Below, one piece after another: positions 1 to 64,000 of a stretch of DNA of 64,000 bases. Within the stretch, counting starts at the first letter, position 1; the number at the start of each line of letters is the position of its first letter. Under the pieces are notes generated by a model that was not told the origin of the DNA, searched no databases, and worked only from the letters and a program-made list of their open reading frames with translations. Source of the DNA: Dehalococcoidales bacterium (GTDB taxonomy: Bacteria; Chloroflexota; Dehalococcoidia; Dehalococcoidales; CSSed11-197); NCBI GenBank assembly GCA_028717385.1, contig JAQUNW010000001.1, positions 13,062 through 77,061 of the forward strand, written 5' to 3'. Made by a program: the position numbers and the translations under genes.

Positions 1-241
1 CTACCACGGGTAACTGGGTAAGTGGCCAGGCTGGTGCAAAACGAGTTATATAGCCATCCAGTTGTTCTCGGTTATTGGTGATACCAGCAACAATTTCCCT
101 GACAAAATCTTCGTTGTCTTTAGATAAGCCCGCGCCGTCAAGAACGCTATTAGCGACCAGATCTCCCGTGTGCCCAGCCAGATCGATCTCATAAAGCGCT
201 TGCAATGTCAAACTTCTTGCCTTGCGGCGCGAGCCAACCAT
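1..241 (-). CDS. nusB: Transcription antitermination factor NusB (N-terminal part; gene runs off the window edge)
   Basis: Own minus-strand translation from the ATG at 241 gives MVGSRRKARSLTLQALYEIDLAGH... The RRKAR-x-ALQALY opening is typical of NusB. The gene is absent from the ORF track because the window truncates it. Confidence 0.7.
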   Translation of the reverse strand, partial: MVGSRRKARSLTLQALYEIDLAGHTGDLVANSVLDGAGLSKDNEDFVREIVAGITNNREQLDGYITRFAPAWPLTQLPVV

Positions 242-253
242 GCCTGTTTACTG

Positions 254-457
254 CTACTCAGTTTTGGACTTCGGCTGTTTGATTTCGATTACCTCTCGGC
301 CTTTGTATGTGCCGCATACCGGGCAGGCGTTGTGCGGTAGTCTCATGGTGTGGCACTCTGGGCATTCCACCAGGGTTGGCATTTCTGCCGTTTTAATGTG
401 ACTGCGGCGCTCGTTTTTCCGTGCTTTAGAAGTTTTTCTTTTTGGTAAGGCTCCCAT
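254..457 (-). CDS. rpmF: 50S ribosomal protein L32
   Basis: 67 aa. Has the MGALPKRKTSKARKNERRSH opening and the CPECH...CPVCG zinc ribbon typical of L32. Confidence 0.9.
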   Translation of the reverse strand: MGALPKRKTSKARKNERRSHIKTAEMPTLVECPECHTMRLPHNACPVCGTYKGREVIEIKQPKSKTE

Positions 458-471
458 TTATCTCTCCAATC

Positions 472-912
472 TTAAAATATAATACCAGGGCAATCTTCCC
501 GACATAAAGGTTTCATCGGCTTAGCCAGTATAGCATACTGACGAGCTGCATCAGTAATGTCTAAATAATGGTTCTCATCTATAGTAAAGCTATCTTTGTC
601 TTCAGGTGCATCATTGTACTCGTCTCGGTAAATATCAAGTAACGGGAAATATTCTTCTTCAAAATCAAATTCGAGTTTTCTTTGGAAAATCCCCAGGCAC
701 CGCGCGCATTCAAGGTTAACTTCAGTGGAAAGATGAGCCCGGACGAGAATTCCGTTGGAAGTTCGTAGCAACTTAACCGTTCCTGTGATACGGCTCGGTT
801 GCGATTCATCCAGGATAACTGCGTTATCATCTACATGATAATCGCGTACTGCACCCACGCCTTCTTTAAGAAGTTGGGCAACATGGAATTGCATTACAAG
901 GGGTTCGTTCAC
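472..912 (-). CDS. YceD/DUF177 family protein (23S rRNA accumulation protein)
   Basis: 146 aa, acidic, with CxRC...C..DC cysteine pairs. It lies immediately upstream of rpmF, the classical yceD-rpmF arrangement. Confidence 0.75.
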   Translation of the reverse strand: MNEPLVMQFHVAQLLKEGVGAVRDYHVDDNAVILDESQPSRITGTVKLLRTSNGILVRAHLSTEVNLECARCLGIFQRKLEFDFEEEYFPLLDIYRDEYNDAPEDKDSFTIDENHYLDITDAARQYAILAKPMKPLCREDCPGIIF

Positions 913-970
913 AATAAAGACTTACTTTAAAATTACATTATATAATTACAGGTAAAATAGCTGCAAATAA

Positions 971-2647
971 CTACATTGCATCAGGGACGGACATTCCCAT
1001 CAAGCGCAGTGTAGAGGCAAATACTGATTTGGCGGCTATTACCAATTTGAGCCGCGCACGTGACAGCTCCGGTTGATCTTTTTGTACAACTCGACATTGC
1101 TTGTAAAAGCTGTGGAAAAGAGTAGCCAAATCCAGTGCATAGTAAGCCAGGTGATGGGGTTCCAGTGTTTTAGCTACCAAGCCGATCACTTCAGGGAGTT
1201 CCACGAGTTTTCGTATCAAGGCAAGCTCAGAAGGATCATTCAACAGGGTAGTATCTCCGTCGACATGAGATATAGCTTCATCATGTGCCAGGCGGAGAAT
1301 GCTGGCGATACGAGCATGAGCATATTGGATATAGTAAACAGGGTTTTCGGCGGACTCGCGCAACGCCAATTCCAAATCAAAATCCATCTGAGAATCGGCT
1401 GAACGGGAAAGAAAGAAATAACGGCAAGCATCAGCGCCAACTTCCTCTACCACTTCCTTGAGTGTGATTAGTTCGCCACTGCGTTTGGATATTCGCACTA
1501 ACTCGCCGCCTCGCTTGAGGGTAACCATCTGGGAAATAATTACGTCTAATCGTTCAGGGTCAATATTCATAGCGCTTAATACGCTTTTCATCCGTGATAC
1601 GTGTCCCTGGTGGTCTGCTCCCCATATATCAATGACACGGTCAAAACCGCGTATGATAAACTTGTTGTAATGATAGGCAATATCAGCAGCGAAATAAGTG
1701 GGGGAGCCATCGCTTCTTATTACAACATTGTCTTTGCTATCTCCGAGGCTGGTGGAAACAAACCAGGTGGCAAACTCCTTGTTGGCAAGATAGCCACCTT
1801 CCTGCAATATGCTCATGGCTTTCTGGAAATAGCCTTCATTGTATAAAGAGCGCTCAGAAAACCATTCGTCAAAATCAACTTTTAAAATCGAGAGTTCGGT
1901 TTTTATTTCGGCAATCATTTTATTCAGGCCCATCTCACCCAGCTCATGAATTGCATCATTTGATGGCATATCGAGGTATTTTCTGCCAACTTCAGCGATT
2001 AACTCCTGGGCGATGGTTACCATATAGGCGCCAAAATAACCTTCTTGGGGCACTTCGGCTTCAATGCCGAATTCTTGCTGGTAACGAGCGAATAGTGAGC
2101 GTTTGAAAGCATCGATCTGGCTTCCAGCGTCATTAATATAATATTCACGGCTGACAGCGTAACCACACGCACCAAGCACATTGGCGAGAGTAGAGCCAAG
2201 TACGGCACCCCGTCCGTGACCAACATGCAAGGGGCCAGTTGGGTTCACACTCACATACTCAACTTGAATTTTCTCGCCTTTTCCGACGTCAATCCGAGTA
2301 CAACTATCAGGTTGGGAGAGTATCATGTCCACTTGGGAAGAGAGCCATGCCGAAGAGATGGTGAAATTTATAAAACCGGGCAGAGCCACTTCTACTCTGG
2401 AGATTTCTGGCATATGAGAAAGATTACGGGTGATTTCATAGGCAATATCAGCGGGTTTTTTGGCCATAGCGCGAGTGCATTTGAGGGGAAGACTGGTTGC
2501 GATATCTCCGTGCTCGCAGCGCTGAGGGTGTTCGAGGATAACAGCAGGAACTGGTACCTGTGGTAAAGTTCCTTCAGCCTGTGCCTTCTTGATGGCATTT
2601 TCGATTTCAAGAGTCAATTTTTGTTTAAGTGTGAGTATATTAGTCAT
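971..2647 (-). CDS. argS: Arginine--tRNA ligase
   Basis: 558 aa. Class I signature [12 protein letters not shown], an ISKRSG (KMSKS-like) motif and a DALR-type C-terminal anticodon-binding region. Confidence 0.95.
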
Positions 2648-2723
2648 ATCAATCAGAAGAGTAGATTATAACACAGCAAGAAAACCTTTGCGATTTCCTC
2701 CGTGTATCGATTAAGAGAAGGTG

Positions 2724-5168
2724 TTAGCTAATACTGGTTCCCTTATTTTGCCATACTCGTTTGAGTTCTTCAGAAAGTAGCGCATGCCCCGATTTTTCCA
2801 GGCTCGGGTCAGAAGAAAAAAGGCTGATTGCTTCTCGTCGTGCTAATTCGAGTAAGGGAACATCGCTGAGGCGCGCCATTTTAAGATCAGGGATACCAGA
2901 TTGGCGCGTGCCGAAGAATTCTCCCGGACCACGCAATTCAAGGTCCTTTTCTGCCAATTTGAAACCATCATGAAGTTCTTCGATGGCTTTCAAGCGTTCA
3001 GCGCCAATTTCAGTTGTATTTTCGGCAAGTAACATACAATAACTCTGGTACGCGCCTCGTCCTACACGACCGCGAAACTGATGAAGCTGGGAAAGCCCAA
3101 AACGGTTGGCGCTTTGTATTAAAATAACCGTAGCGTTTGGAACGTCGATGCCCACCTCCACTACTGGTGTTGCAACCAGAACTTCGAGTGTTCCGGAATG
3201 AAATTCTTTCATGACTTTTTCTTTTTCCGCTGCTTTCATGCGGCCATGTAACAAACCGATGCGCAGATTTGGGAATATTTCTCGGCTTAGCCGCTCATAT
3301 TCCTGGGTGGCTGCTTTTGCTTGCAAGGAATCCGATTCTTCTACTAGAGGGCATATAATAAAAACCTGCCGTCCTTCAGAAACCTGTTTGCGTATGAAAT
3401 TATATGCTTTATAGGTCTCTTCGGGCTTTAGCCACCGGGTTTTGATTATCTGTCTTCCCGGAGGCAGTTCGTCAATTACAGAAAGATCCAAATCACCATA
3501 CAGCGTAAGGGCAAGTGTTCTGGGGATAGGAGTTGCCGTCATCACCAGAACATGGGGATTATCGCCCTTTTTTCTTAAAGCCTGCCGTTGTAACACTCCA
3601 AACCGATGCTGCTCATCGATTACCAAAAAGCCAAGATCTTTAAAGGTCACCTCTTCCTGTATGATGGCGTGGGTGCCAATAATAATATTAACGCTACCAT
3701 TGGCTATATTTTCTTTAATCTCTCGTTTAGCGGCTGGTTTAATATCACTGGTGAGCAATGTTACCGCAGCGTTTATACCAGGTTCAATTTCAAAAATGTT
3801 TGAGTTTCCATTATTCAGCGCAGGTCCAAAGACTGATTCGAGCAGATTAGTAACTGCTTTAAAGTGTTGTTGGGCAAGAATCTCGGTAGGCGCCATTAAA
3901 GACGCTTGTCTGCCGGTAGCTACCGTCGCAAGCAGGGCGACTAAAGCAACAATAGTTTTACCGCTGCCAACTTCACCCTGGAGTAGGCGAGACATCGGTA
4001 TATCCAGCGCCAAATCTCCAAGTATCTCGTTAATTACCCTTTTTTGCGCCGCAGTTAATTCATAAGGAAGACCATTAACAAAGGTGGACAATAAGCGCTG
4101 ATTTGCTTTAATTGGGCTGGTTTTGTTTACCTGCCACTGTTTCTTTTTTTTCAGTACACCGAGCTGGAGCAAGAACAGCTCATCAAAAGCGAGTCTGATG
4201 CGTGCCCGGTCTTTAAGCTCAATAGAATCTGGAAAATGCGCCTGGTTAATTGCCTGGTATACGGGCAGCAGATTATTGCGATTGATAATGTTAGCTGGAA
4301 GATATTCTTTAACAAAACCGGAGAACTGATCGACTGTGCTCTTAATGGTTTTTCTAAGAGCTCGCTGATGGAGGCCTTTTGTAAGTGGATACACTGGTAC
4401 CAATCTGCCTGCGTGAATCAGTTCTTCGGTAGAATCCAGAAATTCCCAGTCTGGAGATTCATATACTGGCCGTCCGTTAAAAAAGCGCACGCGACCACTG
4501 AGCACAATTTGGCTTGAACCAGTTAGCTGACGCACAAGATATGGATTATTAAACCAGACAGCGCGGATATTGCCGGTACTATCACCTAGAATTGCTTCAG
4601 TGCTGGGACGACCGCCGATATTGACTTTTCTAACCTCCCAGATGTTGGCAATAATTGTCTCTTCTTGACCTTCAGTTAGCTGGGATATAGTTTTCAGACG
4701 ACTGTAATCCAGATGGCGAAAGGGGAATAAAAAGAGCATATCCCGGATGGTTTTTACACCAAGTCGTGCGAGTTTTTCAGCGTAAACTGTGCTGATGCCT
4801 TTTAAAATGGTAACTGGTGATTCAAGGCTGGCCGAAATTGGCTGGTTATCTTTAATAGTCTTAGCAGGAGTATTGGTGCGTTTTGGCCGGGGAGTACTGG
4901 CAGCTTCTGTTGATTTAGGAGTAATGATTTTTCCAAGCTGCCCTATCCATGTTTTCCTTTCTTCCGGACTCATGGAGGAATATCTGACTTTGCGAGAAAC
5001 AATCCGTTTTAAAAGCGATGTTTCCGTTGGTGTCGGAGGCTTAATCAGGTTATGCTGCGTCCAATTATCCAGAAAACGGTCGATACCACCGATTACGGCT
5101 GTATCGAGGTAACCTTTCTGGGCTTCGAGCCGGAATATTTTTTGTAGAGTTTCCAGGTCCACCGTCAA
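2724..5168 (-). CDS. recG: ATP-dependent DNA helicase RecG
   Basis: 814 aa. Walker A GEVGSGKT, a DEQHRFG box, TATPIPRT, a wedge/OB region and QLHQFRGRVGRG. Confidence 0.95.
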   Translation of the reverse strand: MTVDLETLQKIFRLEAQKGYLDTAVIGGIDRFLDNWTQHNLIKPPTPTETSLLKRIVSRKVRYSSMSPEERKTWIGQLGKIITPKSTEAASTPRPKRTNTPAKTIKDNQPISASLESPVTILKGISTVYAEKLARLGVKTIRDMLFLFPFRHLDYSRLKTISQLTEGQEETIIANIWEVRKVNIGGRPSTEAILGDSTGNIRAVWFNNPYLVRQLTGSSQIVLSGRVRFFNGRPVYESPDWEFLDSTEELIHAGRLVPVYPLTKGLHQRALRKTIKSTVDQFSGFVKEYLPANIINRNNLLPVYQAINQAHFPDSIELKDRARIRLAFDELFLLQLGVLKKKKQWQVNKTSPIKANQRLLSTFVNGLPYELTAAQKRVINEILGDLALDIPMSRLLQGEVGSGKTIVALVALLATVATGRQASLMAPTEILAQQHFKAVTNLLESVFGPALNNGNSNIFEIEPGINAAVTLLTSDIKPAAKREIKENIANGSVNIIIGTHAIIQEEVTFKDLGFLVIDEQHRFGVLQRQALRKKGDNPHVLVMTATPIPRTLALTLYGDLDLSVIDELPPGRQIIKTRWLKPEETYKAYNFIRKQVSEGRQVFIICPLVEESDSLQAKAATQEYERLSREIFPNLRIGLLHGRMKAAEKEKVMKEFHSGTLEVLVATPVVEVGIDVPNATVILIQSANRFGLSQLHQFRGRVGRGAYQSYCMLLAENTTEIGAERLKAIEELHDGFKLAEKDLELRGPGEFFGTRQSGIPDLKMARLSDVPLLELARREAISLFSSDPSLEKSGHALLSEELKRVWQNKGTSIS

Positions 5169-5195
5169 GAATCCCTCTCCCTGGTGCGGAAGCTT

Positions 5196-6140
5196 TTATT
5201 GCGACACAAAACGTAATTTAGGTAATTTAATCTCAGGCAAAGATGGTAAAGTAAAAAGCCTTTTTTCTGCCAGCTCGCTGATCGTGCGTTGTGAAATTTC
5301 TTCCGCTTTTTTACGTACAGCAACCACCAAAGTCCCCGGGCCGCCATGAACACCAAGCGCTGGGCCCAGTTTCGAGATAGAAATAGGACGAGGCAGGCTG
5401 ATATTACCGAGGCGGTATTTCATTGATTGAGCTTCATCAGGGGAGGTGGAATGTACTATTGCCATATCTTGTATGTTTGTAATAGAGTTCGCAAGTTCTA
5501 TCAAACGATCGATTGCTCGATTACGGGTACGGGCTACCCCGATCGGGAAAATTTCTCCATCTCGCATGGTTAGCAGCGGTTTAATATTCAGCATGCTTCC
5601 CACAAGAGCTTTTGCTTTTCCAATTCTTCCCCCACGATGGAGGTATTTAAGAGTATCGAATGTTGCCCATATGTGAGTGTTATTTATAGCCGCTTTAATT
5701 TCATTGACTATTTTTTCGATTGTATTGCCGGCTCTGGCCATTTGTGCCGCGAGAACAGTAAGCATGCCCATTCCCATAGAAGTTAGTTGGGAGTCTACAA
5801 CATGAACACGGCTACCTTCTTCAAGCATGTTTTTAGCAGATAAAGCAGAAGCATAAATACCGCTTAATCGACCGGTTACCTGGATCGAAATTATATGATC
5901 CACTTCTTTCAGAAGAGAGCGATAAACTTCTGCGAAATCGGCTGGAGGTGGTTGGGAAGTGGTAACGGTTTCTTGCATGTCTACCATACGCCGATATAGT
6001 TCATCTTGGGATATATCGATCCCATCCCGGTAGGTTTTTCCATTAAGAAGGACATACGCCGGTACAACTTCTATTCCATACTCACGAATGAGTTCTTCCG
6101 GCAAATCTGCAGTAGAATCGGTAACCACTTTAATTGACAT
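5196..6140 (-). CDS. DegV family fatty-acid-binding protein
   Basis: 314 aa. IKVVTDSTADLP opening and a LHRGGRIGKA motif typical of DegV. Confidence 0.85.
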   Translation of the reverse strand: MSIKVVTDSTADLPEELIREYGIEVVPAYVLLNGKTYRDGIDISQDELYRRMVDMQETVTTSQPPPADFAEVYRSLLKEVDHIISIQVTGRLSGIYASALSAKNMLEEGSRVHVVDSQLTSMGMGMLTVLAAQMARAGNTIEKIVNEIKAAINNTHIWATFDTLKYLHRGGRIGKAKALVGSMLNIKPLLTMRDGEIFPIGVARTRNRAIDRLIELANSITNIQDMAIVHSTSPDEAQSMKYRLGNISLPRPISISKLGPALGVHGGPGTLVVAVRKKAEEISQRTISELAEKRLFTLPSLPEIKLPKLRFVSQ

Positions 6141-6152
6141 GTTAATTCTCCT

Positions 6153-7016
6153 TTAGGTGGTCTTTTCCCCTTCGAGAATAAACACTCCGACTACGTTTGG
6201 CCCCATATAAGTGCCGAGTACCGGGCTCATGGTGGAGCGGATAATTTTATCCTTGGGAAAGATTTCTGCAAGACGTTCCACCAGTGTATTGGCATCATCG
6301 GGAGTTGTTGCATGTTCAACCGCTATGGCCTCTATATTGCCAGAGTATTGGGCGGCGAAATTATAAAGATGGTCAAGACCAGCTTTCTTGGAACGTACGC
6401 GTGCAGCCGGGGATACTTCTCCATCGTCCAGGGTTACGATTGGCTTGATGGAAAGAAGGGAACCTACCAGCCCCTGTGCCTTGCCAACGCGCCCACCTTT
6501 GGCTAGATACTTTAGAGTCTCAAAATAAACATACGGATGGCAACGATTTATATTGGTTCGGACGGAAGAAGCAACTTCTTCCAGCTTGGCGCCTGTTTTG
6601 GCTTTCTGGGCAGCGTTGATAGCCAATAACCCGAGTCCCATAGCGGTACTGCGGGAATCGATGACTTCAATTTTTACTCCCTTTTTCTTTACCATGCTTG
6701 TGGCACTGACTGCGGATTGATAAGTGCCGCTTAATTTGCCTGATATCACAATAACAACTATTTCGCTAGTTTCTTCGGCCAGCTGGTTATAGACTTCGGC
6801 AAAAACACCCGGTGAAGGCTGGGTGGTGGTTGGAAAGACATCTTCAACCAGGCGTTCATAAAACTCATCGGTAGACATTTCTACCCTGTCGAGAAATGAC
6901 TGTTTGCCAAAGAAAACAGTAAGCGGCACAACAGTTATCCCGAGCGATAGTGCAAGATCGCGGGTAATATCCGAAGTCGAGTCTGTGACTATCTTGACCA
7001 TTGAAAATCCTCCCAA
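6153..7016 (-). CDS. DegV family fatty-acid-binding protein (paralogue)
   Basis: 287 aa. VKIVTDSTSDI and LAKGGRVGKA motifs. The true start may be the internal Met at 7001. Confidence 0.85.
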   Translation of the reverse strand: MGGFSMVKIVTDSTSDITRDLALSLGITVVPLTVFFGKQSFLDRVEMSTDEFYERLVEDVFPTTTQPSPGVFAEVYNQLAEETSEIVVIVISGKLSGTYQSAVSATSMVKKKGVKIEVIDSRSTAMGLGLLAINAAQKAKTGAKLEEVASSVRTNINRCHPYVYFETLKYLAKGGRVGKAQGLVGSLLSIKPIVTLDDGEVSPAARVRSKKAGLDHLYNFAAQYSGNIEAIAVEHATTPDDANTLVERLAEIFPKDKIIRSTMSPVLGTYMGPNVVGVFILEGEKTT

Positions 7017-7021
7017 CCTAA

Positions 7022-8665
7022 TTATTCTAGAGACAGAATGTAGTTGTAGTGGCGTTGACCGCCCTTTATTATTTCTGCTTGTAAATGAGGGTACTTTCCG
7101 GTTATAGAAGCCGACACAGATTCGGCACCGGCTCCATCTTCGCTTTCGCCATAATATACGGTTACTACTTCGGCTGCTGAGATGTCAATCTGTTCAAAGG
7201 CCTGGTTGAGGCTGTTTTGAAGACTGTCATCAGCTGATATAATCTGACCGTCAAGTATAGATATATACTGTTTTTTCTGAATGTCAAGACCGTTAACCTG
7301 AGTGGAGCGAACTGCCTGGGTTATTTCAATTGTCGCAACAGAGTTTATGGCTTCACTCATTAATTTATGATTGGTATCAAAGTCTGCATCATAGTCAAAA
7401 GCCAACAGGGCAGCAATACCCTGGGGCATGGTTTTACTGGGAACGACGTGTATGTTTTTTTCGGTAAGTTTTTTTACTTGCTCAGCAGCTAATATTATGT
7501 TTTTGTTATTGGGCAGGATGATGATATTTTCGGCTGCGCATTTTTCTACCGCCTGGAATATATCCTTGGTGGAAGGGTTCATAGTTTGGCCGCCAGGTAC
7601 AATAAAACTCACCCCCAGGCTGGAGAACACTTCGGCAAACCCGTCACCAGCTACAACAGCGACCATCGAGATGCCACCAGCAGGAGCTTTTTCTTTTTGC
7701 ATTTCAATAAAGTCTTCATGTTGTTCGTCCATATTTTGTATATGAACATTATCAAGTGTGCCTAACGTGGTGAGATATCCAATCACCCAGCCCGGATCTA
7801 GGGTATGAACATGAATTCTTATTGTCTTATCGTCCCCGACGACAACAAGAGACTCACCGCGTTTTTTTAATTTTGTGGTAATTTTTTCCACATCCAGAGA
7901 CTGTCCCTTTAGCAGCAAGTTAGTACAATAGCCAAAAGGTACTTCATCATCGCAAATAGATTCTGGAGTGGTGATGCTGTGGGGTGTCAGTGGTACTTTA
8001 GATGGAATAATTTGAGGTTTGCGGAACTGCATGGCATCAGCTTCCCCTTTGAGGTATCTGAGTGCTCCATCCAGTATGATACATAACCCCTGGCCGCCAG
8101 CATCCACTACCCCTGCTTCTCTTAGCACCTTGAGCAGAGCGGGTGTATTGGCTACAGATTCACTGGCAGCAGTAACAGCTTCTTCCATAATGGAAACAAT
8201 GTCGCTAGTTCCATTAAGAGACTTGGCTTTGGCAGCTTTTGCGACATCTTTAATTACGGTCAGAATAGTTCCTTCAACCGGATTGCTAATGCCTTTGTAG
8301 GCGGTGATAGAAGCTTGTTCAAATGCTTTGGCTATACAGCGGCCATCACAGGTTTCTACTTCTTCAAGGCTGCGAGATAACCCGGCTATTATCTGGGAAA
8401 GGATAACGCCACTGTTGCCGCGGGCTCCCATAAGCGCACCGCGGGACATTGTTTTTGCCACTTCGGCAACTGTTGCAGCACTTGGATCTTTGACTTCATC
8501 AAGTGCCGAGTGCATGGTAAGGAGCATGTTAGTACCGGTATCTCCATCAGGAACAGGGAAAACATTTAAAGCGTTTACATCGGCAACACTTTTTTCCAGC
8601 CATTCGGTTGCGACCAAAAACATTTCGTGAAAGTCCTTACCGCTTAAGGTTCTTGTAAATTGCAT
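7022..8665 (-). CDS. DAK2 domain fusion protein (YloV-like)
   Basis: 547 aa. DAK2-type N-terminus (PVPDGDTGTNM, GARGNSGVILSQ) plus a DegV-like C-terminal half. The yloV-...-recG neighbourhood with divergent rpmB matches the Firmicutes-type synteny. Confidence 0.85.
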   Translation of the reverse strand: MQFTRTLSGKDFHEMFLVATEWLEKSVADVNALNVFPVPDGDTGTNMLLTMHSALDEVKDPSAATVAEVAKTMSRGALMGARGNSGVILSQIIAGLSRSLEEVETCDGRCIAKAFEQASITAYKGISNPVEGTILTVIKDVAKAAKAKSLNGTSDIVSIMEEAVTAASESVANTPALLKVLREAGVVDAGGQGLCIILDGALRYLKGEADAMQFRKPQIIPSKVPLTPHSITTPESICDDEVPFGYCTNLLLKGQSLDVEKITTKLKKRGESLVVVGDDKTIRIHVHTLDPGWVIGYLTTLGTLDNVHIQNMDEQHEDFIEMQKEKAPAGGISMVAVVAGDGFAEVFSSLGVSFIVPGGQTMNPSTKDIFQAVEKCAAENIIILPNNKNIILAAEQVKKLTEKNIHVVPSKTMPQGIAALLAFDYDADFDTNHKLMSEAINSVATIEITQAVRSTQVNGLDIQKKQYISILDGQIISADDSLQNSLNQAFEQIDISAAEVVTVYYGESEDGAGAESVSASITGKYPHLQAEIIKGGQRHYNYILSLE

Positions 8666-8778
8666 ATTAATATTAGTCCTTGCTAAGACTTAAAGCCTTG
8701 TGATAAAGTATTAGGGTTGCCACGTTGCGGGCATTCTACAACAATTCATCATATCCGTCAAAGGAGTTAACTGAGCAC

Positions 8779-8967
8779 ATGAAATGTGAATTCTGTGGTA
8801 AAAGTGTACAATTTGGGCATAATGTATCCCACTCAAAAAGGCGCACCAATCGCAAGTGGTCTGCAAATATCCATTCTTCAAAGATTGCAATAGATGGCAA
8901 GATTTTGCGTTTGAAGCTTTGTACCCGCTGTCGTCGCACCCAGCGCCGAGTAGCTGCAAACGGATAA
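8779..8967 (+). CDS. rpmB: 50S ribosomal protein L28
   Basis: MKCEFCGKSVQFGHNVSHSKRRTNRKW... is a typical L28. AAGGAG at 8761-8766 precedes the ATG at 8779, and the ORF-track start at 8725 is probably too early. Confidence 0.85.
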   Translation: MKCEFCGKSVQFGHNVSHSKRRTNRKWSANIHSSKIAIDGKILRLKLCTRCRRTQRRVAANG

Positions 8968-8973
8968 AAACGT

Positions 8974-10353
8974 TTAATCGCTATCATATCCTATTGAAGC
9001 CCGGGCTTGTTGTAATGCCCGGGTTACTTGTTGTTTGGACGTGCCTCCCGGTATGTTCCTGGATTCAATAGAAGACTCCAGCGTTATCAATAATACGTCT
9101 TTATCGAAAGCTGTCGAAAACTTCTGATATTCATTTAGTGCAAGCTGGTCCAGCGGTTTATTAAGGCTGTCTGCATAATTAACCAGCCTACCGGTAATAT
9201 TATGCGCCTGGCGGAAACTGAGCCCCTTATTTACCAGGTAATCAGCCACATCGGTTGCCAGGATATAACCGGTGGCAGCAGCATTTTTCATATTCTCTGC
9301 TTTCACTTCGAGAGTGGCTACCATACCACTGAATAACTCAAGGCTCAGCAAGACAGTATCAAAGGTATCGAAAATGCCTTCCTTATCCTCCTGGAGATCT
9401 CTGTTATAGCTTAATGGCAGGGATTTCATTACAGTGAGCATGGCAACTAGATTTCCGTATACCCGGCCGGTTTTACCGCGGGCTAGCTCGGCGACATCGG
9501 GATTTTTCTTTTGGGGCATAATGCTGGAACCGGTGGAATACTCATCGTCCAGTTCTATAAAACTGTATTCGCTGGTGCTCCAGAGGATTATTTCCTCAGC
9601 CAATCGCGAAAGGTGCATCATGATGAGAGCACATACAGCATGCAATTCAATTAAATAGTCTCTGTCAGATACAGCATCTATGGAATTGGCACTGATACGG
9701 CTAAATCCCAACTCAGAGGCTACAAAATGCCGGTCAATCTTAAAGCCGGTACCGGCAAGAGCTCCGCTGCCAAGAGGTAGAACATCTACTCTTTTCAAGC
9801 AATCAATGGCGCGCTGTTTGTCCCGCTCAAGCATTTCGAAGTAGGCCAGCAAATGATGCGGAAAAAGTACCGGTTGCGCATGCTGGAGATGAGTACACCC
9901 CGGCATTATTACATCCATATGAGTTTCTGCTTTATCCAGAAGAGAGGTTTGAAAGCTGGTAATAGCCGGTATCAAAGCATTTATGCAATCTTTGGCAAAG
10001 AGGCGCATATCAAGTGCTATCTGGTCATTGCGGGAGCGGCCGGTATGCAGTTTGCCGGCTACATCTCCCTTGATTTCAAACAAGCGAGATTCAACCGCCA
10101 TGTGAATATCTTCGAGTTCCGGCTTGAAAACAAATGTACCGCCTTCCAGTTCCTGCTTGATAGCAATGAGTCCATCTTCAATCTGGCTGGCTTCATCCGG
10201 GGTGATTATTCCCTGTTTTGCCAGCATGCGGGCGTGAGCAATTGAACCACGGATATCCTGTGGATATAGGCGGTAATCAAATGGCAATGAAGTAGTGTAT
10301 TCGATTACTTTTTTACCAGCCGGCTTGGAAAAACGGCTGCGTATATGGCTCAT
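8974..10353 (-). CDS. argH: Argininosuccinate lyase
   Basis: 459 aa. Fumarate-lyase signature GSSIMPQKKNPD and an argH-type N-terminus. Confidence 0.95.
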   Translation of the reverse strand: MSHIRSRFSKPAGKKVIEYTTSLPFDYRLYPQDIRGSIAHARMLAKQGIITPDEASQIEDGLIAIKQELEGGTFVFKPELEDIHMAVESRLFEIKGDVAGKLHTGRSRNDQIALDMRLFAKDCINALIPAITSFQTSLLDKAETHMDVIMPGCTHLQHAQPVLFPHHLLAYFEMLERDKQRAIDCLKRVDVLPLGSGALAGTGFKIDRHFVASELGFSRISANSIDAVSDRDYLIELHAVCALIMMHLSRLAEEIILWSTSEYSFIELDDEYSTGSSIMPQKKNPDVAELARGKTGRVYGNLVAMLTVMKSLPLSYNRDLQEDKEGIFDTFDTVLLSLELFSGMVATLEVKAENMKNAAATGYILATDVADYLVNKGLSFRQAHNITGRLVNYADSLNKPLDQLALNEYQKFSTAFDKDVLLITLESSIESRNIPGGTSKQQVTRALQQARASIGYDSD

Positions 10354-11555
10354 TAGCAGTTACCCTTTTTTTGGCATTGTGCCTGGGTTTTTAGCGGAAG
10401 ACCCCAGATGTGGATAAAGCCAGGCGCTGCATTCTGATCAAAAAGATCACCTTTATCGTAGGTGGCCAGTGACAGATTGTAAAGAGAATAAGGTGATTTT
10501 CGGCCGACCACTATAGCATTTCCCTTAAAAAGTTTTACACGTACGGTGCCGGTTACATAGCGCTGTGTGCTTTCAACATAAGCTGCCAGGTCTTCGCGGT
10601 GATTAGAAAACCAGAGACCGTTGTATATAAGATCAGCATATTCCTGGGAAACTTTTTGTTTGAAGTTGCCCTGCTGCTTGGAAAGCACCAGGGCTTCTAA
10701 GGCGCGGTGGGCTTTAAGCAGCGTAACTGCAGCAGGTGCTTCGTAGATCTCGCGGGATTTAATACCAACCAGCCGGTTTTCGACCATATCGATACGGCCA
10801 ATGCCATGTTTTCCAGCAATCTCATTGAGTTTTTGTATCAACTCAAGCCCTTCCATTCTGGTGTCATTGAGTGCAACCGGGGTACCTTCTTCAAAAGTAA
10901 TTTCGATGTATTCCGCCTTATCCGGAGCGCGGTCAATCGATACCGTCATATCGTAGGCGTCTTCTGGTGGTTCATTCCACGGATTTTCCAGAACACCGCA
11001 TTCAACCGAGCGCCCCCAAACAGCCGCATCAACCGAATATGGGCTTTTAACGGTAACCGGAACCGGAATACCGTGTTTCTTGGCATAGGCAATGGTATCT
11101 TCCCGAGTCATGCCCCATTCACGAGCTGGAGCTACTGTTTTTATCTCAGGCGCCAGAGCAGAAACGCTAACTTCGAAACGTACCTGGTCATTTCCTTTGC
11201 CGGTGCAGCCATGCGCAATTGCAGTAGCACCTTCTTGCCTGGCTATTTCCACCATGAGTTTGGCCATTAGCGGGCGTGAAAGAGCAGTAGCAAGCGGGTA
11301 TTCACCTTCGTAAAAGGCATTTGCTTTTAGAGCGGGGAAGATAAAGTCGTTTACATAACTAAGCTTCGCATCGATTACCACTGCCTTGATTGCTCCTGCA
11401 TTGAGTGCCTTTTGTTTAACCAGGGTAAAGTCTTTTTCATTACCAACATCAATGGTTACGGCGATAATGTCCGTTCCATATTTCTCTTTAAGCCATTTAA
11501 TAGCGGCAGAAGTATCTAAACCGCCCGAGTACGCCAAGACTAATTTATCGTTCAT
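10353..11555 (-). CDS. argG: Argininosuccinate synthase
   Basis: 400 aa. AYSGGLDTS P-loop and GCTGKGNDQVRFE signature. Confidence 0.95.
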   Translation of the reverse strand: MNDKLVLAYSGGLDTSAAIKWLKEKYGTDIIAVTIDVGNEKDFTLVKQKALNAGAIKAVVIDAKLSYVNDFIFPALKANAFYEGEYPLATALSRPLMAKLMVEIARQEGATAIAHGCTGKGNDQVRFEVSVSALAPEIKTVAPAREWGMTREDTIAYAKKHGIPVPVTVKSPYSVDAAVWGRSVECGVLENPWNEPPEDAYDMTVSIDRAPDKAEYIEITFEEGTPVALNDTRMEGLELIQKLNEIAGKHGIGRIDMVENRLVGIKSREIYEAPAAVTLLKAHRALEALVLSKQQGNFKQKVSQEYADLIYNGLWFSNHREDLAAYVESTQRYVTGTVRVKLFKGNAIVVGRKSPYSLYNLSLATYDKGDLFDQNAAPGFIHIWGLPLKTQAQCQKKGNC

Positions 11556-11622
11556 TCATAGCCTCCGTTGCTAAAGTTTATCTATTATATAACAAAAGCC
11601 AAAGTGTATTATTTGGCGAGTT

Positions 11623-12516
11623 TTATATCAAATTGCGAGAGAGGAAAGCAATGAGTTCCTGCCTGAATTCTGTATATTCCCAGGTATAATAATGACCAGG
11701 TGCTCCGATATAAAAAAGGATATCACCAGGATTTTCCTGGTAAATTCCCAACATGGCTTCCAGGTTTGACCGTAAAATTGTGAACACATCACCATGGCTA
11801 AAGGAATCCGCAATTCTTCCGTTATGGCGCATTACCAGGGAGCGTTCGTGTTTAAGGCTCTTTTGTACAACCGTTGGACCAGTTTGGATAGCAAAAACGC
11901 GGGGATTATCTTTGAGCCGCCGAAAAGTTTCTTCAACTATAGTTGCGCCGTTACTTTCTCCGGTAAGAAGCACCTTAAGGTTTGGCAAGTTACGGGTAAG
12001 GAATGATACCCTGTTTGCCAATTCGGCAGCTTTGGCTGGAAATGCTCCCCAAAAGGCAATTGCTTCGCTAATAGCTCCTTCAAATGAAGAGCGTGTACGT
12101 TCGTAATCAACTACCAATATGTTTTCGCCGGAGTCTTTAAGGAAGTTTTCGATTCCTTCCATTACAGTAAGCCAACCTTTGGCATCTGTAACAGAATCCC
12201 AGCCGAAACCGCCGGTGTTAAAGATGACAACTGTATCAATATCAGTACATAGTTGGTAGATGCCAATAAGCTGATAAAAATAATCATCAGCGTTGGTTGT
12301 GCCTTCTCCGTAAAAGCTGATCGCCTGTTGTCTGGCATCTTCAACAACAGCAGCATCTACTCCGTTGATAGAATCAGCAAGGATATAGAATTTGCCATTA
12401 TCTTTTTGAAACAGGCGGTAGGGTTCAATGGTATGAGGCGCCGCCAGTACTATTACGAGGCTTGCCAGTACTAAGCTTGCTACGATGATATTAAATTTTC
12501 GGATGTAGCCGGGCAC
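11623..12516 (-). CDS. Hypothetical membrane-anchored protein, possibly alpha/beta-hydrolase-like (GESNG elbow)
   Basis: 297 aa with an N-terminal TM helix (IIVASLVLASLVIVLA) and a GESNG motif resembling a G-x-S-x-G nucleophile elbow. Its GTG start lies 1 nt after the argD stop. I recognise no family. Confidence 0.5.
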   Translation of the reverse strand: MPGYIRKFNIIVASLVLASLVIVLAAPHTIEPYRLFQKDNGKFYILADSINGVDAAVVEDARQQAISFYGEGTTNADDYFYQLIGIYQLCTDIDTVVIFNTGGFGWDSVTDAKGWLTVMEGIENFLKDSGENILVVDYERTRSSFEGAISEAIAFWGAFPAKAAELANRVSFLTRNLPNLKVLLTGESNGATIVEETFRRLKDNPRVFAIQTGPTVVQKSLKHERSLVMRHNGRIADSFSHGDVFTILRSNLEAMLGIYQENPGDILFYIGAPGHYYTWEYTEFRQELIAFLSRNLI

Positions 12517-12517
12517 A

Positions 12518-13702
12518 TTAAAAACCTTTTATTGATTTTTCCAGAAGACCAAGACCTTTTTCGACTTCTTCCTGTGTAATGATAAGAGACGGCATAATTC
12601 TGATTGCGTTGGGCTTCAGGCGGTTGATAAGCAAGCCATTATTCAGACATTTTAATACAAGTTCATCAGCTATGTCTTTTTCAAACTGGAGTGCCTGGAG
12701 CAAACCCATGCCACGATGGCTGGAAACAATATCGTAGTGCTGTACCAGGCTATCTAGCCCCTGGCAAAATAATCTACCCATGTCTGCAGCATGTGCCGGC
12801 AAATTGTTTTCAATTATATAAGAAACGGTGGCATACGCAGCTGCACAGGTAACTGGATTGCCCCCAAATGTAGACCCGTGTTCACCAGCGCCAAATACCG
12901 AAGCACGTTCTCTGGCGGCAATTGCACCCACTGGCAAACCACTACCCATCCCTTTTGCCAGTGTGATAATATCCGGCTCAATTCCAAAATGCATGTAGGC
13001 AAAAAGCTCACCGGTTCGCCCAATTCCAGTTTGAACCTCATCCAGGATTAAGAGAATATTTTTTTCGTCACACCATTTTCGGATAGCACGAATATATTCA
13101 TAATCAGCAATATTTACCCCGCCTTCGCCCTGTACAGGCTCAAGCATTACCGCGCAGGTTTTTTTACTGGTGGCAGCCTTAAGCGCTTCAATATTATTAA
13201 ACTCGACATTCACAAAACCAGCCGGAAGTGGAACATAAGGCGCTTGGTGGCGAGTCTGGCCACTGGCAGAGACCATGGCAAGAGTTCTGCCGTGGAACGA
13301 GCCTAAGGCGGTAATAACCTCGTAAGCTCCATTTAGATAACGGTGCCCGTAACGCCGCGCCAGCTTGACTGCCCCCTCGTTTGCTTCAGTGCCGCTATTG
13401 CAGCAAAAGACTTTATCCATACAGCTGTTCTCAACCAGTAACCTGGCCAGATTAAGTTGAGGAATAGTGTAGTAACTGTTGGAAGTGTGAATCAGCTGAG
13501 CTGCCTGTTTGCACACAGCATCAACCACAACCGGATGGCAATGGCCGAGCGAGTTAACTGCCCAGCCGGCAACAAAATCAAGGTATTCTTTTCCATTTTC
13601 ATCCCAGACCTGGTTGCCTTGCCCTCGTACCAGCGTTATCGGTAGACGCTTGAATGTTGGCATATAGTAATTTTTTTCTTCATCAAACCATGTGCTGCTC
13701 AT
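12518..13702 (-). CDS. argD: Acetylornithine aminotransferase
   Basis: 394 aa. Class III aminotransferase with LILDEVQTGIGRTG and a TLAKGMGSG lysine motif, in arg-operon context. Confidence 0.9.
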   Translation of the reverse strand: MSSTWFDEEKNYYMPTFKRLPITLVRGQGNQVWDENGKEYLDFVAGWAVNSLGHCHPVVVDAVCKQAAQLIHTSNSYYTIPQLNLARLLVENSCMDKVFCCNSGTEANEGAVKLARRYGHRYLNGAYEVITALGSFHGRTLAMVSASGQTRHQAPYVPLPAGFVNVEFNNIEALKAATSKKTCAVMLEPVQGEGGVNIADYEYIRAIRKWCDEKNILLILDEVQTGIGRTGELFAYMHFGIEPDIITLAKGMGSGLPVGAIAARERASVFGAGEHGSTFGGNPVTCAAAYATVSYIIENNLPAHAADMGRLFCQGLDSLVQHYDIVSSHRGMGLLQALQFEKDIADELVLKCLNNGLLINRLKPNAIRIMPSLIITQEEVEKGLGLLEKSIKGF

Positions 13703-13710
13703 AAAAATCC

Positions 13711-14511
13711 TTAATCCGGGAATATACGCGTACCGTTATTTCCCTCAATTATTTCGTTATAGAGACTGTGCGGGATGCTACCATTAATTATAGAACAAAT
13801 AGTAACCTTGTTAGAGGCTGCGTCAAGACAAGCGCGGATTTTAGGTATCATGCCACCATAGGCAACTCCGCTTTCTATTAACAGGCGCGCCGTGGAAGCC
13901 GGTATATTGGTTATAATCTTACCGCTTTCATCTTTAATTCCATCGACATCAGTCAGAAAAACCAACCTGCCAGCTTTAAGTTCGGCAGCAATAGCACCAG
14001 CGGCGGTATCTCCATTGATATTCAGTAGAGAGCGTTCTCCTCCCTGCCTGTCGTACGCATGAAGGCTAACCGGGGATATTACCGGAATAAAACCCCCTGA
14101 GATGATTGCCTGTAGCGGTGCAGAATCTACCTTGACCACTGCTCCGACGTATCCCCTGGCGCGATCCTTGATTTTCCCTTGAATCAGCCCACCATCCACA
14201 CCGCTAATTCCAATTGCTTTACCACCGGCATCCTGGATTGTAGCTACTATTTCCTTGTTTGCCAGCCCGGCAAGCACTGCGGTAACTACATCCAGAGAGG
14301 TTTCGTCGGTTATGCGTTCACCCTCATAAAATGTGGTGGTGCAGTTCTGCTTTTTAAGCCAGTTAGTGACCAACGAGGCACCACCATGGATGATTACAAC
14401 CGGTTGTCCTTCTTTTTGCAGGCGTATGATATCAGTGATTACGGTATCCCTGCTGTTATATACGGAACCGCCAAGCTTGATAACGATAGCTTTTTTTAAT
14501 GCATTTTCCAT
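13711..14511 (-). CDS. argB: Acetylglutamate kinase
   Basis: 266 aa. VIKLGGS, VIIHGGA and NINGDTAAGAIA motifs. Confidence 0.9.
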   Translation of the reverse strand: MENALKKAIVIKLGGSVYNSRDTVITDIIRLQKEGQPVVIIHGGASLVTNWLKKQNCTTTFYEGERITDETSLDVVTAVLAGLANKEIVATIQDAGGKAIGISGVDGGLIQGKIKDRARGYVGAVVKVDSAPLQAIISGGFIPVISPVSLHAYDRQGGERSLLNINGDTAAGAIAAELKAGRLVFLTDVDGIKDESGKIITNIPASTARLLIESGVAYGGMIPKIRACLDAASNKVTICSIINGSIPHSLYNEIIEGNNGTRIFPD

Positions 14512-14524
14512 ATCAGTGCCTTTG

Positions 14525-15742
14525 CTAAGTTGTGTACTCGCTGTTTATGGTTACATATTCCTCGCTCATATCACAACCCCAGGCTGTAGCAGTGCCTTTT
14601 CCAAGGTTCAAGTTCAAATTAATGACTATTTCTTCCTGTTGGAGCTTGGAACGCAGCGAGGATAACTCAAAATCCAGTACTTTACCTTCTTGCCATATTT
14701 TAATGCCGCCAATCGTGAGGCTTAACCGGCTTTCTTCAAATGCGGCTCCGCTGCTACCAGCGGCGCTGACAATTCGCCCCCAGTTAGGATCAGCGCCGTG
14801 AATGGCGGTTTTAACCAGGTTGGAGCTAGCGATAGCTTTAGCGACAATACGAGCTTCTTTTTTAGAACGAGCGCCGGCAACATTGGCAGTAATAAGCCGA
14901 GTTGCACCTTCACCGTCAGAAACAACCGAGCGGGCAAGAAAAATGCAAACGTGGTCCAGAGCTTCCTGAAACACTCTCATTGCACGGGATCCGGTTTTGA
15001 TAACCTGATTCCTAGCAAGGCCGTTCGCCATGACAAGCAGAGTATCATTTGTTGATGTGTCCCCATCAACAGTAATCATATTGAATGATTTGTTACCAGC
15101 TTTTCTCAGGGCAGTTTCAAGGGCTTCCAGCTCTATAGCTGCATCTGTAGTAATAAAGCACAGGGTTGTTGCCATATTGGGGGCAATCATCCCTGCACCC
15201 TTTGCCGCGCCGGAAATTGTATAGTCTCCTCCGCCAGATTTCACTTTAACCGCAATTTCTTTCGGGCGGGTATCGGTGGTCATAATCGCTCTGGCAAAGG
15301 CTGCCCCACCTTCGTTGGACAGACTTATTAAAGGCAAATGCCATGCTATCAAGTCAACTGGAAGAGGCTTGCCGATAACACCGGTACTCATTGGTAAAGC
15401 GCATTCCGGTTTTAAGTTCAGTCTTGCCGCTGCCAGGTCTGCCATAAAACGAGCATCAGCCATGCCTTTTTCACCGGTACAAGCATTAGCGACACCGCTG
15501 TTTACTATCAGTGCCTGGATGCAGCTGGAAGGTAGGCGATCACGGCTTATAAGTACCGGAGCAGCTTTTACCCGGTTAGTGGTGAACAGGGCACATGCAT
15601 TGCATGGTGCTTCAGAATACAGCAGGGCGAGATCCATATTGTGAGGTGGGTGCTTGTTGATGCCGGCATAGGTTGCGCCAGCTTGAAACCCGCGGGAAGA
15701 AGTAATACAGCCGTCTTGAATTTGAATAATATTATCAGACAT
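14525..15742 (-). CDS. argJ: Bifunctional ornithine acetyltransferase / N-acetylglutamate synthase
   Basis: ArgJ motifs are present, including the autoprocessing-site context ATTLCFITTDA and a GANPNWGR-like DPNWGR. The start is taken at the internal Met (MSDNIIQ...) at 15742, because the upstream 20 codons of the ORF-track call look non-coding. Confidence 0.9.
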   Translation of the reverse strand: MSDNIIQIQDGCITSSRGFQAGATYAGINKHPPHNMDLALLYSEAPCNACALFTTNRVKAAPVLISRDRLPSSCIQALIVNSGVANACTGEKGMADARFMADLAAARLNLKPECALPMSTGVIGKPLPVDLIAWHLPLISLSNEGGAAFARAIMTTDTRPKEIAVKVKSGGGDYTISGAAKGAGMIAPNMATTLCFITTDAAIELEALETALRKAGNKSFNMITVDGDTSTNDTLLVMANGLARNQVIKTGSRAMRVFQEALDHVCIFLARSVVSDGEGATRLITANVAGARSKKEARIVAKAIASSNLVKTAIHGADPNWGRIVSAAGSSGAAFEESRLSLTIGGIKIWQEGKVLDFELSSLRSKLQQEEIVINLNLNLGKGTATAWGCDMSEEYVTINSEYTT

Positions 15743-15823
15743 AAAAGTAAAACATACCTCAACAAATACCAAAGAACCGAATAAATAATATATAAGGTTC
15801 ACTGGTAAAACTAAGTTTAATAG

Positions 15824-16153
15824 TTAACTGGAAGGATCGGAAGTTGTGCCGGGGACAGGTTTAGAAGGCAAGGTGCGCCGGCGTTTCCAGCCAAGCATGG
15901 CAAGGAGTTCGCCAACTGCAACATCACTTCCTTCATCAACCAGGGGAACGTTAGAATGTATACGATAACGGTTTTTACGACCGGTTTTAATCTTGGTTAT
16001 GTACCCTTCATTTTCAAGGTCATTGATGATTTTATGGGCGGTGCGTTCGGTAATGCCTACGGTATCACCAATCTCCCGCGCGGTGCTCTTGGGTTGTTTG
16101 GCAATGGTTGCCAGCACCAGCCCATGATTAGTAAAAAAAGACCAATCTGCCAT
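15824..16153 (-). CDS. Small winged-helix DNA-binding regulator (MarR/ArsR-like HTH)
   Basis: 109 aa. STAREIGDTVGITERTAHKIINDLENEGYI is a clear HTH plus wing. The gene lies directly upstream of the arg operon. Confidence 0.7.
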   Translation of the reverse strand: MADWSFFTNHGLVLATIAKQPKSTAREIGDTVGITERTAHKIINDLENEGYITKIKTGRKNRYRIHSNVPLVDEGSDVAVGELLAMLGWKRRRTLPSKPVPGTTSDPSS

Positions 16154-16219
16154 TTTCTAACATCCTTAATAGACCAAATTACCCAAACCAGAACTGTTTT
16201 GACATAATTGACTAAAGAC

Positions 16220-16296
16220 GGTATAATTATACCTGAAATTGTATTCAAGAATTATAACTATAGCATTAATAGTTATGTGTTAACACTCTAGTTATG
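16220..16296. promoter_or_regulatory. Operator-like palindromes in the divergent intergenic region
   Basis: Perfect 14-bp palindrome GGTATAATTATACC (16220-16233). Inverted repeat ATAACTAT-N7-ATAGTTAT (16254-16276). A further direct copy of TAGTTATG at 16289-16296. Confidence 0.35.
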
Positions 16297-16363
16297 ATTG
16301 ACATTAGTATTACATTACGAAGTTTAAATTGTCAAGGGAAGAAGGGGGAAATTAGGGTAAAAT

Positions 16364-16789
16364 ATGCTGCAGTGCCTTTTATCATTCTTTGTTGGTGGCG
16401 GTTTACTGGCGCTTGTGTCGTTTGTGGCACAAAAAGGTAACGCTACATTAACTATTCTTGTTGCCAACATACCGGTAATGTTTCTGCTCAATGTCTTGAG
16501 CACATATCGGGTTGGTGGCGTAGATGGCAGCCTGAACTTTGCTAAAGGCGCTTTAATGTATTTGCCCTTCTACATCATCTTCGTGTTGATTACCATGTGG
16601 CTGATACCCCGCCTTGGTTTGCCTGGTGCGCTTTTCCCGGGTTTGCCAATATTTGTTATTCCGGCGTTAATCAGAAGATGGCGAGCCCGCATAAATATGC
16701 GTGCAAGGCTGGATCAAACTGCGCACCAACTGGCAGAAGCCGCCTACCCGGCGGATAATACCAGCAACCAAAGTGGCGCTACTGCCTAA
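16364..16789 (+). CDS. Small integral membrane protein (about 4 TM; family uncertain)
   Basis: 141 aa, hydrophobic, with a polar C-terminal tail. A terminator hairpin follows. Confidence 0.55.
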   Translation: MLQCLLSFFVGGGLLALVSFVAQKGNATLTILVANIPVMFLLNVLSTYRVGGVDGSLNFAKGALMYLPFYIIFVLITMWLIPRLGLPGALFPGLPIFVIPALIRRWRARINMRARLDQTAHQLAEAAYPADNTSNQSGATA

Positions 16790-16809
16790 AATATTTTAAC
16801 TCACATGAG

Positions 16810-16839
16810 AGAGGGCTTAAATTAAGCCCTCTTTTTTTA
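16810..16839 (+). terminator. Rho-independent terminator
   Basis: AGAGGGCTT-AAATT-AAGCCCTCT stem-loop followed by a T7 run. Confidence 0.55.
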
Positions 16840-17160
16840 TGATTACCCCTTTCAATTACCACGGGTGTATAATTGGGCATCCATAAACTTATGCCATTCT
16901 TGAGCACCCCTATTGTAACCCGGAGCACACTTAAAAACATGTTACCGTTGGCTACCCATATACACGTGTCATTCTTTAACAAAGGAAAGAATCTCACACG
17001 GATTGTGCCCGTATTATCGAAAACGTTAGTATAACTAACTCCGGATGATATCATCTGGCACTTAAACATCATACATGCGTAAACGATATTACATAATTGA
17101 TATATAAAAATATCCGCTTGCCTAAAGTGGCAGATTTTTGCTAGACTTTAATCCGCACGT

Positions 17161-17236
17161 GGGCCGTTAGCTCAGTTGGTAGAGCACCTGACTTTTAATC
17201 AGGGTGTCACAGGTTCGAGACCTGTACGGCCTACCA
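17161..17236 (+). tRNA. tRNA-Lys (anticodon UUU), CCA encoded
   Basis: Hand-folded cloverleaf. Acceptor GGGCCGT/ACGGCCT (G1-U72 wobble), D arm GCTC/GAGC, anticodon stem CCTGA/TCAGG with loop CTTTTAA, T arm ACAGG-TTCGAGA-CCTGT, then discriminator A and CCA. Confidence 0.9.
17192..17234 (+). repeat. Direct repeat copy 1 (attL-like; anticodon loop to 3' end of tRNA-Lys)
   Basis: The 43 nt CTTTTAATCAGGGTGTCACAGGTTCGAGACCTGTACGGCCTAC are identical to 21569-21611. Confidence 0.9.
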
Positions 17237-17267
17237 GTTAGCTTCAAAGGGGAAATGCTCCAATCGT

Positions 17268-17298
17268 AAGAGGCGCCTTTTAAGGCGCCTCTTCTTTT
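17268..17298 (+). terminator. Rho-independent terminator after the tRNA
   Basis: AAGAGGCGCC-TTTTAA-GGCGCCTCTT followed by CTTTTG. Confidence 0.55.
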
Positions 17299-17401
17299 GT
17301 TAAAAAGTGCAATCCGGCGCCCTGACTGATAAGAAAGCCAAAATGATTCCCGCCACTACTTGCCTCACAGTCACTTCACAATAAAGGGGGCAAGTATTAC
17401 G

Positions 17402-18544
17402 ATGAAGGCACGAAAAAACTTTCGGTGGGAAGACATGGAAAAGGGTGGCATTGAACTGGGTCAACTCATTCAACACTACGAGGTGTTTAACCGCAGTGAA
17501 GGAAAATCACCCCAGACGGTATCATGGTATAGCGAAGCTCTTAACGCCTTTCTGCGCTGGCTGCAGATGGAGAACATGCCAACCAGGCTTGGTAATGTTG
17601 GCGAGAACGAAGTACGTGCATTTGTATTATATCTATACAGCAAAATAATCAGAGGCAAGCCGCTTTCAAAACACTCAGTTGCCAATCGAGTCCGGGCGCT
17701 AAGAGGATTCTACTCGTGGCTTGCTTGGAAGGGTTATACCGATGGGCATGTTCTGGCCGATTTCAAGCCACCTAAAACGACACAGTTGCTGGTTGAACCC
17801 CTTACACCACAAGAGATAGACCAGTTATTTAGCAATATTAATCAGAGCACGGCTCTCGGAGCAAGAAACGGAGCTATACTAGCGCTTTTTCTCGATACCG
17901 GTATTCGATTGTCGGAACTGGCAAACTTAAAAGAAGCGGACGTCCACCTGGACCAGAGATACTTTAAAGTACTGGGCAAAGGTTCTAAGGAACGTATCGT
18001 GCCTTTTGGTGCCGATTGCCAGAAGACCTTGCTTCACTACTACTATCATTTCCGGCAAAGGCCGGCTCATCAAGGTATAGACACGTTTTTCCTGACGCTG
18101 GATGGTTATTCTATGACGACTACCGCCGTCAAGTCGATGATTAGACGCCTGGCAAAAGCCGCTAATGTTCCAAGGATACACCCTCATCTTTTCCGGCATA
18201 CTTATGCAACAAGATTCTTGCTCAACGGGGGTGATGTCTTTTTGCTTAAACACAACTTGGGCCATTCTACTCTTATGATGGTAGAGCACTATCGGCACAT
18301 AGCCAGCAGATGTTCTTTAAGGGAGGAGAAATCAAATCCTGGAACACCGAAAGGAGATGCAGGCACAAACAATAAATCGTCGCAGAAACTACAACCGGTA
18401 CCTGCGGGAGCTTGTGAACGCTACTTGATTATGCTAAAGTCTTCGGTTGGAAAACTGTCCCATTTCGCTGACTGCCAACAATGGCTTGTTCATTCAGAAG
18501 GCACTGCGTTCCATCCTCATTCTCAAGCTTTGATTGATTTCTAG
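17402..18544 (+). CDS. Tyrosine-type site-specific integrase/recombinase
   Basis: Has an N-terminal SAM-like domain. Catalytic region shows GIRLSELANL, GKGSKERIVPF, HLFRHTYAT, LGHSTLMMVEHY (R..HxxR..H..Y). The start is taken at the Met at 17402. An unusual tail of about 80 aa follows the catalytic Tyr. Confidence 0.85.
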   Translation: MKARKNFRWEDMEKGGIELGQLIQHYEVFNRSEGKSPQTVSWYSEALNAFLRWLQMENMPTRLGNVGENEVRAFVLYLYSKIIRGKPLSKHSVANRVRALRGFYSWLAWKGYTDGHVLADFKPPKTTQLLVEPLTPQEIDQLFSNINQSTALGARNGAILALFLDTGIRLSELANLKEADVHLDQRYFKVLGKGSKERIVPFGADCQKTLLHYYYHFRQRPAHQGIDTFFLTLDGYSMTTTAVKSMIRRLAKAANVPRIHPHLFRHTYATRFLLNGGDVFLLKHNLGHSTLMMVEHYRHIASRCSLREEKSNPGTPKGDAGTNNKSSQKLQPVPAGACERYLIMLKSSVGKLSHFADCQQWLVHSEGTAFHPHSQALIDF

Positions 18545-19137
18545 ACACTTTCAACTTCTTGTTGATAATCTTCTTCGACCGATAAATCAGATTCCTTAAA
18601 ATATGACCTTACATAATCAAGATTTTTATATGTCTTATTTTTGTTTGGTACTTTAGGAAGCTCAGGATTGTAATCAAGTAAATAACTCCATAAACAGCTA
18701 ATATCAAACTCTTCTTTGCAGTATGGACATGCTGGATATGGGGAAGGATTAACCATTACATGATTAATTTCTATAGGTTCAAGTTGTATAGTAACCCAAT
18801 CCTTTATTAAAAAAACTTTATTGCATTTCCAACACCATCCATATTCACTAGCAGATTTTTTCACTAAATACTTTGATTTAACAATTTCGAAAATACCATT
18901 CTCCAAAGCTTTTACTATTGCCTGTGAGCGGTTCTTTGCGTTTAGTTTTATCATTACGTTATAGATGTGATTTCTAACCGTGTTGATGCTGATACCAAAT
19001 TGTTTCGCTATTTCACTTTGTTCCTGGCCTCTTGCTAACAAAAACAGCACTTGGAGTTCCCGGAAAGTAACGTGAATGTTATTTTCAAGTATGTAGCCTT
19101 TGTCTTCAGCGTTGCCTTCAATTAGCCGTATGCCCAT
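18541..19137 (-). CDS. LuxR/GerE-type HTH protein with C-terminal Cys4 zinc-ribbon-like domain
   Basis: 198 aa. FRELQVLFLLARGQEQSEIAKQFGISINTVRNHIYNVMIKLNAKNRSQA is a GerE HTH. The C-terminal half carries CWKC...CPYC. Confidence 0.75.
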   Translation of the reverse strand: MGIRLIEGNAEDKGYILENNIHVTFRELQVLFLLARGQEQSEIAKQFGISINTVRNHIYNVMIKLNAKNRSQAIVKALENGIFEIVKSKYLVKKSASEYGWCWKCNKVFLIKDWVTIQLEPIEINHVMVNPSPYPACPYCKEEFDISCLWSYLLDYNPELPKVPNKNKTYKNLDYVRSYFKESDLSVEEDYQQEVESV

Positions 19138-19144
19138 GTTTTTA

Positions 19145-19153
19145 CCCCCCCCC
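19145..19153. repeat. C9/G9 homopolymer in the 5' leader of the regulator gene
   Basis: Read on the minus strand, GGGGGGGGG-TAAAAAC-ATG sits at the position of the ribosome-binding site. Confidence 0.8.
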
Positions 19154-19316
19154 TTCGATAGTCAATATAGCCATATAGTAATAACCACTATATAAATTGT
19201 ACCATGCCCTGCAATAGTCAAAATTACTAGCTTGACCTTGGGTGTATAATGAGAAAGGTATTTTATAAATGTATTAATAATAGAAAGATTGTCTAAAATA
19301 TATAATACATAAGTTT

Positions 19317-21449
19317 ATGAAATCAGATTTTGTAAAAATAGACCTTCATGTGCACACGCCGGCATCTTCATGCTATAAAGGCCCCAAGAGTGATGATGAG
19401 TATTTAAGAATTCTGCGATTTGCACGTTCTAATGATATAAAGATATTAGGTATATCTGACCATAATTCAATTGATGGTTATAAACGGATTTTAAATATAA
19501 AAGAGAAATTAGCCAATGAAAGAAAATCCCTTTCATTGATTACCGACTCTAAGCAAGTAAAAAATAGAATATCAAAAATAGACGATGATTTAGAAATATT
19601 TAAAAGTATTCTTATTCTTCCAGCAATTGAATTTGAGGTAAGTAACGGAATTCATTTACTAGTTGTTTTTAATGATACAACCCCAATTGAGGATATACAT
19701 CAGTTTTTATCTAATGGTGGGTACAATCAAGATAATTTTGGAATAGAAGAGCCAAACGTATTATCTAACTGGGATATTTTCAAATTATATGAAGAATCTG
19801 CTAAATATGATTGCCTGGTAATTGATGCTCACACTGATTCTAACAAAGGAATATTAAACACAATCCCTCAAGGCAATACAAGAGCTAATTGTTTTAGTTC
19901 CCCTTATCTTGCAGCCGTTTGCTATAGGAGTGAGGAGCAAAAAGAAAAACTGGCGAATACAATAAAATCCCAACGCCCATATTTAAGAAAAACACCTCTT
20001 CCGTTTTTAAAATTTTCAGATGCTCATATTGCTGAAGAAGTAGGAAAACCGCTGTCTTGGGTAAAAGTTGAAAAGCTGTCATTTCCTTCTTTGAAAATCG
20101 CATTTTCAAATCCGTCGGAGATGGTCTCAACAGAAGAGCCATCTATGGCTCGTATATTAGATGACTTAATAAAGTTAGACAATTCGATAGGGATACCCGA
20201 TGTTTCAGAAGATTCACAATCATTGTTAAAAAAATATATTTGTGCTTTTGGAAATACAGATGGTGGGTATATACTTTTAGGAGTTTCCAAAAATAAAAGC
20301 AAAATAGGCTTAGTTGAGAAAAGTGAAGGAGGCGGACATGCATTAAGCCATATTATCAACCCAATTTTTGAGTGTTTTTCTAATATTGAGCCAGCAGTAA
20401 GACCTACAATTACTCAATATAACCTACAAAGCAAAAAACATATATTTTCTATTCACGTTCAAAAATCTCCGACTTTAATTAACATTAAGAATGACAGGCT
20501 TGTATATTCGATAAAAAAGGGGACAATAAGTGTTTTAAAGGCAACAGAAATTGAAGCAATAGCCCAAGATAAATTATTGGTTGACATTGAAAGTAAAATA
20601 TCTAATCACCTATTATCTGTTCAAAATGAGTGTTGTTTAATTAAAAATATATTCTGTTGCTTGCCTATTATTCGTTTTTTTGATTGCCATAGCCATGAAG
20701 CTATTTTTCGATTTGAAGTAGCTAAGTCGATAAGCCTAGAGAAAAAAAATATTGATAAGCTAAAAAAAATAGGAATTAATGGTACAAGTAGGGGAAATAT
20801 ATACTATTTAGATAATGTAATACCACCTAGATTAACATCTACATATTTAAGATATAGTATTCCGTTATTCACTTTAGCTAAAGTGAAATTAGATATTAAA
20901 AGGAAGGAGACAATATATATTGTTCCTGGCGGAGCAGTATTTTATTCTACTAAAAATTTTCAATTCTTTTCCGAGAGTTTACCTAATATATTAAAGATTT
21001 CTGGGGATATCAAACCAAGTGCTAAATTTATTGTGGCTTTTTTGAAATCATCTTTTAATCTATGGTATTTAAAGAATAAATTAGATAATATAGATATATT
21101 TCAACCTGAGGTATTTAACAATCTAAGGCTACCTGTTATAAATCTTAAACATAGCGATTCATCCCAAGCTATAAATGAGATACACAATAGTATAGATGAA
21201 ATAATCAAGTTAGAATCTAATTATTTAGTAAAACAGAGGAAATACAATATAAAAGATGACAAGCAAAGAGAGATACTATCGAAGTTAACAACCGAACATA
21301 ATTCGAAAGTTGATTTAATAGCATATGATATCGATAAACTCATATACAAACTCCTTGATTTATCCGAAAATCAAATAAATGTTATTGAAGAAAACCTCAG
21401 ATTAAATGACATATACCTTCCGCCACTTTCTCGACATTGTTTTTGCTAA
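19317..21449 (+). CDS. PHP phosphoesterase + AlbA_2 (Schlafen-like) DNA-binding + TaqI_C-like target-recognition fusion protein
   Basis: 710 aa. PHP motifs DLHVHT, ISDHN, EFE, IDAHTD, FSDAH. AlbA_2-like FGNTDGGYILLGVSKNKSKIGL. C-terminus FLKSSFNLWYL...LRLPVINL...IDKLIYKLLDLSENQINVIEE resembles Eco57I/TaqI-type TRDs. No Walker or MTase motif seen. Confidence 0.7.
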   Translation: MKSDFVKIDLHVHTPASSCYKGPKSDDEYLRILRFARSNDIKILGISDHNSIDGYKRILNIKEKLANERKSLSLITDSKQVKNRISKIDDDLEIFKSILILPAIEFEVSNGIHLLVVFNDTTPIEDIHQFLSNGGYNQDNFGIEEPNVLSNWDIFKLYEESAKYDCLVIDAHTDSNKGILNTIPQGNTRANCFSSPYLAAVCYRSEEQKEKLANTIKSQRPYLRKTPLPFLKFSDAHIAEEVGKPLSWVKVEKLSFPSLKIAFSNPSEMVSTEEPSMARILDDLIKLDNSIGIPDVSEDSQSLLKKYICAFGNTDGGYILLGVSKNKSKIGLVEKSEGGGHALSHIINPIFECFSNIEPAVRPTITQYNLQSKKHIFSIHVQKSPTLINIKNDRLVYSIKKGTISVLKATEIEAIAQDKLLVDIESKISNHLLSVQNECCLIKNIFCCLPIIRFFDCHSHEAIFRFEVAKSISLEKKNIDKLKKIGINGTSRGNIYYLDNVIPPRLTSTYLRYSIPLFTLAKVKLDIKRKETIYIVPGGAVFYSTKNFQFFSESLPNILKISGDIKPSAKFIVAFLKSSFNLWYLKNKLDNIDIFQPEVFNNLRLPVINLKHSDSSQAINEIHNSIDEIIKLESNYLVKQRKYNIKDDKQREILSKLTTEHNSKVDLIAYDIDKLIYKLLDLSENQINVIEENLRLNDIYLPPLSRHCFC

Positions 21450-21568
21450 CGAACTTTCCACTACACTAATAAACCAAACATGACATAACGGTACACATCA
21501 AAGCTAAATCATCCAATTGAGAGGCATGTCTCGTTACTCAGATTTACATTTAGGGATGTAAATTGTAT

Positions 21569-21611
21569 CTTTTAATCAGGGTGTCACAGGTTCGAGACCT
21601 GTACGGCCTAC
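21569..21611 (+). repeat. Direct repeat copy 2 (attR-like partial tRNA-Lys 3' end)
   Basis: Identical 43 nt to 17192-17234. It lacks the 5' half of the tRNA, so it is not a functional tRNA. Confidence 0.9.
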
Positions 21612-22446
21612 TTCCAATCCTCCATTACCGCTTCTATTATCTCTATTTCTCAAATCCCGCAGCCAGGGAACATCCAAAAGAACCATCAAATTCTATAGGT
21701 ACCTGCTTATACCATTTACACAGACATGCACACTCTCACCCAATGACATATGCCAGTTCCTATCCACCAGGACCTGCACCAACGGCAAGAACGCCTACTA
21801 CAGATCCATAAGAGCCTTCTGCAACTGGCTGTACAGACAGGGATACATCACCGATAACCCTATAACAAAGGGAGACCCGCCCAGGATGAGGAAGGTCATC
21901 CTTCCGAGTCTTACCAGTGAACAGGTAACGTATCTGATAGATCAAGCAGATAATACCCGTGACAAAGCAATCATCAGCCTGCTTGCAGACTCAGGCATCC
22001 GTCTTAATGAACTCATCAACATCAAAGAAGAACATATAGACTTCGAAACCCAGAAAATCATTATCTGGGGCAAGGGCGCCAAGTAGCGGAAAGCTCCTTT
22101 CACATCAAGAACACTGAATCTCATAAATGAATATTTGAGCACCGCCAATAATGAGCGTTTCAATATGTGGAACATAAAAAGAAGAGGCATCCAGATCATG
22201 CTGTATAGACTGGAGAAGAGGATTGGTTTACGGTGTAATCCACATACATTCAGGAGGACTTTTGCCAGTAATTTGCATAGACAGGGACTGGACATAGAAC
22301 ATATCATGAGGCTTGGCGGGTGGGAGAGCCTGGATATGGTATTGAGGTATACAAGGTCAGTGAAGTTTGAGGAGAGTTTGAGGTTGTATCAGGGGGTTGG
22401 AGAGATAAAATGCACATTGTATAATTTGTGTACTTGTTGCTGTTAG
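21612..22446 (+). pseudogene. Tyrosine integrase pseudogene (5'-truncated, in-frame TAG)
   Basis: A single frame reads FLKSRSQGTSKRTIKFYRY...ICQFLS...RAFCNWLYRQGYITDNP...ADSGIRLNELINI...GKGAK*RKAPF...HTFRRTFAS...LGGWESLDMVLRY. There is no start codon, the frame abuts the repeat, and a TAG lies at 22084-22086. Confidence 0.8.
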
Positions 22447-22701
22447 TAAGTTTTGGAACTCATTTTATGCGATATAGCAAAATATGATTAGATCGACATG
22501 AATGTTCCACTAATTAGAGGAGAGAACATCAAGCTAATTTCTTACTTGTCTTCCGCACCGAGCGCAGAATTGCACTTCAGGGCTAATCTTTCTGCCACGT
22601 GAAAAACAATACTCATCAACGGATAACAATTCGCTTGATGGCTCTATGTGTTCAACTCGTTCAACATCCTCTATGATAGGTTCGATTTTGTATGATTCAT
22701 T

Positions 22702-23385
22702 TTAAGGTTGTTTCCAATGCCAATTCTTTTTACAATCTAAACAGTGCCCTCGCCAGAGATATTCATAACCAAGTTGAAGTTTCTCATTTTCATTATTTGC
22801 TTTTTCACTTACCGAATCCACAATGTTTCTACTTTGACAATAGGGGCACTTTTTTAATTTGTAATCCAAATATTCGTCTTCAAATTTTCCTCCACACCCG
22901 CCACAAGTATTACTTCTACCAGAAATAGCCCGTCCGCATTTTGAGCAAAGGTTCACACCCTGAAAATGTGTGTGTTGTTTTTGCGAGGTAGCAAAATTAC
23001 TTGTGTTTCCGTTACTTAATTCAAATTGTACGCCACATTTTGGGCAAAACAAATCATCGTCTTGTACGATAGTCCCACATTTCTCACAAATTGAATTGTT
23101 ATTGTTTTCGTAATCATATTTTTGTCTGTTGGCATCTTTGTTGGAATATATTATTGACCCTATTAAGCCCCCAGTGGTGAGAACAGCTCCAGTAGCTAAT
23201 AATGTTAATCCTAGGGTTTCTTTATTTTCACCAGATTTAATCCTGCTTTCGGTTGTTGAAGACCACACAGGTCTTGCTTCTTCAAGAGGTGTTAATTTTT
23301 GTAAATTCAAACCTTCCTGCCACTGAAACATCCCGATAGCAATAAAAACTATGCCGAAAGTCATAATTAGCACAAATTTCTTCAT
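22702..23385 (-). CDS. Membrane protein with two TM helices and four CxxC-pair zinc-ribbon motifs
   Basis: 227 aa. TM1 FVLIMTFGIVFIAIGMF and TM2 LTLLATGAVLTTGGLIGSII. These are followed by CEKC..CPKC, CSKC..CGGC, CPYC and CLDC. Confidence 0.6.
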   Translation of the reverse strand: MKKFVLIMTFGIVFIAIGMFQWQEGLNLQKLTPLEEARPVWSSTTESRIKSGENKETLGLTLLATGAVLTTGGLIGSIIYSNKDANRQKYDYENNNNSICEKCGTIVQDDDLFCPKCGVQFELSNGNTSNFATSQKQHTHFQGVNLCSKCGRAISGRSNTCGGCGGKFEDEYLDYKLKKCPYCQSRNIVDSVSEKANNENEKLQLGYEYLWRGHCLDCKKNWHWKQP

Positions 23386-23488
23386 TTAGTCTACTCCTAA
23401 CAATTTTGTAACATATTGTTTGTTTAAATATCCAAATAGTGTAGAAGCAGATATATTCCAATCAGTTACTATGGAATCTTTGTAATTA

Positions 23489-23905
23489 TTACTTTGGCTT
23501 CACGCTTCTTTTATTACTTGGCTTAGTTTTTACAGATGTTGTTTTTGGTTTGCTTGAGGTAGACTTTGATTTCGACTGACCGGTCTTATTCTGAGTAATT
23601 TTGGATTTTAATGGGGCACTCTTTAAGGTTGATATTTTGGGTTTAAATGTAGCGCCCTTCTTTTTATTACAAGGTGGACATAGCAATTGAAGATTAGCAG
23701 GATTATCTTTGCCACCTTTGGAAACAGGAGTTATATGATCAACTTCAAGAATATCTAATGGGAATTCTCTTCGGCACTTCTTACACCTGTAGCCTACTAC
23801 TCTTGTGGTTCCAAGCCATATATCCTCTTCAATATTTTCTTGGTTCTGATACTTGGCAATATTCTTTTTGTCAGCTTTGCTAAACCGAAGACGCATTTCT
23901 ATCAC
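23489..23905 (-). CDS. HNH endonuclease with Lys/Ser/Thr-rich basic tail
   Basis: 138 aa. CKKC...LEVDHITPVSKGGKDNPANLQLLCPPCNKKKG is a canonical HNH/His-Me finger. The C-terminal 55 aa or so are low-complexity K/S/T-rich. Confidence 0.8.
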   Translation of the reverse strand: MIEMRLRFSKADKKNIAKYQNQENIEEDIWLGTTRVVGYRCKKCRREFPLDILEVDHITPVSKGGKDNPANLQLLCPPCNKKKGATFKPKISTLKSAPLKSKITQNKTGQSKSKSTSSKPKTTSVKTKPSNKRSVKPK

Positions 23906-23911
23906 ACCTCA

Positions 23912-24823
23912 TTATTGATTACTAGCGGATGTATTAGATAATTTAGTACCACATTTAAAACAAAATCTATACTCGTCTTGGACTTCAGTACCACAATTAC
24001 TACAAGAAGATACCTCAAGTTTCTTTTTATTCAATAAAGTTCTATATTTACACTTAGGGAAATTTGAACAACATAAAAATGACTCTCCCGCATGAGCACC
24101 CTTTTTTGCTTCGCGCGTGATAAGTTTACCTTCTTTGCACTTAGGGCATATTTTTGGAGTGACGTCAGATCGTGCGACAATTGTGTTTAACATTATCGAC
24201 GATTTCGATTGTTCGGAATGCTTAGATTTTACAGTATGGATATGCTTAAGATGATCAGAGAAGTTTGTGATATTTTGGATTTCTTGTATGCTCTGATTAA
24301 ATTTTGCAACTTCTTCGTCGGTGAATATGACTTCTTTATGACTAACTATCTCTTTGATATAACTATAGCCATTTGAAAAAGCGCTAGTTTCACATATAAC
24401 TCCTTGAGGTTTTTCCTTCTTAAACTTGCATCCACCCCAAATATAGACTATGGCGAAAACATTCTCGGGGGGTATTGATAAATATTCAGACAACATGATC
24501 TTGTGTTTGTAATTCTGCCGAATGGGATTTGGGTAAGAAAACTTGCCACCATTAATAAAAACAGTCCAAGTTTTATCATGTAAGGAGCCGTATATAACAG
24601 AATCGCTATTCCATCTTTTTGTTTCTACTACGAAAATCCCATATCGAGAAACTATTACATGATCTATCTGTGTAGAATCATCAGCGTTTTTGATAAGAAC
24701 ATTGTCATATTTACGATGATACTTGGGATCGAGGATGGTCTGCACTAGTTTGGTTTGGGCTTCTCCGATAAATCCCTTGAAAGTAGACTCTATAGACATA
24801 ATTTGTATTTTAACTCCAGACAA
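23912..24823 (-). CDS. NERD-domain protein with topoisomerase-type C4 zinc finger and a C-terminal zinc ribbon
   Basis: 303 aa. NERD core GEAQTKL...QIDHVIVSRYGIFVVETKRW, then CPKCKEGKL...CCSNFPKCKY (zf-C4-Topoisom-like) and CSNCG...CFKCG. Confidence 0.8.
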   Translation of the reverse strand: MSGVKIQIMSIESTFKGFIGEAQTKLVQTILDPKYHRKYDNVLIKNADDSTQIDHVIVSRYGIFVVETKRWNSDSVIYGSLHDKTWTVFINGGKFSYPNPIRQNYKHKIMLSEYLSIPPENVFAIVYIWGGCKFKKEKPQGVICETSAFSNGYSYIKEIVSHKEVIFTDEEVAKFNQSIQEIQNITNFSDHLKHIHTVKSKHSEQSKSSIMLNTIVARSDVTPKICPKCKEGKLITREAKKGAHAGESFLCCSNFPKCKYRTLLNKKKLEVSSCSNCGTEVQDEYRFCFKCGTKLSNTSASNQ

Positions 24824-25197
24824 GGTACCTGTCTACAAATAATAACCTTTTATTGATAATAATAGTTCAATTCGAAGGTTTACTCTGCTATTTCAAATTT
24901 TCAATCTAAACTTCACAACCCCAAAACTCCTCCCAATACATCACCCATTCCGCCTCACTCAACTTATCGTCCCCTCCCAAGCAGTATACAATGAAGTGAA
25001 AAACAGAATGGATAGCGCCTCCCTGAAATAGGATGCATTGATAACTGGGTGAGTAGACTATTAAAACTTGTTGAACGTGCTTCTCATGCATCCTGAAAGT
25101 TGATAGGTGGCTACGTTTATCCTATACTTGCAATTGCAACTGATGTGCTCAAAGACAATTGTGATTGCAGGATAGCGCAAAGATTGTATTAACCAAG

Positions 25198-26115
25198 ATG
25201 ACGATAATCGAAGCACACAATATTAGCAAAAGATTTGGCGATATTACGGCAGTAGAAGACCTGAATCTTGAAGTCGCCGAAGGCGAGGTACTTGGTTTTC
25301 TTGGGCCTAACGGGGCAGGTAAAACAACCACCATTCGTATTCTGGCACGTATCATTGCCCCTACTTCAGGATATGCGGTGATAGCTGGCCATCGAACAGA
25401 TGGTGAAATTGATAGTCTGCATGAAGTGATTGGATTACTAACCGATACTCCCGGCTTTTATGAGAAGTTGAGTGCTCGTCGGAACCTGGAATACTTTGGC
25501 GGTTTCTATTCCAACGTTGATGTTGAAGCTCACGTAGAAAAATACCTGAAATTGATGGGGCTATGGGAACGCCGGGAGAGCCGGGTGGGTACGTTTTCCA
25601 AGGGTATGAAACAGCGTCTGGCATTGGCGCGGGCTTTACTACACGAACCGAAAGTCCTCTTTCTAGATGAACCGACCGCAGGGCTTGATCCGGAGGCAGC
25701 CCAGGAAGTCAGGGAACTGGTGAAACGACTTAGTAATGAAGGGAGAACTGTTTTCCTTTCGACTCATAATCTGACAGAAGCCGAGCAACTCTGTCATCGG
25801 ATCGCGGTTATACGGACTAAACTGCTAGCCTTAGACACTGGGCTAAATCTGCGACATCGCTTTTTCCGACGTGAGGTAATTATTCGCTTGGTCGATCCGA
25901 GTATAACAATTGTGGATGCAGTGAGAAAACTTACCTTTGTCGAAGATGTAAAAGAAGAAGACGGTCAATTGATTATTGGGTTGATTGAGCCGGACAAAAA
26001 TCGTCCCGAATTAGTAAAAGCCATCGTTGGCGCCAGTGGTAAAATTCTCGAGGTTTCGGAAAGAGAGCATCCCCTGGAGGATATATATCTGAAACTGATT
26101 CGTGAGGAAAAATAA
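25198..26115 (+). CDS. ABC transporter ATP-binding protein (ABC-2 type)
   Basis: Walker A GPNGAGKTT, signature FSKGMKQRL and Walker B LFLDEPTAGLD. The start is taken at the Met at 25198. Confidence 0.9.
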   Translation: MTIIEAHNISKRFGDITAVEDLNLEVAEGEVLGFLGPNGAGKTTTIRILARIIAPTSGYAVIAGHRTDGEIDSLHEVIGLLTDTPGFYEKLSARRNLEYFGGFYSNVDVEAHVEKYLKLMGLWERRESRVGTFSKGMKQRLALARALLHEPKVLFLDEPTAGLDPEAAQEVRELVKRLSNEGRTVFLSTHNLTEAEQLCHRIAVIRTKLLALDTGLNLRHRFFRREVIIRLVDPSITIVDAVRKLTFVEDVKEEDGQLIIGLIEPDKNRPELVKAIVGASGKILEVSEREHPLEDIYLKLIREEK

Positions 26116-26929
26116 GGTGGGCCGCAAGCGGATTGTTAACATTTTATTGAAAGAGTGGCAATTCTTATTTACAGATATTAACACTACCTTACTTGTTACT
26201 ATTTTGCCTCTGCTAATTATCGGGCAATTGATTCTTTGTATCTGGCTGGCAGTGAATTTCGCCGGTGAATCAGCCCTTAATATCACAATCTTTCAAAATG
26301 CCCTGGCAAATCTCCAAAGAGCTACGCCAGAAGTAGCATTACTATCTGGAGGCGAACGGTTTCAGGTGCTTCTTCTCAGTCAATTCAGTTTCTATATGCT
26401 CCTAATTCCAGTAATGATTTCCGTCAGCGTGGCTACCTTCAGTATTGTTGATGAGAAACTTTCGGGAAGCCTCGAAGCTTTACTGGCAACTCCGGTTAAA
26501 ACATGGGAGCTTCTTTTAGGTAAAACCCTGGCGGGGGCTATTCCCTCATTAATCGTTACCTGGATTTGCTCCGGTATCTTCTTGCTGGCGGTGACAGCGA
26601 TGGGATGGGGCTATCTCCTTGATATGGTCATGACCCCTGTCTGGTTTATCAGCCTCTTTCTATTCACGCCTGCTGTTACCATTTTAAGTTTTCTGCTGGG
26701 TGTTATTGGCTCCTCCAGGGCAAAAGATGCCAAAGGCGCTCAAAATCTTGTAGTTCTCGTGGTTTTACCTGTATTGGCGCTGATTGCCCTTCAAATAAGT
26801 GGAATTATCTGGTTTACTGAATTCTCAGCACTTATTATGGCATTTGGTATAGGTGTGGTAGATTATTTTGTATTACGGATTGCTGTACAACTGTTTCAGC
26901 GTGAGTCCATTGTTGTTAGATGGCGTTAG
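26102..26929 (+). CDS. ABC-2 type transporter permease
   Basis: 275 aa, about 6 TM. Has the EKLSGSLEALLATPV motif typical of ABC-2 permeases. The start is ambiguous (GTG at 26102 or at 26117). Confidence 0.75.
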   Translation: MRKNKVGRKRIVNILLKEWQFLFTDINTTLLVTILPLLIIGQLILCIWLAVNFAGESALNITIFQNALANLQRATPEVALLSGGERFQVLLLSQFSFYMLLIPVMISVSVATFSIVDEKLSGSLEALLATPVKTWELLLGKTLAGAIPSLIVTWICSGIFLLAVTAMGWGYLLDMVMTPVWFISLFLFTPAVTILSFLLGVIGSSRAKDAKGAQNLVVLVVLPVLALIALQISGIIWFTEFSALIMAFGIGVVDYFVLRIAVQLFQRESIVVRWR

Positions 26930-27140
26930 TATAACGAATCCTTCTTAATGACTTTGAAAAGACTTATGCCAACGACGACCTTGTAACTCTGGTTATCGTT
27001 CTAGTTGCAGGTTTGAATGTCACACTTACTCAACTTGTTACCTCGAATTTGGCGGGGAAGAGTATACGAAAGCTAATCGGATGTAAACATTGATGACCAC
27101 AAACCCGAATACCTTAATAGCCCTATGCTAGAATAGAAAC

Positions 27141-27291
27141 ATGGAACCAAATTTTATTTTCCGAGAGATTCAGAGGGCGAAGAAGAAATCGTCTGTCGTC
27201 TTCTCATGGAATGTTTTGGTAAATTCGTTGCACCTGGATACAGTCAGGAGGGTAATTTTGATAGCTTCAATTTGGGGAATTATCGTGTATA
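27141..27291 (+). pseudogene. Possible GNAT acetyltransferase N-terminal remnant (frameshifted, truncated)
   Basis: Two frames together read MEPNFIFREIQ... / ...EGEEEIVCRLLMECFGKFVAPGYSQEGNFDSF, which resembles a GNAT N-terminus. It stops after about 50 codons. Confidence 0.3.
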
Positions 27292-27322
27292 ATATTCAAG
27301 ATCAATAATCAAGGGGAAGAGA

Positions 27323-27538
27323 ATGAAAAAAGTCGGTCTGGTATTATTGGCTATATCCGTTATTGCGTTGATTGGAGCGATGATCTGGGTAATGGTAACT
27401 GGGGCTGAAAGCATCCCTGTTGTTATGTATGTTATTTTCGGAGCAGCCGGATTAGGTGTCATTATTCTGCTGGCTGTAGCCATATACGAAAGTAAGAAGC
27501 AGGGAAAACAGGAAACATTTGAAAGGAGAAAAAACTAA
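27323..27538 (+). CDS. Small two-TM membrane protein
   Basis: 71 aa with two hydrophobic helices and a basic tail. A GGGGAAGAG RBS-like stretch lies upstream. Confidence 0.5.
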   Translation: MKKVGLVLLAISVIALIGAMIWVMVTGAESIPVVMYVIFGAAGLGVIILLAVAIYESKKQGKQETFERRKN

Positions 27539-27539
27539 G

Positions 27540-27854
27540 ATGATGGTAGTGACCTCGCCTACGATTCCGGGCAAAAACATTGTTAAGACAATTGGACTAG
27601 TAAGGGGTTCAACAATTCGCGCCAAACACTTGGGCAAGGATATCATGGCGGCCTTTAGAGGTGTAGTCGGTGGAGAAATTGGGGAATATACTGAAATGAT
27701 GGCAGAAGCCAGGGAACAGGCGCTTCAGCGCATGATAAAGGATGCTGAAAGTAAAGGAGCCAATGCAGTAATTTCTCTCAGCTTCGGCACATCTATGGTG
27801 ATGCAGAGTGCGGCTGAATGTATTGCTTATGGCACAGGTGTGATAATCGAATAA
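27540..27854 (+). CDS. YbjQ/UPF0145 family protein
   Basis: MMVVTSPTIPGKNIVKTIGLVRGSTIRAKHLGKD...EAREQALQRM...GANAVI...GTGVII matches the YbjQ pattern. A GAAAGGAGA RBS precedes the ATG at 27540. Confidence 0.8.
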   Translation: MMVVTSPTIPGKNIVKTIGLVRGSTIRAKHLGKDIMAAFRGVVGGEIGEYTEMMAEAREQALQRMIKDAESKGANAVISLSFGTSMVMQSAAECIAYGTGVIIE

Positions 27855-28107
27855 TAAAATAATACAAATAAAGTTATTTATATTTCAGCACCAAGGAATC
27901 TGCATTGACCACAGGCCAATGCCCCGCCCCAAATCAGGATGCATGCCAGCCTGACTGAGGACTCCTGGTAAAGTTGACATATCTGCTATACCACAGGTAA
28001 ATATCGTGTCAAAGCAGCCTGGTATTTAAATGCCTTTTTAATGCATTAGCTTTATAATATTGGCTTGCTCATCAAAGGCAGACCAATAACAGCACGGAAG
28101 AGTAATA

Positions 28108-28491
28108 ATGTTAAAACGATATGCACTTTATCTGGTCCGCTGGCAGCTCAGCACTCCCATCCTGGCGCCTATTATTGCCCTGGTAAAGGGTTCCTCTTCT
28201 ATCTTCGGTACAGCCGAAGAGTGGCTGGCAGCTTCAATTGCCAACCTTATCGGCGGGCTTATCTTCTTCTGGGTAGACAAGCTGATCTTTACCTCAAAAC
28301 TGGGCTCGATCTGGCACGTTAAAGAAAACATCATCTGTGTTGACTGCAATCATCCGGCTGCAAGAGGTTACCGGCTGGTAAAATCCATCAACTATGACCG
28401 CAGCAAGGCAGACTCAAAATACAGATGTGAGGCCTGCTCGATCGCCAAGGCCAACCGGCTCAGGCAGAGCGGGGTTGATCTGTACCGTTAG
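28108..28491 (+). CDS. Hypothetical membrane protein with C-terminal CxxC..CxxC zinc ribbon
   Basis: 127 aa with two TM helices, then CVDC...CEAC. Confidence 0.5.
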   Translation: MLKRYALYLVRWQLSTPILAPIIALVKGSSSIFGTAEEWLAASIANLIGGLIFFWVDKLIFTSKLGSIWHVKENIICVDCNHPAARGYRLVKSINYDRSKADSKYRCEACSIAKANRLRQSGVDLYR

Positions 28492-28523
28492 GTCTATCTG
28501 ACCATGTTGAACGACAACAGTGT

Positions 28524-28800
28524 TTAGCCGGCAGCAAGGGACATGACAATAGCCCCGTTTACGGCTACGTTGAGAGACTCTGCCCGGGTTCTGTCAATAG
28601 GGATGGAATACAGGCAATCAGCTATTTCCTTTACCTGCTGCGACAATCCAGCTGCTTAGTAACCCAGAACTAGCACCAGGCTTTTGGATTTAAGCATGCT
28701 GCTCTCATGCTGTTTTTTATAGGCAGAGGGTTGTGTTAATACATCGAAGCCGACTGCTTTACCATCTAGCACGTTTATCATCCCTCCCCCAAGAGAAATC
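28524..28800 (-). pseudogene. SpoU/TrmH-family RNA methyltransferase C-terminal remnant
   Basis: Own minus-strand translation gives ...LVLVLGY*AAGLSQQVKEIADCLYSIPIDRTRAESLNVAVNGAIVMSLAAG*. It matches the G-x-E-x-x-GLS...IPM..-SLNVA motif III region. There is an in-frame TAA and no N-terminal half. Confidence 0.5.
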
Positions 28801-28853
28801 AGCTTTTAAGAAATTGTTTATCACCCCAAATATAGCCCAGATTAGATTCTCGC

Positions 28854-29186
28854 TTGACAACCCTTACGAGAGACCCTACGATTACTTCGTTAGATAAGGT
28901 TTATCTTGTAATGCTTACTCAGGCGAAGGATGATATGGAAACTTCAGAGGGTAAAAGGTTTTACGGCTCGGTAACAGTAAGCAAACGAGGTCAACTTGTC
29001 ATACCTGTATACGCCCGGAAGGATTTCAATATCAGGGCTGGAGACAAGCTGCTTGTTTTCGGAGACCTGGAAAGAGGGCTTGATCTTGCCACTTTCGACA
29101 TTATGCAAAAGACGATGGAAGGCACCACGGGCTTATTTCGTGAAGTTGGGTCAACAAATAAACCAAAGAGAAAACCTAAAGGGTAA
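28854..29186 (+). CDS. AbrB/SpoVT-type DNA-binding protein
   Basis: VTVSKRGQLVIPVYARKDFNIRAGDKLLVFGD is a SpoVT-AbrB swapped-hairpin motif. The start codon is uncertain. Confidence 0.65.
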   Translation: MTTLTRDPTITSLDKVYLVMLTQAKDDMETSEGKRFYGSVTVSKRGQLVIPVYARKDFNIRAGDKLLVFGDLERGLDLATFDIMQKTMEGTTGLFREVGSTNKPKRKPKG

Positions 29187-29221
29187 ATATAGCCTGAAAA
29201 ATATTACCGTGAGGATATCAA

Positions 29222-30148
29222 ATGAGCACAGCGATAAGCCTGGAAAACGTTAGGAAGACCCTGGGGAACAGGGAAGTTTTAAAAGGAATAAGTTTCACCG
29301 TAGCAACAGGGGATATCTTTGGCTATCTCGGCCCCAACGGAGCTGGTAAGACTACAACCATTAGAATACTTCTGGGATTGCTTCAGGCTAATTCCGGCAG
29401 TTTGGCTATTATGGGTTCGGACATTAATCACAGTGAAACCAGGAGAAAAATCGGCTTCGCCCTCGATCCAGACGGTCTTTACGACAACATGACGGCTGAA
29501 GAAAATCTGGAGTTTTACGCACGAATTTATAAATTATTGGATGCCAGACAGAAAATAGTCGGACTCCTTAAAGCTGTAGGCCTAAGTGACAGGGCAACAG
29601 ATAGGGTTGGCGCCTATTCCAAGGGTATGAGGCAGAGGCTAGCTTTGGCTAGAGCCATGGTCCATAATCCCGAGGTACTCGTCTTAGATGAACCTACAGC
29701 GGGAGTGGATCCATCGGGACAGATAGAAGTGAGACAAATTATGCTCGACCTGGCCCATAAGGAAAACAAGACTGTATTCCTGAGCTCCCACAACCTGGAT
29801 GAGGTACAGAGAATTTGCAATCGTATTGCTTTGATTGACCGAGGGGAGATAAAGCTTTATGGTGAAACAGAAAGCCTACAGCGTGGGATGGGTGGTAATA
29901 CTGTTATAATCGAGACAGCCGGTGAGGCTCCTGAGACATTGCTGGATGAACTAAAGAACCTACCTCAACTGGGGCTGAAGGAAAAGAAAGGAAAAAGCCT
30001 CATTTTCTCACCGCAAGAGGGTACAGGGGTCTCGGACATCATAAGCTGGCTAAGTGAGCGTAAGGTAAAAATCGAAAAAGCCACCCGGCAGGAAGCCACA
30101 CTTGAAGAAATGTACACATCCATCTTAAAAGAGGTAGAGCCGGTATGA
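29222..30148 (+). CDS. ABC transporter ATP-binding protein (ABC-2 type)
   Basis: GPNGAGKTT, YSKGMRQRL and LVLDEPTAGVD motifs. Confidence 0.9.
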   Translation: MSTAISLENVRKTLGNREVLKGISFTVATGDIFGYLGPNGAGKTTTIRILLGLLQANSGSLAIMGSDINHSETRRKIGFALDPDGLYDNMTAEENLEFYARIYKLLDARQKIVGLLKAVGLSDRATDRVGAYSKGMRQRLALARAMVHNPEVLVLDEPTAGVDPSGQIEVRQIMLDLAHKENKTVFLSSHNLDEVQRICNRIALIDRGEIKLYGETESLQRGMGGNTVIIETAGEAPETLLDELKNLPQLGLKEKKGKSLIFSPQEGTGVSDIISWLSERKVKIEKATRQEATLEEMYTSILKEVEPV

Positions 30149-30885
30149 GAGACATAGCACTTATAACTACCACCAGTATTGGAAACAACCTTCGAATGAA
30201 GATCGTAATCGCTGTGGCAATAGCGGTGGTGTTAATATGCGTTGCCAGTCTAGTGGTAGCCTTTTGTATTTTGGCGATAGCTCCGGCAATGAAGGCAGAA
30301 ATACCCGATCGGCACATGTTGGAAACCTTTCTCTGTGTAGTCGTTTATGGCTCCTCGCTTATTGGTATCGGAGTAAATATGAACGTGTTTGCCTTCCAGA
30401 CCATGACAAAGGAAAAGACCAGAGGAAACATAGCATGCCTGTTGGCGACACCACTTAAAGTGAGCCATATTTGGATAGGTAAAAGTCTGGCAGTTTTCCT
30501 ACCTGGGTTAGTTTTAGGAGAAGTCCTTGGTTTAATTTCACTGCTAGCGGTCAATTATATTTACTTTGTTCCGAGTGTAGGTTTTCTGATCAATCCCTGG
30601 ATAGTGATCAGCAGCTTTATAGGGGTACCGCTTATCTATCTTAGCTTGAGCCTGCTAGTGCACATAATTGGTTTCAGTGGTAAGCCAGCTACTGGAAATG
30701 TTATTGTTCAGGTATTTTTACCCGTCTTTGCTTCGTTAATGATCAACCTGGCAGTACACCAGGTCCTGGATGCCTCATCATGGTCATTCACAGTGACGAA
30801 TCTTGGCCTGGCTGGGGTGATCGGCGTTATTGCTATTTTATTGAGGCCGCGTCTCACCAGAGAAAGGATTGTCCTCTCGCAATAG
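30145..30885 (+). CDS. ABC-2 type permease-like membrane protein
   Basis: 246 aa, multi-TM. TKEKTRGNIACLLATPL motif. A 4-nt overlap with the upstream ATPase gene. Confidence 0.7.
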   Translation: MRDIALITTTSIGNNLRMKIVIAVAIAVVLICVASLVVAFCILAIAPAMKAEIPDRHMLETFLCVVVYGSSLIGIGVNMNVFAFQTMTKEKTRGNIACLLATPLKVSHIWIGKSLAVFLPGLVLGEVLGLISLLAVNYIYFVPSVGFLINPWIVISSFIGVPLIYLSLSLLVHIIGFSGKPATGNVIVQVFLPVFASLMINLAVHQVLDASSWSFTVTNLGLAGVIGVIAILLRPRLTRERIVLSQ

Positions 30886-30898
30886 GAGCTTGACAACT

Positions 30899-31639
30899 AT
30901 GGGCGTTATTATCCAAAGAGACTTCCGGGAACTCAGACAAACCAATGCCTTTCGGATTATGATCATAGTAGCTACCGTGGTTACCATTGCCGCAGCAGCG
31001 GGCATTAGTTACGCTTTGAGCAGGCAAGCCTGGTTGGGAGAAGAGTCAGCTAGACCATTGTTGGAATTAATAATAAGTCTGGTTGCATACTTCTTACCTC
31101 TTCTTGTACTTATGGCTTTCACCTGGTCGTTTGCCAGCCTGCCTATAACTAAAGAAAAAATCAATGGCAATATTGAGTGCCTCTTAGCTACGCCGATCAA
31201 CCCCATAGCATTATGGATGGGGAAAAGTGTGGCAATTTTCCTGCCGGGGTTTGGTATCTCTGTTATATCCACATTCCTGGTATTGCTAGTAATCAATTTG
31301 ACAACGATTATTCCCTCTCTAGGTTATTTTGTACTGCCAGTCCCAGCGATGCTAACCGGCTTTATCATAAATCCCTTGCTGCTCTTTGGACTGCTTGCAT
31401 TCATGGTACTCGTATCTCTCGCCAATAACCCAGATATAGCAATAGCGCCGTCGTTTATAGTCGGATTTGGATTAATGATGGGACTCCCGATAGGGATTGC
31501 TACAGGAGCTATTAACTTAGCCTCATGGGCTTTTGCTTTATGGTATTTTATTGGAACGGCTGTCGTCTGGGTGGTTGTAGGTTATCTTTCCCGCCTCTTA
31601 TCTAAAGAGAATATCGTGTTATCAAGCAAAGGAAGTTAG
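30899..31639 (+). CDS. ABC-2 type permease-like membrane protein (tandem paralogue)
   Basis: TKEKINGNIECLLATPI motif parallel to the preceding gene. The start is taken at the Met at 30899. Confidence 0.7.
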   Translation: MGVIIQRDFRELRQTNAFRIMIIVATVVTIAAAAGISYALSRQAWLGEESARPLLELIISLVAYFLPLLVLMAFTWSFASLPITKEKINGNIECLLATPINPIALWMGKSVAIFLPGFGISVISTFLVLLVINLTTIIPSLGYFVLPVPAMLTGFIINPLLLFGLLAFMVLVSLANNPDIAIAPSFIVGFGLMMGLPIGIATGAINLASWAFALWYFIGTAVVWVVVGYLSRLLSKENIVLSSKGS

Positions 31640-31775
31640 CATCGAAGTCGTAATAATCAAGGTGAGAGACTAACAAATACCCTGCTCATTGGATACAATG
31701 TGAATAAGCTAACTTCATACAGTACTTAATAGTATTAAATATAGGAAATTTTCTGGTAATGAGTAGTAAACGGAG

Positions 31776-32219
31776 ATGGAAGAGAGACTTATTGCCCCTT
31801 GTGGGATGAATTGCGGGTTATGCGTCAGCTACCTGGCGATGAAAACCGACCTTAATAAAAAGGGGTTCGCCAGAAAATACTGTCCTGGCTGCCGGCCGCG
31901 TGGTAAAAACTGTACCTTCATGGCACGACAATGTGATCTGGTGGGAAAAGGGCTTGTACGTTTTTGTTATGAATGTGAGAAATTTCCTTGTACCAGGTTA
32001 AAAGATCTTGATAAACGTTATCGCACCAAATATCACATGAGCATGATAGAAAACCTCAACTTCATAAAACAGCACGGCATTACAAAATTTTTAGAAGAGG
32101 AAGCAGTAAAATGGCGCTGCCCTGGATGCGGCGGGATGATATGCTGCCATAACGGACTGTGTTTAAATTGCAGTCTCGATAAGCTACGTCTAAATAAAAA
32201 GTACCGGCGGGGAGGATAA
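31776..32219 (+). CDS. Cys-rich DUF3795-like protein
   Basis: 147 aa. The CGMNCGLC...CPGCR...CYECEKFPC...CPGCGG pattern matches what I remember of DUF3795. Confidence 0.65.
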   Translation: MEERLIAPCGMNCGLCVSYLAMKTDLNKKGFARKYCPGCRPRGKNCTFMARQCDLVGKGLVRFCYECEKFPCTRLKDLDKRYRTKYHMSMIENLNFIKQHGITKFLEEEAVKWRCPGCGGMICCHNGLCLNCSLDKLRLNKKYRRGG

Positions 32220-32881
32220 TGGTTGAAAGATATCGGTTCACCCGAGAGTCTATGCACGTTGGAAAAGCTGCCGAGTACATATTTTCATTCCAGACCACTG
32301 AAGGTGATATCCGCGGGTTTATAGGTAACCAGTATGCCACCTATTACACCGGCTATATCCTGGCTCTATTGATTCAGGCAGGATATGTTGATGATCCGCG
32401 TGTGGAAAAGGGGATGCAGTGGCTGCTTAAAATGCGTCAGGATGATGGCGGATGGACAATTCCCATACTAACCCATCATTTCGATGGTAGGACTATGTAC
32501 CGTTTGACATCATCTTATGAAGAACCAGTGGAACCGGTCAGGTCACAACCTCTTTCACACAACTGGACAGATATGGTGTTAAAAGCGTTTGCTGTTCATC
32601 CTGTGTATCGCCAATTAGAAGAAGCCGGAACTGCCGCCAATCTCCTGAAATCAAGATTCTTTCAACCTGATGTTTATTCTTCATACAAGGCAGCCAGCTA
32701 TTGGACAAGGTTTGTATTTTGGTGGCCTAATCTTTTAACAGCCATGGAGGCTCTATCATTATTGGGATTTGCCGCGGAAAATCCGGACATCAACAAAGGA
32801 ATCCAGTGGTTCTTCGACAAAAGAAAAGAAGACGGCTTTTTGGACTGTTCATACAACAGCAGGGAAATAAAGCAGAGTTAA
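32219..32881 (+). CDS. Prenyltransferase/squalene-oxidase-repeat-like (alpha-alpha toroid) protein, possibly partial
   Basis: 220 aa. QDDGGWTIP and RKEDGF repeat motifs. Its start overlaps the upstream stop (TAATG). Confidence 0.45.
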   Translation: MVERYRFTRESMHVGKAAEYIFSFQTTEGDIRGFIGNQYATYYTGYILALLIQAGYVDDPRVEKGMQWLLKMRQDDGGWTIPILTHHFDGRTMYRLTSSYEEPVEPVRSQPLSHNWTDMVLKAFAVHPVYRQLEEAGTAANLLKSRFFQPDVYSSYKAASYWTRFVFWWPNLLTAMEALSLLGFAAENPDINKGIQWFFDKRKEDGFLDCSYNSREIKQS

Positions 32882-32960
32882 AGCTATTATCTCGAGCTTA
32901 TCTGGCTCGGCTTCAGAATCTGCCGGATGTTGCAATGGTATCACAGATAGGAGGACTAGT

Positions 32961-33458
32961 ATGGCATCATTAAAGGAATATATAGAAGAATATCAAAAAC
33001 AACTGGAGAAGGGCGTTGTTCAAAAGGCTTATCAAGGCTTGATGGGCTACGTTATGGATTTGAGGATGCATTTTAGCAAGAAATACCCTGATTTTGCACC
33101 CGGGAATATTTACCAGGGCTATATGGATATGACATACTTTCCGATTTTCCCAATAGAATTGACAAGCAGAAAATTGAAAATAGCGATAGTACTTATTCAT
33201 GAAAAAATCAGATTTGAAATCTGGTTAGCCGCACAGAATAAACAGATTCAATCAGAATACCGGAAATTGTTTAAGGAAGATGACTGGACGAAATACCGAA
33301 TACCCGCAGGTGGAAAAGGCGTTGATTCGATTGTGGAATACACCTTAGCCGATAACCCTGACTTCGGCGATTTGAATGCCTTAACAAAGCAAATTGAGAA
33401 AGATACATTGGCTTTTATCGACGAGATCGAGGACTTCTTATATAAACATCATAGCTAG
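32961..33458 (+). CDS. Hypothetical protein
   Basis: 165 aa with coding-like composition. An AGGAGG-like RBS (ATAGGAGGA) lies upstream. No family recognised. Confidence 0.5.
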   Translation: MASLKEYIEEYQKQLEKGVVQKAYQGLMGYVMDLRMHFSKKYPDFAPGNIYQGYMDMTYFPIFPIELTSRKLKIAIVLIHEKIRFEIWLAAQNKQIQSEYRKLFKEDDWTKYRIPAGGKGVDSIVEYTLADNPDFGDLNALTKQIEKDTLAFIDEIEDFLYKHHS

Positions 33459-33486
33459 AGCTGGATAAGTACAACAGGTTCCGGGG

Positions 33487-33882
33487 TCAAGGCTCAATTT
33501 GCATTGCCGCTTTTCTTTCTTGCCACCTTATAACGGCTTTACTTATCTCCAAGACCGGGAAGATAGTCCCGGCGAGGAGCGTAACTATCACCCATTCAAG
33601 GACAGCTAGGGGATACGTATTGAATAGATCATTAAAGAGTGGCACCTCAATAATGATCCACATCAGCACAATTTGTGAAAGTACGGCGAGATTCAGCCAT
33701 GTATTTTTGAACATACCAATCTCAAATATAGACTTCTTGTCAGAACGGAAGTTGTAGGCTTTGAAAAATTGGATCATGACTAGTGTAAGGAAGGTGAGGC
33801 ATTGCGCCTCTACCATGCCTTTGCTGGCCAGCCCCCAAATCTTTATAAATGGTAACATTACATAATAATCTATTGCTTGCAT
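33487..33882 (-). pseudogene. P-type ATPase C-terminal fragment (Cation_ATPase_C region only)
   Basis: QCLTFLTLVMIQFFKAYNFRS...WLNLAVLSQIVLMWIIIEVPLFNDLFNTYPL matches the last 3-4 TM helices of P-type ATPases. No upstream ATPase body is present. Confidence 0.7.
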
Positions 33883-34010
33883 TGATTTAATGGTCTAGAA
33901 TTAAGCTGATAAATTTTTAAATATTATTTAGCTCAACAGTACTAAACACAGGTAAATAGTGGTTTATTAACTCACAAATATTTATTGTTATAATCAACTA
34001 GTCAGGAAAT

Positions 34011-36356
34011 ATGAAGAATAAATTTTTACTTGCGCTTTTCATCACGAGCTTTGTTTTACTTGGTAGTATTACTAAGCCTGTATTTGCGCTTAATTACGAT
34101 CAACTTACTGTAGTAGATGATGCTGGGATTTTTGGAGATCGGATTGGAAGCGTTGAACAGGCGGTTGATGAGCTATTAGCTCTTGGGGCAGATGTTCGGG
34201 TCCGGACAATAACAAGTTACGGAGATGCCGGAAACCTGGATCGTTATGAACAGCAAATTGAACAGAACAGTCCTTCATGGACTGATACCGACGGTGTACG
34301 TAAAAACAACCTGATAGTGGTTTTGATTGCCCTTGAAGAACGAGAAACGGGTATATATTTTGGCTCATTTTGGGATGATGTACTTGGTGACAAGTGGTTG
34401 TCTATACAGAGTGAAATTATGAATGCCTATTTTCGCGAGGGGGAATATGCAACCGGTACTGTTAAGGGGTTGGAGGAGATCCATCGTTTGATCGAGCAGG
34501 ACGGCCAGGTTGAACCACCCTCTCAACAATCTAGTGTGTTCTGGTGGATTTTGTTGGCTCTTGGGGTCATTATGGCTGTTGGCGCCTTGTTGTTTCTATG
34601 GCAGAGGAATCGGAGCCAGGTTAAATCTTCCAGACAAAAAGCCCTGCTTGCCAAACAGGGGGCTGCAGCTGGAATAAATGAGTTGAACGACAACTTGAAG
34701 ATGCTTGAAATTAAAGTAAATGTAATTGGAGTAAGAGCATCCTCTGACCAGGTAGATAATCTAAGCCGTGAATTGGGTAGAGCAAAACTACTGGCAGCGC
34801 AAAGTTCTGAGCGTTACAGTCAGTTAGCCCATAGTGCCGGAAATCCGGAAAATCCCAAAATGGGAGAAGTTGAGCTCAAGAATATCGAAGCTGAATATAG
34901 AAAACTTTTAGATAAAGTGGATGAAGCCCGGCAGATTGCAAATAACACAGATGGGCAGGCTGAATCCGTCTTACGTATTATAGATGCTTTTCCAGAAAAG
35001 GCAGCACGTACCAGCAGGGCGATAGAAGACGCTCTGACTAAAATTGAACAGCGAAAAAAAGATGGATATAAGACAAAATACCCAGCTGAGCTTCTGTCCG
35101 GCGGGAGCCTGATACTCGACCAGGCCAGAAACGAGGCATCTGGCAAGCGGTTTGAACAAGCACTTAAGCTGGTTGATCAGGCTGATGAGCAGATACGAAA
35201 ATCAATACAGGCTACCGAAAACTTGCCGCAGAAAAAGGAGCAGGCAACGATAGCTATTGGCTCACTGCAACAGCGTATAGAAAAAATTAAGGAATTTATA
35301 ATTCAGGGCAGAGATAAATTTGAGAGTCTTGCCGAGCAATACAATGAAGACTCATGGCAGTCTGTCCAAGGCAACGGCACTGAAGCTGAGAATAGGGTGA
35401 TCTGGGCGTTGCAAGCGCTTGAGCAAGCGCGCCAGGCTTGCGATGAGCAACAACAAGAATGGCATTTGGCATTGGAGCTTATCAGTAATGCTAATGTTTG
35501 GCTGGATGATTCCCAGGCTCTAATTTCTTCTCTTTTTAAATTAGAGGAGAACCTGAAAATCGAACAAAGCGCCGCCCCGCGGGAGATTGCAGCAGCTAAA
35601 GCCGATATCGATTTGGCATGGGATTATATAAACAAGTATGACGAAGATATTCGTGAGAGCCTGGAGGAAGAGCTCAAGGTAGCAGAAGAAAAAAACAACC
35701 TTGCCGGGGAAGAGCTGGGAAGTGAAAAACCGGATTATTTTAAAGTCAATAAACTGGCTCGTGAGGCAAACGAATCTGCCGATAGAATACTAGCTCAGGC
35801 ACGTAACGAGCACGAGGCTGCCGTGCGTCTACGGGCAAAAGCAGAAAGTACCAAACGAGACGCGAGTGCCAAAGTATCGATAGTCAGGGAATACATAAAC
35901 GACCACCGCGCTGTGGTAAAAAGTAGCGCCATAGGTTATTTGAACAGTGCAGAAGTAACACTAAAACAAGTGGAGAGTGCCGGCAACGCTCAGGATCAGC
36001 TTTCGCTGGCAAAAAAAGCAGAAGCAGATGCAGATAAGGCTTACAAAATAGCTAAAGAAGATGTGAACGGAAGCTTCCAAGGGCCATGGCCAATTTCCGG
36101 CAACACAACAACCGGCACCTCGATTGATATTGCTCCAATACTATGGACAGCGCTGGGCAGTATACTAAGCAATAGCGGAAACTGGGGATCTCAGCGTCCT
36201 GCAAATCCCCGTCCTTTTGGTACCAGCACTGGAGGCAGTCGGCCTTCCGGCCGGTTTTCAACTCCAAGAGGCGGCTCAACAAGCTGGGGTTCAAGAAGTA
36301 GCTCCTCCAGTAGCTTTGGCGGAGGCCGCAGTAGAGGGGGTTCTTCGCGCTGGTAG
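34011..36356 (+). CDS. TPM-domain (YgcG-like) membrane protein with about 480-aa coiled-coil insertion and Gly/Ser/Arg-rich tail
   Basis: 781 aa. Signal peptide, then a TPM-like domain (VVDDAGIF...VRVRTI...LIVVLIALEERETGIYFG) and a TM helix (VFWWILLALGVIMAVGALLFLW). A long heptad-rich region follows, ending in GGSRPSGRF...SFGGGRSRGGSSRW. Confidence 0.75.
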   Translation: MKNKFLLALFITSFVLLGSITKPVFALNYDQLTVVDDAGIFGDRIGSVEQAVDELLALGADVRVRTITSYGDAGNLDRYEQQIEQNSPSWTDTDGVRKNNLIVVLIALEERETGIYFGSFWDDVLGDKWLSIQSEIMNAYFREGEYATGTVKGLEEIHRLIEQDGQVEPPSQQSSVFWWILLALGVIMAVGALLFLWQRNRSQVKSSRQKALLAKQGAAAGINELNDNLKMLEIKVNVIGVRASSDQVDNLSRELGRAKLLAAQSSERYSQLAHSAGNPENPKMGEVELKNIEAEYRKLLDKVDEARQIANNTDGQAESVLRIIDAFPEKAARTSRAIEDALTKIEQRKKDGYKTKYPAELLSGGSLILDQARNEASGKRFEQALKLVDQADEQIRKSIQATENLPQKKEQATIAIGSLQQRIEKIKEFIIQGRDKFESLAEQYNEDSWQSVQGNGTEAENRVIWALQALEQARQACDEQQQEWHLALELISNANVWLDDSQALISSLFKLEENLKIEQSAAPREIAAAKADIDLAWDYINKYDEDIRESLEEELKVAEEKNNLAGEELGSEKPDYFKVNKLAREANESADRILAQARNEHEAAVRLRAKAESTKRDASAKVSIVREYINDHRAVVKSSAIGYLNSAEVTLKQVESAGNAQDQLSLAKKAEADADKAYKIAKEDVNGSFQGPWPISGNTTTGTSIDIAPILWTALGSILSNSGNWGSQRPANPRPFGTSTGGSRPSGRFSTPRGGSTSWGSRSSSSSSFGGGRSRGGSSRW

Positions 36357-36438
36357 GTTACACGCCCGAGATTGATTGAAACGACCACAAATGTGGAATA
36401 GAATAAAAAGACAAATAATCATAATCTAGGAGGCTGAC

Positions 36439-37146
36439 ATGGCAAGTTTGTTCGAAAAGGCACGTATCGCAGCCCTCAGCGCTGCCCATTCTTTGCTGGA
36501 TAAGGTGGTTGACTTAAATTCGATCGGAGCTGTCAAACAATATGTGAGAGACTTGGAAAACGCCCTGGAAGATCTGGAAGATGCCACTGCAATCGCTTCC
36601 GGACATGTTCGCACATTGCAGAGAGAAGATGAGCAGATAAACTATCAGATCAAGGAACTCAACCAGAATATCGACTTTATTCTGAGCGACAATAAGCCGG
36701 ACAATGACTATCTTGCGACACCTCTGGAAGCCAGGCTAATTGGTTTAGAGCAGCGAGCGACTACTAAAGTCCAGGAGATTGATGCTGGGCAAAAAACAGC
36801 CAGGGCTCTTTCGGAGGCGGCTTCAACTCTCAGGACCAGGTACCAGAATATGTTACAACAGGTTCAGCGATTAGAAGCAATGGATATGGCTACCAAGGCT
36901 AAAGAGAATGCCGCCAAAGCCATTAAGGAAGCGGGCAAGATTGCTTCGACTGGCGGCAACGTGTCTATTGATGCTGTTGCAGATCGTATTCAACGCCGGG
37001 CTGACGTTGCTGATGTCAGGTTCGAGAGAGCTTTGGGCGAAATGAACGATGAAGTCAAGAAAGATGTAGTTATTGCTCAAGCTCAAGCCAGGTTGGAACA
37101 GCGTAAAGCTCGACTTGGAAGTGGCGGTGAGCAAAAAGCTCTTTAA
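36439..37146 (+). CDS. pspA: PspA/IM30 (Vipp1, ESCRT-III-like) family protein
   Basis: 235 aa. The opening MASLFEKARIAALSAAHSLLDKVVD...AVKQYVRDLENALEDLEDA and the all-helical coiled coil are typical of PspA/IM30. An AGGAGG RBS lies upstream. Confidence 0.8.
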   Translation: MASLFEKARIAALSAAHSLLDKVVDLNSIGAVKQYVRDLENALEDLEDATAIASGHVRTLQREDEQINYQIKELNQNIDFILSDNKPDNDYLATPLEARLIGLEQRATTKVQEIDAGQKTARALSEAASTLRTRYQNMLQQVQRLEAMDMATKAKENAAKAIKEAGKIASTGGNVSIDAVADRIQRRADVADVRFERALGEMNDEVKKDVVIAQAQARLEQRKARLGSGGEQKAL

Positions 37147-37357
37147 ATAGCAACCGGTAAAGACCGCCGCCAGAGAAATACTTTAAAATGGGCAATCCAT
37201 ATTTGAATACTGGCGGCGTTAGACCTGCCTTAACGATTTGGTATTTTGTTGGCCAATCGTCAACAGATATTGCTACATTCTCCAGCTGGGAATGTAATTC
37301 ATCAGGTAATTCATCAAGAGCTTCTTTTACCAGCCGCTCGAATTCCAACCGTTCCAA
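37147..37357 (-). pseudogene. Possible zinicin-like (DUF1025) metallopeptidase remnant
   Basis: N-terminus MERLEFERLVKEALDELPDELHSQLENVAISVDDWP resembles this family, but the frame then degenerates. No HExxH is seen, and the ORF (37070-37357) runs into the pspA 3' end. Confidence 0.3.
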
Positions 37358-37731
37358 TTTATTGGCTCCCTTACAGTACTTAGTGTATGCAATAAATTAT
37401 ATGCCAAGCATTTCTATTTTTATACCTCTTAGCGTAGACAAAAGATACAAAAAGCCTTCAGATATTTATCCACAAACGGTAAAATATATTCTTACTCGCA
37501 TGAGAGTTTTGCTAGAATTCAAAAGGGTCATTTCTAAAAGGACAACGACAAATTGGGGAAGCTGAAGATGAAAAATCTGTTGATTGCATGGCACAAATCC
37601 TAATGGATGAGCCCGATTACTTAGAGCAGATAAAAGAAGAACCTTAAAAAACTAATAAAGTTATTGAAGAAGTAAAAAAGAAGGCTGAAGAGCAAGCTCG
37701 TGCTGGTATTCCAGATACCGGAGTCTACAGC

Positions 37732-37896
37732 ATGGTTGTATGTTTCCTCGGTATAGTTGCAGTGGCTGCCATTATTGGATCTATTATTTTAGTGAGCATA
37801 AAAACGGACGTGCCGGATGCATTAATCGCATTGGGTTCTGCTGCAGTAGGTGCCTTAGCTGGCCTGTTATCTCCGTCTGCAAAAGGCTCTGAATAA
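37732..37896 (+). CDS. Possible small two-TM membrane protein (54 aa, below the ORF-track cutoff)
   Basis: Own translation gives MVVCFLGIVAVAAIIGSIILVSIKTDVPDALIALGSAAVGALAGLLSPSAKGSE. It looks more protein-like than the antisense 72-aa track ORF. Confidence 0.3.
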   Translation: MVVCFLGIVAVAAIIGSIILVSIKTDVPDALIALGSAAVGALAGLLSPSAKGSE

Positions 37897-38017
37897 ACCA
37901 CTTGGTTTACGATATCAGATACATTAAACTCTGGGATGCACAAATACAGTGGGGCTTTAGTTGCCCCGCTGTATCATTCGAGTTTGAGTAACCATAAACG
38001 AAGTGTTTCTTAGATGA

Positions 38018-39499
38018 TTATTCTCCGGTCATATCTACTATTTCTACCCATTCCGGCAAATCGAAAAGCACAGTATCCGGGGTGACCACCGGGTTGAGGC
38101 TTATCCCAATCCATTCAAAAATAGTAACAACATCTCCGGCGTATGATTCCATTCGCCAAACAAGCCCGGTTTCAAGTTCTATCCATACATAGGTGCTCGA
38201 GCCATCCGTATAACTGAATTTGAAAACAGTGCAGGCACGCTCATGAGTTATATCATGAATTACATCATGCCCATCAATAGTAACACCTGTGCAAGAGCCA
38301 TCATCAGCGCACAATTCGCCAAGTTCAATGAGGGCATCCTGCTCTGAAAATGAATGCAGATAAAATTTGGTTAAAAGTGAAGTTATTGCCGTGAAGTCAG
38401 CACTTTCATCATTTGCTCTTACTTTGGGAACGATTGTTTCCATGGGCACAAGCAAGTATGCAAAACCGGAATCATAAATAATGGTAAGTTCCTCAAAGCC
38501 ATCAGGGCTTTCGATATCAAGATCAATGCGGGCTTTTTCACCCGCTTTCCAATAGGTAAATACTATCAATTCCTCGCCTTCGGTAATGTTTATGACGTAA
38601 TATAAATTAGGCCCTAGCTCATCACGTACTTTAATCACCTCAAAAGGCAGGGAAGCTGCTACCTGACCGTCTATAGATAAAACCAGCTTGTATTCACCGG
38701 CTGGAAAGCCGACATCCGGCTTACTTAGCAAAAAGGACAAATACTGCGGGCCGTCGACAGTAATTTCGGCGCTATCGATTTCGTAATTGGTTACACCATC
38801 AAGTTCGCCTTCAATATAAATCCATGAAGAATTTATGCTTGTACCGGCGGGAGCGTCAACCAGTTTTACGGAGCAGAAGATAGCCTCCGCATTATATTCG
38901 AATACGGTATTCGGTCCAATCGGCTTGTTGTCATCCGTAACCGCATTTGCCATAGTAGCTTCTGTGAGCCTGGCAGGATTGCTGATTGCTGTAGTTATAG
39001 TTGGCGCATGTGAAGTTACAGGAGTGGTGGCTGGTTTTGTTTGGCTTGTAGATTCCAGAGAAACTACCTTAAATTTCAAGGTTTCAGGTTCTTTTTCATC
39101 TATTGTAAGAACCAGTTTATAATTGCCAATCGGGAAACCTGTATTGGGTCTGGTTAAAGAAAACATCAGGTAGCGTGTTCCGTCGGTAGTGATACTGTAA
39201 CGGTCGATTTCGTAATTGGTTAAGTGTTGTTCCTGGCCGTTTTCATATATCCAGATGCCTGTTACAGTGGTATCGGCTGGAGCGTTGGACAACTTGACCG
39301 AACAAAATATCTCAGCGGTGTTCGCATAAAATGTAGTGGTTGGATCTTGTGGTTTGAAATCACCGGTTACTCCGGTGGCCATGGTGGCTTCACTCAGCTT
39401 GGCTGTAGTGAAGGAAACTTCTTTGCCGCACCCGATCGTAAGAACCATTACAAAAGAAAGGCAGAACAAGAGCAGAAAACGAAGATTGGAATGTCGCAT
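38018..39499 (-). CDS. Lipoprotein with two tandem copies of a domain of about 115 aa
   Basis: The start is taken at MRHSNLRF... (ATG at 39499, with an AGGAG RBS). Lipobox LTIGC. Repeats: AKLSEATMATGV...IFCSVKLSNAPADT...NYEIDRYSITTDG...GNYKLVLTID and ARLTEATMANAV...IFCSVKLVDAPAGT...NYEIDSAEITVDG...GEYKLVLSID. Confidence 0.7.
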   Translation of the reverse strand: MRHSNLRFLLLFCLSFVMVLTIGCGKEVSFTTAKLSEATMATGVTGDFKPQDPTTTFYANTAEIFCSVKLSNAPADTTVTGIWIYENGQEQHLTNYEIDRYSITTDGTRYLMFSLTRPNTGFPIGNYKLVLTIDEKEPETLKFKVVSLESTSQTKPATTPVTSHAPTITTAISNPARLTEATMANAVTDDNKPIGPNTVFEYNAEAIFCSVKLVDAPAGTSINSSWIYIEGELDGVTNYEIDSAEITVDGPQYLSFLLSKPDVGFPAGEYKLVLSIDGQVAASLPFEVIKVRDELGPNLYYVINITEGEELIVFTYWKAGEKARIDLDIESPDGFEELTIIYDSGFAYLLVPMETIVPKVRANDESADFTAITSLLTKFYLHSFSEQDALIELGELCADDGSCTGVTIDGHDVIHDITHERACTVFKFSYTDGSSTYVWIELETGLVWRMESYAGDVVTIFEWIGISLNPVVTPDTVLFDLPEWVEIVDMTGE

Positions 39500-39674
39500 C
39501 ACGGTTCTCCTTGTATTAAAATATGTATCTTCACTTAACGGCCAAGAAAATATTGATGAATTGTAAACCATGAAATCAATAATGTCTATATTATTTTCTA
39601 TTGATATTATCCCAATGCAATAATTTTATTTGCTTATTTGTCAACAATAAATAAAAGGCATAATATGAAGTCAT

Positions 39675-40247
39675 ATGGATGCTGAGATAATAGCTGCAAT
39701 AGCCTTAGGGATTGGATTAGCTGCCAGTGCTGGGTTCAGGGTATTTATACCAATGCTGGTGGCTAGTATTGCTGCTCATTTTGGGCTTTTTCCGGCTCAG
39801 GAAAGCTTTATGTGGTTGGGAAGCTGGCCAGCTATGATCTGTTTTGGAACTGCAACAGTTATTGAAATAGCGGCCTACTATATACCGTTTGTAGATAATC
39901 TCCTGGATAATATTACCATACCGATGTCTGTAGGGGCAGGTACATTGTTGCTGACTTCGGTGCTTCCTATTGATGATAACATGCTGAAATGGCTGACTGG
40001 CTTTATTGTGGGTGGCGGTGCGGCTGCTACAATACAAAGTGGTACCGTCCTGGCGAGGCTTTCCTCTACTTCCACGACAGGTGGTTTGGCTAACTCGGTA
40101 ATCGCAACGGGTGAAAATGCAGCTGCCATTGGCGCTTCGCTACTTTCTCTAGTTATTCCACTTATAATGGTTTCAACGCTTTTATTATTTGTCATTACAA
40201 TACTGGTAGTATTCCGCAAACGTATCTTCAGGAAAAAAAGAATCTAA
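39675..40247 (+). CDS. DUF4126-like integral membrane protein
   Basis: 190 aa. GIGLAASAGFRVFIPMLVASIAAHFG opening and a multi-TM body. The family assignment is from memory. Confidence 0.55.
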   Translation: MDAEIIAAIALGIGLAASAGFRVFIPMLVASIAAHFGLFPAQESFMWLGSWPAMICFGTATVIEIAAYYIPFVDNLLDNITIPMSVGAGTLLLTSVLPIDDNMLKWLTGFIVGGGAAATIQSGTVLARLSSTSTTGGLANSVIATGENAAAIGASLLSLVIPLIMVSTLLLFVITILVVFRKRIFRKKRI

Positions 40248-40420
40248 TCAAACTAGCTGGTTAGGCTATTTTACAAGAACCTTTTATACGATTTACTAAT
40301 GAAAAAACGCATTCTTTTTATTCCACTGTTACTACAGAATTTTTAAACAAGAGTGTTTCAATTGATTAATTAATGGCATATACTTATTGTAACGTTGCTA
40401 TTAAGGTGAGGAGGCACTTA

Positions 40421-40786
40421 GTGGAACTAATAGAACAGTTAACTAAACAATTGGGAGTTAGCGAGGCGCAAGCACAAGGTGGGGCAGGATTACTCTTCAA
40501 ACAGGCCAAAAGCAAACTCAGCGGTGAAGAGTTTACAAAAGTATCCAACGCTGTACCAGGAATTGAAAACTTGATTAGTGCTGCCCCGGCGAGCGGAGGG
40601 GGAATGTTGGGTAGTGTAAGCAAGATGATGGGTGGGGGTAGCAGCTTAGCCGGCCTGGCCGGCGGTTTTACAAAGCTCGGCTTAGGTGGTGGCATGATCG
40701 GCAAATTTATACCAATAATTCTTTCCTTTGTTCAGAGTAAAGGTGGCGAGGGAGTCAAGGGTATTTTGGAAAAAGTATTAAAATAG
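40421..40786 (+). CDS. DUF2780-like protein
   Basis: (V)ELIEQLTKQLGVSEAQAQGGAGLLFKQAKSKLSGEEF... with a Gly-rich centre. The start is taken at the GTG at 40421, after the RBS AAGGTGAGGAGG. Confidence 0.55.
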   Translation: MELIEQLTKQLGVSEAQAQGGAGLLFKQAKSKLSGEEFTKVSNAVPGIENLISAAPASGGGMLGSVSKMMGGGSSLAGLAGGFTKLGLGGGMIGKFIPIILSFVQSKGGEGVKGILEKVLK

Positions 40787-40917
40787 TAGTTTACATAAAG
40801 CATTCGCTATTTTTATAGAAATACCGCAGTTAATTAAGCCATCTATAAGATGATAGCGCCTATGCAGGCGCATTTTTGAATAAAAACGAGCTGATAATAA
40901 GCTCTGGGGGAGGGTGT

Positions 40918-41136
40918 ATGCTTATCAGTGAAGCAATAAGGAAAGAAGTGTTCGATAAGAACGCCAATAAAGTAGAGAAGGTTGCTGATGCTAACACTGA
41001 TGTTTCGAATTGGACAATTAACCAGTTTATTGTGAAGAGCGGCGTAATTAAAAAAGTTGTTATCGAAATTGATGAAATAGAAAAAATTGGTGATAAAGTT
41101 TTTTTGAAGATTACCAAGGACGAAATTGAGAAATGA
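40918..41136 (+). CDS. Small PRC-barrel-like protein
   Basis: 72 aa starting at the ATG at 40918, after a GGGGGAGGGTG stretch. The pattern ISEAIRKEVFDKNANKVEKVADANTDVSNWTINQFIV resembles a PRC barrel. A hairpin ATAGCCAAC-CCGCAA-GTTGGCTAT follows. Confidence 0.45.
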   Translation: MLISEAIRKEVFDKNANKVEKVADANTDVSNWTINQFIVKSGVIKKVVIEIDEIEKIGDKVFLKITKDEIEK

Positions 41137-41256
41137 ATAATAGCCAACCCGCAAGTTGGCTATATGGTGCATGGTAAACACTTTGCCGCTTAACGCTAAT
41201 ACAAATTATTTTGCGGTAGGTGTAAAAAATTTGAATAAGCAGGTTTTTGTCGTAAC

Positions 41257-42081
41257 ATGAAGGAAATCAACATAAATACTACAGTCAAGCTTAATAATGG
41301 TGTCGAGATGCCTATTTTCGGCCTCGGAACCTGGCAAATCACTGGCAAAGAAGCTGAATTGACCGTCCGCTGTGCTCTAGATGCAGGTTACAGGCACATT
41401 GACACCGCTGCCGCATATCACAACGAAGAGGAAGTTGGAAAGGCCATACGTGAAAGTGGACGTAAACGAGAAGATATTTTCATAACCACAAAATTATGGA
41501 AAGACGACCTTGGCTATAAACCTGCACTCGAAGCCTGTAATAAAAGCCTTGCAAAATTGGGGCTGTCGTATGTTGATCTTTATCTTATCCACTGGCCTGG
41601 TGGCCGGCGATTAGAAACATGGAAAGCCATGGAAGAGTTGCTCAAAACCGGCAAGTGCCGCTCAGTTGGCGTCAGCAACTTTACCATCAGACACCTGAAA
41701 CAACTTATGGAAGACTCTTCAGTTATCCCCGCTATTAACCAGGTAGAATTCAGCCCGTATCTGTATCAACAAGACCTTTTTGATTTTTGCAAGGCAAGCG
41801 GAATTCAACTGGAATCATATAGTCCTCTAACCAGGGGAAACAAGCTTAATGATGCACATTTGGTTTCAATCGCAAATAAATATGGTAAAAGCACAGCCCA
41901 GATATTAATTAGATGGGTGTTGCAATTGGGGATCGTCGTTATTCCAAAAGCGGCTAAACAGGAACACATAAGACAGAATGCTGATGTTTTTGATTTTGCC
42001 CTGTCCCAGGAGGACATGATAACTCTCAGTAACTTCAATGAAAATTTGCGAAACTGTTGGGACCCTTCTTCTATCGACTAA
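41257..42081 (+). CDS. Aldo/keto reductase
   Basis: 274 aa. GLGTW, GYRHIDTAAAY, LYLIHWP and IPKAA...NADVFDF motifs. Confidence 0.9.
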   Translation: MKEININTTVKLNNGVEMPIFGLGTWQITGKEAELTVRCALDAGYRHIDTAAAYHNEEEVGKAIRESGRKREDIFITTKLWKDDLGYKPALEACNKSLAKLGLSYVDLYLIHWPGGRRLETWKAMEELLKTGKCRSVGVSNFTIRHLKQLMEDSSVIPAINQVEFSPYLYQQDLFDFCKASGIQLESYSPLTRGNKLNDAHLVSIANKYGKSTAQILIRWVLQLGIVVIPKAAKQEHIRQNADVFDFALSQEDMITLSNFNENLRNCWDPSSID

Positions 42082-42122
42082 GAAAAATATAATGCAGGAA
42101 ATAATTGATGGAGCGAGCATAG

Positions 42123-42611
42123 ATGAACAACTTTGAACCCTTTACAGCTCTTGAATTCAGCGCTGCTGACAGCGAAGGCCGCTTGGTAAAACTCTCTGAC
42201 TTTAAGGGCATTAAAAACGTTTTACTGGTTTTTAACCGCGGCTTTCAGTGACCATACTGCCGAAGGCATATGGCGCATTTGCGCCAAGATTACCGGGAGT
42301 TTGTGGATCGGGATACCGAGATTATAGCTATAGGCCCGGAAGATAAGAAAAGCTTTGCCCAATGGTGGAAAGAAAACGATATGCCCTTTATAGGCATTGG
42401 CGACCCCCAGCACCTGATAGCTGATCTCTATGGCCAACAAACAAAGCTGATGAAACTTGGGCGCATGCCGGCTATGCTAATTGTAGATAAAAGTGGTAAC
42501 ATCCGCTTCAAACACCTAGGTCAGTCTATGAGTGATATACCAGAAAACCAACGTGTTCTAGCAATAATAGACGCCCTTAATGTTGAGCACCAGGCAAAGA
42601 AGTCCGATTGA
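42123..42611 (+). CDS. Redoxin/peroxiredoxin-like (AhpC/TSA) protein with in-frame TGA at the first Cys of the CxxC motif: selenoprotein candidate or pseudogene
   Basis: Own translation from the ATG at 42123 gives MNNFEPFTALEFSAADSEGRLVKLSDFKGIKNVLLVFNRGFQ-TGA-PYCRRHMAHLRQDYREF... It is in frame with track ORF 42270-42611. The TGA is at 42249-42251. Confidence 0.55.
42252..42285 (+). other. Hairpins immediately downstream of the in-frame UGA (SECIS candidates)
   Basis: CCATA(C)TGCC-GAA-GGCATATGG at 42252-42273 and GGCGC-ATTT-GCGCC at 42272-42285. Confidence 0.3.
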
Positions 42612-43098
42612 TTAATAATTCTCGCTACAAAAGTGCAGAATGTATTTAACGTGCAATAACTGGTAGTTGTGCTTGCGTAAATTTGGCAGGCTTGTTATGA
42701 ATAAATCATTGAATGGTTATATTAAAGGTTTTCTCGTTGAGAATTGCTGAATCCAAGTGAGTGCGTTTATATTTAAACTCAATCTGTGTAAAGCCCTTGA
42801 TAAGCGATTTAAAAACGAAATATTGATTACTTCTATCATCGAGAAGATCTATTCCAAACCAAACACAATTGTTAGCTACTAGTTCAACCATATTTTCGTC
42901 GTAGTTAACAAACCAGTCTAACCCTAATCTGGGGTTTCTCGGCAGCGCTATAGTGACCTTCCCCCCAAAACGCCCATAGATACGCGATTGAACGTATGCC
43001 TCAGGATATAAGACAAAAAGCGGTGGCTAAGCCTTAGAAATATTTAAAAAAGCAGCTATTAATGAACCGTTTAAAAATTAAAACTATCCTTAACACGG

Positions 43099-43362
43099 TC
43101 AAGAAAACAGATGTTCAATACCATAAATGATTCCATGTTTGGAAGTAGACCACATTTCGTATTGCGGATGATCGAATCCCTGATGGCAGGGCAAACAAGC
43201 CTCAGGTTGACGAGCTTCATTTATTGAAAAGCTATGGCGTGTATGGCAGGTTACACAGGCGCTTTCATCCGCTGCTTTTACTTGATTGGAAGAAAGCAAG
43301 GCTAATGAGGCAGACAGAATTATTAAGCAAGCAGATAATGTGAACACTTTTTTTATATTCAT
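43099..43362 (-). CDS. Small secreted dihaem c-type cytochrome (possibly the N-terminal remnant of a multihaem cytochrome)
   Basis: 87 aa. Signal peptide, two CxxCH motifs (CVTCH, CLPCH) and HPQYEMWSTSKHG, which is reminiscent of NrfA/HAO-type multihaem proteins. Confidence 0.6.
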   Translation of the reverse strand: MNIKKVFTLSACLIILSASLALLSSNQVKAADESACVTCHTRHSFSINEARQPEACLPCHQGFDHPQYEMWSTSKHGIIYGIEHLFS

Positions 43363-43848
43363 TATGCCAGTATCTCCTTAATAGCACTATTAATCCTGAT
43401 TCTTACCGATGATTTACTTAAAATCGAAGCTTCAATGATATCAATCCCGCATCATCCTGAAGTAAATAAGAATTCAATAATTAGAAAATATTAACGCTAA
43501 AAATATCTGGGTATATGATAGACTTATATAAAGGGGACGCTGACACTTTAATTTGGAGTACAGGAATATATAGCCGATTAATAATACAATAACCATAGAC
43601 AGGTTGTTGAAGGGGCGCAAAATGAGCAATGTATATTGCAAGGTGGAATGTGGGCTTTGTAAAGAGGTGTTTATCCTGTCTTCCATGACTCAGCCGTTAC
43701 CGCAACACAAGCATCTAGGTGTTGAATGCCCAGGTTCCAGCAAACCCGGGAAATTCCTTTCAATTCACCAGAAGAAGCAACCATATTCCAGGTGTTAAAG
43801 TCTCAATTCAATAGGTTGCCATATTTAAATACTATCTAAGGATCTTTC

Positions 43849-44586
43849 ATGTGGATTTTTGTAGTAATCGGTTTAATTCTTATTGGAATTGGGCTGTCGG
43901 TTCATGTATTCAAATGGTATTTTCTTATTGCTGGTTATAACACCATGCCAGAAGAAAAACGTAAAAAGGTCAACACCGAAGGGTTGGGTCGCCTACTGGG
44001 AATTTATTGCTATGTTAATGGTGGCATGTTCATTCTGGCGGGCGTGTTACAAACTTTGGGAATTAAACAAGTGCTGGTTCCAACTATAATATTTTTTTGC
44101 ATTGCAACAATATTTATTTTAGTTAAAGCCCAGAAGTTCGATGGGAATATCTATAATACAGATGGAAAACTGTTAAAGGGAGCATGGAAGCAGCTGGTTA
44201 TACCACTTGGTATTGTCTTTGTTGCAGTAATCTTTGTTTGCGTTCTTATGTTCTACTCTACCCAATCAACAAAGGTAACAATTCTTGACGAAGGGATACA
44301 AATTCATGGCATGTACGGTGAAGTATACAATTGGACTTCAATTAACACAGTAAAGTTAATTGAAGAAATTCCCACTATTGAAAAACGCACCAATGGTTCT
44401 GCTGTCGGCTCAAACCTGAAAGGTTATTTTAAAACAAAAGAATTTGGTATAGTAAAATTATTTGTTAATGTTAATACAGCCCCTTTTGTTTATATTGAAA
44501 CCACCAATGGGATTTCAATCTTTAATTTGAAAGACGCCCGCCAAACGCAAAACGTGTACAGTGAGATTGTAGAACGATTATCCTAA
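43849..44586 (+). CDS. Membrane protein, DUF3784-like N-terminus plus bacterial PH-like C-terminus
   Basis: 245 aa. Four TM helices with FLIAGYNTMPEEKRKKV, then a soluble beta-rich C-terminal domain. Confidence 0.5.
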   Translation: MWIFVVIGLILIGIGLSVHVFKWYFLIAGYNTMPEEKRKKVNTEGLGRLLGIYCYVNGGMFILAGVLQTLGIKQVLVPTIIFFCIATIFILVKAQKFDGNIYNTDGKLLKGAWKQLVIPLGIVFVAVIFVCVLMFYSTQSTKVTILDEGIQIHGMYGEVYNWTSINTVKLIEEIPTIEKRTNGSAVGSNLKGYFKTKEFGIVKLFVNVNTAPFVYIETTNGISIFNLKDARQTQNVYSEIVERLS

Positions 44587-44811
44587 ACGATTCCTTGTAA
44601 AAATTGTGCTTTCCGGTATTTTTTAATAATTCGCTGGATCAATAATCGTTAAGCGCTAATTGAATCAGGTAAATTGTTTACCAGTGTATATCAAGACCAA
44701 TGGTAAACAGGCAGGGTCGGCTTTTAGGTTGAAAATTCTATATTTTCAGTGATATATATCCTTTGATGCAAATTATCGCTCAACCTTTGCCATAAACATA
44801 ACAAATCGACT

Positions 44812-45169
44812 TTGCAAATAATCGTGCCTGGCAAAAAAAGAAGGGAGGTTATTGTGGCATCGATATACTTCGTTGGGTCTTATCCGCCTATTATGTGCGG
44901 TATTGCTGATTATGCAAAATACATTACTGATGAACTCACAGGTAATCAATGGGGAGTATTATCATTTGATTTACATAAAGTAGTAACGCCTTTGATAACC
45001 GATCAGTCTTTAACAGATCATGTCTGGTATGGAATTCCTGGCGGACACCAAATCAACCCCACGATAATGCATTGAAATACGCAGAGGCTTATTCGTGGGA
45101 AAAGCAAGCCCAAATACATAAAAACATAGCGTGTCACGTATTATCTTCCGAAAGGGCTTATTTGCCTTA
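44812..45169 (+). pseudogene. Glycosyltransferase (GT4-like) remnant with internal deletion
   Basis: The N-terminal piece VASIYFVGSYPPIMCGIADYAKYI stops at 45075. A second frame then gives AEAYSWEKQAQIHKNI...*, a typical GT C-terminal end. The catalytic body is missing. Confidence 0.5.
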
Positions 45170-45221
45170 GATGCTATGTAAGTAGAAGATGTAAAACATA
45201 GGAGAAAAATAATAGCATTAT

Positions 45222-45932
45222 TTACGGTTGTGAAGGAAAAATCACCTTATCTACATAATATGGCAGTATTGAACACTCTGCACCGCCGGTTTCAGCAGCT
45301 AATTCCAGTAACTCATCCCACGGAGGCATAATTTTCTCGCGATTGTTTAATTGATAATCATACTCTTTTACAAATTCACTAGCGTCCAGCACCCATAAAG
45401 GCTTCCGTTTTTTAAGTTTTACTTTTATAAGATTATGATTTTGATCGTCACGACACATAATAGGTGGCTTTTGTACATACATTGTATCGGTTTGAATACC
45501 AAATCTGGAAGCGTAAGTTGGGCAGGATGGTAGCGCAATCTCTCCGACTGGATATCGATAATGATTAATATGAAAAGAGATGGAATACGGATAAAACCGG
45601 CATGCCAAGGGGCGGGATGGGTGGATACGACAACGGTTCCCAAAAAGAAATATGCAAGAACTTCGGCTGGATACAATGTTTTGGTAAAGCTGGCTTCTGT
45701 CCGCCGCACTAAAGTGATCTCTTGCATATTCCAGCATCATCCACCAGTCTTCAGCTAAAAACGGATTGCCTTTTCGGTTTAGAACAGGGAATATGACTTT
45801 ACTGCAACAATGGCCATCCGGGCATGTCGAGCACAATCGCCAGAAAGGTTCTCTTTTATAAAGTTCCTTTACATGTTCGTCGAACCGCGCATTGATATCG
45901 CACATCCAGATCAGGTTTTCAGTAATTCCCAT
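45222..45932 (-). CDS. YkgJ/UPF0153-type Cys-rich (Zn/Fe-chelating) protein
   Basis: 236 aa. CSTCPDGHCC...GNRCRIHPSRPLACRFYP pattern. Confidence 0.65.
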   Translation of the reverse strand: MGITENLIWMCDINARFDEHVKELYKREPFWRLCSTCPDGHCCSKVIFPVLNRKGNPFLAEDWWMMLEYARDHFSAADRSQLYQNIVSSRSSCIFLFGNRCRIHPSRPLACRFYPYSISFHINHYRYPVGEIALPSCPTYASRFGIQTDTMYVQKPPIMCRDDQNHNLIKVKLKKRKPLWVLDASEFVKEYDYQLNNREKIMPPWDELLELAAETGGAECSILPYYVDKVIFPSQP

Positions 45933-45987
45933 ATATTATAGCTGCAGTTTAATAACTGCTAATGATTTCATCGTATTTTGTTAGACA

Positions 45988-47253
45988 TTATTTACAACAA
46001 TCAGGAGAAGCAGTAATATCTTTAACGGCAGAAGGCTCAGGAAGCATTCTTTTGACTATCGATTGCATGCTACTCGAATCATATCCAGCGCATATTAGTT
46101 CAATAGCCGGCTTTATGGTAATTTCTGGATTTTGATTGCTGGTTTGTGATTCTTCGATCACTTTTGCATCAATCTGTTCTAACTTTTCATACTGGGGTGA
46201 AGATTCATCCATACCGATATCCTGAACAATCTGTTTTTCAATATTCAACCTTGCAGATTCCGGAACAGGTACACGGCTTATCAAAAAACTACCCAATTTT
46301 GGCTTCAACTTTTCATGATGCCCCAAAATTGACATTATCCCATCACTCTCGAACCATCCATCTTTTTCTTCAAAGTCAACGATTATGTCTGGCCGAGCCA
46401 TGTTATAAACGTCTGCAATTAAAGCAAGGTCTTCAAGATTATCCGATACATATAAGGCAAGATCTGCCCATAGATCTACCAGGGCAGTATCTTTCAAATT
46501 TTTTATGTTCAGCCACTCCTGGTTTTCACTTAGCTTTTGTGACTGCCAAAGAACTCGGTAGAAGCCGGGGCGAAACGCAACAAACCGTTTGAGCAATTTT
46601 GACCGAATAATTATTCTGGGAGTCAGAAATGAACAATAGTGTACGTTTTCGAACAGTAGTGTTTTTGTTGCCTCGGCCTCGGGGACAGTGTCTTGTTTGG
46701 GTGGAACACCAGGACCCATCTCTGCCATGGCTGTATCAATTTGGTCATCAATAGCAACAACAGTGTAAACCGCATCTGCCTGTAATTGTTGTATTAACGC
46801 TAACACAGCCCAATATTGATAACCAACGCCAAAATCGTTGTTATAATTCTTGATTACTATTTGCTTTGATTTATCTTCAAACTCATCTGCGTCAATATTT
46901 GATTTCAGTAAATCAAACAACGGTTGGAATAAAAGTTTCGTAAAATACGTCAGCGGATCAGATAGCAGATCTCGGACGGGAGATTGAACAGTGATTGCTT
47001 CCAGATCCATCTTGTTTTTAACGCTGTTACAAACTGATTTCCAACCAAGGCTCAATTCGTTGCTTTTTTCAAGCTCGGTATGTAAATGCTCCTTTATGAA
47101 ACTAGCGCGGGTTCTATCGAACAGTTCATAGAACGCAGGGCGATGCTCACTTCTTATTGTCACTGCATTGGGCGAAATTCTAATTTGGGGATTGTTTTTA
47201 ACGTAAGATTCTAATTCTTGCAAATCTCTGCGCCAGCTGGCCATTTTTAACAC
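45988..47253 (-). CDS. Hypothetical protein (421 aa)
   Basis: Long ORF with coding-like composition. No family recognised. Confidence 0.55.
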   Translation of the reverse strand: MLKMASWRRDLQELESYVKNNPQIRISPNAVTIRSEHRPAFYELFDRTRASFIKEHLHTELEKSNELSLGWKSVCNSVKNKMDLEAITVQSPVRDLLSDPLTYFTKLLFQPLFDLLKSNIDADEFEDKSKQIVIKNYNNDFGVGYQYWAVLALIQQLQADAVYTVVAIDDQIDTAMAEMGPGVPPKQDTVPEAEATKTLLFENVHYCSFLTPRIIIRSKLLKRFVAFRPGFYRVLWQSQKLSENQEWLNIKNLKDTALVDLWADLALYVSDNLEDLALIADVYNMARPDIIVDFEEKDGWFESDGIMSILGHHEKLKPKLGSFLISRVPVPESARLNIEKQIVQDIGMDESSPQYEKLEQIDAKVIEESQTSNQNPEITIKPAIELICAGYDSSSMQSIVKRMLPEPSAVKDITASPDCCK

Positions 47254-47264
47254 TCCCTGAGATA

Positions 47265-47909
47265 TTAGTATCCAGAAAATTCATCATATACTTGCATTTC
47301 ATATTCGTCCGAACTTTCCCATTCTTCCGGGGGTATAAATATCGGTATAAAGGCTGGTTTTTCAACGGTTTCCTGTTGTGCTTTCAAAGCTTTATGCTGC
47401 ATCATATACCACAAAGGCCATTCGTTTAGCCTAACCATTCCCGTGCCATCGCAGGCCTGGTCGGCAATTTGTTCTATAACAGGACGAGCTGCCACTGTTA
47501 CAGTTTGCGGATCATCTACATTGGTTAAAAAAGAAATATCGTATGATGATTTCAACTGCATGTTAGCCGGAATATTTACTACGACATACTGATTATCAAT
47601 CACATAACCGGTAGTATAATCAACTAATTGAAGGCTTAAATAGCCGTTTGCATCTGAATCACCAGTGTTTAACAGCGTGACGGTCACAGTAGTGAGATAG
47701 ACACGATAAATCCCGCAAACTGCCAGATAAGTGCCCCCAACAGTAGCCTCAACATTTCTTACGCTAACCCACGCCATGCTGGTGGTGGGGATCGAACCAT
47801 GTTCTTCGCATACCGGGCACGGTGCTTTAATAAACGCGGTTAGTGTAAGAAGTGGGATTATCGTAAAGAAAGCAATGAATTTTTTTTGTGCAGTAAATAT
47901 TTTCTTCAT
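47265..47909 (-). CDS. Hypothetical exported/anchored protein with CPVC motif
   Basis: 214 aa. N-terminal hydrophobic anchor, then CPVCEEHG and a beta-rich domain. An 11-nt gap separates it from the next gene. Confidence 0.55.
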   Translation of the reverse strand: MKKIFTAQKKFIAFFTIIPLLTLTAFIKAPCPVCEEHGSIPTTSMAWVSVRNVEATVGGTYLAVCGIYRVYLTTVTVTLLNTGDSDANGYLSLQLVDYTTGYVIDNQYVVVNIPANMQLKSSYDISFLTNVDDPQTVTVAARPVIEQIADQACDGTGMVRLNEWPLWYMMQHKALKAQQETVEKPAFIPIFIPPEEWESSDEYEMQVYDEFSGY

Positions 47910-48083
47910 ATCATCATACTACCCCCTACCACAATCAATGCAATCGGAAAATTGCTTCTGCTTTCATTCTACTAATTATAAAGAAAAATATCAAAGATTG
48001 TGCATATTTCCAACGTCTTACCAAGGGCTGCACAATCAGAGCAGCCCTTGGTAAATGGGAACCTGATTATTCCCTTCGTGAGT

Positions 48084-49043
48084 CTATGCGCATGCCAATA
48101 TTGCTCTCTTTACCAACGCAATTATAACCTGGCCCTTGTATTTATTTGCGTTGTTTGGCGGCAGAGGCACGGCGCCTGTGGCAGCGGCATTACCGGCTGC
48201 TTCTGCATTGGCAGCATTGATTGTTTTTCCCTTAATGGAATCTTGCGCGGCAGTGGCAATGCGCGGGATCCCATAGACTCCTCCCAGCACAATGCTTGCA
48301 TCACTGCTGCTGATAACTGCTGCGGCACTGACCAGAGGAAAATCAATTGCTTTTCTGAACGCAAACTTTTTATAGGCGCTTTTTGTTCCCGTTGCCGGAG
48401 CAGGTATTTGAATCTCGGTGATTATTTCATCATCATCCAAATTGTTGATCTTCTCTCCATTGTTACCAAAAAATTCGGTCGCTTCCCAGACTTTCTTTGT
48501 GGTGACGATTTTTGCCTTAAAGGCCACTAATGCCGGAGCGGTATCCGAAGGGCAGGGAGCAACACAGCCGTCTATGGCTCCGAATATTGAATGATATCGA
48601 TTCACACCTGTAAGAGCATTACAAATACCTTGCGGGTCCTTTCGCAAGCATTTGAAGTCGTTAAATTCATTGCGATAGTATATACAACGCGGTTTCTGGC
48701 AGATATTTCCTCCGATTGTGCCCATGTTTCTAAGTTCTGGAGACCCGACTGCTAATGCCGCCTGGGCTAAAGCGGTGTATTTTTCTTTTACTATACTCGA
48801 GTTGGCAATAGCTGTAAGCGTTGTAAGGGCCCCGATCTTGAGCATACCGCCATCTTCGCGAATATAAACAAGATCAGGTATTGTTTTGATGTTCACTATT
48901 ACTTCGGGCAGATTATCACTAATGAAACCTTTAAGACAAGTCATCAGATCGGTTCCACCGGCGACGACTTCAGCCTTGCCTTTCGCTAATTCGGCAGTTG
49001 CTTGAGATAGTGAGCTAACATTGATGTGAGTTATATTATCCAT
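48084..49043 (-). CDS. Molybdenum hydroxylase FAD-binding subunit (CoxM/XdhB/PaoB-like)
   Basis: 319 aa. VVAGGTDL, GTIGGNI and a CO-dehydrogenase flavoprotein C-terminal-like region. Confidence 0.85.
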   Translation of the reverse strand: MDNITHINVSSLSQATAELAKGKAEVVAGGTDLMTCLKGFISDNLPEVIVNIKTIPDLVYIREDGGMLKIGALTTLTAIANSSIVKEKYTALAQAALAVGSPELRNMGTIGGNICQKPRCIYYRNEFNDFKCLRKDPQGICNALTGVNRYHSIFGAIDGCVAPCPSDTAPALVAFKAKIVTTKKVWEATEFFGNNGEKINNLDDDEIITEIQIPAPATGTKSAYKKFAFRKAIDFPLVSAAAVISSSDASIVLGGVYGIPRIATAAQDSIKGKTINAANAEAAGNAAATGAVPLPPNNANKYKGQVIIALVKRAILACA

Positions 49044-49054
49044 CTTGCTTCCTC

Positions 49055-51325
49055 CTAACCCTTGCCTAATGCTTTGAGTACTCTGTCCGGGTTGGCACAG
49101 CCATGATCAGTATCAACCCACTTACCGGTAGCATTATAGATTGCGCAAATTATTGAAGCGTAACTGCCAACACAGGGTTCTCCAATACCATGAGCCCCAA
49201 GCGGCCCGGCAGCATCATCACCTTCAACTGGCAATAAATGGTGTTTGCTTGGCTTGCAATCCATGGTTGTAAGAAACTGTGCTTCAGTATATTGGCTGCT
49301 GATAACCGCTCCAGTAAGGGGATCATAGATATCACCATAGAACAAGGCCTGGTTAATCATCTGTTCAGTGCCTGATCCCATCTGGTTTTCAACGCCTTTC
49401 CGGAAGACGATACGGCCAGTACCAACGGAATTCCAGTGTTCGAGAACCTCAACTTGGCCGGTTTCAGGATCCACTGCAACTTCAGCAACTGAAGCACAAC
49501 CGCTATTGCAATTTACTAGCGTGCCGACTGGTAGCCCGAAAAGCTCCCGCTGTAAACCGCCTCCGTTGTCAGCGCTTGTTGAAGCCCAGCCTGTCCCATA
49601 ACCAGCAATTGGCGGGGTGCCGGACATAGCAGTCCGATACGTCATCCGCTTGGTGTCGTCATTCTTGTAAAATATTTCACTATTTTTAGCATCCAAATCA
49701 GTAATCTTGATTCCCGGAATATCCTTGAAAGGCGCTTTGAGAATGGCTTTAGCAAACACTTTTTCTCTGGCATCTCTGGCTGCATTTACCATAGACGATA
49801 GTCCACCGGTGAATGTTGAGCCACCGTGCATGCCGCCATCAAGGGTTACATCACTGTTCCCGTAATCACCACATTGCACGTCTTCATAGTTCATGCCCAT
49901 AACTTCAGCAACGAAATGCCTGGCTTCGGCGGGGGCGTTGTGAATTCCTGTGCCGCCTAATTCAAAAACGCATGTCCCATCTGCTTTCATCAGGACTAAA
50001 GCGCCTCTAGCTATGCCGTTTACAGTCCCGTGGCTATCATGATGGCAGTGTATGCCGATGCCGTGCAGTCTGCCGTCGGCCATGACATTGTTTTCACCGG
50101 GTTTATGCCATTTGGAAACATATCCACTTGCTTGAGCCACAGTTTCAAAACACTCATTGACCTCTTTGGCACCATAATACCAATTGGGCGAATCAAGAGC
50201 ACGCATATCTACAGGCATCAAATTTTTCTTTCGTATTTCATACGGGTTAATGTCGAGATGGGTGGCAAGTTTATCCAAGGCAGCGCTAATGTTTACACCA
50301 TTTGGCGGGTCAGAGACGCAGCGCCATGCCCCTCTATCCGGTACATTTATATAGGCACCCTTGCCACGCCACTTTACATGTGGAATGTTGAATGTGTGCT
50401 GTAAGCAAGGATTAATACCGGCGCCGGTACCATTTGTAAAATACTCAACATCTACAGCCGTGATAGTACCATCTGATTTTGCACCCCAGGTATATTTGGA
50501 ACGATGATCATGCTGGCGAATACGGAAAAGCATGCTGTGTTTCTTGGTGCATTTAAAGCAAACCGGAGCACCACCAACTGCTTTAGACATGAGTGCAGCC
50601 ACTCCTGCCTCCCAGTTAGAAAGGCGTGCACCATGGCCAGTGCTGCAATATCTCGCAATAGAGTGCACTTTATTTGACGTAGTTTCCAAATAGTTTACCA
50701 CTGCACTCTGGTTGCCGTGCAAGTTTTGTGAAGATTGATATACGTAACAATGATCGTTGAGCCAATATGCTGTAGCAATGTACTGCTCGATTGGCGCGTG
50801 TTGGTGAGTTGGTGTCCAATACTGTTCACATGTTAGGGTTGTGTCGGCTGCTGAGAAACCTGCTTCGATATTGCCTCGGTCAAAATTGGCGAGTGCAATG
50901 TTGGTATTTGCCCGCTTGCCACTCAGGGGGGCGTCATCACCAAGTTCGAACGCTTCATCCGGACCAGTTATTGCAGGCAAAAGCTCATACTCCACGTCAA
51001 TCAGATTGATAACGCGCAAAGCTTTATACCAGTCATCGGCTACAATGCCAACAATTGGCTGCCCCCAGAACAGTACATCGCTACTGAATATTGTAGGGGA
51101 GTCTTCATAAGTCAGGATTGCTTTAACCCCTGGCACAGCCAGGGCTTTTTGAGCATTTATACTTTTTATTTTGGCATGAGTTTCGGTTGCATGTTTACAT
51201 GCCCCCCAAAGCTTTTTACCTGATAAATAGTCTTCAGTAAATTCCGCTTTTCCTAGTAAAAGTGGATACGTTTTATGCTCGTAGGTTTCGGAGCTTCCCA
51301 GTATATTGAAGGGCGTTAAGGCCAT
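49055..51325 (-). CDS. Molybdopterin-binding large subunit of xanthine dehydrogenase/aldehyde oxidase family (PaoC/CoxL-like)
   Basis: 756 aa. a/b-hammerhead N-terminus (GKAEFTEDY...HAKIKSI), then GGGFG-family-like regions and a GIGEP motif near the C-terminus. Confidence 0.9.
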   Translation of the reverse strand: MALTPFNILGSSETYEHKTYPLLLGKAEFTEDYLSGKKLWGACKHATETHAKIKSINAQKALAVPGVKAILTYEDSPTIFSSDVLFWGQPIVGIVADDWYKALRVINLIDVEYELLPAITGPDEAFELGDDAPLSGKRANTNIALANFDRGNIEAGFSAADTTLTCEQYWTPTHQHAPIEQYIATAYWLNDHCYVYQSSQNLHGNQSAVVNYLETTSNKVHSIARYCSTGHGARLSNWEAGVAALMSKAVGGAPVCFKCTKKHSMLFRIRQHDHRSKYTWGAKSDGTITAVDVEYFTNGTGAGINPCLQHTFNIPHVKWRGKGAYINVPDRGAWRCVSDPPNGVNISAALDKLATHLDINPYEIRKKNLMPVDMRALDSPNWYYGAKEVNECFETVAQASGYVSKWHKPGENNVMADGRLHGIGIHCHHDSHGTVNGIARGALVLMKADGTCVFELGGTGIHNAPAEARHFVAEVMGMNYEDVQCGDYGNSDVTLDGGMHGGSTFTGGLSSMVNAARDAREKVFAKAILKAPFKDIPGIKITDLDAKNSEIFYKNDDTKRMTYRTAMSGTPPIAGYGTGWASTSADNGGGLQRELFGLPVGTLVNCNSGCASVAEVAVDPETGQVEVLEHWNSVGTGRIVFRKGVENQMGSGTEQMINQALFYGDIYDPLTGAVISSQYTEAQFLTTMDCKPSKHHLLPVEGDDAAGPLGAHGIGEPCVGSYASIICAIYNATGKWVDTDHGCANPDRVLKALGKG

Positions 51326-52146
51326 TATACACCTCCTTTAACGGCTTCTATGGTTTTCTTGAAGTTTCCGCATGAGCATATATGCCCAGAGAGAGCAAGT
51401 CGTACTTCATCTTCGGTCGGATTGGGCTTTACATTAAGAAGACCTTTAGCCGCCATTAAAAATCCTGGAGTGCAATAACCACACTGAACGGCATCGATTT
51501 TTTGGAATTTACTTTGCAAGGGACTGAGCTCGTGCCCGTCTGATATCCCTTCAACGGTCTCTATCTGAATTCCTTCAGCCTCGCGTGACAGCTTAAGGCA
51601 AGCATATATTGGCACTCCGTCCGCCAAAACTGTGCAAGCACCACATTGCCCCATGTCACAACCTATTTTAGTACCAGTAAGGCCTAACTGCTCCCTCAGA
51701 GTCCAGGCTAATGTTTCATGGTTGTTTACCCTTAATAGGTAATTTACTCCATTGACATTGAGTGTTACGATTGAAGGATCAAGCGGCTCTGCAACCAGAT
51801 GTTCACTTTCTATATGCGTTTTCAGTTCAGAAATCGATCCAAATTCAGTATTATCAAAGGGGCACACAAACTTGGTAATGGTCTCTACTTCACCAGGGTG
51901 AGCAGAATCAAGGTGCGATGCCAGCGCGCTGATTGAATCGAATTCCTGGCTACAAACAGGGCAAACAAAAGTAGCTTTTACTGTTGTAACCTGAACTGTT
52001 TTGGTAACTTCTTTTGTGACCTCTATCTCTCTGTCTTTGCATGCAGATAAGATAAAGGATGACCCAACAGCAGTACCTCCAACAATGATTCCTGCATTTT
52101 TTAGAAATTGCCTTCTTGATACTTGGCTTATTTCATTTTCAGGCAT
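51325..52146 (-). CDS. [2Fe-2S] small subunit of the Mo hydroxylase, with TAT signal, lipobox and two C2H2-like repeats inserted
   Basis: 273 aa. SRRQFLK twin-arginine motif and lipobox ILSAC. Repeats FVCPVCSQEFDSISALASHLDSAH and FVCPFDNTEFGSISELKTHIESEH. Ferredoxin motifs GCDMGQCGACTV and QCGYCTPG. Confidence 0.85.
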   Translation of the reverse strand: MPENEISQVSRRQFLKNAGIIVGGTAVGSSFILSACKDREIEVTKEVTKTVQVTTVKATFVCPVCSQEFDSISALASHLDSAHPGEVETITKFVCPFDNTEFGSISELKTHIESEHLVAEPLDPSIVTLNVNGVNYLLRVNNHETLAWTLREQLGLTGTKIGCDMGQCGACTVLADGVPIYACLKLSREAEGIQIETVEGISDGHELSPLQSKFQKIDAVQCGYCTPGFLMAAKGLLNVKPNPTEDEVRLALSGHICSCGNFKKTIEAVKGGV

Positions 52147-52237
52147 TTATAGTTCCCTCCTTTATATGTTAAGGTGCTTTAGAATCTAATAACATTTCTC
52201 TTATAACACCTCACCTCCTTTGGGGTCATTTTTGCCT

Positions 52238-52423
52238 TCAAGCTGACATTTTGCCCCTTTTTTCTTCCCAGAGATCTACCATTTGTTGGATAAAACCGTC
52301 ATAACACTGTCCGGGAGCACGACATTCATCCATTCTTTGTTTTGTGGAAACTTTTATACCGATAGTGGAACGTCTTGTTAATGATTCCCGCCTGCTATCA
52401 GTGTTTATGAGCCCTACAACCAT
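52238..52423 (-). CDS. Possible ribbon-helix-helix (CopG/Arc-like) small protein
   Basis: 61 aa. The STIGIKVSTKQRMDE...GFIQQMVDLWEE pattern resembles RHH proteins. It lies upstream of the Mo-hydroxylase operon. Confidence 0.35.
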   Translation of the reverse strand: MVVGLINTDSRRESLTRRSTIGIKVSTKQRMDECRAPGQCYDGFIQQMVDLWEEKRGKMSA

Positions 52424-52816
52424 ACCGATAATCCTCCCATTTTTCGATAGTAACCAACTTTTCCCTATATTTTTTAAACCACCTCCTTTTTTGTATTCAA
52501 GTAATCATCTTTAAGCTATCAAGCATTGATTTTAATAAGGTGAGATTTTTTCGTTCACATTTGCAGTTGTTAAAGGTCTAATTACCAGAAATATGCTTCG
52601 ATATATAAAACTTGAAAGTGACGTTATATTCAATATGTTAGTATGGAATCTTAAAAATTACATCGGTCATGCTGGTAAAAGATGATTAGAAACATGGGTA
52701 ATACGCTGATAAAAATAAATAGATAAATGGGTATTATGGGTACCCTTTTTGGTAAAAGTACTTGTTATTCTTGGAGTCTATTGTATAATGGTATCAGTAC
52801 ATTAAGCAGATTTGGC

Positions 52817-53473
52817 ATGAATGAGAGTGAAACCAATAATGGTCTCCAGATTATTATCGTTCATCCAACTGAAATCGTCAGGCTTGGATTATGTGCTCTA
52901 TTTGAAAAGTGCGAGTATTTGGTATATCGCTCATTTGAAGCTTGTGACTCTCTTTTTAGCCAACTAAAATGGTTTCCTAATGCGCTTATTTTGGTGCACC
53001 ACTCACTCTGCCAGCATCAAGGAAGTATTCGTAAAGTAATTGAGCATACCGGAGCAACAATTGCCCTGATAGCATCCAGCGATTTAGCTCATAATGACAG
53101 CTTTCAGGATTTATCAGAAAAAATTGAAGAAGGCGTTACTGGTTTCATCGATTTAAATGAACCTTTGCACATATTCCTCTCTAAAATTGAAGATATCGCT
53201 TCGGGCAGTTTTGTTATTTCAAAAAGCTTTGTCAGCCAGCTTACCGAAAAAAACGTTCCGAATTACAAAGACATCAATGAAATCCTTAATGACAGAGAAT
53301 TGGAAATTCTGGACCTGGTTGCCAATGGGAGTACAAATAAGGAGATTGGGCAAAAGCTATATATTTCAGAGCATACAGTCAAATCATATATTAGCCAGAT
53401 TCTCACCAAGCTTGATCTTAAAAACAGGCAGCAAGCTGCTGTATATTTAATCAAAAACAGAATGGACGTATAG
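52817..53473 (+). CDS. LuxR-family regulator with atypical (probably non-phosphorylatable) receiver-like domain
   Basis: GerE HTH LNDRELEILDLVANGSTNKEIGQKLYISEHTVKSYISQILTKLDLKNRQQA. In the receiver-like N-terminus the usual phospho-acceptor Asp context reads LILVHHS. The start is taken at the Met at 52817. Confidence 0.7.
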   Translation: MNESETNNGLQIIIVHPTEIVRLGLCALFEKCEYLVYRSFEACDSLFSQLKWFPNALILVHHSLCQHQGSIRKVIEHTGATIALIASSDLAHNDSFQDLSEKIEEGVTGFIDLNEPLHIFLSKIEDIASGSFVISKSFVSQLTEKNVPNYKDINEILNDRELEILDLVANGSTNKEIGQKLYISEHTVKSYISQILTKLDLKNRQQAAVYLIKNRMDV

Positions 53474-53548
53474 TAACCGCTATCGTAAGCAAATTACAGG
53501 CTTTTTCTCACAGAAGTCTTTTTTTATTTTTTATAGAGTGAATTGCGG

Positions 53549-53764
53549 CTATTCCATGGTCGGGAACTGTTTTCTTAGGCGCCCGAACGCTTTAATTATC
53601 TGTTGACCAACTTCAGTATTGTTTTCCACTTCTCTTAACATCTCTTGTGGCGATAAATTAAAAGTTCCACCAATTGCGTGCGGAACTTCTTTCAAATCCG
53701 AACTTTTCTTGATTATTAACTTGAGTTCTTTAATCGCAGTTTCCCGAGAGGTATTGATATCCAT
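53549..53764 (-). CDS. Hypothetical small protein
   Basis: 71-aa ORF with a GGAGAATATC RBS-like stretch upstream. No family recognised. Confidence 0.4.
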   Translation of the reverse strand: MDINTSRETAIKELKLIIKKSSDLKEVPHAIGGTFNLSPQEMLREVENNTEVGQQIIKAFGRLRKQFPTME

Positions 53765-53801
53765 GTTTGAATGATATTCTCCTATTGAATCCTGGATTAG
53801 C

Positions 53802-53842
53802 GTGCTTGGTTATCGGTTGTGCCAATACCGATAACCAAGCAC
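53802..53842. repeat. Perfect 16-bp-stem hairpin / inverted repeat
   Basis: GTGCTTGGTTATCGGT-TGTGCCAAT-ACCGATAACCAAGCAC. Confidence 0.85.
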
Positions 53843-53883
53843 AAAGATAAAATTAGATTTTTTCTCCAGTACAATCCCTATAC

Positions 53884-54155
53884 GTGGTGTAAATTCAGGG
53901 GTTGAAATCAAAAGCCACCGTGTGGTTTCTTGAAAGAACAACAAAATACTTTCAGGAGGTATTTCCCAACAACAAGGCAGTCATAAGGCTTATCGAATCA
54001 GTGCTGTTGGAACAGCAGGATGAATGGGAAATTGGCAGGCGGTACTTTTCGCTGGAATCAATGAACAAGACCCTGGAGGGAACCATAGATGAGCCATTGC
54101 TGTTGGTAGTAGAGGCATAAAAACATGAGAAATCACCGGTGGCAATTTACACCAC
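53884..54155 (+). mobile_element. Internally deleted IS256-family (Mutator-like) remnant with 12-bp terminal inverted repeats
   Basis: GTGGTGTAAATT (53884-53895) is the reverse complement of AATTTACACCAC (54144-54155). The repeats enclose only the C-terminal fragment of the transposase. Confidence 0.6.
53902..54120 (+). pseudogene. IS256-family transposase C-terminal fragment
   Basis: VFPNNKAVIRLIESVLLEQQDEWEIGRRYFSLESM matches the conserved IS256 transposase C-terminus (IFPN...L.RL..A.L.E..EEW..G.RY). Confidence 0.65.
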
Positions 54156-54241
54156 TTGACGGGATACTACCTATTAAACCGAGTTTACGGTGAGTTCGAA
54201 CTGAGTTAGAATCGGTAGACAAGCTTCTGATTGAAATACCG

Positions 54242-54490
54242 TTATTTACCGTATTTATTCGATAGATGCTTTATAATCTTTATTACTTCTTGAAGCAATA
54301 AGTCGAAAAGTCCGGTACCAAGAAATATTAATAATAGCGCAATCCCGAATAGCAACCACCAGATAACTACTGGAATAGAAGCAAATACATTGTTAATTGA
54401 CCACATCAATAGGCCAGCTATAATTGAATAGAATATTGCTTCTTTTTTACTCATAAAGCGCCATACAGAATTGGCGAGTTGTTTATCCAC
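54242..54490 (-). CDS. Small membrane protein
   Basis: 82 aa with two TM helices. Confidence 0.45.
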   Translation of the reverse strand: MDKQLANSVWRFMSKKEAIFYSIIAGLLMWSINNVFASIPVVIWWLLFGIALLLIFLGTGLFDLLLQEVIKIIKHLSNKYGK

Positions 54491-54616
54491 AGATGTTGAG
54501 CTGGTTTAATAGTATACTATAAATACTACCAAAATAGTCGTACGACCGGTGAACAGGGACCGGCAGACGAATTGTCTGCCGGCAATAGATTATGCTATAT
54601 ATCTGCGGAGCGAGTA

Positions 54617-55066
54617 TTATTGATTTGCATTTATCGGTTCTAAACCAGGTTGATGCGTTCCTTTAACAGCGTGATAATTAAAATAGTCGCTAATCTCGGG
54701 TGTACCCAAGTAGAAAATTATGAGAGTGCCGATGACAGTTCCAACAGGGAAACTGACAAGTCCAATTATCGCATGAATTATTCCTGAGCTACGTGCACAT
54801 TGTTTGCCTTGAAATATTCCAACCCCAACGATAAATGAGAATATAAAAAACAACTAAACACAATATAGCTAGCCCCCGAGTACTACAAATAGGCCCCCTA
54901 TCGACAGTGAGTTTATATACGCACCGAAATACAAATATGGAAAACCAGAGAAGCCATTAATCGCCATGATAACAATTAGCAAAGTTGTGAGTAGCCCAAA
55001 GAGTGCGGCAGATGCAATAAAGAATTGCCATGCAGCAACTAACGTAATATATTTTGGCCTTTCCAG
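54617..55066 (-). pseudogene. Possible frameshifted small multi-TM protein
   Basis: Track ORF 54617-54853 has no convincing start. An upstream frame, which follows an AGGAGG stretch, reads ...PKYITLVAAWQFFIASAALFGLLTTLLIVIMAING...GGLFVVLGG* and appears to continue into the track ORF after a frame change. Confidence 0.3.
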
Positions 55067-55276
55067 GTATCCTCCTTATAATGTTCACCAGATTAAATCC
55101 GATTGTTCCCGATTATAATAACGAATATAGCTGTTCATAATTTAGCATCTTTGCAAACAACAAACTGAACCAAACCTGTTTACAAACACTTTTAAATCTT
55201 TCCTTTGAGTGGTAAAATTTCTTTGTGCATTTATTGTCGGCAGGCAATTATCTAGCGTCTTATTATCGTATTTTCC

Positions 55277-55305
55277 TTGACATAGGCACTTGCCTGTACG
55301 ATAAT
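55277..55305 (+). promoter_or_regulatory. Sigma-70-like promoter upstream of rdhA
   Basis: TTGACA (55277-55282), a 17-nt spacer, then GATAAT (55300-55305). Flanked by and overlapping the 10-bp inverted repeat TATTATCGTA/TACGATAATA. Confidence 0.45.
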
Positions 55306-55387
55306 ATGTAATTGCAGACTATTATTATCCACAATTTACACACAGTAAATTTCAGCTGCATAAATAAATAAGTGCCGGAGGGTAGTA

Positions 55388-56785
55388 ATGAAAAAATATC
55401 ACTCTACCGTCACGCGCAGAGATTTCCTAAAGGCGCTTGGGCTTGGTGGAGCAGGTGCTGGGCTGGCATCAATTCTTCCCCCTTTCACCAACCAGCCAAT
55501 CAGAGACCTTGATGAGCTGATGTCGCTTCCAATTGCCGGCATGAAAAGACCTTCCTGGGTAAAAACCGTTGAGAAACCAACTGTTGAAATCGATTGGCCC
55601 ACTATAGAACGTTTTGATTACCACCATGTTATGTGGGCAGCGGGCTTAAAGCGAGCGCTAGGGTCGCAACAATATGACCAGGTTTTTGTAGATGGCCGGG
55701 TAAACCGCAGGCAATGGATTGCAGACAATAAGCCCGGCTCCAGGTTACAGGACGTGGCCATGAAAGAAGCTAACCATTACGCTCCTGTATCATTTATAGG
55801 GCCACAGACATCACCCACTCCGGAAAGCCTTCAAGTACCTCGTTACGAAGGAACGCCAGAAGAAAATGCTCGGCTGGTAACAGCCTTTATGCGCCTTCAT
55901 GGAGCAAGCCACGTCGGCTTTGTTGAGCTGGATACTGATACCACCGAAAAACTTATATATTCTTACGATACTGGATCAGGAGAGAAGCAGGGTCCCCGTT
56001 TAGATATACTTGATTATGACGTGCCGGTAGAAAATTTGGCAGAAGGTTATCGGATCATACCCAAAAAAGCCAGATGGGTTATCGTATATACTCTTAGAAT
56101 GGCCGATGAGCTTATGAAGAGGCCAATTACAGAAGTGGGAGATAGATCTCACTACTATATGTATAACCTCAAGTCTCTTCTGCAGGGGCAGCTGCAAAAT
56201 TTCATGCGGACACTTGGTTATATGTGCCTTGGGGAAGCCGCCAACTTTAACGCTTTGGGTGTACATACCGGTTTTGCTGTAATGGCAGGCTTGGGAGAAA
56301 TGAGCCGAGTTGGGCATACAATAACTCCTGAATATGGACTGCAGCAAAGGGTTCAAATTGTAATTACCGATCTTCCTTTACCGTCCGGAAAGCCAATCGA
56401 TTTTGGATTACATGTATTTTGTAAAACCTGTAAAAAATGTGCGGATCATTGTCCGGCGAAAGCCATCAATCCTGCAACGGAACCAACATGGGATAACGGT
56501 GGGCTTTTTTATCGAGCCATCGGGATAAAACGCTGGTGGTTAAATGAACCTCTTTGCAACGCATATATCAGAAGGGTAAATGGTTGTGCAACCTGCTTTG
56601 CAGTATGCCCATTCTCAAAACGCCATAACATGTCATACAATGATTTATTCAGGAGGAGCGTAGCTTCTAATCCAGCTATGAACAGATTCTGGCGCAAAGC
56701 GGATGATTTCTTCTACGGAAGCGGCATTCACAGTGATTCCAACAAGTTTTGGGAGCTTGATTTACCGCCTTTTGGATATGATTGA
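55388..56785 (+). CDS. rdhA: Reductive dehalogenase catalytic subunit
   Basis: 465 aa. TAT signal TRRDFLKALG. Two Fe-S motifs, CKTCKKCADHCP and C...CATCFAVCP. Overall Dehalococcoidia-type RdhA layout. Confidence 0.92.
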   Translation: MKKYHSTVTRRDFLKALGLGGAGAGLASILPPFTNQPIRDLDELMSLPIAGMKRPSWVKTVEKPTVEIDWPTIERFDYHHVMWAAGLKRALGSQQYDQVFVDGRVNRRQWIADNKPGSRLQDVAMKEANHYAPVSFIGPQTSPTPESLQVPRYEGTPEENARLVTAFMRLHGASHVGFVELDTDTTEKLIYSYDTGSGEKQGPRLDILDYDVPVENLAEGYRIIPKKARWVIVYTLRMADELMKRPITEVGDRSHYYMYNLKSLLQGQLQNFMRTLGYMCLGEAANFNALGVHTGFAVMAGLGEMSRVGHTITPEYGLQQRVQIVITDLPLPSGKPIDFGLHVFCKTCKKCADHCPAKAINPATEPTWDNGGLFYRAIGIKRWWLNEPLCNAYIRRVNGCATCFAVCPFSKRHNMSYNDLFRRSVASNPAMNRFWRKADDFFYGSGIHSDSNKFWELDLPPFGYD

Positions 56786-56816
56786 TTCACGCCAACGTTT
56801 ATAGGAGGGCAGACGA

Positions 56817-57122
56817 ATGTTTTTATCAGGAATGCTGATAGGCATGGCAGTCCTCGGACTGGTAGTGTTCATTGTAATTAAGAGTATCCCTGTTCGCTGG
56901 TACGAATGGCTATTGGGAACGCTCGGTCTTGGATTATTGCTATTTTCATTACAAAACACGGTTTCTGCAGGCCAGGAATACTGGCCAGGCGCACCTTTAA
57001 TATTCTTTTTAGTTTTTGGTATTCCAGCATTATTGATGATTGGTATTGCCATTGGATTGTCAGTTTTCAGGATCCTAAAGTCTAATCATGCAAACGCTGA
57101 TAACAATATAACCGGTAAATGA
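56817..57122 (+). CDS. rdhB: Reductive dehalogenase membrane anchor
   Basis: 101 aa with three TM helices and a RWYEW motif after TM1. Lies directly downstream of rdhA with a GGAGGG RBS. Confidence 0.85.
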   Translation: MFLSGMLIGMAVLGLVVFIVIKSIPVRWYEWLLGTLGLGLLLFSLQNTVSAGQEYWPGAPLIFFLVFGIPALLMIGIAIGLSVFRILKSNHANADNNITGK

Positions 57123-57862
57123 AAGTCTATCACCTGGCTTATGACAAAGCAGCAGCTTCGGTAAACATCCATTTTTGGACCAAATGCAGTTTCAATTGCC
57201 GTTCTTGTTACGTACCATATAACCACCTCGACTTCGGTTTGTTTGATGATCCTTTATCTATCATGCACGGCGATAAGATAAAAAAACCTGATCAACAGTT
57301 TCTTTCTGTAATACGTGTGATGGAATTGCTGCAACCACATGTAATAAAAAGCGCAGTATTTATGGGAACAGAACCATCGCTTGACACTGAAATGCCGAAA
57401 CTGGCGAAACTATTGCATATAGAGCATGGCAGTTATAACATACTTCTTACCAATGGTTATTATCTTCCAGATATATCACACATCAATGAAATAATAATTT
57501 CCATAAAAGCAATGACGCCATCAATTCACCAAAATTACACAGGTAAATCCAACCAACTTGTACTTGATAATTTTAAATCTATATATGCTTCAGGAACCAA
57601 GGTACAGGTCGAAACCGTTTTCATTCCTGGTCTGATTGAAGAAGTTGAAATTGAAAATATAGCTAATTTTATTGCCAAAACTGATGAAAATATTCCCCTC
57701 AGAATTGATGCATATTTTCCTGTCGGTAATAGCGAGTGGCCTGCCGCAGAGAATATACAAGTACAAAAAGCAGCTGAAAACGCCAGGCGCTACCTTAAAA
57801 ATGTAAATTGCCTTACTCTTGATATGAAACGCATCGGGGAAAAATCCGTAAGGTTATACTGA
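57119..57862 (+). CDS. Radical SAM enzyme, glycyl-radical-activase-like (PflA/NrdG-like size and motifs)
   Basis: 247 aa. CSFNCRSC is a CxxxCxxC cluster motif near the N-terminus, and AVFMGTEPSLD resembles the GGEP SAM-binding motif. Its ATG overlaps the rdhB stop (ATGA at 57119-57122). Confidence 0.8.
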   Translation: MKVYHLAYDKAAASVNIHFWTKCSFNCRSCYVPYNHLDFGLFDDPLSIMHGDKIKKPDQQFLSVIRVMELLQPHVIKSAVFMGTEPSLDTEMPKLAKLLHIEHGSYNILLTNGYYLPDISHINEIIISIKAMTPSIHQNYTGKSNQLVLDNFKSIYASGTKVQVETVFIPGLIEEVEIENIANFIAKTDENIPLRIDAYFPVGNSEWPAAENIQVQKAAENARRYLKNVNCLTLDMKRIGEKSVRLY

Positions 57863-57863
57863 T

Positions 57864-59633
57864 ATGCCAATTACTCAATGTGTACAAAGCAAACAACCAT
57901 ATATGATACCAAATGAAAATGCTCAGTACTTGCTTGAAAAATACTATCTCGACAATGCTAGTAACGAAACTCCTGAACAATTGATTCGAAGGGTAGCAAA
58001 AGTATTGGCATCTACGGAAATTAAAAACGGTGGGCACAGAGCAACTCTTTACTGGGAAGAGACCTTTTACTCGTTATTGTCCAATATGGATTTTTTACCC
58101 GGATCACCGTTTTTACTTAATGCGGGCAAAAACTCCGGGCAGCTGGCTTCCTGCCATTGCATTCCGGTTTCTTCAGAAGAAAACAATTATATGGCTTCCC
58201 TGGAAATAGCAAAAAGCGTTCAAATCAATGGCAGTGGAACTGCATTTAATTTTTCCAAACTTCCTTCTGCTAGCAACAACAACGTTAGTAAATCCGAAGC
58301 CCCGGTTATTCAACTTCTCTACAAATTTTCCCGAGTACTTGGAAGTTTTTTACAGGGTGGAATACGAATCGGTTGTAATACCGCAATTCTAAGTGCCCAC
58401 CATCCGGATATCAGAGAGTTTATACAAGCTAAAACCGACAAGCAAGTTTTGAATAACTTTTATCTTACTGTCTCGTTAACTGATTTGTTTATGAATTCAC
58501 TATTGAAGAAGGAAACATACCCTCTATTTGACCCAATATCCGGACAGGAAACAGGCAAAATTGCAGCAGGTGATATTTTTAACGCTATTGTTGAAGCATC
58601 ATGGAATAATGGTGATCCAGGAGTAATATTTCAGGATACTATTGATGCATCTAATCCTATTCCATCGCTTGGCCAACTAGAGGCAGTCAGCGGTTGCGGT
58701 GAACAATTAATGATGGAAGGGGAGTGCTGTTTCCTGGGCAGTATAAACTTGGTAAACATGGTACACCAGAATCAATTAGAAGTAGCCGAAATTAACTGGG
58801 GCAAGCTTAAACGCACGGTATGCATAGCTTTAAGATTGCTGGATAATGCTATCGACATTTCAACTTATGCTTCTCCTGAAATCGAACACGTTACAAAACT
58901 GGGAAGAAAAGTAGGCTTGGGGATAATGGGCCTGGCAGATCTATTATATTTGCTCGATATCCCTTATAACTCAAAAAAAGCGATGGAAACGACAGAGCAA
59001 ATTTTAAAATATATCAAAAAGTGCGCATATTTTTATTCTAACCACCTTGGTGACCAAAAGGGAACTTGCCCTGTATACCAAGACGGTAGCCAAAACACCA
59101 ACAGAAGAAACGCTTCTATCACTACTATTGCCCCCACTGGTACGATTAGCACCATTGCTGGATGTTCTGCCGGAATTGAACCGGCCTTCAGGCTGGTTTA
59201 CCTGAGAAGGTTGGCGGATGGTAAGGAGTTACTGGAGGTTAATCCCCACTTTGTCAATAATATTATTAGGGAAAAACTCAATGTCTCATTAATTCTCAGG
59301 CAATTGCTTTCAGGGAAGCCGCTCCAAGAAATAGGTGGTGTTCCGGAACACATTAAAAAAGTATTCGTTACTGCACAGGATATTTCACCAGAATGGCATT
59401 TGAATATTCAGCATTCCGCCCAAAAACATATTGATAATGCTGTTTCGAAAACTGTTAATCTTGATAATAATGCGTCCAGAGCGGAAATCCGGCAAATATA
59501 TCTCAAAGCGTATAAATTGGGTTTGAAAGGAATCACCGTCTACCGGGACATGAGCAGAGAAAACCAGCCTCTGGTGTGTTCTGGGGAGGGACTTGATTTA
59601 CTGAACAGATGGTTAAAAGATAAAGGCTTCTAA
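57864..59633 (+). CDS. Class II (adenosylcobalamin-type) ribonucleotide reductase-like protein, divergent
   Basis: 589 aa. FLPGSPFLLNAG...LASCHCIPV, GSGTAFNFSKL, HHPDIREFIQAKTD, SGCGEQ...ECCFLGSINL, TIAPTGTISTIAGCSAGIEP and GLKGITVYRD. The start lies 1 nt after the rSAM stop. Confidence 0.8.
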   Translation: MPITQCVQSKQPYMIPNENAQYLLEKYYLDNASNETPEQLIRRVAKVLASTEIKNGGHRATLYWEETFYSLLSNMDFLPGSPFLLNAGKNSGQLASCHCIPVSSEENNYMASLEIAKSVQINGSGTAFNFSKLPSASNNNVSKSEAPVIQLLYKFSRVLGSFLQGGIRIGCNTAILSAHHPDIREFIQAKTDKQVLNNFYLTVSLTDLFMNSLLKKETYPLFDPISGQETGKIAAGDIFNAIVEASWNNGDPGVIFQDTIDASNPIPSLGQLEAVSGCGEQLMMEGECCFLGSINLVNMVHQNQLEVAEINWGKLKRTVCIALRLLDNAIDISTYASPEIEHVTKLGRKVGLGIMGLADLLYLLDIPYNSKKAMETTEQILKYIKKCAYFYSNHLGDQKGTCPVYQDGSQNTNRRNASITTIAPTGTISTIAGCSAGIEPAFRLVYLRRLADGKELLEVNPHFVNNIIREKLNVSLILRQLLSGKPLQEIGGVPEHIKKVFVTAQDISPEWHLNIQHSAQKHIDNAVSKTVNLDNNASRAEIRQIYLKAYKLGLKGITVYRDMSRENQPLVCSGEGLDLLNRWLKDKGF

Positions 59634-59690
59634 TCAATCCCCTTACAATAAGACTGCGTGCGGGAAAAACTACGTTGTTGTAAATAATTG

Positions 59691-60668
59691 TTATGGTAAA
59701 GGTTGCACACCTTTCGCGTTGACAACGGCTCCTGTAAAATATTTAAAAGACTGCCAATTATACATTAATGTGTCCAGTGCGCCAGAGATCGAGTCTTTAT
59801 CTGTGCCGGAAATAACCCAACAAGTGTTTTGACATGAGCCCGTACCTGTGGGGTTAAAAGGATTTTGTATTGTATAAATTAGTCCTGTTCCGGAAGTCTC
59901 TTCGTGGATACAATTTCCGTTTGAATCGTATATCTCCAGAACGTCTTTGTTGAATCTGCAAAACAACCCAAGCCGGCTCCAGTTATCATTTATTTCGCGT
60001 ATGGGATCAAATAAATCTGAGCCAATAACAATCAAGTGATGCGTCTGTTTTTCGCTTATGGTTATTTGACTGGATTCGCACATAAATATTTTCTTAATAC
60101 CCATAGCGATAAGAGCTTGCTGTAATTCATGCGCCTCGTTGTGCCAGCCAACCTCATACCAAATCGTTAAAGGTACATTTATGCCTCCGTATCCGTATTT
60201 TAAAGAACTGGGGAAATCGCTAATAATTGCGCTAGCCGAAGGCCGAAAACTCCAATCACGATAGTACCAATGAATGGTATCACCATCTCTTATGCGATAA
60301 GCAAGCCCTCCGGCGTTAGATAAAATTCCATTGATATATAAGAACCAGTCCTTTCTTTCAACTGGGTGTTTAAGATAACCACTTGCGATCCCTTGTATGG
60401 ACGTTACAAATCCTCCACCATACGCAGTTTTAACATCAAGTTTTTGAGACAATAATTCAAGGCAGTTTGTCCCTTCTCGGACAATGACTTCATTATCAAA
60501 AATAACATTCCTACCAAAATTTTCACTGACTATGAGTTGGGCAGTTATCTGGGTACTTTGCGCTGCAGAGTTCGTTACTGGGGTTGATGAGAGTTGACCT
60601 GTGCAACCGTTAAATACAACAGCGAGTATAAATAATAAACTTACAATAGTAGATTTTTTTATTTCCAT
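59691..60668 (-). CDS. Lipoprotein with DUF4430 (transcobalamin beta-domain-like) module
   Basis: The start is taken at MEIKKSTIVSLLFILAVVFNGC (lipobox FNGC). DUF4430-like region VIVREGTNCLELL...AYGGGFVTSIQGI...WFLYINGILSNAGGLAYRIRDGDTIHWYY. Confidence 0.7.
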   Translation of the reverse strand: MEIKKSTIVSLLFILAVVFNGCTGQLSSTPVTNSAAQSTQITAQLIVSENFGRNVIFDNEVIVREGTNCLELLSQKLDVKTAYGGGFVTSIQGIASGYLKHPVERKDWFLYINGILSNAGGLAYRIRDGDTIHWYYRDWSFRPSASAIISDFPSSLKYGYGGINVPLTIWYEVGWHNEAHELQQALIAMGIKKIFMCESSQITISEKQTHHLIVIGSDLFDPIREINDNWSRLGLFCRFNKDVLEIYDSNGNCIHEETSGTGLIYTIQNPFNPTGTGSCQNTCWVISGTDKDSISGALDTLMYNWQSFKYFTGAVVNAKGVQPLP

Positions 60669-61738
60669 CGCCTTCTGGTATTGATGTATAGAAAAGTAAT
60701 CATAGATGCTATTAGCACAGTGAGTATCAGCCATAACCACCAGCTATTGTTGCTGGTCCTTTCCACAGGATAACCACAACCTGCCAAGGCTATGATTGAA
60801 TCAGCAGTAGTTTTTTCAGGCATGGCCAAATATCCCTCCGGCAAAGGAGAAGCAAACATAAAAGAACCATCTTCGCTCTGCATGCTAAGGATATATGTCA
60901 CCGGATTAGCATCATCCTCACCGGTGAGTGAAGCAGTTATATCCAGAGTAGCCAGAGCACTCATAACCCAAGCAGTAGAACTGGTGTTTTCAACACCATA
61001 AGATACGTATCCTCCATTTACTCCCTGCATAGTTTCAATGGCTGCAAGCGCCTTCTGGATACGTTCATCATTCGGATTAATACCTGCTTTTATGAGCGCC
61101 ATAATTGCTGCGGCAGTGTTATCCGGATCACTTTCGTAATACCACTCATTATGAGGTATTGCCCATGACCAACCATTATCGTCTCCCTGGTTTTCTAAGA
61201 GATATGAAGTAGTAGCGGTAATGATTTCATCATCAGGTGAATAACCTGCACCTATCAATGCGATTAATGCCCAAAAATCCTCGTTAATACTATCTTTTTC
61301 TCCAAATTGAGTTCCGTCATGCAATTTAACCAGGGCATCTATGAAATCCCCACCTGGTACAACATTGTTCCCTTCCCCAAATGAACGAGGTGACTGCCCT
61401 GAAGCTACTATCGCTAATACATTTCTAGCCAGATCTGCGGTTATATTGTAAGAATCCAACAGTTGGTGGTTGTTTTGTTTTAGAAAATCAATGGGTGAGG
61501 GGGAACCAAATCGGGCTGGATTCTTACCACAAGCGGCCAGAGCCATCACTGCCCATGCTGTGTCAGAATAACTGCCAATACTGCCATCGGTAGCTTGCAT
61601 CTCTGATAAATATGACAAAGCCTTCTTAATTGGCTTATCTGTGCCTTTGAATGGGTACCCGCTCGAACATGAAGAAAGCACTAAAGAAATGGTTAGAATC
61701 AGACATATAGATATTAATCGTGTTTTGCGCGCGTACAT
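60659..61738 (-). CDS. Lipoprotein with prenyltransferase/terpene-cyclase-type alpha-alpha toroid repeats and a C-terminal TM anchor
   Basis: 359 aa. Lipobox LSSC. Repeats QATDGSIGS, HDGTQFG, QGDDNGWSW, MQGVNGGYV, QSEDGSF. C-terminal helix WWLWLILTVLIASMITFLYI. Overlaps the next gene by 10 nt. Confidence 0.7.
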   Translation of the reverse strand: MYARKTRLISICLILTISLVLSSCSSGYPFKGTDKPIKKALSYLSEMQATDGSIGSYSDTAWAVMALAACGKNPARFGSPSPIDFLKQNNHQLLDSYNITADLARNVLAIVASGQSPRSFGEGNNVVPGGDFIDALVKLHDGTQFGEKDSINEDFWALIALIGAGYSPDDEIITATTSYLLENQGDDNGWSWAIPHNEWYYESDPDNTAAAIMALIKAGINPNDERIQKALAAIETMQGVNGGYVSYGVENTSSTAWVMSALATLDITASLTGEDDANPVTYILSMQSEDGSFMFASPLPEGYLAMPEKTTADSIIALAGCGYPVERTSNNSWWLWLILTVLIASMITFLYINTRRRWK

Positions 61739-61793
61739 ATAACCCCCGTGAGACGATAAATCAACTATACTGGATATAAATCAATTTTTGTGT

Positions 61794-61822
61794 ATTTTAC
61801 GACGGAAGTATTGTACTGTCAA
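61794..61822 (-). promoter_or_regulatory. Sigma-70-like promoter for the toroid/DUF4430 operon
   Basis: On the minus strand, TTGACA, a 17-nt spacer, then TAAAAT. This leaves a leader of only about 50 nt before the ATG at 61738. Confidence 0.45.
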
Positions 61823-61867
61823 GTATAATAACGTAATCGATAGAGGGTTATTGCTATATTAGATTAA

Positions 61868-62487
61868 TCCCAGTACGCATACACTTCAATTGCCAGCTCG
61901 GTTGTGATGGTTACTTCCCATCCAGCTTTTGTTGCTATTTTGCCTTTCTTTATTTTATAGAAAAAATAACCTGGGCTAGTATTCTCGGTATCTTGATAGC
62001 TTTTACAGGTATGGTTGTGATAAACATCCGCCACTTCAATACTGATAGCCCAGCTATAATCGGCAATATCATGGCACTCGTTGCTGGATTTGCAATGGGA
62101 GGGTACCTGGTGATCGGTCGTAAGCTACATAATAGAATTGATCCAGGTTTATATATTGTCATGGTTTACGGCATAAGTTCAGTGTTTCTTATATCAGGTG
62201 CTTTACTGATGGGTGATAAATTTACAGGGTTGGAATTTAAAGCCTATTTATATATGTTGGCAATTGCGATAGTTCCCCAATTTATCGGTCATTCCCGCTT
62301 TAACCTTTCGGTCAGGCACCTTTCAGCAACGGTTGTATCGGTAGCCATTTTGGGAGAACCGATGGGTGCATCTATTTTAGCATGATTGATTTTCAATGAT
62401 CTTCCGGGTGTTCTTGAAATTACTGGGGGATTATTTATAATTATGGGAATTATTTTAGTTATCCATCAGTTTAACCGCTCTAAATAA
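61868..62487 (+). pseudogene. EamA/DMT-family transporter pseudogene (5'-truncated, frameshift, in-frame TGA)
   Basis: The frames read ...YAYTSIASSVVMVTSHPAFVAILPFFIL / (shift) EKITWASILGILIAFTGMVVIN...AILGEPMGASILA*LIFNDLPGVLEITGGLFIIMGIILV. The TGA is at 62383-62385. Confidence 0.65.
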
Positions 62488-62568
62488 CTTCTTGTACAGA
62501 TTGTAGTTGAAATATGTATAAGAGTATACAAGAAAAATTATGGCTAGTAACAATAAGGAGGGAAGATT

Positions 62569-63678
62569 ATGGGGGATCCCAGAGTAGATAAACTTGCCAA
62601 TATGCTGGTTAACTATTCAGTTCAAATCAAGCCGGGAGAAAAAGTAGCAATTACAGGTGATACAGCAGCTGAACCATTAATAAAAGCGGTTTACCAGCAT
62701 ATTTTGCAGGCTGGCGGCTTTCCATTCACTCTTTTAAATCTCAATGGTATGGACGAAATATTTTATAAGTATGCCAGCGATGATCAATTGCGGCACATTC
62801 CCCCAGCACAGGAATTACTAATAAATACATATGACGCCAGAATTGCTTGCTACGCCGAAACAAATACCCGGGCTCTTTCCAGCGTTGATCCTTCTCGCAT
62901 GGCAATCTTTGATCAGGCTCGGCGCGGGTTGATGGATACAATGATGAGACGCTCTGCATCAGGCGATTACAAATGGACGTTAACTATTTTTCCAACTAAT
63001 GCGTGCGCACAGGATGCAGATATGAGCCTGGAGGAGTATGAAGATTTTGTATACGGTGCTTGTATGCCGGACCAAGATGATCCGATTGGATACTGGCAAC
63101 AATTTAGCGCCTGGCAAGATAAAATAATACATTGGCTCGACGGTAAAAAAGAAGTTAGGGTTTATGCGCATAATACTGATTTAAAGATAAACATAGAAGG
63201 GCGAAAATTTATTAATTGCGACGGTCGTAATAATGTTCCGGATGGAGAAGTTTTTACCGGTCCGGTAGAAAACGGCGTTGATGGTACAGTGCATTTTTCC
63301 TTCCCGGCGATTTACGATGGGCGTGAAGTCACCGGGGTGAGGCTATGGTTTGAAAAAGGAAAGGTTGTGAAAGCAACTGCTGATAAGAATGAAGAGTTCC
63401 TCATAAGCAAGCTTGATACCGACGAGGGAGCCAGAAGAGTGGGGGAATTTGCTTTTGGTACTAACGAAGGTATTACAAAATTCACCCGCCAGATTCTGTT
63501 CGATGAAAAAATTGGAGGTTCTTTTCACATGGCCTTAGGTGCGGGATACCCTGAAACAGGCAGCCTAAATAAATCAGCTATCCACTGGGATATGGTATGC
63601 GATCTACGCAACGGTGGGCAGGTTTGGGTAGACAATCAACTATTTTATCAAAATGGAAAATATGTAATTGACTTTTAA
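62569..63678 (+). CDS. Aminopeptidase, M29 (AmpS/PepS/aminopeptidase T) family
   Basis: 369 aa. VDKLANMLVNYSVQIKPGEKV opening, NVPDGEVFTGP and IHWDMV motifs. Confidence 0.85.
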   Translation: MGDPRVDKLANMLVNYSVQIKPGEKVAITGDTAAEPLIKAVYQHILQAGGFPFTLLNLNGMDEIFYKYASDDQLRHIPPAQELLINTYDARIACYAETNTRALSSVDPSRMAIFDQARRGLMDTMMRRSASGDYKWTLTIFPTNACAQDADMSLEEYEDFVYGACMPDQDDPIGYWQQFSAWQDKIIHWLDGKKEVRVYAHNTDLKINIEGRKFINCDGRNNVPDGEVFTGPVENGVDGTVHFSFPAIYDGREVTGVRLWFEKGKVVKATADKNEEFLISKLDTDEGARRVGEFAFGTNEGITKFTRQILFDEKIGGSFHMALGAGYPETGSLNKSAIHWDMVCDLRNGGQVWVDNQLFYQNGKYVIDF

Positions 63679-63682
63679 ATAA

Positions 63683-64000
63683 CTATGGCTCGATCACCGC
63701 GAAAATTGCCAGGTGATCTGAAGCGGTGCTTGGATAAATGGTTATATGGTCAGCTTCCATGCCCGGACTCATCCAGATATAGTCAATACGCTGATAGGGT
63801 GCATCAGAACGGAATGTATATGCCGGAGGAGGTTCAACAAGGGAGACAACGTCAATAAAACCGGCACTTGTAAACATTTGTATTTCCTCAGCTCCCGGAA
63901 CTGCATTGAAGTCTCCCATAATAATAGTGTTTTCAGCCAGGCCGATATATTCAAGAAGCCTGCTTGCCTGAGATTGCCTCACAAGGGTATCTTCTTCAAC
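63683..64000 (-). CDS. Endonuclease/exonuclease/phosphatase (EEP) family protein, C-terminal part (runs off the window)
   Basis: IMGDFNA...RIDYIWMS...SDHLAIFAVI are the C-terminal EEP motifs. The frame stays open to the window end. Confidence 0.75.
   Translation of the reverse strand, partial: VEEDTLVRQSQASRLLEYIGLAENTIIMGDFNAVPGAEEIQMFTSAGFIDVVSLVEPPPAYTFRSDAPYQRIDYIWMSPGMEADHITIYPSTASDHLAIFAVIEP

What the first reader, a model, noticed from the sequence alone, without database searches (positions are those of the whole stretch)
42123..42611. In-frame TGA exactly at the first cysteine of a redoxin CxxC motif: UxxC selenoprotein candidate
Translating from the ATG at 42123 gives a typical AhpC/TSA-redoxin N-terminus (...GKNVLLVFNRGF Q) and then TGA (42249-42251). 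It continues in the same frame as P-Y-C-RRHMAHLRQDY... into the tracked ORF 42270-42611. Homologous redoxins that I recall read G-x-x-C-P-Y-C here, so the stop replaces the catalytic Cys (U-P-Y-C). Thioredoxin-fold and Prx-like proteins are among the classic bacterial selenoproteins, and Sec/Cys replacement at the redox site is their hallmark. Directly after the UGA there are two possible stem-loops: CCAUA(C)UGCC-GAA-GGCAUAUGG (42252-42273) and GGCGC-AUUU-GCGCC (42272-42285). Either could serve as a bacterial SECIS, although neither is a textbook match. The alternative is a nonsense pseudogene, which is plausible in this decay-rich region. A random stop hitting precisely the catalytic Cys codon would be a coincidence.
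Basis: partly seen in the sequence, partly recalled or inferred. Interest (0 to 1): 0.65.

Follow-up and report, generated by a model that had tools for sequence, protein, structure and literature searches.

The report
Selenocysteine-containing peroxiredoxin-like redox protein gene
The "stop codon" inside this small redox-protein gene is almost certainly read as the rare amino acid selenocysteine, so this is an intact gene of an already known type that gene finders split in two, not a broken gene.

Summary
ATG 42123 opens a 162-codon AhpC/TSA-fold gene with one in-frame TGA (42249-42251) in the motif GFQ-U-PYC.

The selenoprotein reading is strongly supported. All 27 genome loci and all 80 metagenome loci fetched for relatives (54-81% identity, mostly Dehalococcoidia) carry TGA at this column. 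More distant homologues carry Cys. Both halves of the gene are under purifying selection while synonymous sites are saturated.

A hairpin 22-37 nt downstream of the TGA, UGGCGC-AGUU-GCGYCA (window 42271-42286), is frozen at synonymous sites. It fits the published bacterial SECIS model. The window's own loop is AUUU and lacks the consensus G.

The protein aligns Sec-on-Sec with published "Prx-like 1" UxxC selenoproteins, so it is a new member of a known kind. The pseudogene alternative is rejected.

Not shown: Sec machinery in this genome (none in the 64 kb), selenium incorporation, and the substrate. The most likely mechanism is inferred: a Sec43/Cys46 selenenylsulfide redox couple in a peroxiredoxin fold, acting as a thiol-disulfide or peroxide reductase.

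The parts
42110..42113 (+). Shine-Dalgarno-like GGAG, 9 nt before the start codon
   Evidence: Read directly from the sequence. It is identical in six assemblies of the same organism. Function is inferred.
42123..42611 (+). Complete selenoprotein coding sequence: 162 codons including one Sec-UGA, with terminal stop TGA at 42609-42611. The product is a peroxiredoxin-fold UxxC redox protein.
   Evidence: Translation. Pfam AhpC-TSA covers residues 9-129 at E 4e-24, and Redoxin scores 2e-18. Relatives align over residues ~5-160 across the TGA. Against L001, pN is 0.11 upstream and 0.086 downstream of the TGA, while pS is ~0.74-0.76.
42249..42251 (+). In-frame UGA, read as selenocysteine (residue 43, first position of the U-P-Y-C motif)
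   Evidence: TGA sits at this column in 27 of 27 genome loci and 80 of 80 metagenome loci. Cys codons occupy it in L111, L113 and L114. It aligns to Sec of the published GOS 'Prx-like 1' selenoproteins. In the AlphaFold model of Cys homologue P0003, the equivalent residue caps the N-terminus of the first long helix.
42258..42260 (+). TGC, Cys46: the only cysteine of the protein and the presumed partner of Sec43 in a selenenylsulfide
   Evidence: It aligns to the peroxidatic Cys of M. tuberculosis AhpE. No other Cys codon occurs anywhere in the 108 Sec-type coding sequences analysed.
42271..42286 (+). Candidate SECIS hairpin U-GGCGC [AUUU] GCGCC-A. The loop begins 25 nt after the UGA. The family consensus loop is AGUU.
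   Evidence: It folds at -10.8 kcal/mol, z -3.7. Across 97 distinct sequences, 96.6% of cells are paired, with G-C to G-U changes at one pair. Synonymous sites are frozen: GCG 102/107 (background 15%), TTG 103/108 (15%), CAG 104/104 (62%), CGY 105/106 (39%). Two of three Cys-type homologues have lost it.
42252..42273 (+). Second stem-loop CCAUA(C)UGCC-GAA-GGCAUAUGG. It overlaps the base of the SECIS hairpin, and its role is uncertain.
   Evidence: It folds at -8.5 kcal/mol, z -3.5 in the window. Across the family only 78.7% of cells pair. The inner UGCC/GGCA part pairs in about 60% of sequences, and one pair shows C-G/U-A alternation that may simply reflect shared ancestry.
42270..42611 (+). 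The 113-aa ORF that gene callers report (MAHLRQ...). This is a calling artefact, not a separate gene.
   Evidence: About 60 of the 120 best database homologues are 106-114 aa calls starting at the same Met, 21 nt after the TGA. Contigs show a 42-43 aa call followed by a 111-113 aa call.

Best explanation
Window 42123-42611 is one intact gene for a 162-residue selenoprotein. During translation the UGA at 42249 is recoded to selenocysteine. The proposed route is a SelB-Sec-tRNA(Sec) complex recruited by the mRNA hairpin at 42271-42286. The second TGA, at 42609, has no such hairpin and terminates the protein. The product has a peroxiredoxin (BCP/PrxQ-like) fold, but its active site is CxxC-derived (U43-P-Y-C46). 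Sec sits at the N-terminal cap of the active-site helix, where canonical peroxiredoxins have Thr. Cys46 sits where they have the peroxidatic Cys. The most likely chemistry is as follows. The selenolate attacks an oxidised substrate (a disulfide or a hydroperoxide). Cys46 resolves the intermediate into an intramolecular selenenylsulfide. A thioredoxin or thioredoxin-reductase-type system then re-reduces it. What is shown here: the gene structure, family-wide TGA/Cys alternation, purifying selection, the conserved hairpin, the fold, and homology to published Prx-like 1 selenoproteins. What is inferred: actual Sec insertion in this organism, SelB binding to this hairpin, the substrate and the reductant.
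For: (1) TGA is conserved at this column in 27 of 27 GTDB genome loci (Dehalococcoidia/Chloroflexota, plus one bin labelled Spirochaetes) and 80 of 80 metagenome loci, at 54-81% protein identity.
(2) Cys codons occupy the same column in more distant homologues (P0003, P0006, P0012 and others).
(3) Window versus L001: synonymous sites are saturated (pS 0.74-0.76), but pN is only 0.11 upstream and 0.086 downstream of the TGA.
(4) The Pfam domain and the AlphaFold model need both halves. In the model of Cys homologue P0003 (pLDDT 92), three strands come from the part before the motif.
(5) The hairpin is conserved at synonymous sites, far from the codon usage of the same genes. It meets the published bSECIS criteria for stem, loop size, 16-37 nt spacing and energy (for the model, for energy). 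The family consensus also meets the loop-G criterion.
(6) TGA is an ordinary stop in this window: 3 of 41 Pfam-supported ORFs use it, and so does this gene's own end.
(7) Sec aligns on Sec with GOS 'Prx-like 1' selenoproteins, E 2e-12 to 1e-5 against a 7-sequence set.
(8) The Sec trait is documented in the class. Dehalogenimonas has selC, Sec-synthesis genes and a Sec-specific elongation factor (PMC4918011). Dehalococcoidia MAGs with 46-49 selenoproteins are listed in BSepDB (PMC13326102).
(9) In 12 related loci a TrxR-like flavoprotein gene (CSTCD motif) lies directly upstream on the same strand.
Against: No selA, selB, selD or tRNA-Sec lies in the 64-kb window, so the machinery in this genome is unverified.

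The window's hairpin loop is AUUU, not AGUU. It therefore fails the 'G in the first two loop positions' criterion of the consensus bSECIS model. Only the window lineage and L001 show this among the DNA held. By their His residue at this codon, P0046 and P0055 (starting MAHLRQ) must lack the loop G too.

The hairpin shows almost no compensatory covariation: it is conserved as sequence. One covarying cell was found, and 5-10 of 500 shuffles reach the observed values. RNAalifold did not return it as the consensus structure.

No Rfam family matches. One relative has a genuine TGG (Trp) at the column (L028/L029). There is no experimental evidence, and the binomial P values ignore phylogenetic relatedness.
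Confidence: 0.87

Rival explanations
1. Nonsense pseudogene: a random stop mutation hit the catalytic Cys codon of a decaying redoxin gene.
For: The window holds some short or fragmentary ORFs nearby, such as the 87-aa multihaem cytochrome piece at 43099-43362. One relative (L014) does carry an extra TAG just before the TGA, so individual copies can decay.
Against: The same TGA is present in 107 of 107 loci fetched by the two scans, from many species. pN is ~0.1 on both sides of the TGA while pS is saturated. There are no other stops or frameshifts. A downstream hairpin is conserved at synonymous sites.
Confidence: 0.02
2. The UGA is read through, but by something other than Sec: near-cognate Trp or Cys insertion, or a reassigned code.
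For: Sec machinery cannot be shown in the window. One relative has a real TGG at the column with the hairpin still intact (L028). The window's loop lacks the consensus G.
Against: TGA terminates 3 of 41 well-supported ORFs here, and this gene itself, so the code is standard. The homologous residue is a redox-active Cys, the classic Sec/Cys pair. A dedicated conserved hairpin at SECIS distance is not needed for leaky read-through. Sec aligns on Sec with published selenoproteins. Three of the four 'W' proteins whose DNA could be read are TGA translated with code 4, not Trp (L112, L115, L116).
Confidence: 0.04
3. It is a genuine Sec family, but the window's lineage is losing efficient recoding. 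The Q-to-H change (CAG to CAU) removed the loop G, so most ribosomes terminate at 42251 and the gene is on its way to loss or to a Cys/Trp replacement.
For: The loop G is kept in 96 of 98 distinct sequences even though it is a synonymous site. The bSECIS model requires it. Escapes exist: L111 is a Cys form with the hairpin still present, and L028 is a Trp form with the hairpin still present.
Against: The window and L001 share the AUUU loop. They are 79% identical in protein with saturated synonymous sites, and both keep an intact ORF, the TGA and a perfect stem. At least one further lineage with His at this codon (P0046, 66% identity) shows the same 43-aa plus 111-aa split. The variant has therefore persisted under selection.
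Confidence: 0.08
4. Two separate products: a 42-residue peptide, plus a 113-residue protein re-initiated at ATG 42270.
For: Gene callers output exactly this. The Met codon at 42270 is nearly invariant.
Against: The ATG is part of the conserved RRHMAQLR helix and of the hairpin stem, and it has no ribosome-binding site of its own. The thioredoxin-type fold needs the N-terminal strands and the UxxC motif. Cys-type homologues are single 155-165 aa proteins.
Confidence: 0.01

Closest known systems
Prx-like thiol:disulfide oxidoreductase, also called 'Prx-like 1': a bacterial selenoprotein family (PF00578, UxxC) from Zhang & Gladyshev's selenoproteome surveys (PMC1794560, PMC2398784; Table 1 of PMC13188914)
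   Same: It has the same Pfam domain and the same UxxC motif with Sec first. The local motif (hydrophobic strand - R-G-x-x-U-P-x-C-R) is shared. GOS Prx-like 1 reads align to the window protein with U on U. That family is likewise only predicted, not verified experimentally.
   Different: Identity to the GOS examples is only 24-34%. The window belongs to a tight, mostly Dehalococcoidia clade with its own signature (VFNRGFxUP[YH]CR[RK]HMAQLRQDY ... GRMPA) and its own nearly invariant SECIS sequence. No NCBIfam selenoprotein model reaches its cutoff. The NCBI record of a relative (P0115) names it a redoxin domain-containing protein and gives only the 107-aa truncated product.
Canonical peroxiredoxins of the BCP/PrxQ and AhpE type (e.g. 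PDB 3drn, 3hjp, 1xvw)
   Same: They are the best fold matches to the AlphaFold model of Cys homologue P0003 (Foldseek TM 0.82-0.85) and the best PDB sequence matches to the window protein (E 9e-10). Cys46 aligns with the peroxidatic Cys. A nearly invariant Arg (R114 in GRMPA) lies one column from the catalytic Arg of AhpE.
   Different: The PxxxTxxC signature is absent: Pro is replaced by Arg39 and Thr by Sec43. Sec-containing true peroxiredoxins are TxxU, with Sec at the other position (PMC13188914).
SelL and 'SelL-related redox protein' (NCBIfam NF040769)
   Same: This is the best NCBIfam match (E 5.8e-20, residues 9-104). Both are Prx-like, thioredoxin-fold proteins with a CxxC-derived motif that can carry Sec.
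   Different: The score is 71.7 bits against a curated cutoff of 120, so it is not a member. From my own knowledge, SelL itself is a eukaryotic UxxU protein.
Extracytoplasmic thiol-disulfide oxidoreductases ResA/TlpA/DsbE
   Same: They have a CxxC motif at the same structural position and a thioredoxin-like fold with the same insertion. PDB hits score E 1e-7.
   Different: The fold match is weaker (TMq 0.72-0.73). The alignments with relatives show no long N-terminal extension of the kind a signal or anchor would need. NCBIfam scores are far below the cutoffs.
Consensus bacterial SECIS model (bSECISearch, as summarised in PMC13188914)
   Same: There is a 6-bp upper stem and a 4-nt loop. The loop starts 25 nt after the UGA (allowed range 16-37). 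Energy is -10.8 kcal/mol (required at most -7.5). The family loop A-G-U-U fits N-G-[G/U]-N.
   Different: [quoted passage not shown] Conservation is at the sequence level, with almost no compensatory changes.

Membership tests
Bacterial selenoprotein gene (Sec-UGA recoding) | In-frame UGA at a position occupied by Cys in homologues (Sec/Cys pair) | tested here: met
   TGA in 107 of 107 loci fetched by the two scans. Cys codons TGT/TGC in L111, L113 and L114 and in many database proteins.
Bacterial selenoprotein gene (Sec-UGA recoding) | Protein-level conservation and purifying selection on both sides of the UGA | tested here: met
   pN is 0.11 upstream and 0.086 downstream, against pS of ~0.75, versus L001. 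Results are similar versus L002, L003, L005 and L027. The Pfam domain spans the UGA.
Bacterial selenoprotein gene (Sec-UGA recoding) | SECIS: stem of 4-16 bp and loop of 3-9 nt, loop 16-37 nt after the UGA, MFE at most -7.5 kcal/mol | tested here: met
   6 bp, 4-nt loop, 25 nt spacing, -10.8 kcal/mol. Criteria are quoted from PMC13188914.
Bacterial selenoprotein gene (Sec-UGA recoding) | SECIS: a G in one of the first two apical-loop positions | tested here: not met
   The window loop is AUUU (CAU His codon). The family consensus AGUU meets the criterion in 96 of 98 distinct sequences. PMC13188914 notes that a subset of bSECIS elements fall outside the model.
Bacterial selenoprotein gene (Sec-UGA recoding) | selA, selB, selC (tRNA-Sec) and selD in the same genome | not testable with these tools
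   None is present in the 64-kb window: ARAGORN and Rfam find only tRNA-Lys, and the Pfam scan of 51 ORFs finds no Sel domains. The rest of the genome is not available. Presence at class level comes from the literature only.
Bacterial selenoprotein gene (Sec-UGA recoding) | Selenium physically incorporated at the UGA position | not testable with these tools
   This needs 75Se labelling or mass spectrometry.
Prx-like thiol:disulfide oxidoreductase / 'Prx-like 1' selenoprotein family | AhpC/TSA (PF00578) domain | tested here: met
   E 4e-24, 85.4 bits against a cutoff of 26.
Prx-like thiol:disulfide oxidoreductase / 'Prx-like 1' selenoprotein family | UxxC motif with Sec in the first position | tested here: met
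   U43-P-Y-C46. The motif is conserved as U-P-[YHFL]-C in relatives.
Prx-like thiol:disulfide oxidoreductase / 'Prx-like 1' selenoprotein family | Detectable homology to published members, with the Sec columns aligned | tested here: met
   BLASTP against 7 GOS Prx-like 1 reads from the supplement of PMC2398784 gives six hits, E 2e-12 to 1e-5, 20-34% identity. In the four alignments printed that cover the motif, the window's Sec column falls on the read's Sec. E-values refer to a 7-sequence database. The named representative WP_010940744.1 could not be obtained.
Canonical peroxiredoxin (PxxxTxxC ... R) | Conserved Pro and Thr preceding the peroxidatic Cys | tested here: not met
   In the alignment to AhpE, Pro corresponds to Arg39 and Thr to Sec43.
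Canonical peroxiredoxin (PxxxTxxC ... R) | Peroxidatic Cys at the helix N-terminus, and a catalytic Arg | tested here: inconclusive
   Cys46 aligns with the peroxidatic Cys. Nearly invariant R114 lies one column from AhpE's Arg in a gapped region.
NCBIfam NF040769 SelL-related redox protein | Score at or above the curated cutoff (120 bits) | tested here: not met
   71.7 bits, covering only residues 9-104.

The most novel reading that the evidence does not exclude
The window's lineage keeps a Sec-UGA whose SECIS apical loop (AUUU) lacks the guanine that the consensus model requires. L001 shows the same loop. P0046 and P0055 have His at that codon, so they must lack the G too. If recoding is still efficient, SelB in these Dehalococcoidia recognises a different determinant, namely the invariant GGCGC/GCGYC stem and the loop uridines. 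That would be a distinct bacterial SECIS class, and natural AGUU/AUUU pairs in the same gene family would allow a direct test.
Probability: 0.25. Interest if true: 0.45.

Novelty: new member of a known kind. Interest (0 to 1): 0.3.

Why it matters
For annotation: the gene should be called as one 162-residue selenoprotein, not as 42-aa and 113-aa fragments or a pseudogene. The same error affects hundreds of database entries. About half of the best 120 homologues are truncated calls. Three of the four 'W' entries whose DNA could be read are TGA translated as Trp with code 4.

For biology: it adds a well-populated Dehalococcoidia clade to the Prx-like UxxC selenoproteins. It also implies that this dehalogenase-bearing organism uses selenium.

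The nearly invariant SECIS sequence could serve as a probe for this clade. The natural variants (AUUU loop, Trp, Cys, UxxT) give ready-made material for testing SECIS and active-site requirements. None of this changes current understanding of selenoproteins.

Tried and rejected
- Rfam, at gathering thresholds on the whole window and at E up to 10 on 42100-42450, gave no SECIS or other relevant family.
- RNAalifold on 97 sequences returned a weak alternative helix (10-14 with 23-27, -4 kcal/mol) instead of the strong hairpin. I did not adopt it, because it leaves the frozen sites +30, +33 and +36 unexplained.
- I first read the many 'W' homologues as a third, Trp state of the family. Three of the four whose DNA could be read are TGA translated with code 4. 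Only P0015 is a real TGG. Two further look-ups returned no DNA.
- A Pfam scan of 51 window ORFs for SelA/SelB/SelD found none.
- A scan of the window for other TGA-interrupted ORFs with a nearby Cys found no second convincing candidate.
- Synteny: the window's neighbours (aldo/keto reductase, cytochrome fragment) are not conserved next to the gene in other species.
- The search for related loci with the 28-sequence alignment failed because it had no conserved stretch, so I reran it with closer sequences.
I modelled the Cys homologue P0003 instead.
- The BSepDB supplement with representative sequences is not held.
- The DNA of the second His-variant lineage (P0046) could not be fetched.
- The promoter/terminator scan around the gene found nothing informative.

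Full report
**Observation.** The sequence is as described. An ATG at 42123 is preceded by GGAG nine bases upstream. It opens a frame that reads MNNFEPFTALEFSAADSEGRLVKLSDFKGIKNVLLVFNRGFQ. The frame then meets TGA at 42249-42251 and continues as PYCRRHMAHLRQDY... to a terminal TGA at 42609-42611. With the internal TGA read through, the product is 162 residues. Pfam AhpC-TSA matches residues 9-129 (E 4e-24) and Redoxin matches at 2e-18, so the domain spans the stop. Six independent metagenome assemblies of the same organism carry the identical gene with the same TGA (L030, L117-L121). It is therefore not an assembly error.

**Comparative evidence for recoding.** A search with the read-through protein returned 492 homologues.
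- About half of the best 120 are 106-114-residue calls that all begin at the Met 21 nt after the TGA (MAQLRQDY...).
- Others are full length with Cys at the column (GFxCP[YF]C).
- About 35 are full length with 'W'.

I fetched DNA for relatives from one genome per species (27 loci, nearly all Dehalococcoidia/Chloroflexota MAGs, 54-79% identity) and from metagenomes (80 loci, 62-81% identity to Cys homologue P0003). Every one of the 107 has TGA at exactly this column, flanked by conserved coding sequence on both sides.

Three of the four 'W' proteins whose DNA could be read do not translate to the database sequence under code 11. They are TGA read as Trp by a code-4 gene model (L112, L115, L116). 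One, P0015 on L028/L029, is a genuine TGG. Two further look-ups returned no DNA. True Cys codons were confirmed in L111, L113 and L114.

Between the window and its closest species-level relative L001 (79% identity), synonymous sites are saturated (pS 0.74-0.76). Non-synonymous divergence is 0.11 upstream and 0.086 downstream of the TGA. This is the signature of a translated, selected, single reading frame, and it rules out a nonsense pseudogene.

TGA is otherwise an ordinary stop here. It ends 3 of 41 Pfam-supported ORFs in the window, and it ends this gene itself. The genetic code is therefore not reassigned.

**The RNA element.** Position 1 is the U of the UGA. Nearly all relatives then carry A22-U-G-G-C-G-C-A-G-U-U-G-C-G-Y-C-A38. 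This is a hairpin of six pairs (U23-A38 to C28-G33) with the loop AGUU.

Per-column counts over 98 distinct sequences show that the third codon positions inside it are frozen:
- +27 is G in 93.
- +30 is G in 96.
- +33 is G in 93.
- +36 is only C or T, which keeps a G-C or G-U pair.
- The Leu codon is never CTN.

Other fourfold-degenerate sites nearby have 1.8-2.0 bits of entropy.

Codon usage at the hairpin differs sharply from the rest of the same 108 genes:

| Site | Codon(s) | Use at the site | Background |
|---|---|---|---|
| Ala +8 | GCG | 102/107 | 15% |
| Leu +10 | TTG | 103/108 | 15% |
| Gln +9 | CAG | 104/104 | 62% |
| Arg +11 | CGC/CGT | 105/106 | 39% |

The binomial P values overstate significance because the sequences are related. 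The contrast with saturated synonymous sites elsewhere is still clear.

On 97 sequences, 96.6% of cells pair, against 18-66% when the partner is slid. There is almost no compensatory covariation, so the element is conserved as sequence. RNAalifold did not pick it.

Of the three Cys-type genes, the closest (L111) still has the hairpin and the two more distant (L113, L114) have lost it. The Trp-type L028 still has it.

The hairpin fits the published consensus bacterial SECIS model: loop 3-9 nt, stem 4-16 bp, a G in the first two loop positions often followed by U, loop 16-37 nt from the UGA, and energy at most -7.5 kcal/mol (PMC13188914). Here the spacing is 25 nt and the energy is -10.8 kcal/mol.

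**The window's own hairpin.** The window's copy (42271-42286) has a perfect stem, but its loop is AUUU, because the Gln codon CAG is a His codon CAU. It therefore fails the loop-G criterion. L001 shares this loop. At least one more lineage with His at this codon (P0046) shows the same 43-aa plus 111-aa split with the same 21-nt offset. The variant has thus persisted.

Its inner four pairs form in about 60% of sequences. One pair alternates C-G/U-A, which may reflect shared ancestry. No Rfam family matches.

**What the protein is.** An AlphaFold model of the Cys homologue P0003 (62% identical, pLDDT 92) gives a thioredoxin-type fold. The residue equivalent to Sec43 lies immediately before the first long helix. 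Its best structural neighbours are BCP/PrxQ/AhpE peroxiredoxins (TM 0.82-0.85). ResA-type oxidoreductases score somewhat lower (0.72-0.73).

In sequence alignments to AhpE, Cys46 falls on the peroxidatic Cys, Sec43 on the conserved Thr, and Arg39 on the conserved Pro. The site is therefore a CxxC-derived UxxC in a peroxiredoxin scaffold, not a canonical PxxxTxxC peroxiredoxin. Cys46 is the only cysteine in the protein, and no other Cys codon occurs in any of the 108 Sec-type genes.

I therefore infer a Sec43/Cys46 selenenylsulfide redox cycle. Whether the substrate is a disulfide or a hydroperoxide is not resolved.

In 12 loci of one clade, a thioredoxin-reductase-like flavoprotein (Pyr_redox_2, CSTCD motif) sits directly upstream on the same strand, which suggests the reductant. 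Other clades have a heliorhodopsin gene, a Cyt-b5/DUF2231 membrane protein or a small unknown protein upstream. The window has an aldo/keto reductase 41 nt upstream that is not conserved elsewhere.

**Comparison with what is known.** 'Prx-like thiol:disulfide oxidoreductase' (PF00578, UxxC), also called 'Prx-like 1', is a long-known, computationally predicted bacterial selenoprotein family (PMC1794560; PMC2398784; Table 1 of PMC13188914). Sequences of GOS Prx-like 1 reads taken from the supplement of PMC2398784 align to the window protein with Sec on Sec and a shared R-G-x-x-U-P-x-C-R motif. Identity is only 20-34%.

The best NCBIfam match, SelL-related redox protein, is below its cutoff. A relative's NCBI record is a truncated 'redoxin domain-containing protein' (P0115).

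Use of Sec in the class is documented. Dehalogenimonas alkenigignens has selC, Sec-synthesis genes and a Sec-specific elongation factor (PMC4918011). BSepDB lists Dehalococcoidia MAGs with 46-49 selenoproteins (PMC13326102).

The window fits a Dehalococcoidia origin. It carries a TAT-signal reductive dehalogenase, and its closest relatives are Dehalococcoidia MAGs. It contains no sel genes or tRNA-Sec, so the machinery in this particular genome remains unverified.

**Verdict.** This is a genuine selenoprotein gene, a Dehalococcoidia-clade member of the known Prx-like UxxC selenoproteins, mis-split by gene callers. It is a good catch but not a new kind of thing, and I score interest at 0.3. The least ordinary aspect is the loop variant of the SECIS in the window's lineage. 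A genuine Trp replacement, a UxxT variant and a TAG-TGA copy among relatives are minor side observations.

Noticed in passing
L028:2127-2129 and L029:1655-1657 (protein P0015): One relative has a genuine TGG (Trp) codon at the Sec column (GFV-W-PYC), with the SECIS-like hairpin still intact. It is seen on 4 contigs from at least 2 sequencing runs. It looks like a recent TGA-to-TGG escape that removes the redox-active residue.
   Followed up: partly
Database proteins P0004, P0022 and P0036 (loci L112, L115, L116): Full-length 'Trp' versions of this protein in ENA and Logan gene calls are TGA translated with genetic code 4 on short contigs. Such entries could mislead alignments of any selenoprotein family.
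   Followed up: yes
L103:485-1447 (+), and the equivalent in L083, L084, L086, L095, L098, L099, L100, L102, L105, L109, L110: In the peat-metagenome 'GFF-U-PHC' clade, a thioredoxin-reductase-like flavoprotein gene (Pyr_redox_2, CSTCD motif) ends about 50 nt upstream of the selenoprotein gene on the same strand. This is a likely reductase-plus-selenoredoxin operon.
   Followed up: partly
L003:2151-2915, L004, L005:2193-2954, L007, L061, L064, L078, L079, L082, L092, L096, L097, L114:670-1470, and the P0046 contig: A heliorhodopsin gene lies directly upstream, on the same strand, of the Sec-redoxin gene in one Dehalococcoidia clade. It also lies upstream of a Cys-type homologue. Linkage of heliorhodopsins to redox-defence genes has been discussed in PMC8612252.
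   Followed up: partly
L014:1611-1616: One Dehalococcoidales MAG has TAG immediately before the Sec-TGA (GF-TAG-TGA-PYC), where relatives have CAG. It is a probable pseudogene copy or a sequencing error.
   Followed up: no
L116 (protein P0036): This variant has U-P-Y-T: the partner Cys is replaced by Thr, giving a GPx-like UxxT motif in the same scaffold.
   Followed up: no
window 17161-24823: tRNA-Lys (17161-17236) is followed by a phage-type integrase (17360-18544), a LuxR-type regulator, a Schlafen/AlbA_2 protein, an HNH endonuclease and a NERD nuclease. It looks like an integrated mobile or defence island at the tRNA gene.
   Followed up: no
window 51325-52146 (-): The [2Fe-2S] small subunit of a xanthine-dehydrogenase/CO-dehydrogenase-type cluster (48084-52146) has an N-terminal extension that hits several eukaryote-style C2H2 zinc-finger Pfam models (residues ~47-88). 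This is unusual for this subunit.
   Followed up: no
window 55388-56785 (+): A reductive dehalogenase homologue with a TAT signal and a 4Fe-4S double-cluster domain. It is consistent with a Dehalococcoidia host. It is one of the few genes here that ends in TGA.
   Followed up: no
L119 (JGI 3300060969) versus window 41257-44586: In one assembly of the same organism, the gene upstream of the selenoprotein is the DUF3784 gene (window 43849-44586, inverted) rather than the aldo/keto reductase. This is either a local rearrangement or an assembly chimera.
   Followed up: no
window 43099-43362 (-): An 87-aa ORF with multihaem cytochrome c motifs (Pfam Multi-haem_cyto on the identical product in related contigs). 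It is very short for such a protein and may be a fragment.
   Followed up: no

What the first reader, a model, noticed from the sequence alone, without database searches (positions are those of the whole stretch)
57864..59633. The RNR-like protein keeps the thiyl-Cys/Glu but not the canonical Asn and several other conserved positions
As I remember them, canonical class I/II RNRs share a set of motifs. These are an N-x-C-x-E active-site finger (E. coli N437/C439/E441; TNPCGEQ in class II), CFV(L/I) at the first redox Cys, GGGxGxxFSxLRP, and GG-RRGA before HPDI. Here the corresponding stretches read AVSGCGEQ (Asn replaced by Ser, Pro by Gly), SCHCIPV, GSGTAFNFSKLPS and GGIRIGCNTAILSAHHPDI. Other blocks are well kept (ECCFLGSINL, TIAPTGTISTIAGCSAGIEP, KGITVYRD). 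Loss of the substrate-positioning Asn, together with the unusual rSAM partner, suggests a paralogue with altered chemistry rather than a standard ribonucleotide reductase. My motif comparison is from memory and needs a real alignment.
Basis: inference. Interest (0 to 1): 0.6.

Follow-up and report, generated by a model that had tools for sequence, protein, structure and literature searches.

The report
Radical-SAM-partnered ribonucleotide reductase paralogue
This gene encodes a divergent copy of the vitamin-B12-type ribonucleotide reductase that has lost a residue the field treats as essential, always sits directly after a radical-SAM "activase-like" gene in Dehalococcoidia, and here closes a reductive dehalogenase operon, so it is probably a two-part radical enzyme of unknown substrate rather than the cell's normal DNA-precursor enzyme.

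Summary
Aligned to T. maritima NrdJ and to 57 canonical NrdJ sequences, the 589-aa ORF reads S276-G277-C278-G279-E280 where canonical enzymes read N-P-C-G-E. No Asn lies at a shifted position. Both redox cysteines, the Glu and the phosphate-binding motifs are kept.

The Asn loss is not private to this gene. It marks a Dehalococcoidia-restricted clade of about 590-aa NrdJ-like proteins. That clade also has a fixed Cys in loop 2 (RRGA to RxGC), a fixed Tyr200, and no C-terminal TSCPD domain.

These genes lie -1 to +3 nt downstream of a 247-aa radical SAM gene whose best structural match is pyruvate formate-lyase activase. The pair recurs after Fur/zinc-ABC-transporter genes, beside B12 uptake genes, or beside rdhAB.

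A canonical NrdJ (872 aa, NrdR and ftsZ neighbours) exists in the same order and is far better conserved. The window copy sits on a long branch nested inside the clade. It has also lost the residues I recall as the dNTP-effector site, yet it is under purifying selection (dN/dS 0.14).

The paralogue reading is well supported. Altered chemistry and radical initiation through the radical SAM partner are inferred, not shown.

The parts
55277..55305 (+). Promoter-like site (TTGACA-17-GATAAT, 11 of 12) upstream of rdhA. Candidate operon promoter.
   Evidence: This is a consensus match only.
55388..56785 (+). rdhA, the reductive dehalogenase catalytic subunit, with a TAT signal and two Fe-S motifs. 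First gene of the operon.
   Evidence: TIGR02486 RDH 240 bits (cutoff 160), PF13486, TAT signal. It is 80-90% identical to rdhA in the syntenic loci L003, L005 and L011.
56817..57122 (+). rdhB-like membrane anchor (101 aa). It overlaps the radical SAM start by 4 nt.
   Evidence: No Pfam hit for the window copy. Orthologues in L003 and L005 are called PF27193 VcrB. BLAST identity is 53%.
57119..57862 (+). Radical SAM protein, 247 aa, CX3CX2C at C23/C27/C30. A minimal single-cluster enzyme similar in fold to PFL activase.
   Evidence: PF04055. Weak matches to glycyl-radical-enzyme activase models, E about 1e-11. AF2 pLDDT 88.9. Foldseek top hits are 3C8F, 3CB8 and 8FO0, TM 0.65-0.73. The family has 178 hits, nearly all exactly 247 aa.
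57864..59633 (+). NrdJ-like (class II RNR-like) protein, 589 aa. This is the finding. An alternative start lies at Met14 (57903).
   Evidence: AF2 pLDDT 89.2, pTM 0.91. Foldseek top hit is T. maritima NrdJ, TM 0.84.
58152..58154 (+). C97, the first redox-active Cys (Tm C134, E. coli C225 equivalent). Kept.
58224..58307 (+). Loop 1 / effector-site region (residues 121-148, INGSGTAFNFSKLPS...). Tm K158 becomes I121, GGGxG becomes GSGTA, and Tm R171-P172 becomes P134-S135. Low model confidence here.
   Evidence: Roles of the Tm residues are recalled from Larsson et al. 2004 and were not tested.
58350..58388 (+). Loop 2 (residues 163-175, LQGGIRIGCNTAI). Tm K202 becomes L, R206 becomes I, R208 becomes I. 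A210 becomes C171, which is the clade-invariant Cys.
58461..58463 (+). Y200, a clade-specific Tyr replacing an Asn that is invariant in canonical NrdJ (Tm N242).
   Evidence: Y in 53 of 55 plus 8 of 8 short-clade sequences; N in 57 of 57 canonical sequences.
58689..58703 (+). Finger loop S276-G277-C278-G279-E280. The thiyl Cys and the Glu are kept, Asn becomes Ser, and Pro becomes Gly.
58722..58739 (+). E287-C288-C289-F290-L291-G292. The second redox Cys C289 (Tm C333, E. coli C462 equivalent) is kept. The following Asn becomes Phe only in the window's subclade.
59547..59630 (+). Short C-terminal tail (DMSRENQPLVCSGEGLDLLNRWLKDKGF), ending in a predicted helix at residues 574-586. It has no TSCPD Cys-rich domain and no RVxG[FYW] glycyl-radical motif.
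59691..61738 (-). Convergent, conserved neighbours: a DUF4430 protein (59691-60740) and an alpha-toroid (SQHop_cyclase/prenyltransferase-like) protein (60659-61738). They may not be functionally part of the system.
   Evidence: The same pair follows the operon in L003, L005 and L011.

Best explanation
**What is shown.**
- The ORF is a functional paralogue of class II ribonucleotide reductase, maintained by selection.
- It belongs to a Dehalococcoidia-only lineage that is inherited as a two-gene unit with a 247-aa radical SAM enzyme whose fold is closest to PFL activase.
- In the window this unit forms the distal half of an rdhA-rdhB-rSAM-RNRlike operon. These correspond to the 'rdhF/G/I'-type accessory genes named in the Dehalococcoides literature.
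- A canonical NrdJ in a housekeeping context exists in the same order.

**What is inferred.**
- The protein still performs thiyl-radical chemistry on a phosphorylated ribosyl (nucleotide-like) substrate. C278, E280, both redox cysteines C97 and C289, and both phosphate-binding motifs are intact.
- The window's sub-branch has replaced the residues I recall as the dNTP-effector site and loop 2. It therefore cannot be a four-substrate, allosterically tuned RNR and most likely handles one substrate, in a role accessory to organohalide respiration.

**What is speculative but preferred.**
- The radical SAM partner takes part in generating or regenerating the catalytic radical on the RNR-like subunit. 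This would resemble class III NrdG acting on NrdD, but on a class II scaffold.
- The clade-specific changes are concentrated at the finger loop and at loop 2, which I recall links the effector and substrate sites: N-P to S/C/T-G, giving a flexible G-C-G loop, plus a new invariant C171 and Y200.
For: **Paralogue status.**
- The short clade is monophyletic in 76 of 94 NJ bootstraps. The window's subclade is monophyletic and nested in 94 of 94.
- The canonical NrdJ P0057 (872 aa, TNPCGEQ, TSCPD) lies in mraZ-rsmH-ftsA-ftsZ-NrdR-nrdJ. Its relatives are named Dehalococcoidales and are 68-82% identical. Short-clade members are about 59% identical to one another.

**Partnership with the radical SAM gene.**
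- An RNR-like gene lies directly downstream of the radical SAM gene in 14 of 17 evaluable genome-scan loci and in all look-ups made from the RNR side.
- The stop-to-start spacing is -1 to +3 nt in 13 of 19 loci.
- Pairwise identity matrices of the two proteins correlate at r = 0.90.
- Twenty short-clade clusters share a longest-contig length with a radical SAM cluster.

**Activase-like partner.**
- Foldseek top hits are E. coli PFL activating enzyme, E 1e-12, TM 0.65-0.73, of the same size.
- NCBIfam gives weak hits to glycyl-radical-enzyme activases.
- Only one Fe-S motif is present.

**Catalytic core kept, signature changed.**
- Searches show the retained residues and the changed positions.
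- S-G-C-x-E is confined to this clade. Of the best 150 representatives at 50% identity, 145 contain NPC and only 2 are SG-type.

**Effector site lost in the window's subclade.**
- Positions equivalent to Tm D141, K158, R171, K202, R206 and R208 are all replaced.

**Under selection.**
- dN/dS is 0.14 for the RNR-like gene and 0.16 for the radical SAM gene, comparing L003 with L011.

**Literature.**
- N437, C439, E441 and C462 are treated as essential, and P438 as diagnostic of class II.
- In class II enzymes, effector binding helps close the enzyme around B12 (PMC11067019).
Against: - No C-terminal glycyl-radical domain or RVxG[FYW] motif exists. A classical activase-to-glycine mechanism therefore has no obvious target.
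- The radical SAM protein's similarity to PFL activase is weak in sequence (E about 1e-11, C-terminal half only). NifB, MoaA, viperin and QueE follow closely in the fold search, so it could act on a small molecule instead.
- Most canonical-invariant positions, including the beta-hairpin said to bind the class II cofactor, are retained. AdoCbl binding may therefore persist. TIGR02504 still scores above its cutoff.
- P0017 keeps N-P although it has the radical SAM partner.
- Three loci have the radical SAM gene without an RNR-like gene (L019, L025, L027).
- I could not show that one genome carries both the canonical and the short form. Co-occurrence is shown only at order level.
- The roles assigned to the T. 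maritima effector-site residues come from memory.
Confidence: 0.45

Rival explanations
1. It is an ordinary AdoCbl-dependent ribonucleotide reductase isozyme. It would be a conditionally expressed backup, for example a zinc-sparing form lacking the Cys-rich TSCPD domain, which published work (recalled) describes as a zinc finger. Ser, Cys or Thr would functionally replace the Asn. The radical SAM protein would be a maturase or an unrelated operon partner.
For: - TIGR02504 NrdJ_Z scores above its cutoff.
- The fold is that of T. maritima NrdJ, TM 0.84.
- C278, E280, C97, C289 and the phosphate-binding motifs are kept, as is the cofactor hairpin.
- In seven loci the pair directly follows a Fur-family regulator and an AztABC-like zinc ABC transporter, with gaps of about 0-100 bp. 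The short clade lacks the TSCPD domain found in the canonical enzymes. This fits the known logic of metal-sparing paralogues (PMC2770081).
- The gene is under purifying selection.
Against: - The field treats Asn437 as essential.
- About a fifth of the clade, including D. mccartyi P0027, has also lost the second redox Cys.
- The window's subclade lacks the effector-site and loop 2 residues needed to balance four substrates.
- The window copy sits in an rdhAB operon, not a zinc operon.
- This reading does not explain the near-obligate, translationally coupled radical SAM partner.
- The gene is missing from the syntenic site in a complete Dehalogenimonas genome.
Confidence: 0.27
2. It no longer reduces nucleotides. 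It serves corrinoid handling or RdhA maturation. For example, it could bind adenosylcobamide, remove the adenosyl ligand through the thiyl Cys, and pass cob(II)amide to the apo-dehalogenase. The radical SAM enzyme would modify the cofactor or the protein.
For: - The pair recurs next to rdhAB (window, L001, L003, L005, L008, L011, L016, L021) and next to BtuF-FecCD-BtuD-CobD corrinoid uptake genes (L007, L020).
- The Dehalococcoides literature lists rdhF-I as presumed maturation or corrinoid genes (PMC5574268).
- DUF4430 and alpha-toroid neighbours are conserved beside the operon.
- The allosteric site is lost.
Against: - A pure cofactor chaperone would have no need for both redox cysteines, the Glu, and the two nucleotide-phosphate-binding motifs. 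All are kept under purifying selection.
- Many clade members are not next to rdh or B12 genes at all (L006, L012, L013, L014).
- The functions given in the literature are annotations only.
Confidence: 0.15
3. It is a decaying, non-functional remnant of a duplicated nrdJ.
For: - It sits on a long branch.
- It diverges faster than its neighbours: 49-59% identity against 80-90% for rdhA.
- Several canonical motifs are lost.
Against: - dN/dS is 0.14.
- The reading frame is intact in all nine subclade members, and the catalytic residues are invariant.
- The fold prediction is confident.
- The gene order with its partner is conserved.
Confidence: 0.04

Closest known systems
Canonical dimeric class II RNR (NrdJ), e.g. 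T. maritima NrdJ (PDB 1XJE, 3O0O) and the Dehalococcoidales housekeeping NrdJ (P0057)
   Same: - Same fold (TM 0.84) and 31-45% identity.
- Thiyl Cys, Glu, both redox cysteines, phosphate-binding motifs, the TVYRD block and the beta-hairpin are all kept.
- Passes the TIGR02504 cutoff.
   Different: - The finger loop is S-G-C-G-E, not N-P-C-G-E.
- Loop 2 RRGA becomes IRIGC.
- N becomes Y at position 200.
- Loop 1 / effector-site residues are replaced.
- There is no TSCPD C-terminal domain and no NrdR neighbour.
- It has an obligate radical SAM partner.
- It evolves much faster.
Class III RNR NrdD with its activase NrdG, and glycyl-radical enzymes with PFL-type activases
   Same: - A catalytic barrel subunit with a Cys finger loop, encoded next to a small single-cluster radical SAM enzyme whose best fold match is PFL activase.
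- The finger loop reads G-C-x-E. I recall the same pattern in the Cys loop of glycyl-radical eliminases. This is memory, not a test.
   Different: - There is no glycyl-radical domain or motif.
- The sequence belongs to the class I/II family (PF02867), not NrdD.
- The gene order is activase first.
- No glycyl radical has been demonstrated.
rdhF, rdhG, rdhH and rdhI accessory genes of Dehalococcoides mccartyi rdh clusters
   Same: - D. mccartyi P0027 (RNR-like, 45% identity) belongs to the same short clade.
- It lies in RNRlike-MIase-rSAM-rdhA-rdhB-rSAM.
- Both of its radical SAM proteins are homologues of the window's (34-35% identity, E about 1e-45).
   Different: - The window has a different gene order (rdhA-rdhB-rSAM-RNRlike), a single radical SAM gene and no MIase-like gene.
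- D. mccartyi has T-G-C-G-E and has lost the second redox Cys.
- Published functions are guesses.
- My mapping of the letters F-I to specific genes comes from memory of a book I could not read.
Metal-sparing (Zur-type) paralogue replacement
   Same: In seven loci the pair is co-oriented and nearly contiguous with a Fur-family regulator and an AztABC-like zinc transporter. The short form lacks the TSCPD domain, described in recalled literature as a zinc finger.
   Different: - The window copy is not in such an operon.
- No Zur box was examined.
- The transporter's metal is inferred only from sub-threshold NCBIfam matches (AztB 272 bits against a cutoff of 280).
- No radical SAM partner is known for any described zinc-sparing paralogue.

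Membership tests
Class II RNR (NrdJ) | [quoted passage not shown] | tested here: met
   Pfam E 1.6e-91 and 2.1e-14. TIGR02504 485.8 bits against 399.95. Foldseek TM 0.84 to 1XJE.
Class II RNR (NrdJ) | Catalytic signature N437-P438-C439-E441-C462 (E. coli numbering). The four N/C/E/C residues are held to be essential and P438 diagnostic of class II. | tested here: not met
   The query has S276-G277-C278-E280-C289. The criterion comes from the PASV preprint.
Class II RNR (NrdJ) | First redox Cys (E. coli C225, Tm C134) | tested here: met
   C97 aligns to Tm C134 and is nearly invariant in the clade.
Class II RNR (NrdJ) | Allosteric specificity site (loop 1 and loop 2 residues that bind the dNTP effector and relay to the substrate) | tested here: not met
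   Positions equivalent to Tm D141, K158, R171, K202, R206 and R208 read S, I, P, L, I and I. Each is at least 90% conserved in the 57 canonical sequences; one search lists them for the window's subclade. The residue roles are recalled from Larsson et al. 2004 and were not re-derived here.
Class II RNR (NrdJ) | C-terminal reductant-shuttle element (TSCPD Cys-rich domain or a Cys pair) | tested here: not met
   There is no PF12637, and the tail after YRD is 27 aa with a single Cys.
Class II RNR (NrdJ) | AdoCbl binding and AdoCbl-dependent NDP/NTP reduction | not testable with these tools
   The cofactor-binding hairpin is retained, but ligand binding cannot be assessed here.
Class III RNR / glycyl-radical enzyme with activase | Dedicated radical SAM activating enzyme encoded alongside | tested here: inconclusive
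   A conserved adjacent radical SAM gene has PFL activase as its best fold match. Activase function has not been shown, and small-molecule radical SAM enzymes score close behind.
Class III RNR / glycyl-radical enzyme with activase | C-terminal glycyl-radical domain with an RVxG[FYW] motif | tested here: not met
   No such motif occurs in any of the 64 short-clade C-termini.
rdhF-I accessory genes of Dehalococcoides rdh clusters | RNR-like and radical SAM genes in one cluster with rdhA and rdhB, homologous to the D. mccartyi genes | tested here: met
   The window has rdhA-rdhB-rSAM-RNRlike. D. mccartyi locus L001 has homologues at 45% (RNR-like) and 34-35% (radical SAM) identity. The family is defined by synteny only, and its function is unknown.
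Dehalococcoidia short rSAM-linked NrdJ-like clade (defined here) | About 590 aa; C at loop 2 position 171; Y200; G277; no TSCPD domain; the radical SAM gene immediately upstream | tested here: met
   All five features are present in the window protein.

The most novel reading that the evidence does not exclude
The radical SAM protein and the NrdJ-like protein together form a previously unrecognised way of initiating RNR-type chemistry. A class II barrel would receive its thiyl radical from a PFL-activase-like radical SAM enzyme, with SAM taking the place of adenosylcobalamin. This could work through the remodelled G-C-G finger loop, or through the new invariant Cys171 and Tyr200. The enzyme would be independent of both B12 and zinc, a hybrid between class II and class III. 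The window copy would be a single-substrate derivative recruited to organohalide respiration.
Probability: 0.2. Interest if true: 0.9.

Novelty: new variant of a known kind. Interest (0 to 1): 0.62.

Why it matters
RNR classes are defined by how the thiyl radical is made. How class II (AdoCbl) and class III (radical SAM plus a glycyl radical) relate to each other is a long-standing evolutionary question.

A class II scaffold that is inherited as a unit with a PFL-activase-like radical SAM enzyme gives that question a concrete, clonable two-protein system to test. The same scaffold has dropped the supposedly essential Asn and fixed a new Cys and a new Tyr.

There are practical consequences as well:
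- These proteins pass the NrdJ model threshold and are annotated as B12-dependent RNR, including in Dehalococcoides mccartyi. Counts of cobamide-dependent enzymes and metabolic models for these bioremediation organisms may therefore be wrong.
- The recurrence beside rdhAB, corrinoid uptake genes and zinc uptake genes gives leads to what the long-unexplained rdh accessory genes do.

Tried and rejected
- **Shifted Asn.** Rejected by two independent alignments.
- **Glycyl-radical motif in the C-terminus.** None found.
- **Cobalamin or other riboswitch controlling the pair.** This would have argued for a B12-independent isozyme. None was found in the window or in nine loci at gathering threshold. 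None was found at E up to 0.1-1 upstream of rdhA, around L006, or around L020. The only hits are in L025: one match above threshold elsewhere in the locus, and tandem aptamers upstream of btuF where the RNR-like gene is absent.
- **A second RNR gene in the window.** None.
- **Genome scan with the single protein.** It found nothing, because the tool picked query-specific peptides.
- **hmmalign signatures of the 150 representatives.** At first these suggested many non-NP finger loops. Inspection showed inteins inserted at the catalytic Cys, so the signal was an artefact. A regex recount gave 145 NPC, 2 SG-type and 3 other.
- **Literature.** No paper in the library links an NrdJ-like protein to a radical SAM partner or discusses its motifs. 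Yi et al. 2012 and the Adrian & Loffler 2016 book were not available.
- **Same-genome co-occurrence of canonical and short forms.** I could not establish this.
- **Further conserved partner genes beyond the radical SAM gene.** None found in L010, L013 or L021.
- **DUF4430 neighbour.** It has no relative of solved structure by sequence.
Full report
**1. The observation**

The ORF at 57864-59633 (+) encodes 589 aa. It carries both RNR large-subunit Pfam domains and scores 485.8 bits on TIGR02504 NrdJ_Z, whose cutoff is 399.95. Its best relative of solved structure is T. maritima NrdJ (1XJE, E 8.9e-81).

The printed alignment fixes these correspondences:
- Tm N320-P321-C322-G323-E324 aligns with query S276-G277-C278-G279-E280.
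- Tm C134 aligns with C97.
- Tm C333 aligns with C289, and the following Asn is Phe in the query.
- Tm GGGVGSNFSELRP aligns with GSGTAFNFSKLPS.
- Tm KQGSRRRGA aligns with LQGGIRIGC.

A MAFFT alignment with 120 database homologues gives the same columns. No Asn occurs in the eight residues before C278. The window protein is 100% identical to a protein from a Dehalococcoidales MAG that is annotated as adenosylcobalamin-dependent RNR.

**2. The deviation is a clade trait**

The 120 best homologues fall into two groups.
- Fifty-seven are 740-900 aa. They carry a C-terminal TSCPD domain and read STNPCGEQ, RRGA and CNLG.
- Sixty-four are about 550-660 aa and lack the TSCPD domain.

Of the 64 short proteins, nine form the window's subclade (the window protein, its identical database copy P0001, and P0002-P0008). 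The counts below use the other 55, plus eight subclade sequences with P0001 left out as a duplicate. The short proteins differ from the canonical group at a handful of fixed positions.

| Query position | Canonical (57) | Short clade (55) | Window's subclade (8) |
|---|---|---|---|
| 276 | N 57 | S 36, C 14, T 4, N 1 | S 8 |
| 277 | P 57 | G 54, P 1 | G 8 |
| 171 (loop 2) | A 57 | C 55 | C 8 |
| 200 | N 57 | Y 53 | Y 8 |
| 85 | M 57 | L 54 | L 8 |

The short group includes the proteins annotated as NrdJ in Dehalococcoides mccartyi (P0027, ITGCGEQ) and Dehalogenimonas formicexedens (P0113).

I then searched 1.84 billion representatives with a profile of the short clade. Among the best 150, 145 contain NPC and only two are true SG-type. 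Both of those belong to this clade. Apparent exceptions from hmmalign were inteins inserted at the catalytic Cys. S-G-C-x-E is therefore common within this clade and essentially absent elsewhere among the nearest NrdJ relatives. The field treats N437, C439, E441 and C462 as essential and P438 as diagnostic of class II (PASV preprint). By that rule the whole clade would be set aside as not bona fide.

**3. The radical SAM partner is real and conserved**

The upstream ORF (57119-57862) is a 247-aa radical SAM protein with one CX3CX2C motif. Its family has 178 database hits. Nearly all are exactly 247 aa and 50-69% identical. Twenty of them share a longest-contig length with a short-clade RNR-like cluster.

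Every neighbourhood I retrieved from the RNR side has the radical SAM gene immediately upstream. In D. mccartyi it lies in the same cluster.

I scanned one genome per GTDB species with the radical SAM alignment. This returned 19 loci, all from Dehalococcoidia. In 14 of the 17 loci with downstream DNA, an RNR-like gene follows directly. The stop-to-start distance is -1 to +3 nt in 13 of 19 loci, and 1 nt in the window. Pairwise identities of the two proteins across 14 loci correlate at r = 0.90.

Three loci are exceptions:
- L019 has a tandem radical SAM duplication and no RNR-like gene.
- L025 and L027 (Dehalogenimonas) have a radical SAM gene followed by tandem cobalamin riboswitch aptamers (scanned in L025 only) and btuF.

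An AlphaFold model of the radical SAM protein (pLDDT 88.9) matches E. coli pyruvate formate-lyase activating enzyme best (E 1e-12, TM 0.65-0.73, same length). NifB, MoaA, viperin and QueE follow. NCBIfam gives only weak hits to activases of glycyl-radical enzymes.

**4. Genomic contexts**

The window and three syntenic loci (L003/L004, L005, L011) share this arrangement: rdhA-rdhB-rSAM-RNRlike, then a convergent DUF4430 gene and an alpha-toroid gene. EamA and an M29 peptidase follow in the window and L003; L005 keeps the peptidase but not EamA, and L011 ends before them. The gaps between the four operon genes are 31, -4 and +1 nt, and a strong promoter-like site precedes rdhA.

Other clade members occur in three kinds of setting:
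- Directly after a Fur-family regulator and an ABC transporter whose best matches are zinc AztC, AztB and AztA. This holds for L006, L008, L012, L014, L016, L017 and L022, with gaps of about 0-100 bp.
- Between a hydrogenase cluster and btuF-fecCD-btuD-cobD (L007, L020).
- Upstream of rdhAB (L008, L016, L021).

D. mccartyi has RNRlike-MIase-rSAM-rdhA-rdhB-rSAM, and both of its radical SAM proteins are homologues of the window's. This is the set the Dehalococcoides literature names rdhF-I. That literature assigns only guessed maturation or corrinoid roles (PMC5574268).

**5. It is a paralogue of a housekeeping NrdJ**

A canonical NrdJ (P0057, 872 aa) lies in mraZ-rsmH-ftsA-ftsZ-NrdR-nrdJ on a contig of about 1.1 Mb. 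Its 120 nearest relatives are 68-82% identical, and those that carry a source name are named Dehalococcoidales, Dehalococcoidia or Chloroflexi. Short-clade proteins average about 59% identity to one another, and the window's subclade averages 46-57%.

In an NJ tree the short clade is monophyletic in 76 of 94 bootstraps. The window's subclade is monophyletic and nested within it in 94 of 94, on a long branch. I could not show both forms in one genome. The window itself holds no second RNR.

**6. What is special about the window copy**

Beyond the clade-wide changes, its subclade has replaced the following, all of which are at least 90% conserved in the canonical sequences and most of which the wider short clade also keeps:
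- GGGTG becomes GSGTA.
- LRP becomes (L/I)P(S/A).
- The position of Tm D141 becomes S or N.
- Tm K158 becomes I, Q or L.
- Tm K202 becomes L, R or M.
- Tm R208 becomes I, C or T.
- CNLG becomes CFLG.

As I recall from Larsson et al. 2004, these are the dNTP-effector site (loop 1) and the specificity-relay loop 2. If that is right, the window protein cannot balance four substrates.

It is not decaying, however. Comparing L003 with L011 gives dN/dS of 0.14 for the RNR-like gene, 0.16 for the radical SAM gene and 0.08 for rdhA. The catalytic residues are invariant in all nine members. The fold is predicted with confidence (pLDDT 89.2, pTM 0.91) and matches T. maritima NrdJ at TM 0.84.

**7. How it most likely works**

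*Shown.* It is a selected, intact member of a lineage coupled to a radical SAM gene and distinct from the housekeeping NrdJ.

*Inferred.* C278, E280, C97, C289, TIAPTGTIS and the SP..LNAG motif are kept. The protein therefore still binds a phosphorylated ribosyl compound and uses a thiyl radical. Because the effector site is gone, it probably serves one substrate in a role tied to the dehalogenase operon.

*Speculative but preferred.* The radical SAM enzyme supplies or restores the radical. The clade-specific substitutions are concentrated at the finger loop and at loop 2, which I recall lies near the active site. The Pro-to-Gly change makes a flexible G-C-G loop. In class II enzymes, cofactor closure depends on effector binding (PMC11067019), and that site is lost here.

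*Against this.* There is no glycyl-radical domain. The cofactor-binding hairpin is retained. One clade member keeps N-P. The activase resemblance is modest.

*Rivals.*
- An AdoCbl-dependent backup RNR, possibly zinc-sparing. The zinc-operon context and the missing TSCPD domain support this for the wider clade.
- A corrinoid or RdhA-maturation role.
- Decay, which the selection test disfavours.

**8. Novelty**

Searches of the paper library found nothing that connects an NrdJ-like protein with a radical SAM partner or describes these motif changes. The genes are known only by name as rdh accessory genes. I classify the finding as a new variant of a known kind. The scaffold is class II RNR. The partner, the catalytic signature, the missing tail and the genomic contexts are not.

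Noticed in passing
window 17161-24823: A tRNA gene (17161-17233) is followed at once by a tyrosine-integrase gene (17360-18544). Next comes a low-GC stretch (34-37% against about 45%) encoding a Schlafen/AlbA_2 protein, zinc-ribbon proteins and a NERD nuclease. This looks like a genomic island integrated at the tRNA.
   Followed up: partly
window 59691-61738 (- strand): A DUF4430 protein and an alpha-toroid (squalene-cyclase/prenyltransferase-like) protein overlap by 82 nt. They are conserved right after the operon in L003, L005 and L011. I recall that transcobalamin-type B12 binders pair an alpha-toroid with a small beta domain, so this could be a split corrinoid-binding pair. DUF4430 has no relative of solved structure by sequence.
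   Followed up: partly
window 47265-52146 (- strand): A molybdenum hydroxylase (xanthine dehydrogenase family) cluster. Its 2Fe-2S subunit (51325-52146) carries a TAT-type signal and two C2H2 zinc-finger-like motifs ahead of the ferredoxin domains, which is an unusual architecture.
   Followed up: no
L025 8816-9168 (Dehalogenimonas sp. XYDCF, CP139473.1); L027 likewise lacks the RNR-like gene: At the site where related Dehalogenimonas loci (L007, L020) have the RNR-like gene, L025 has none, and tblastn is negative in both L025 and L027. Instead, L025 has two tandem Cobalamin riboswitch aptamers (29.8 and 33.3 bits) before btuF; L027 was not scanned for them. L020 has no riboswitch between the RNR-like gene and btuF.
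   Followed up: partly
L006, L008, L012, L014, L016, L017, L022: The rSAM-RNRlike pair directly follows a Fur-family regulator and an AztABC-like zinc ABC transporter. The canonical NrdJ has a Cys-rich TSCPD domain (a zinc finger, as I recall) that the short form lacks. This suggests a zinc-sparing paralogue. No Zur box was searched for.
   Followed up: partly
L008 4658-6433 (protein P0017): This short, rSAM-linked clade member keeps the canonical STNPCGEQ finger loop while already having the loop 2 Cys (RRGC). The rdhA downstream of it is broken into fragments.
   Followed up: partly
D. mccartyi P0027 and 12 other short-clade proteins (one search list): About a fifth of the clade has replaced the second redox Cys (E. 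coli C462 equivalent) with Ser, Ala or Thr. That would rule out the usual disulfide-based turnover.
   Followed up: no
L019 2584-4204: A tandem duplication of the radical SAM gene (two copies, each about 49% identical to the window's) with no RNR-like gene nearby.
   Followed up: partly
proteins P0357 (1600 aa) and P0358 (1351 aa): These are single ORFs with two tandem NrdJ-like units. One of them reads NPCGEQ in the first unit and NVCGEQ in the second. They could be fusions or gene-calling artefacts.
   Followed up: no
L003 versus L011, rdhB: rdhB has dS of only 0.09, while its flanking genes have 0.39-0.55, and its dN/dS is 0.82. This could reflect a recent exchange or conversion of this small gene, or noise from its 104 codons.
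   Followed up: no
window 52727-53473: A LuxR/GerE-type regulator (248 aa) lies about 1.9 kb upstream of the rdh operon. Whether it controls the operon is unknown.
   Followed up: no
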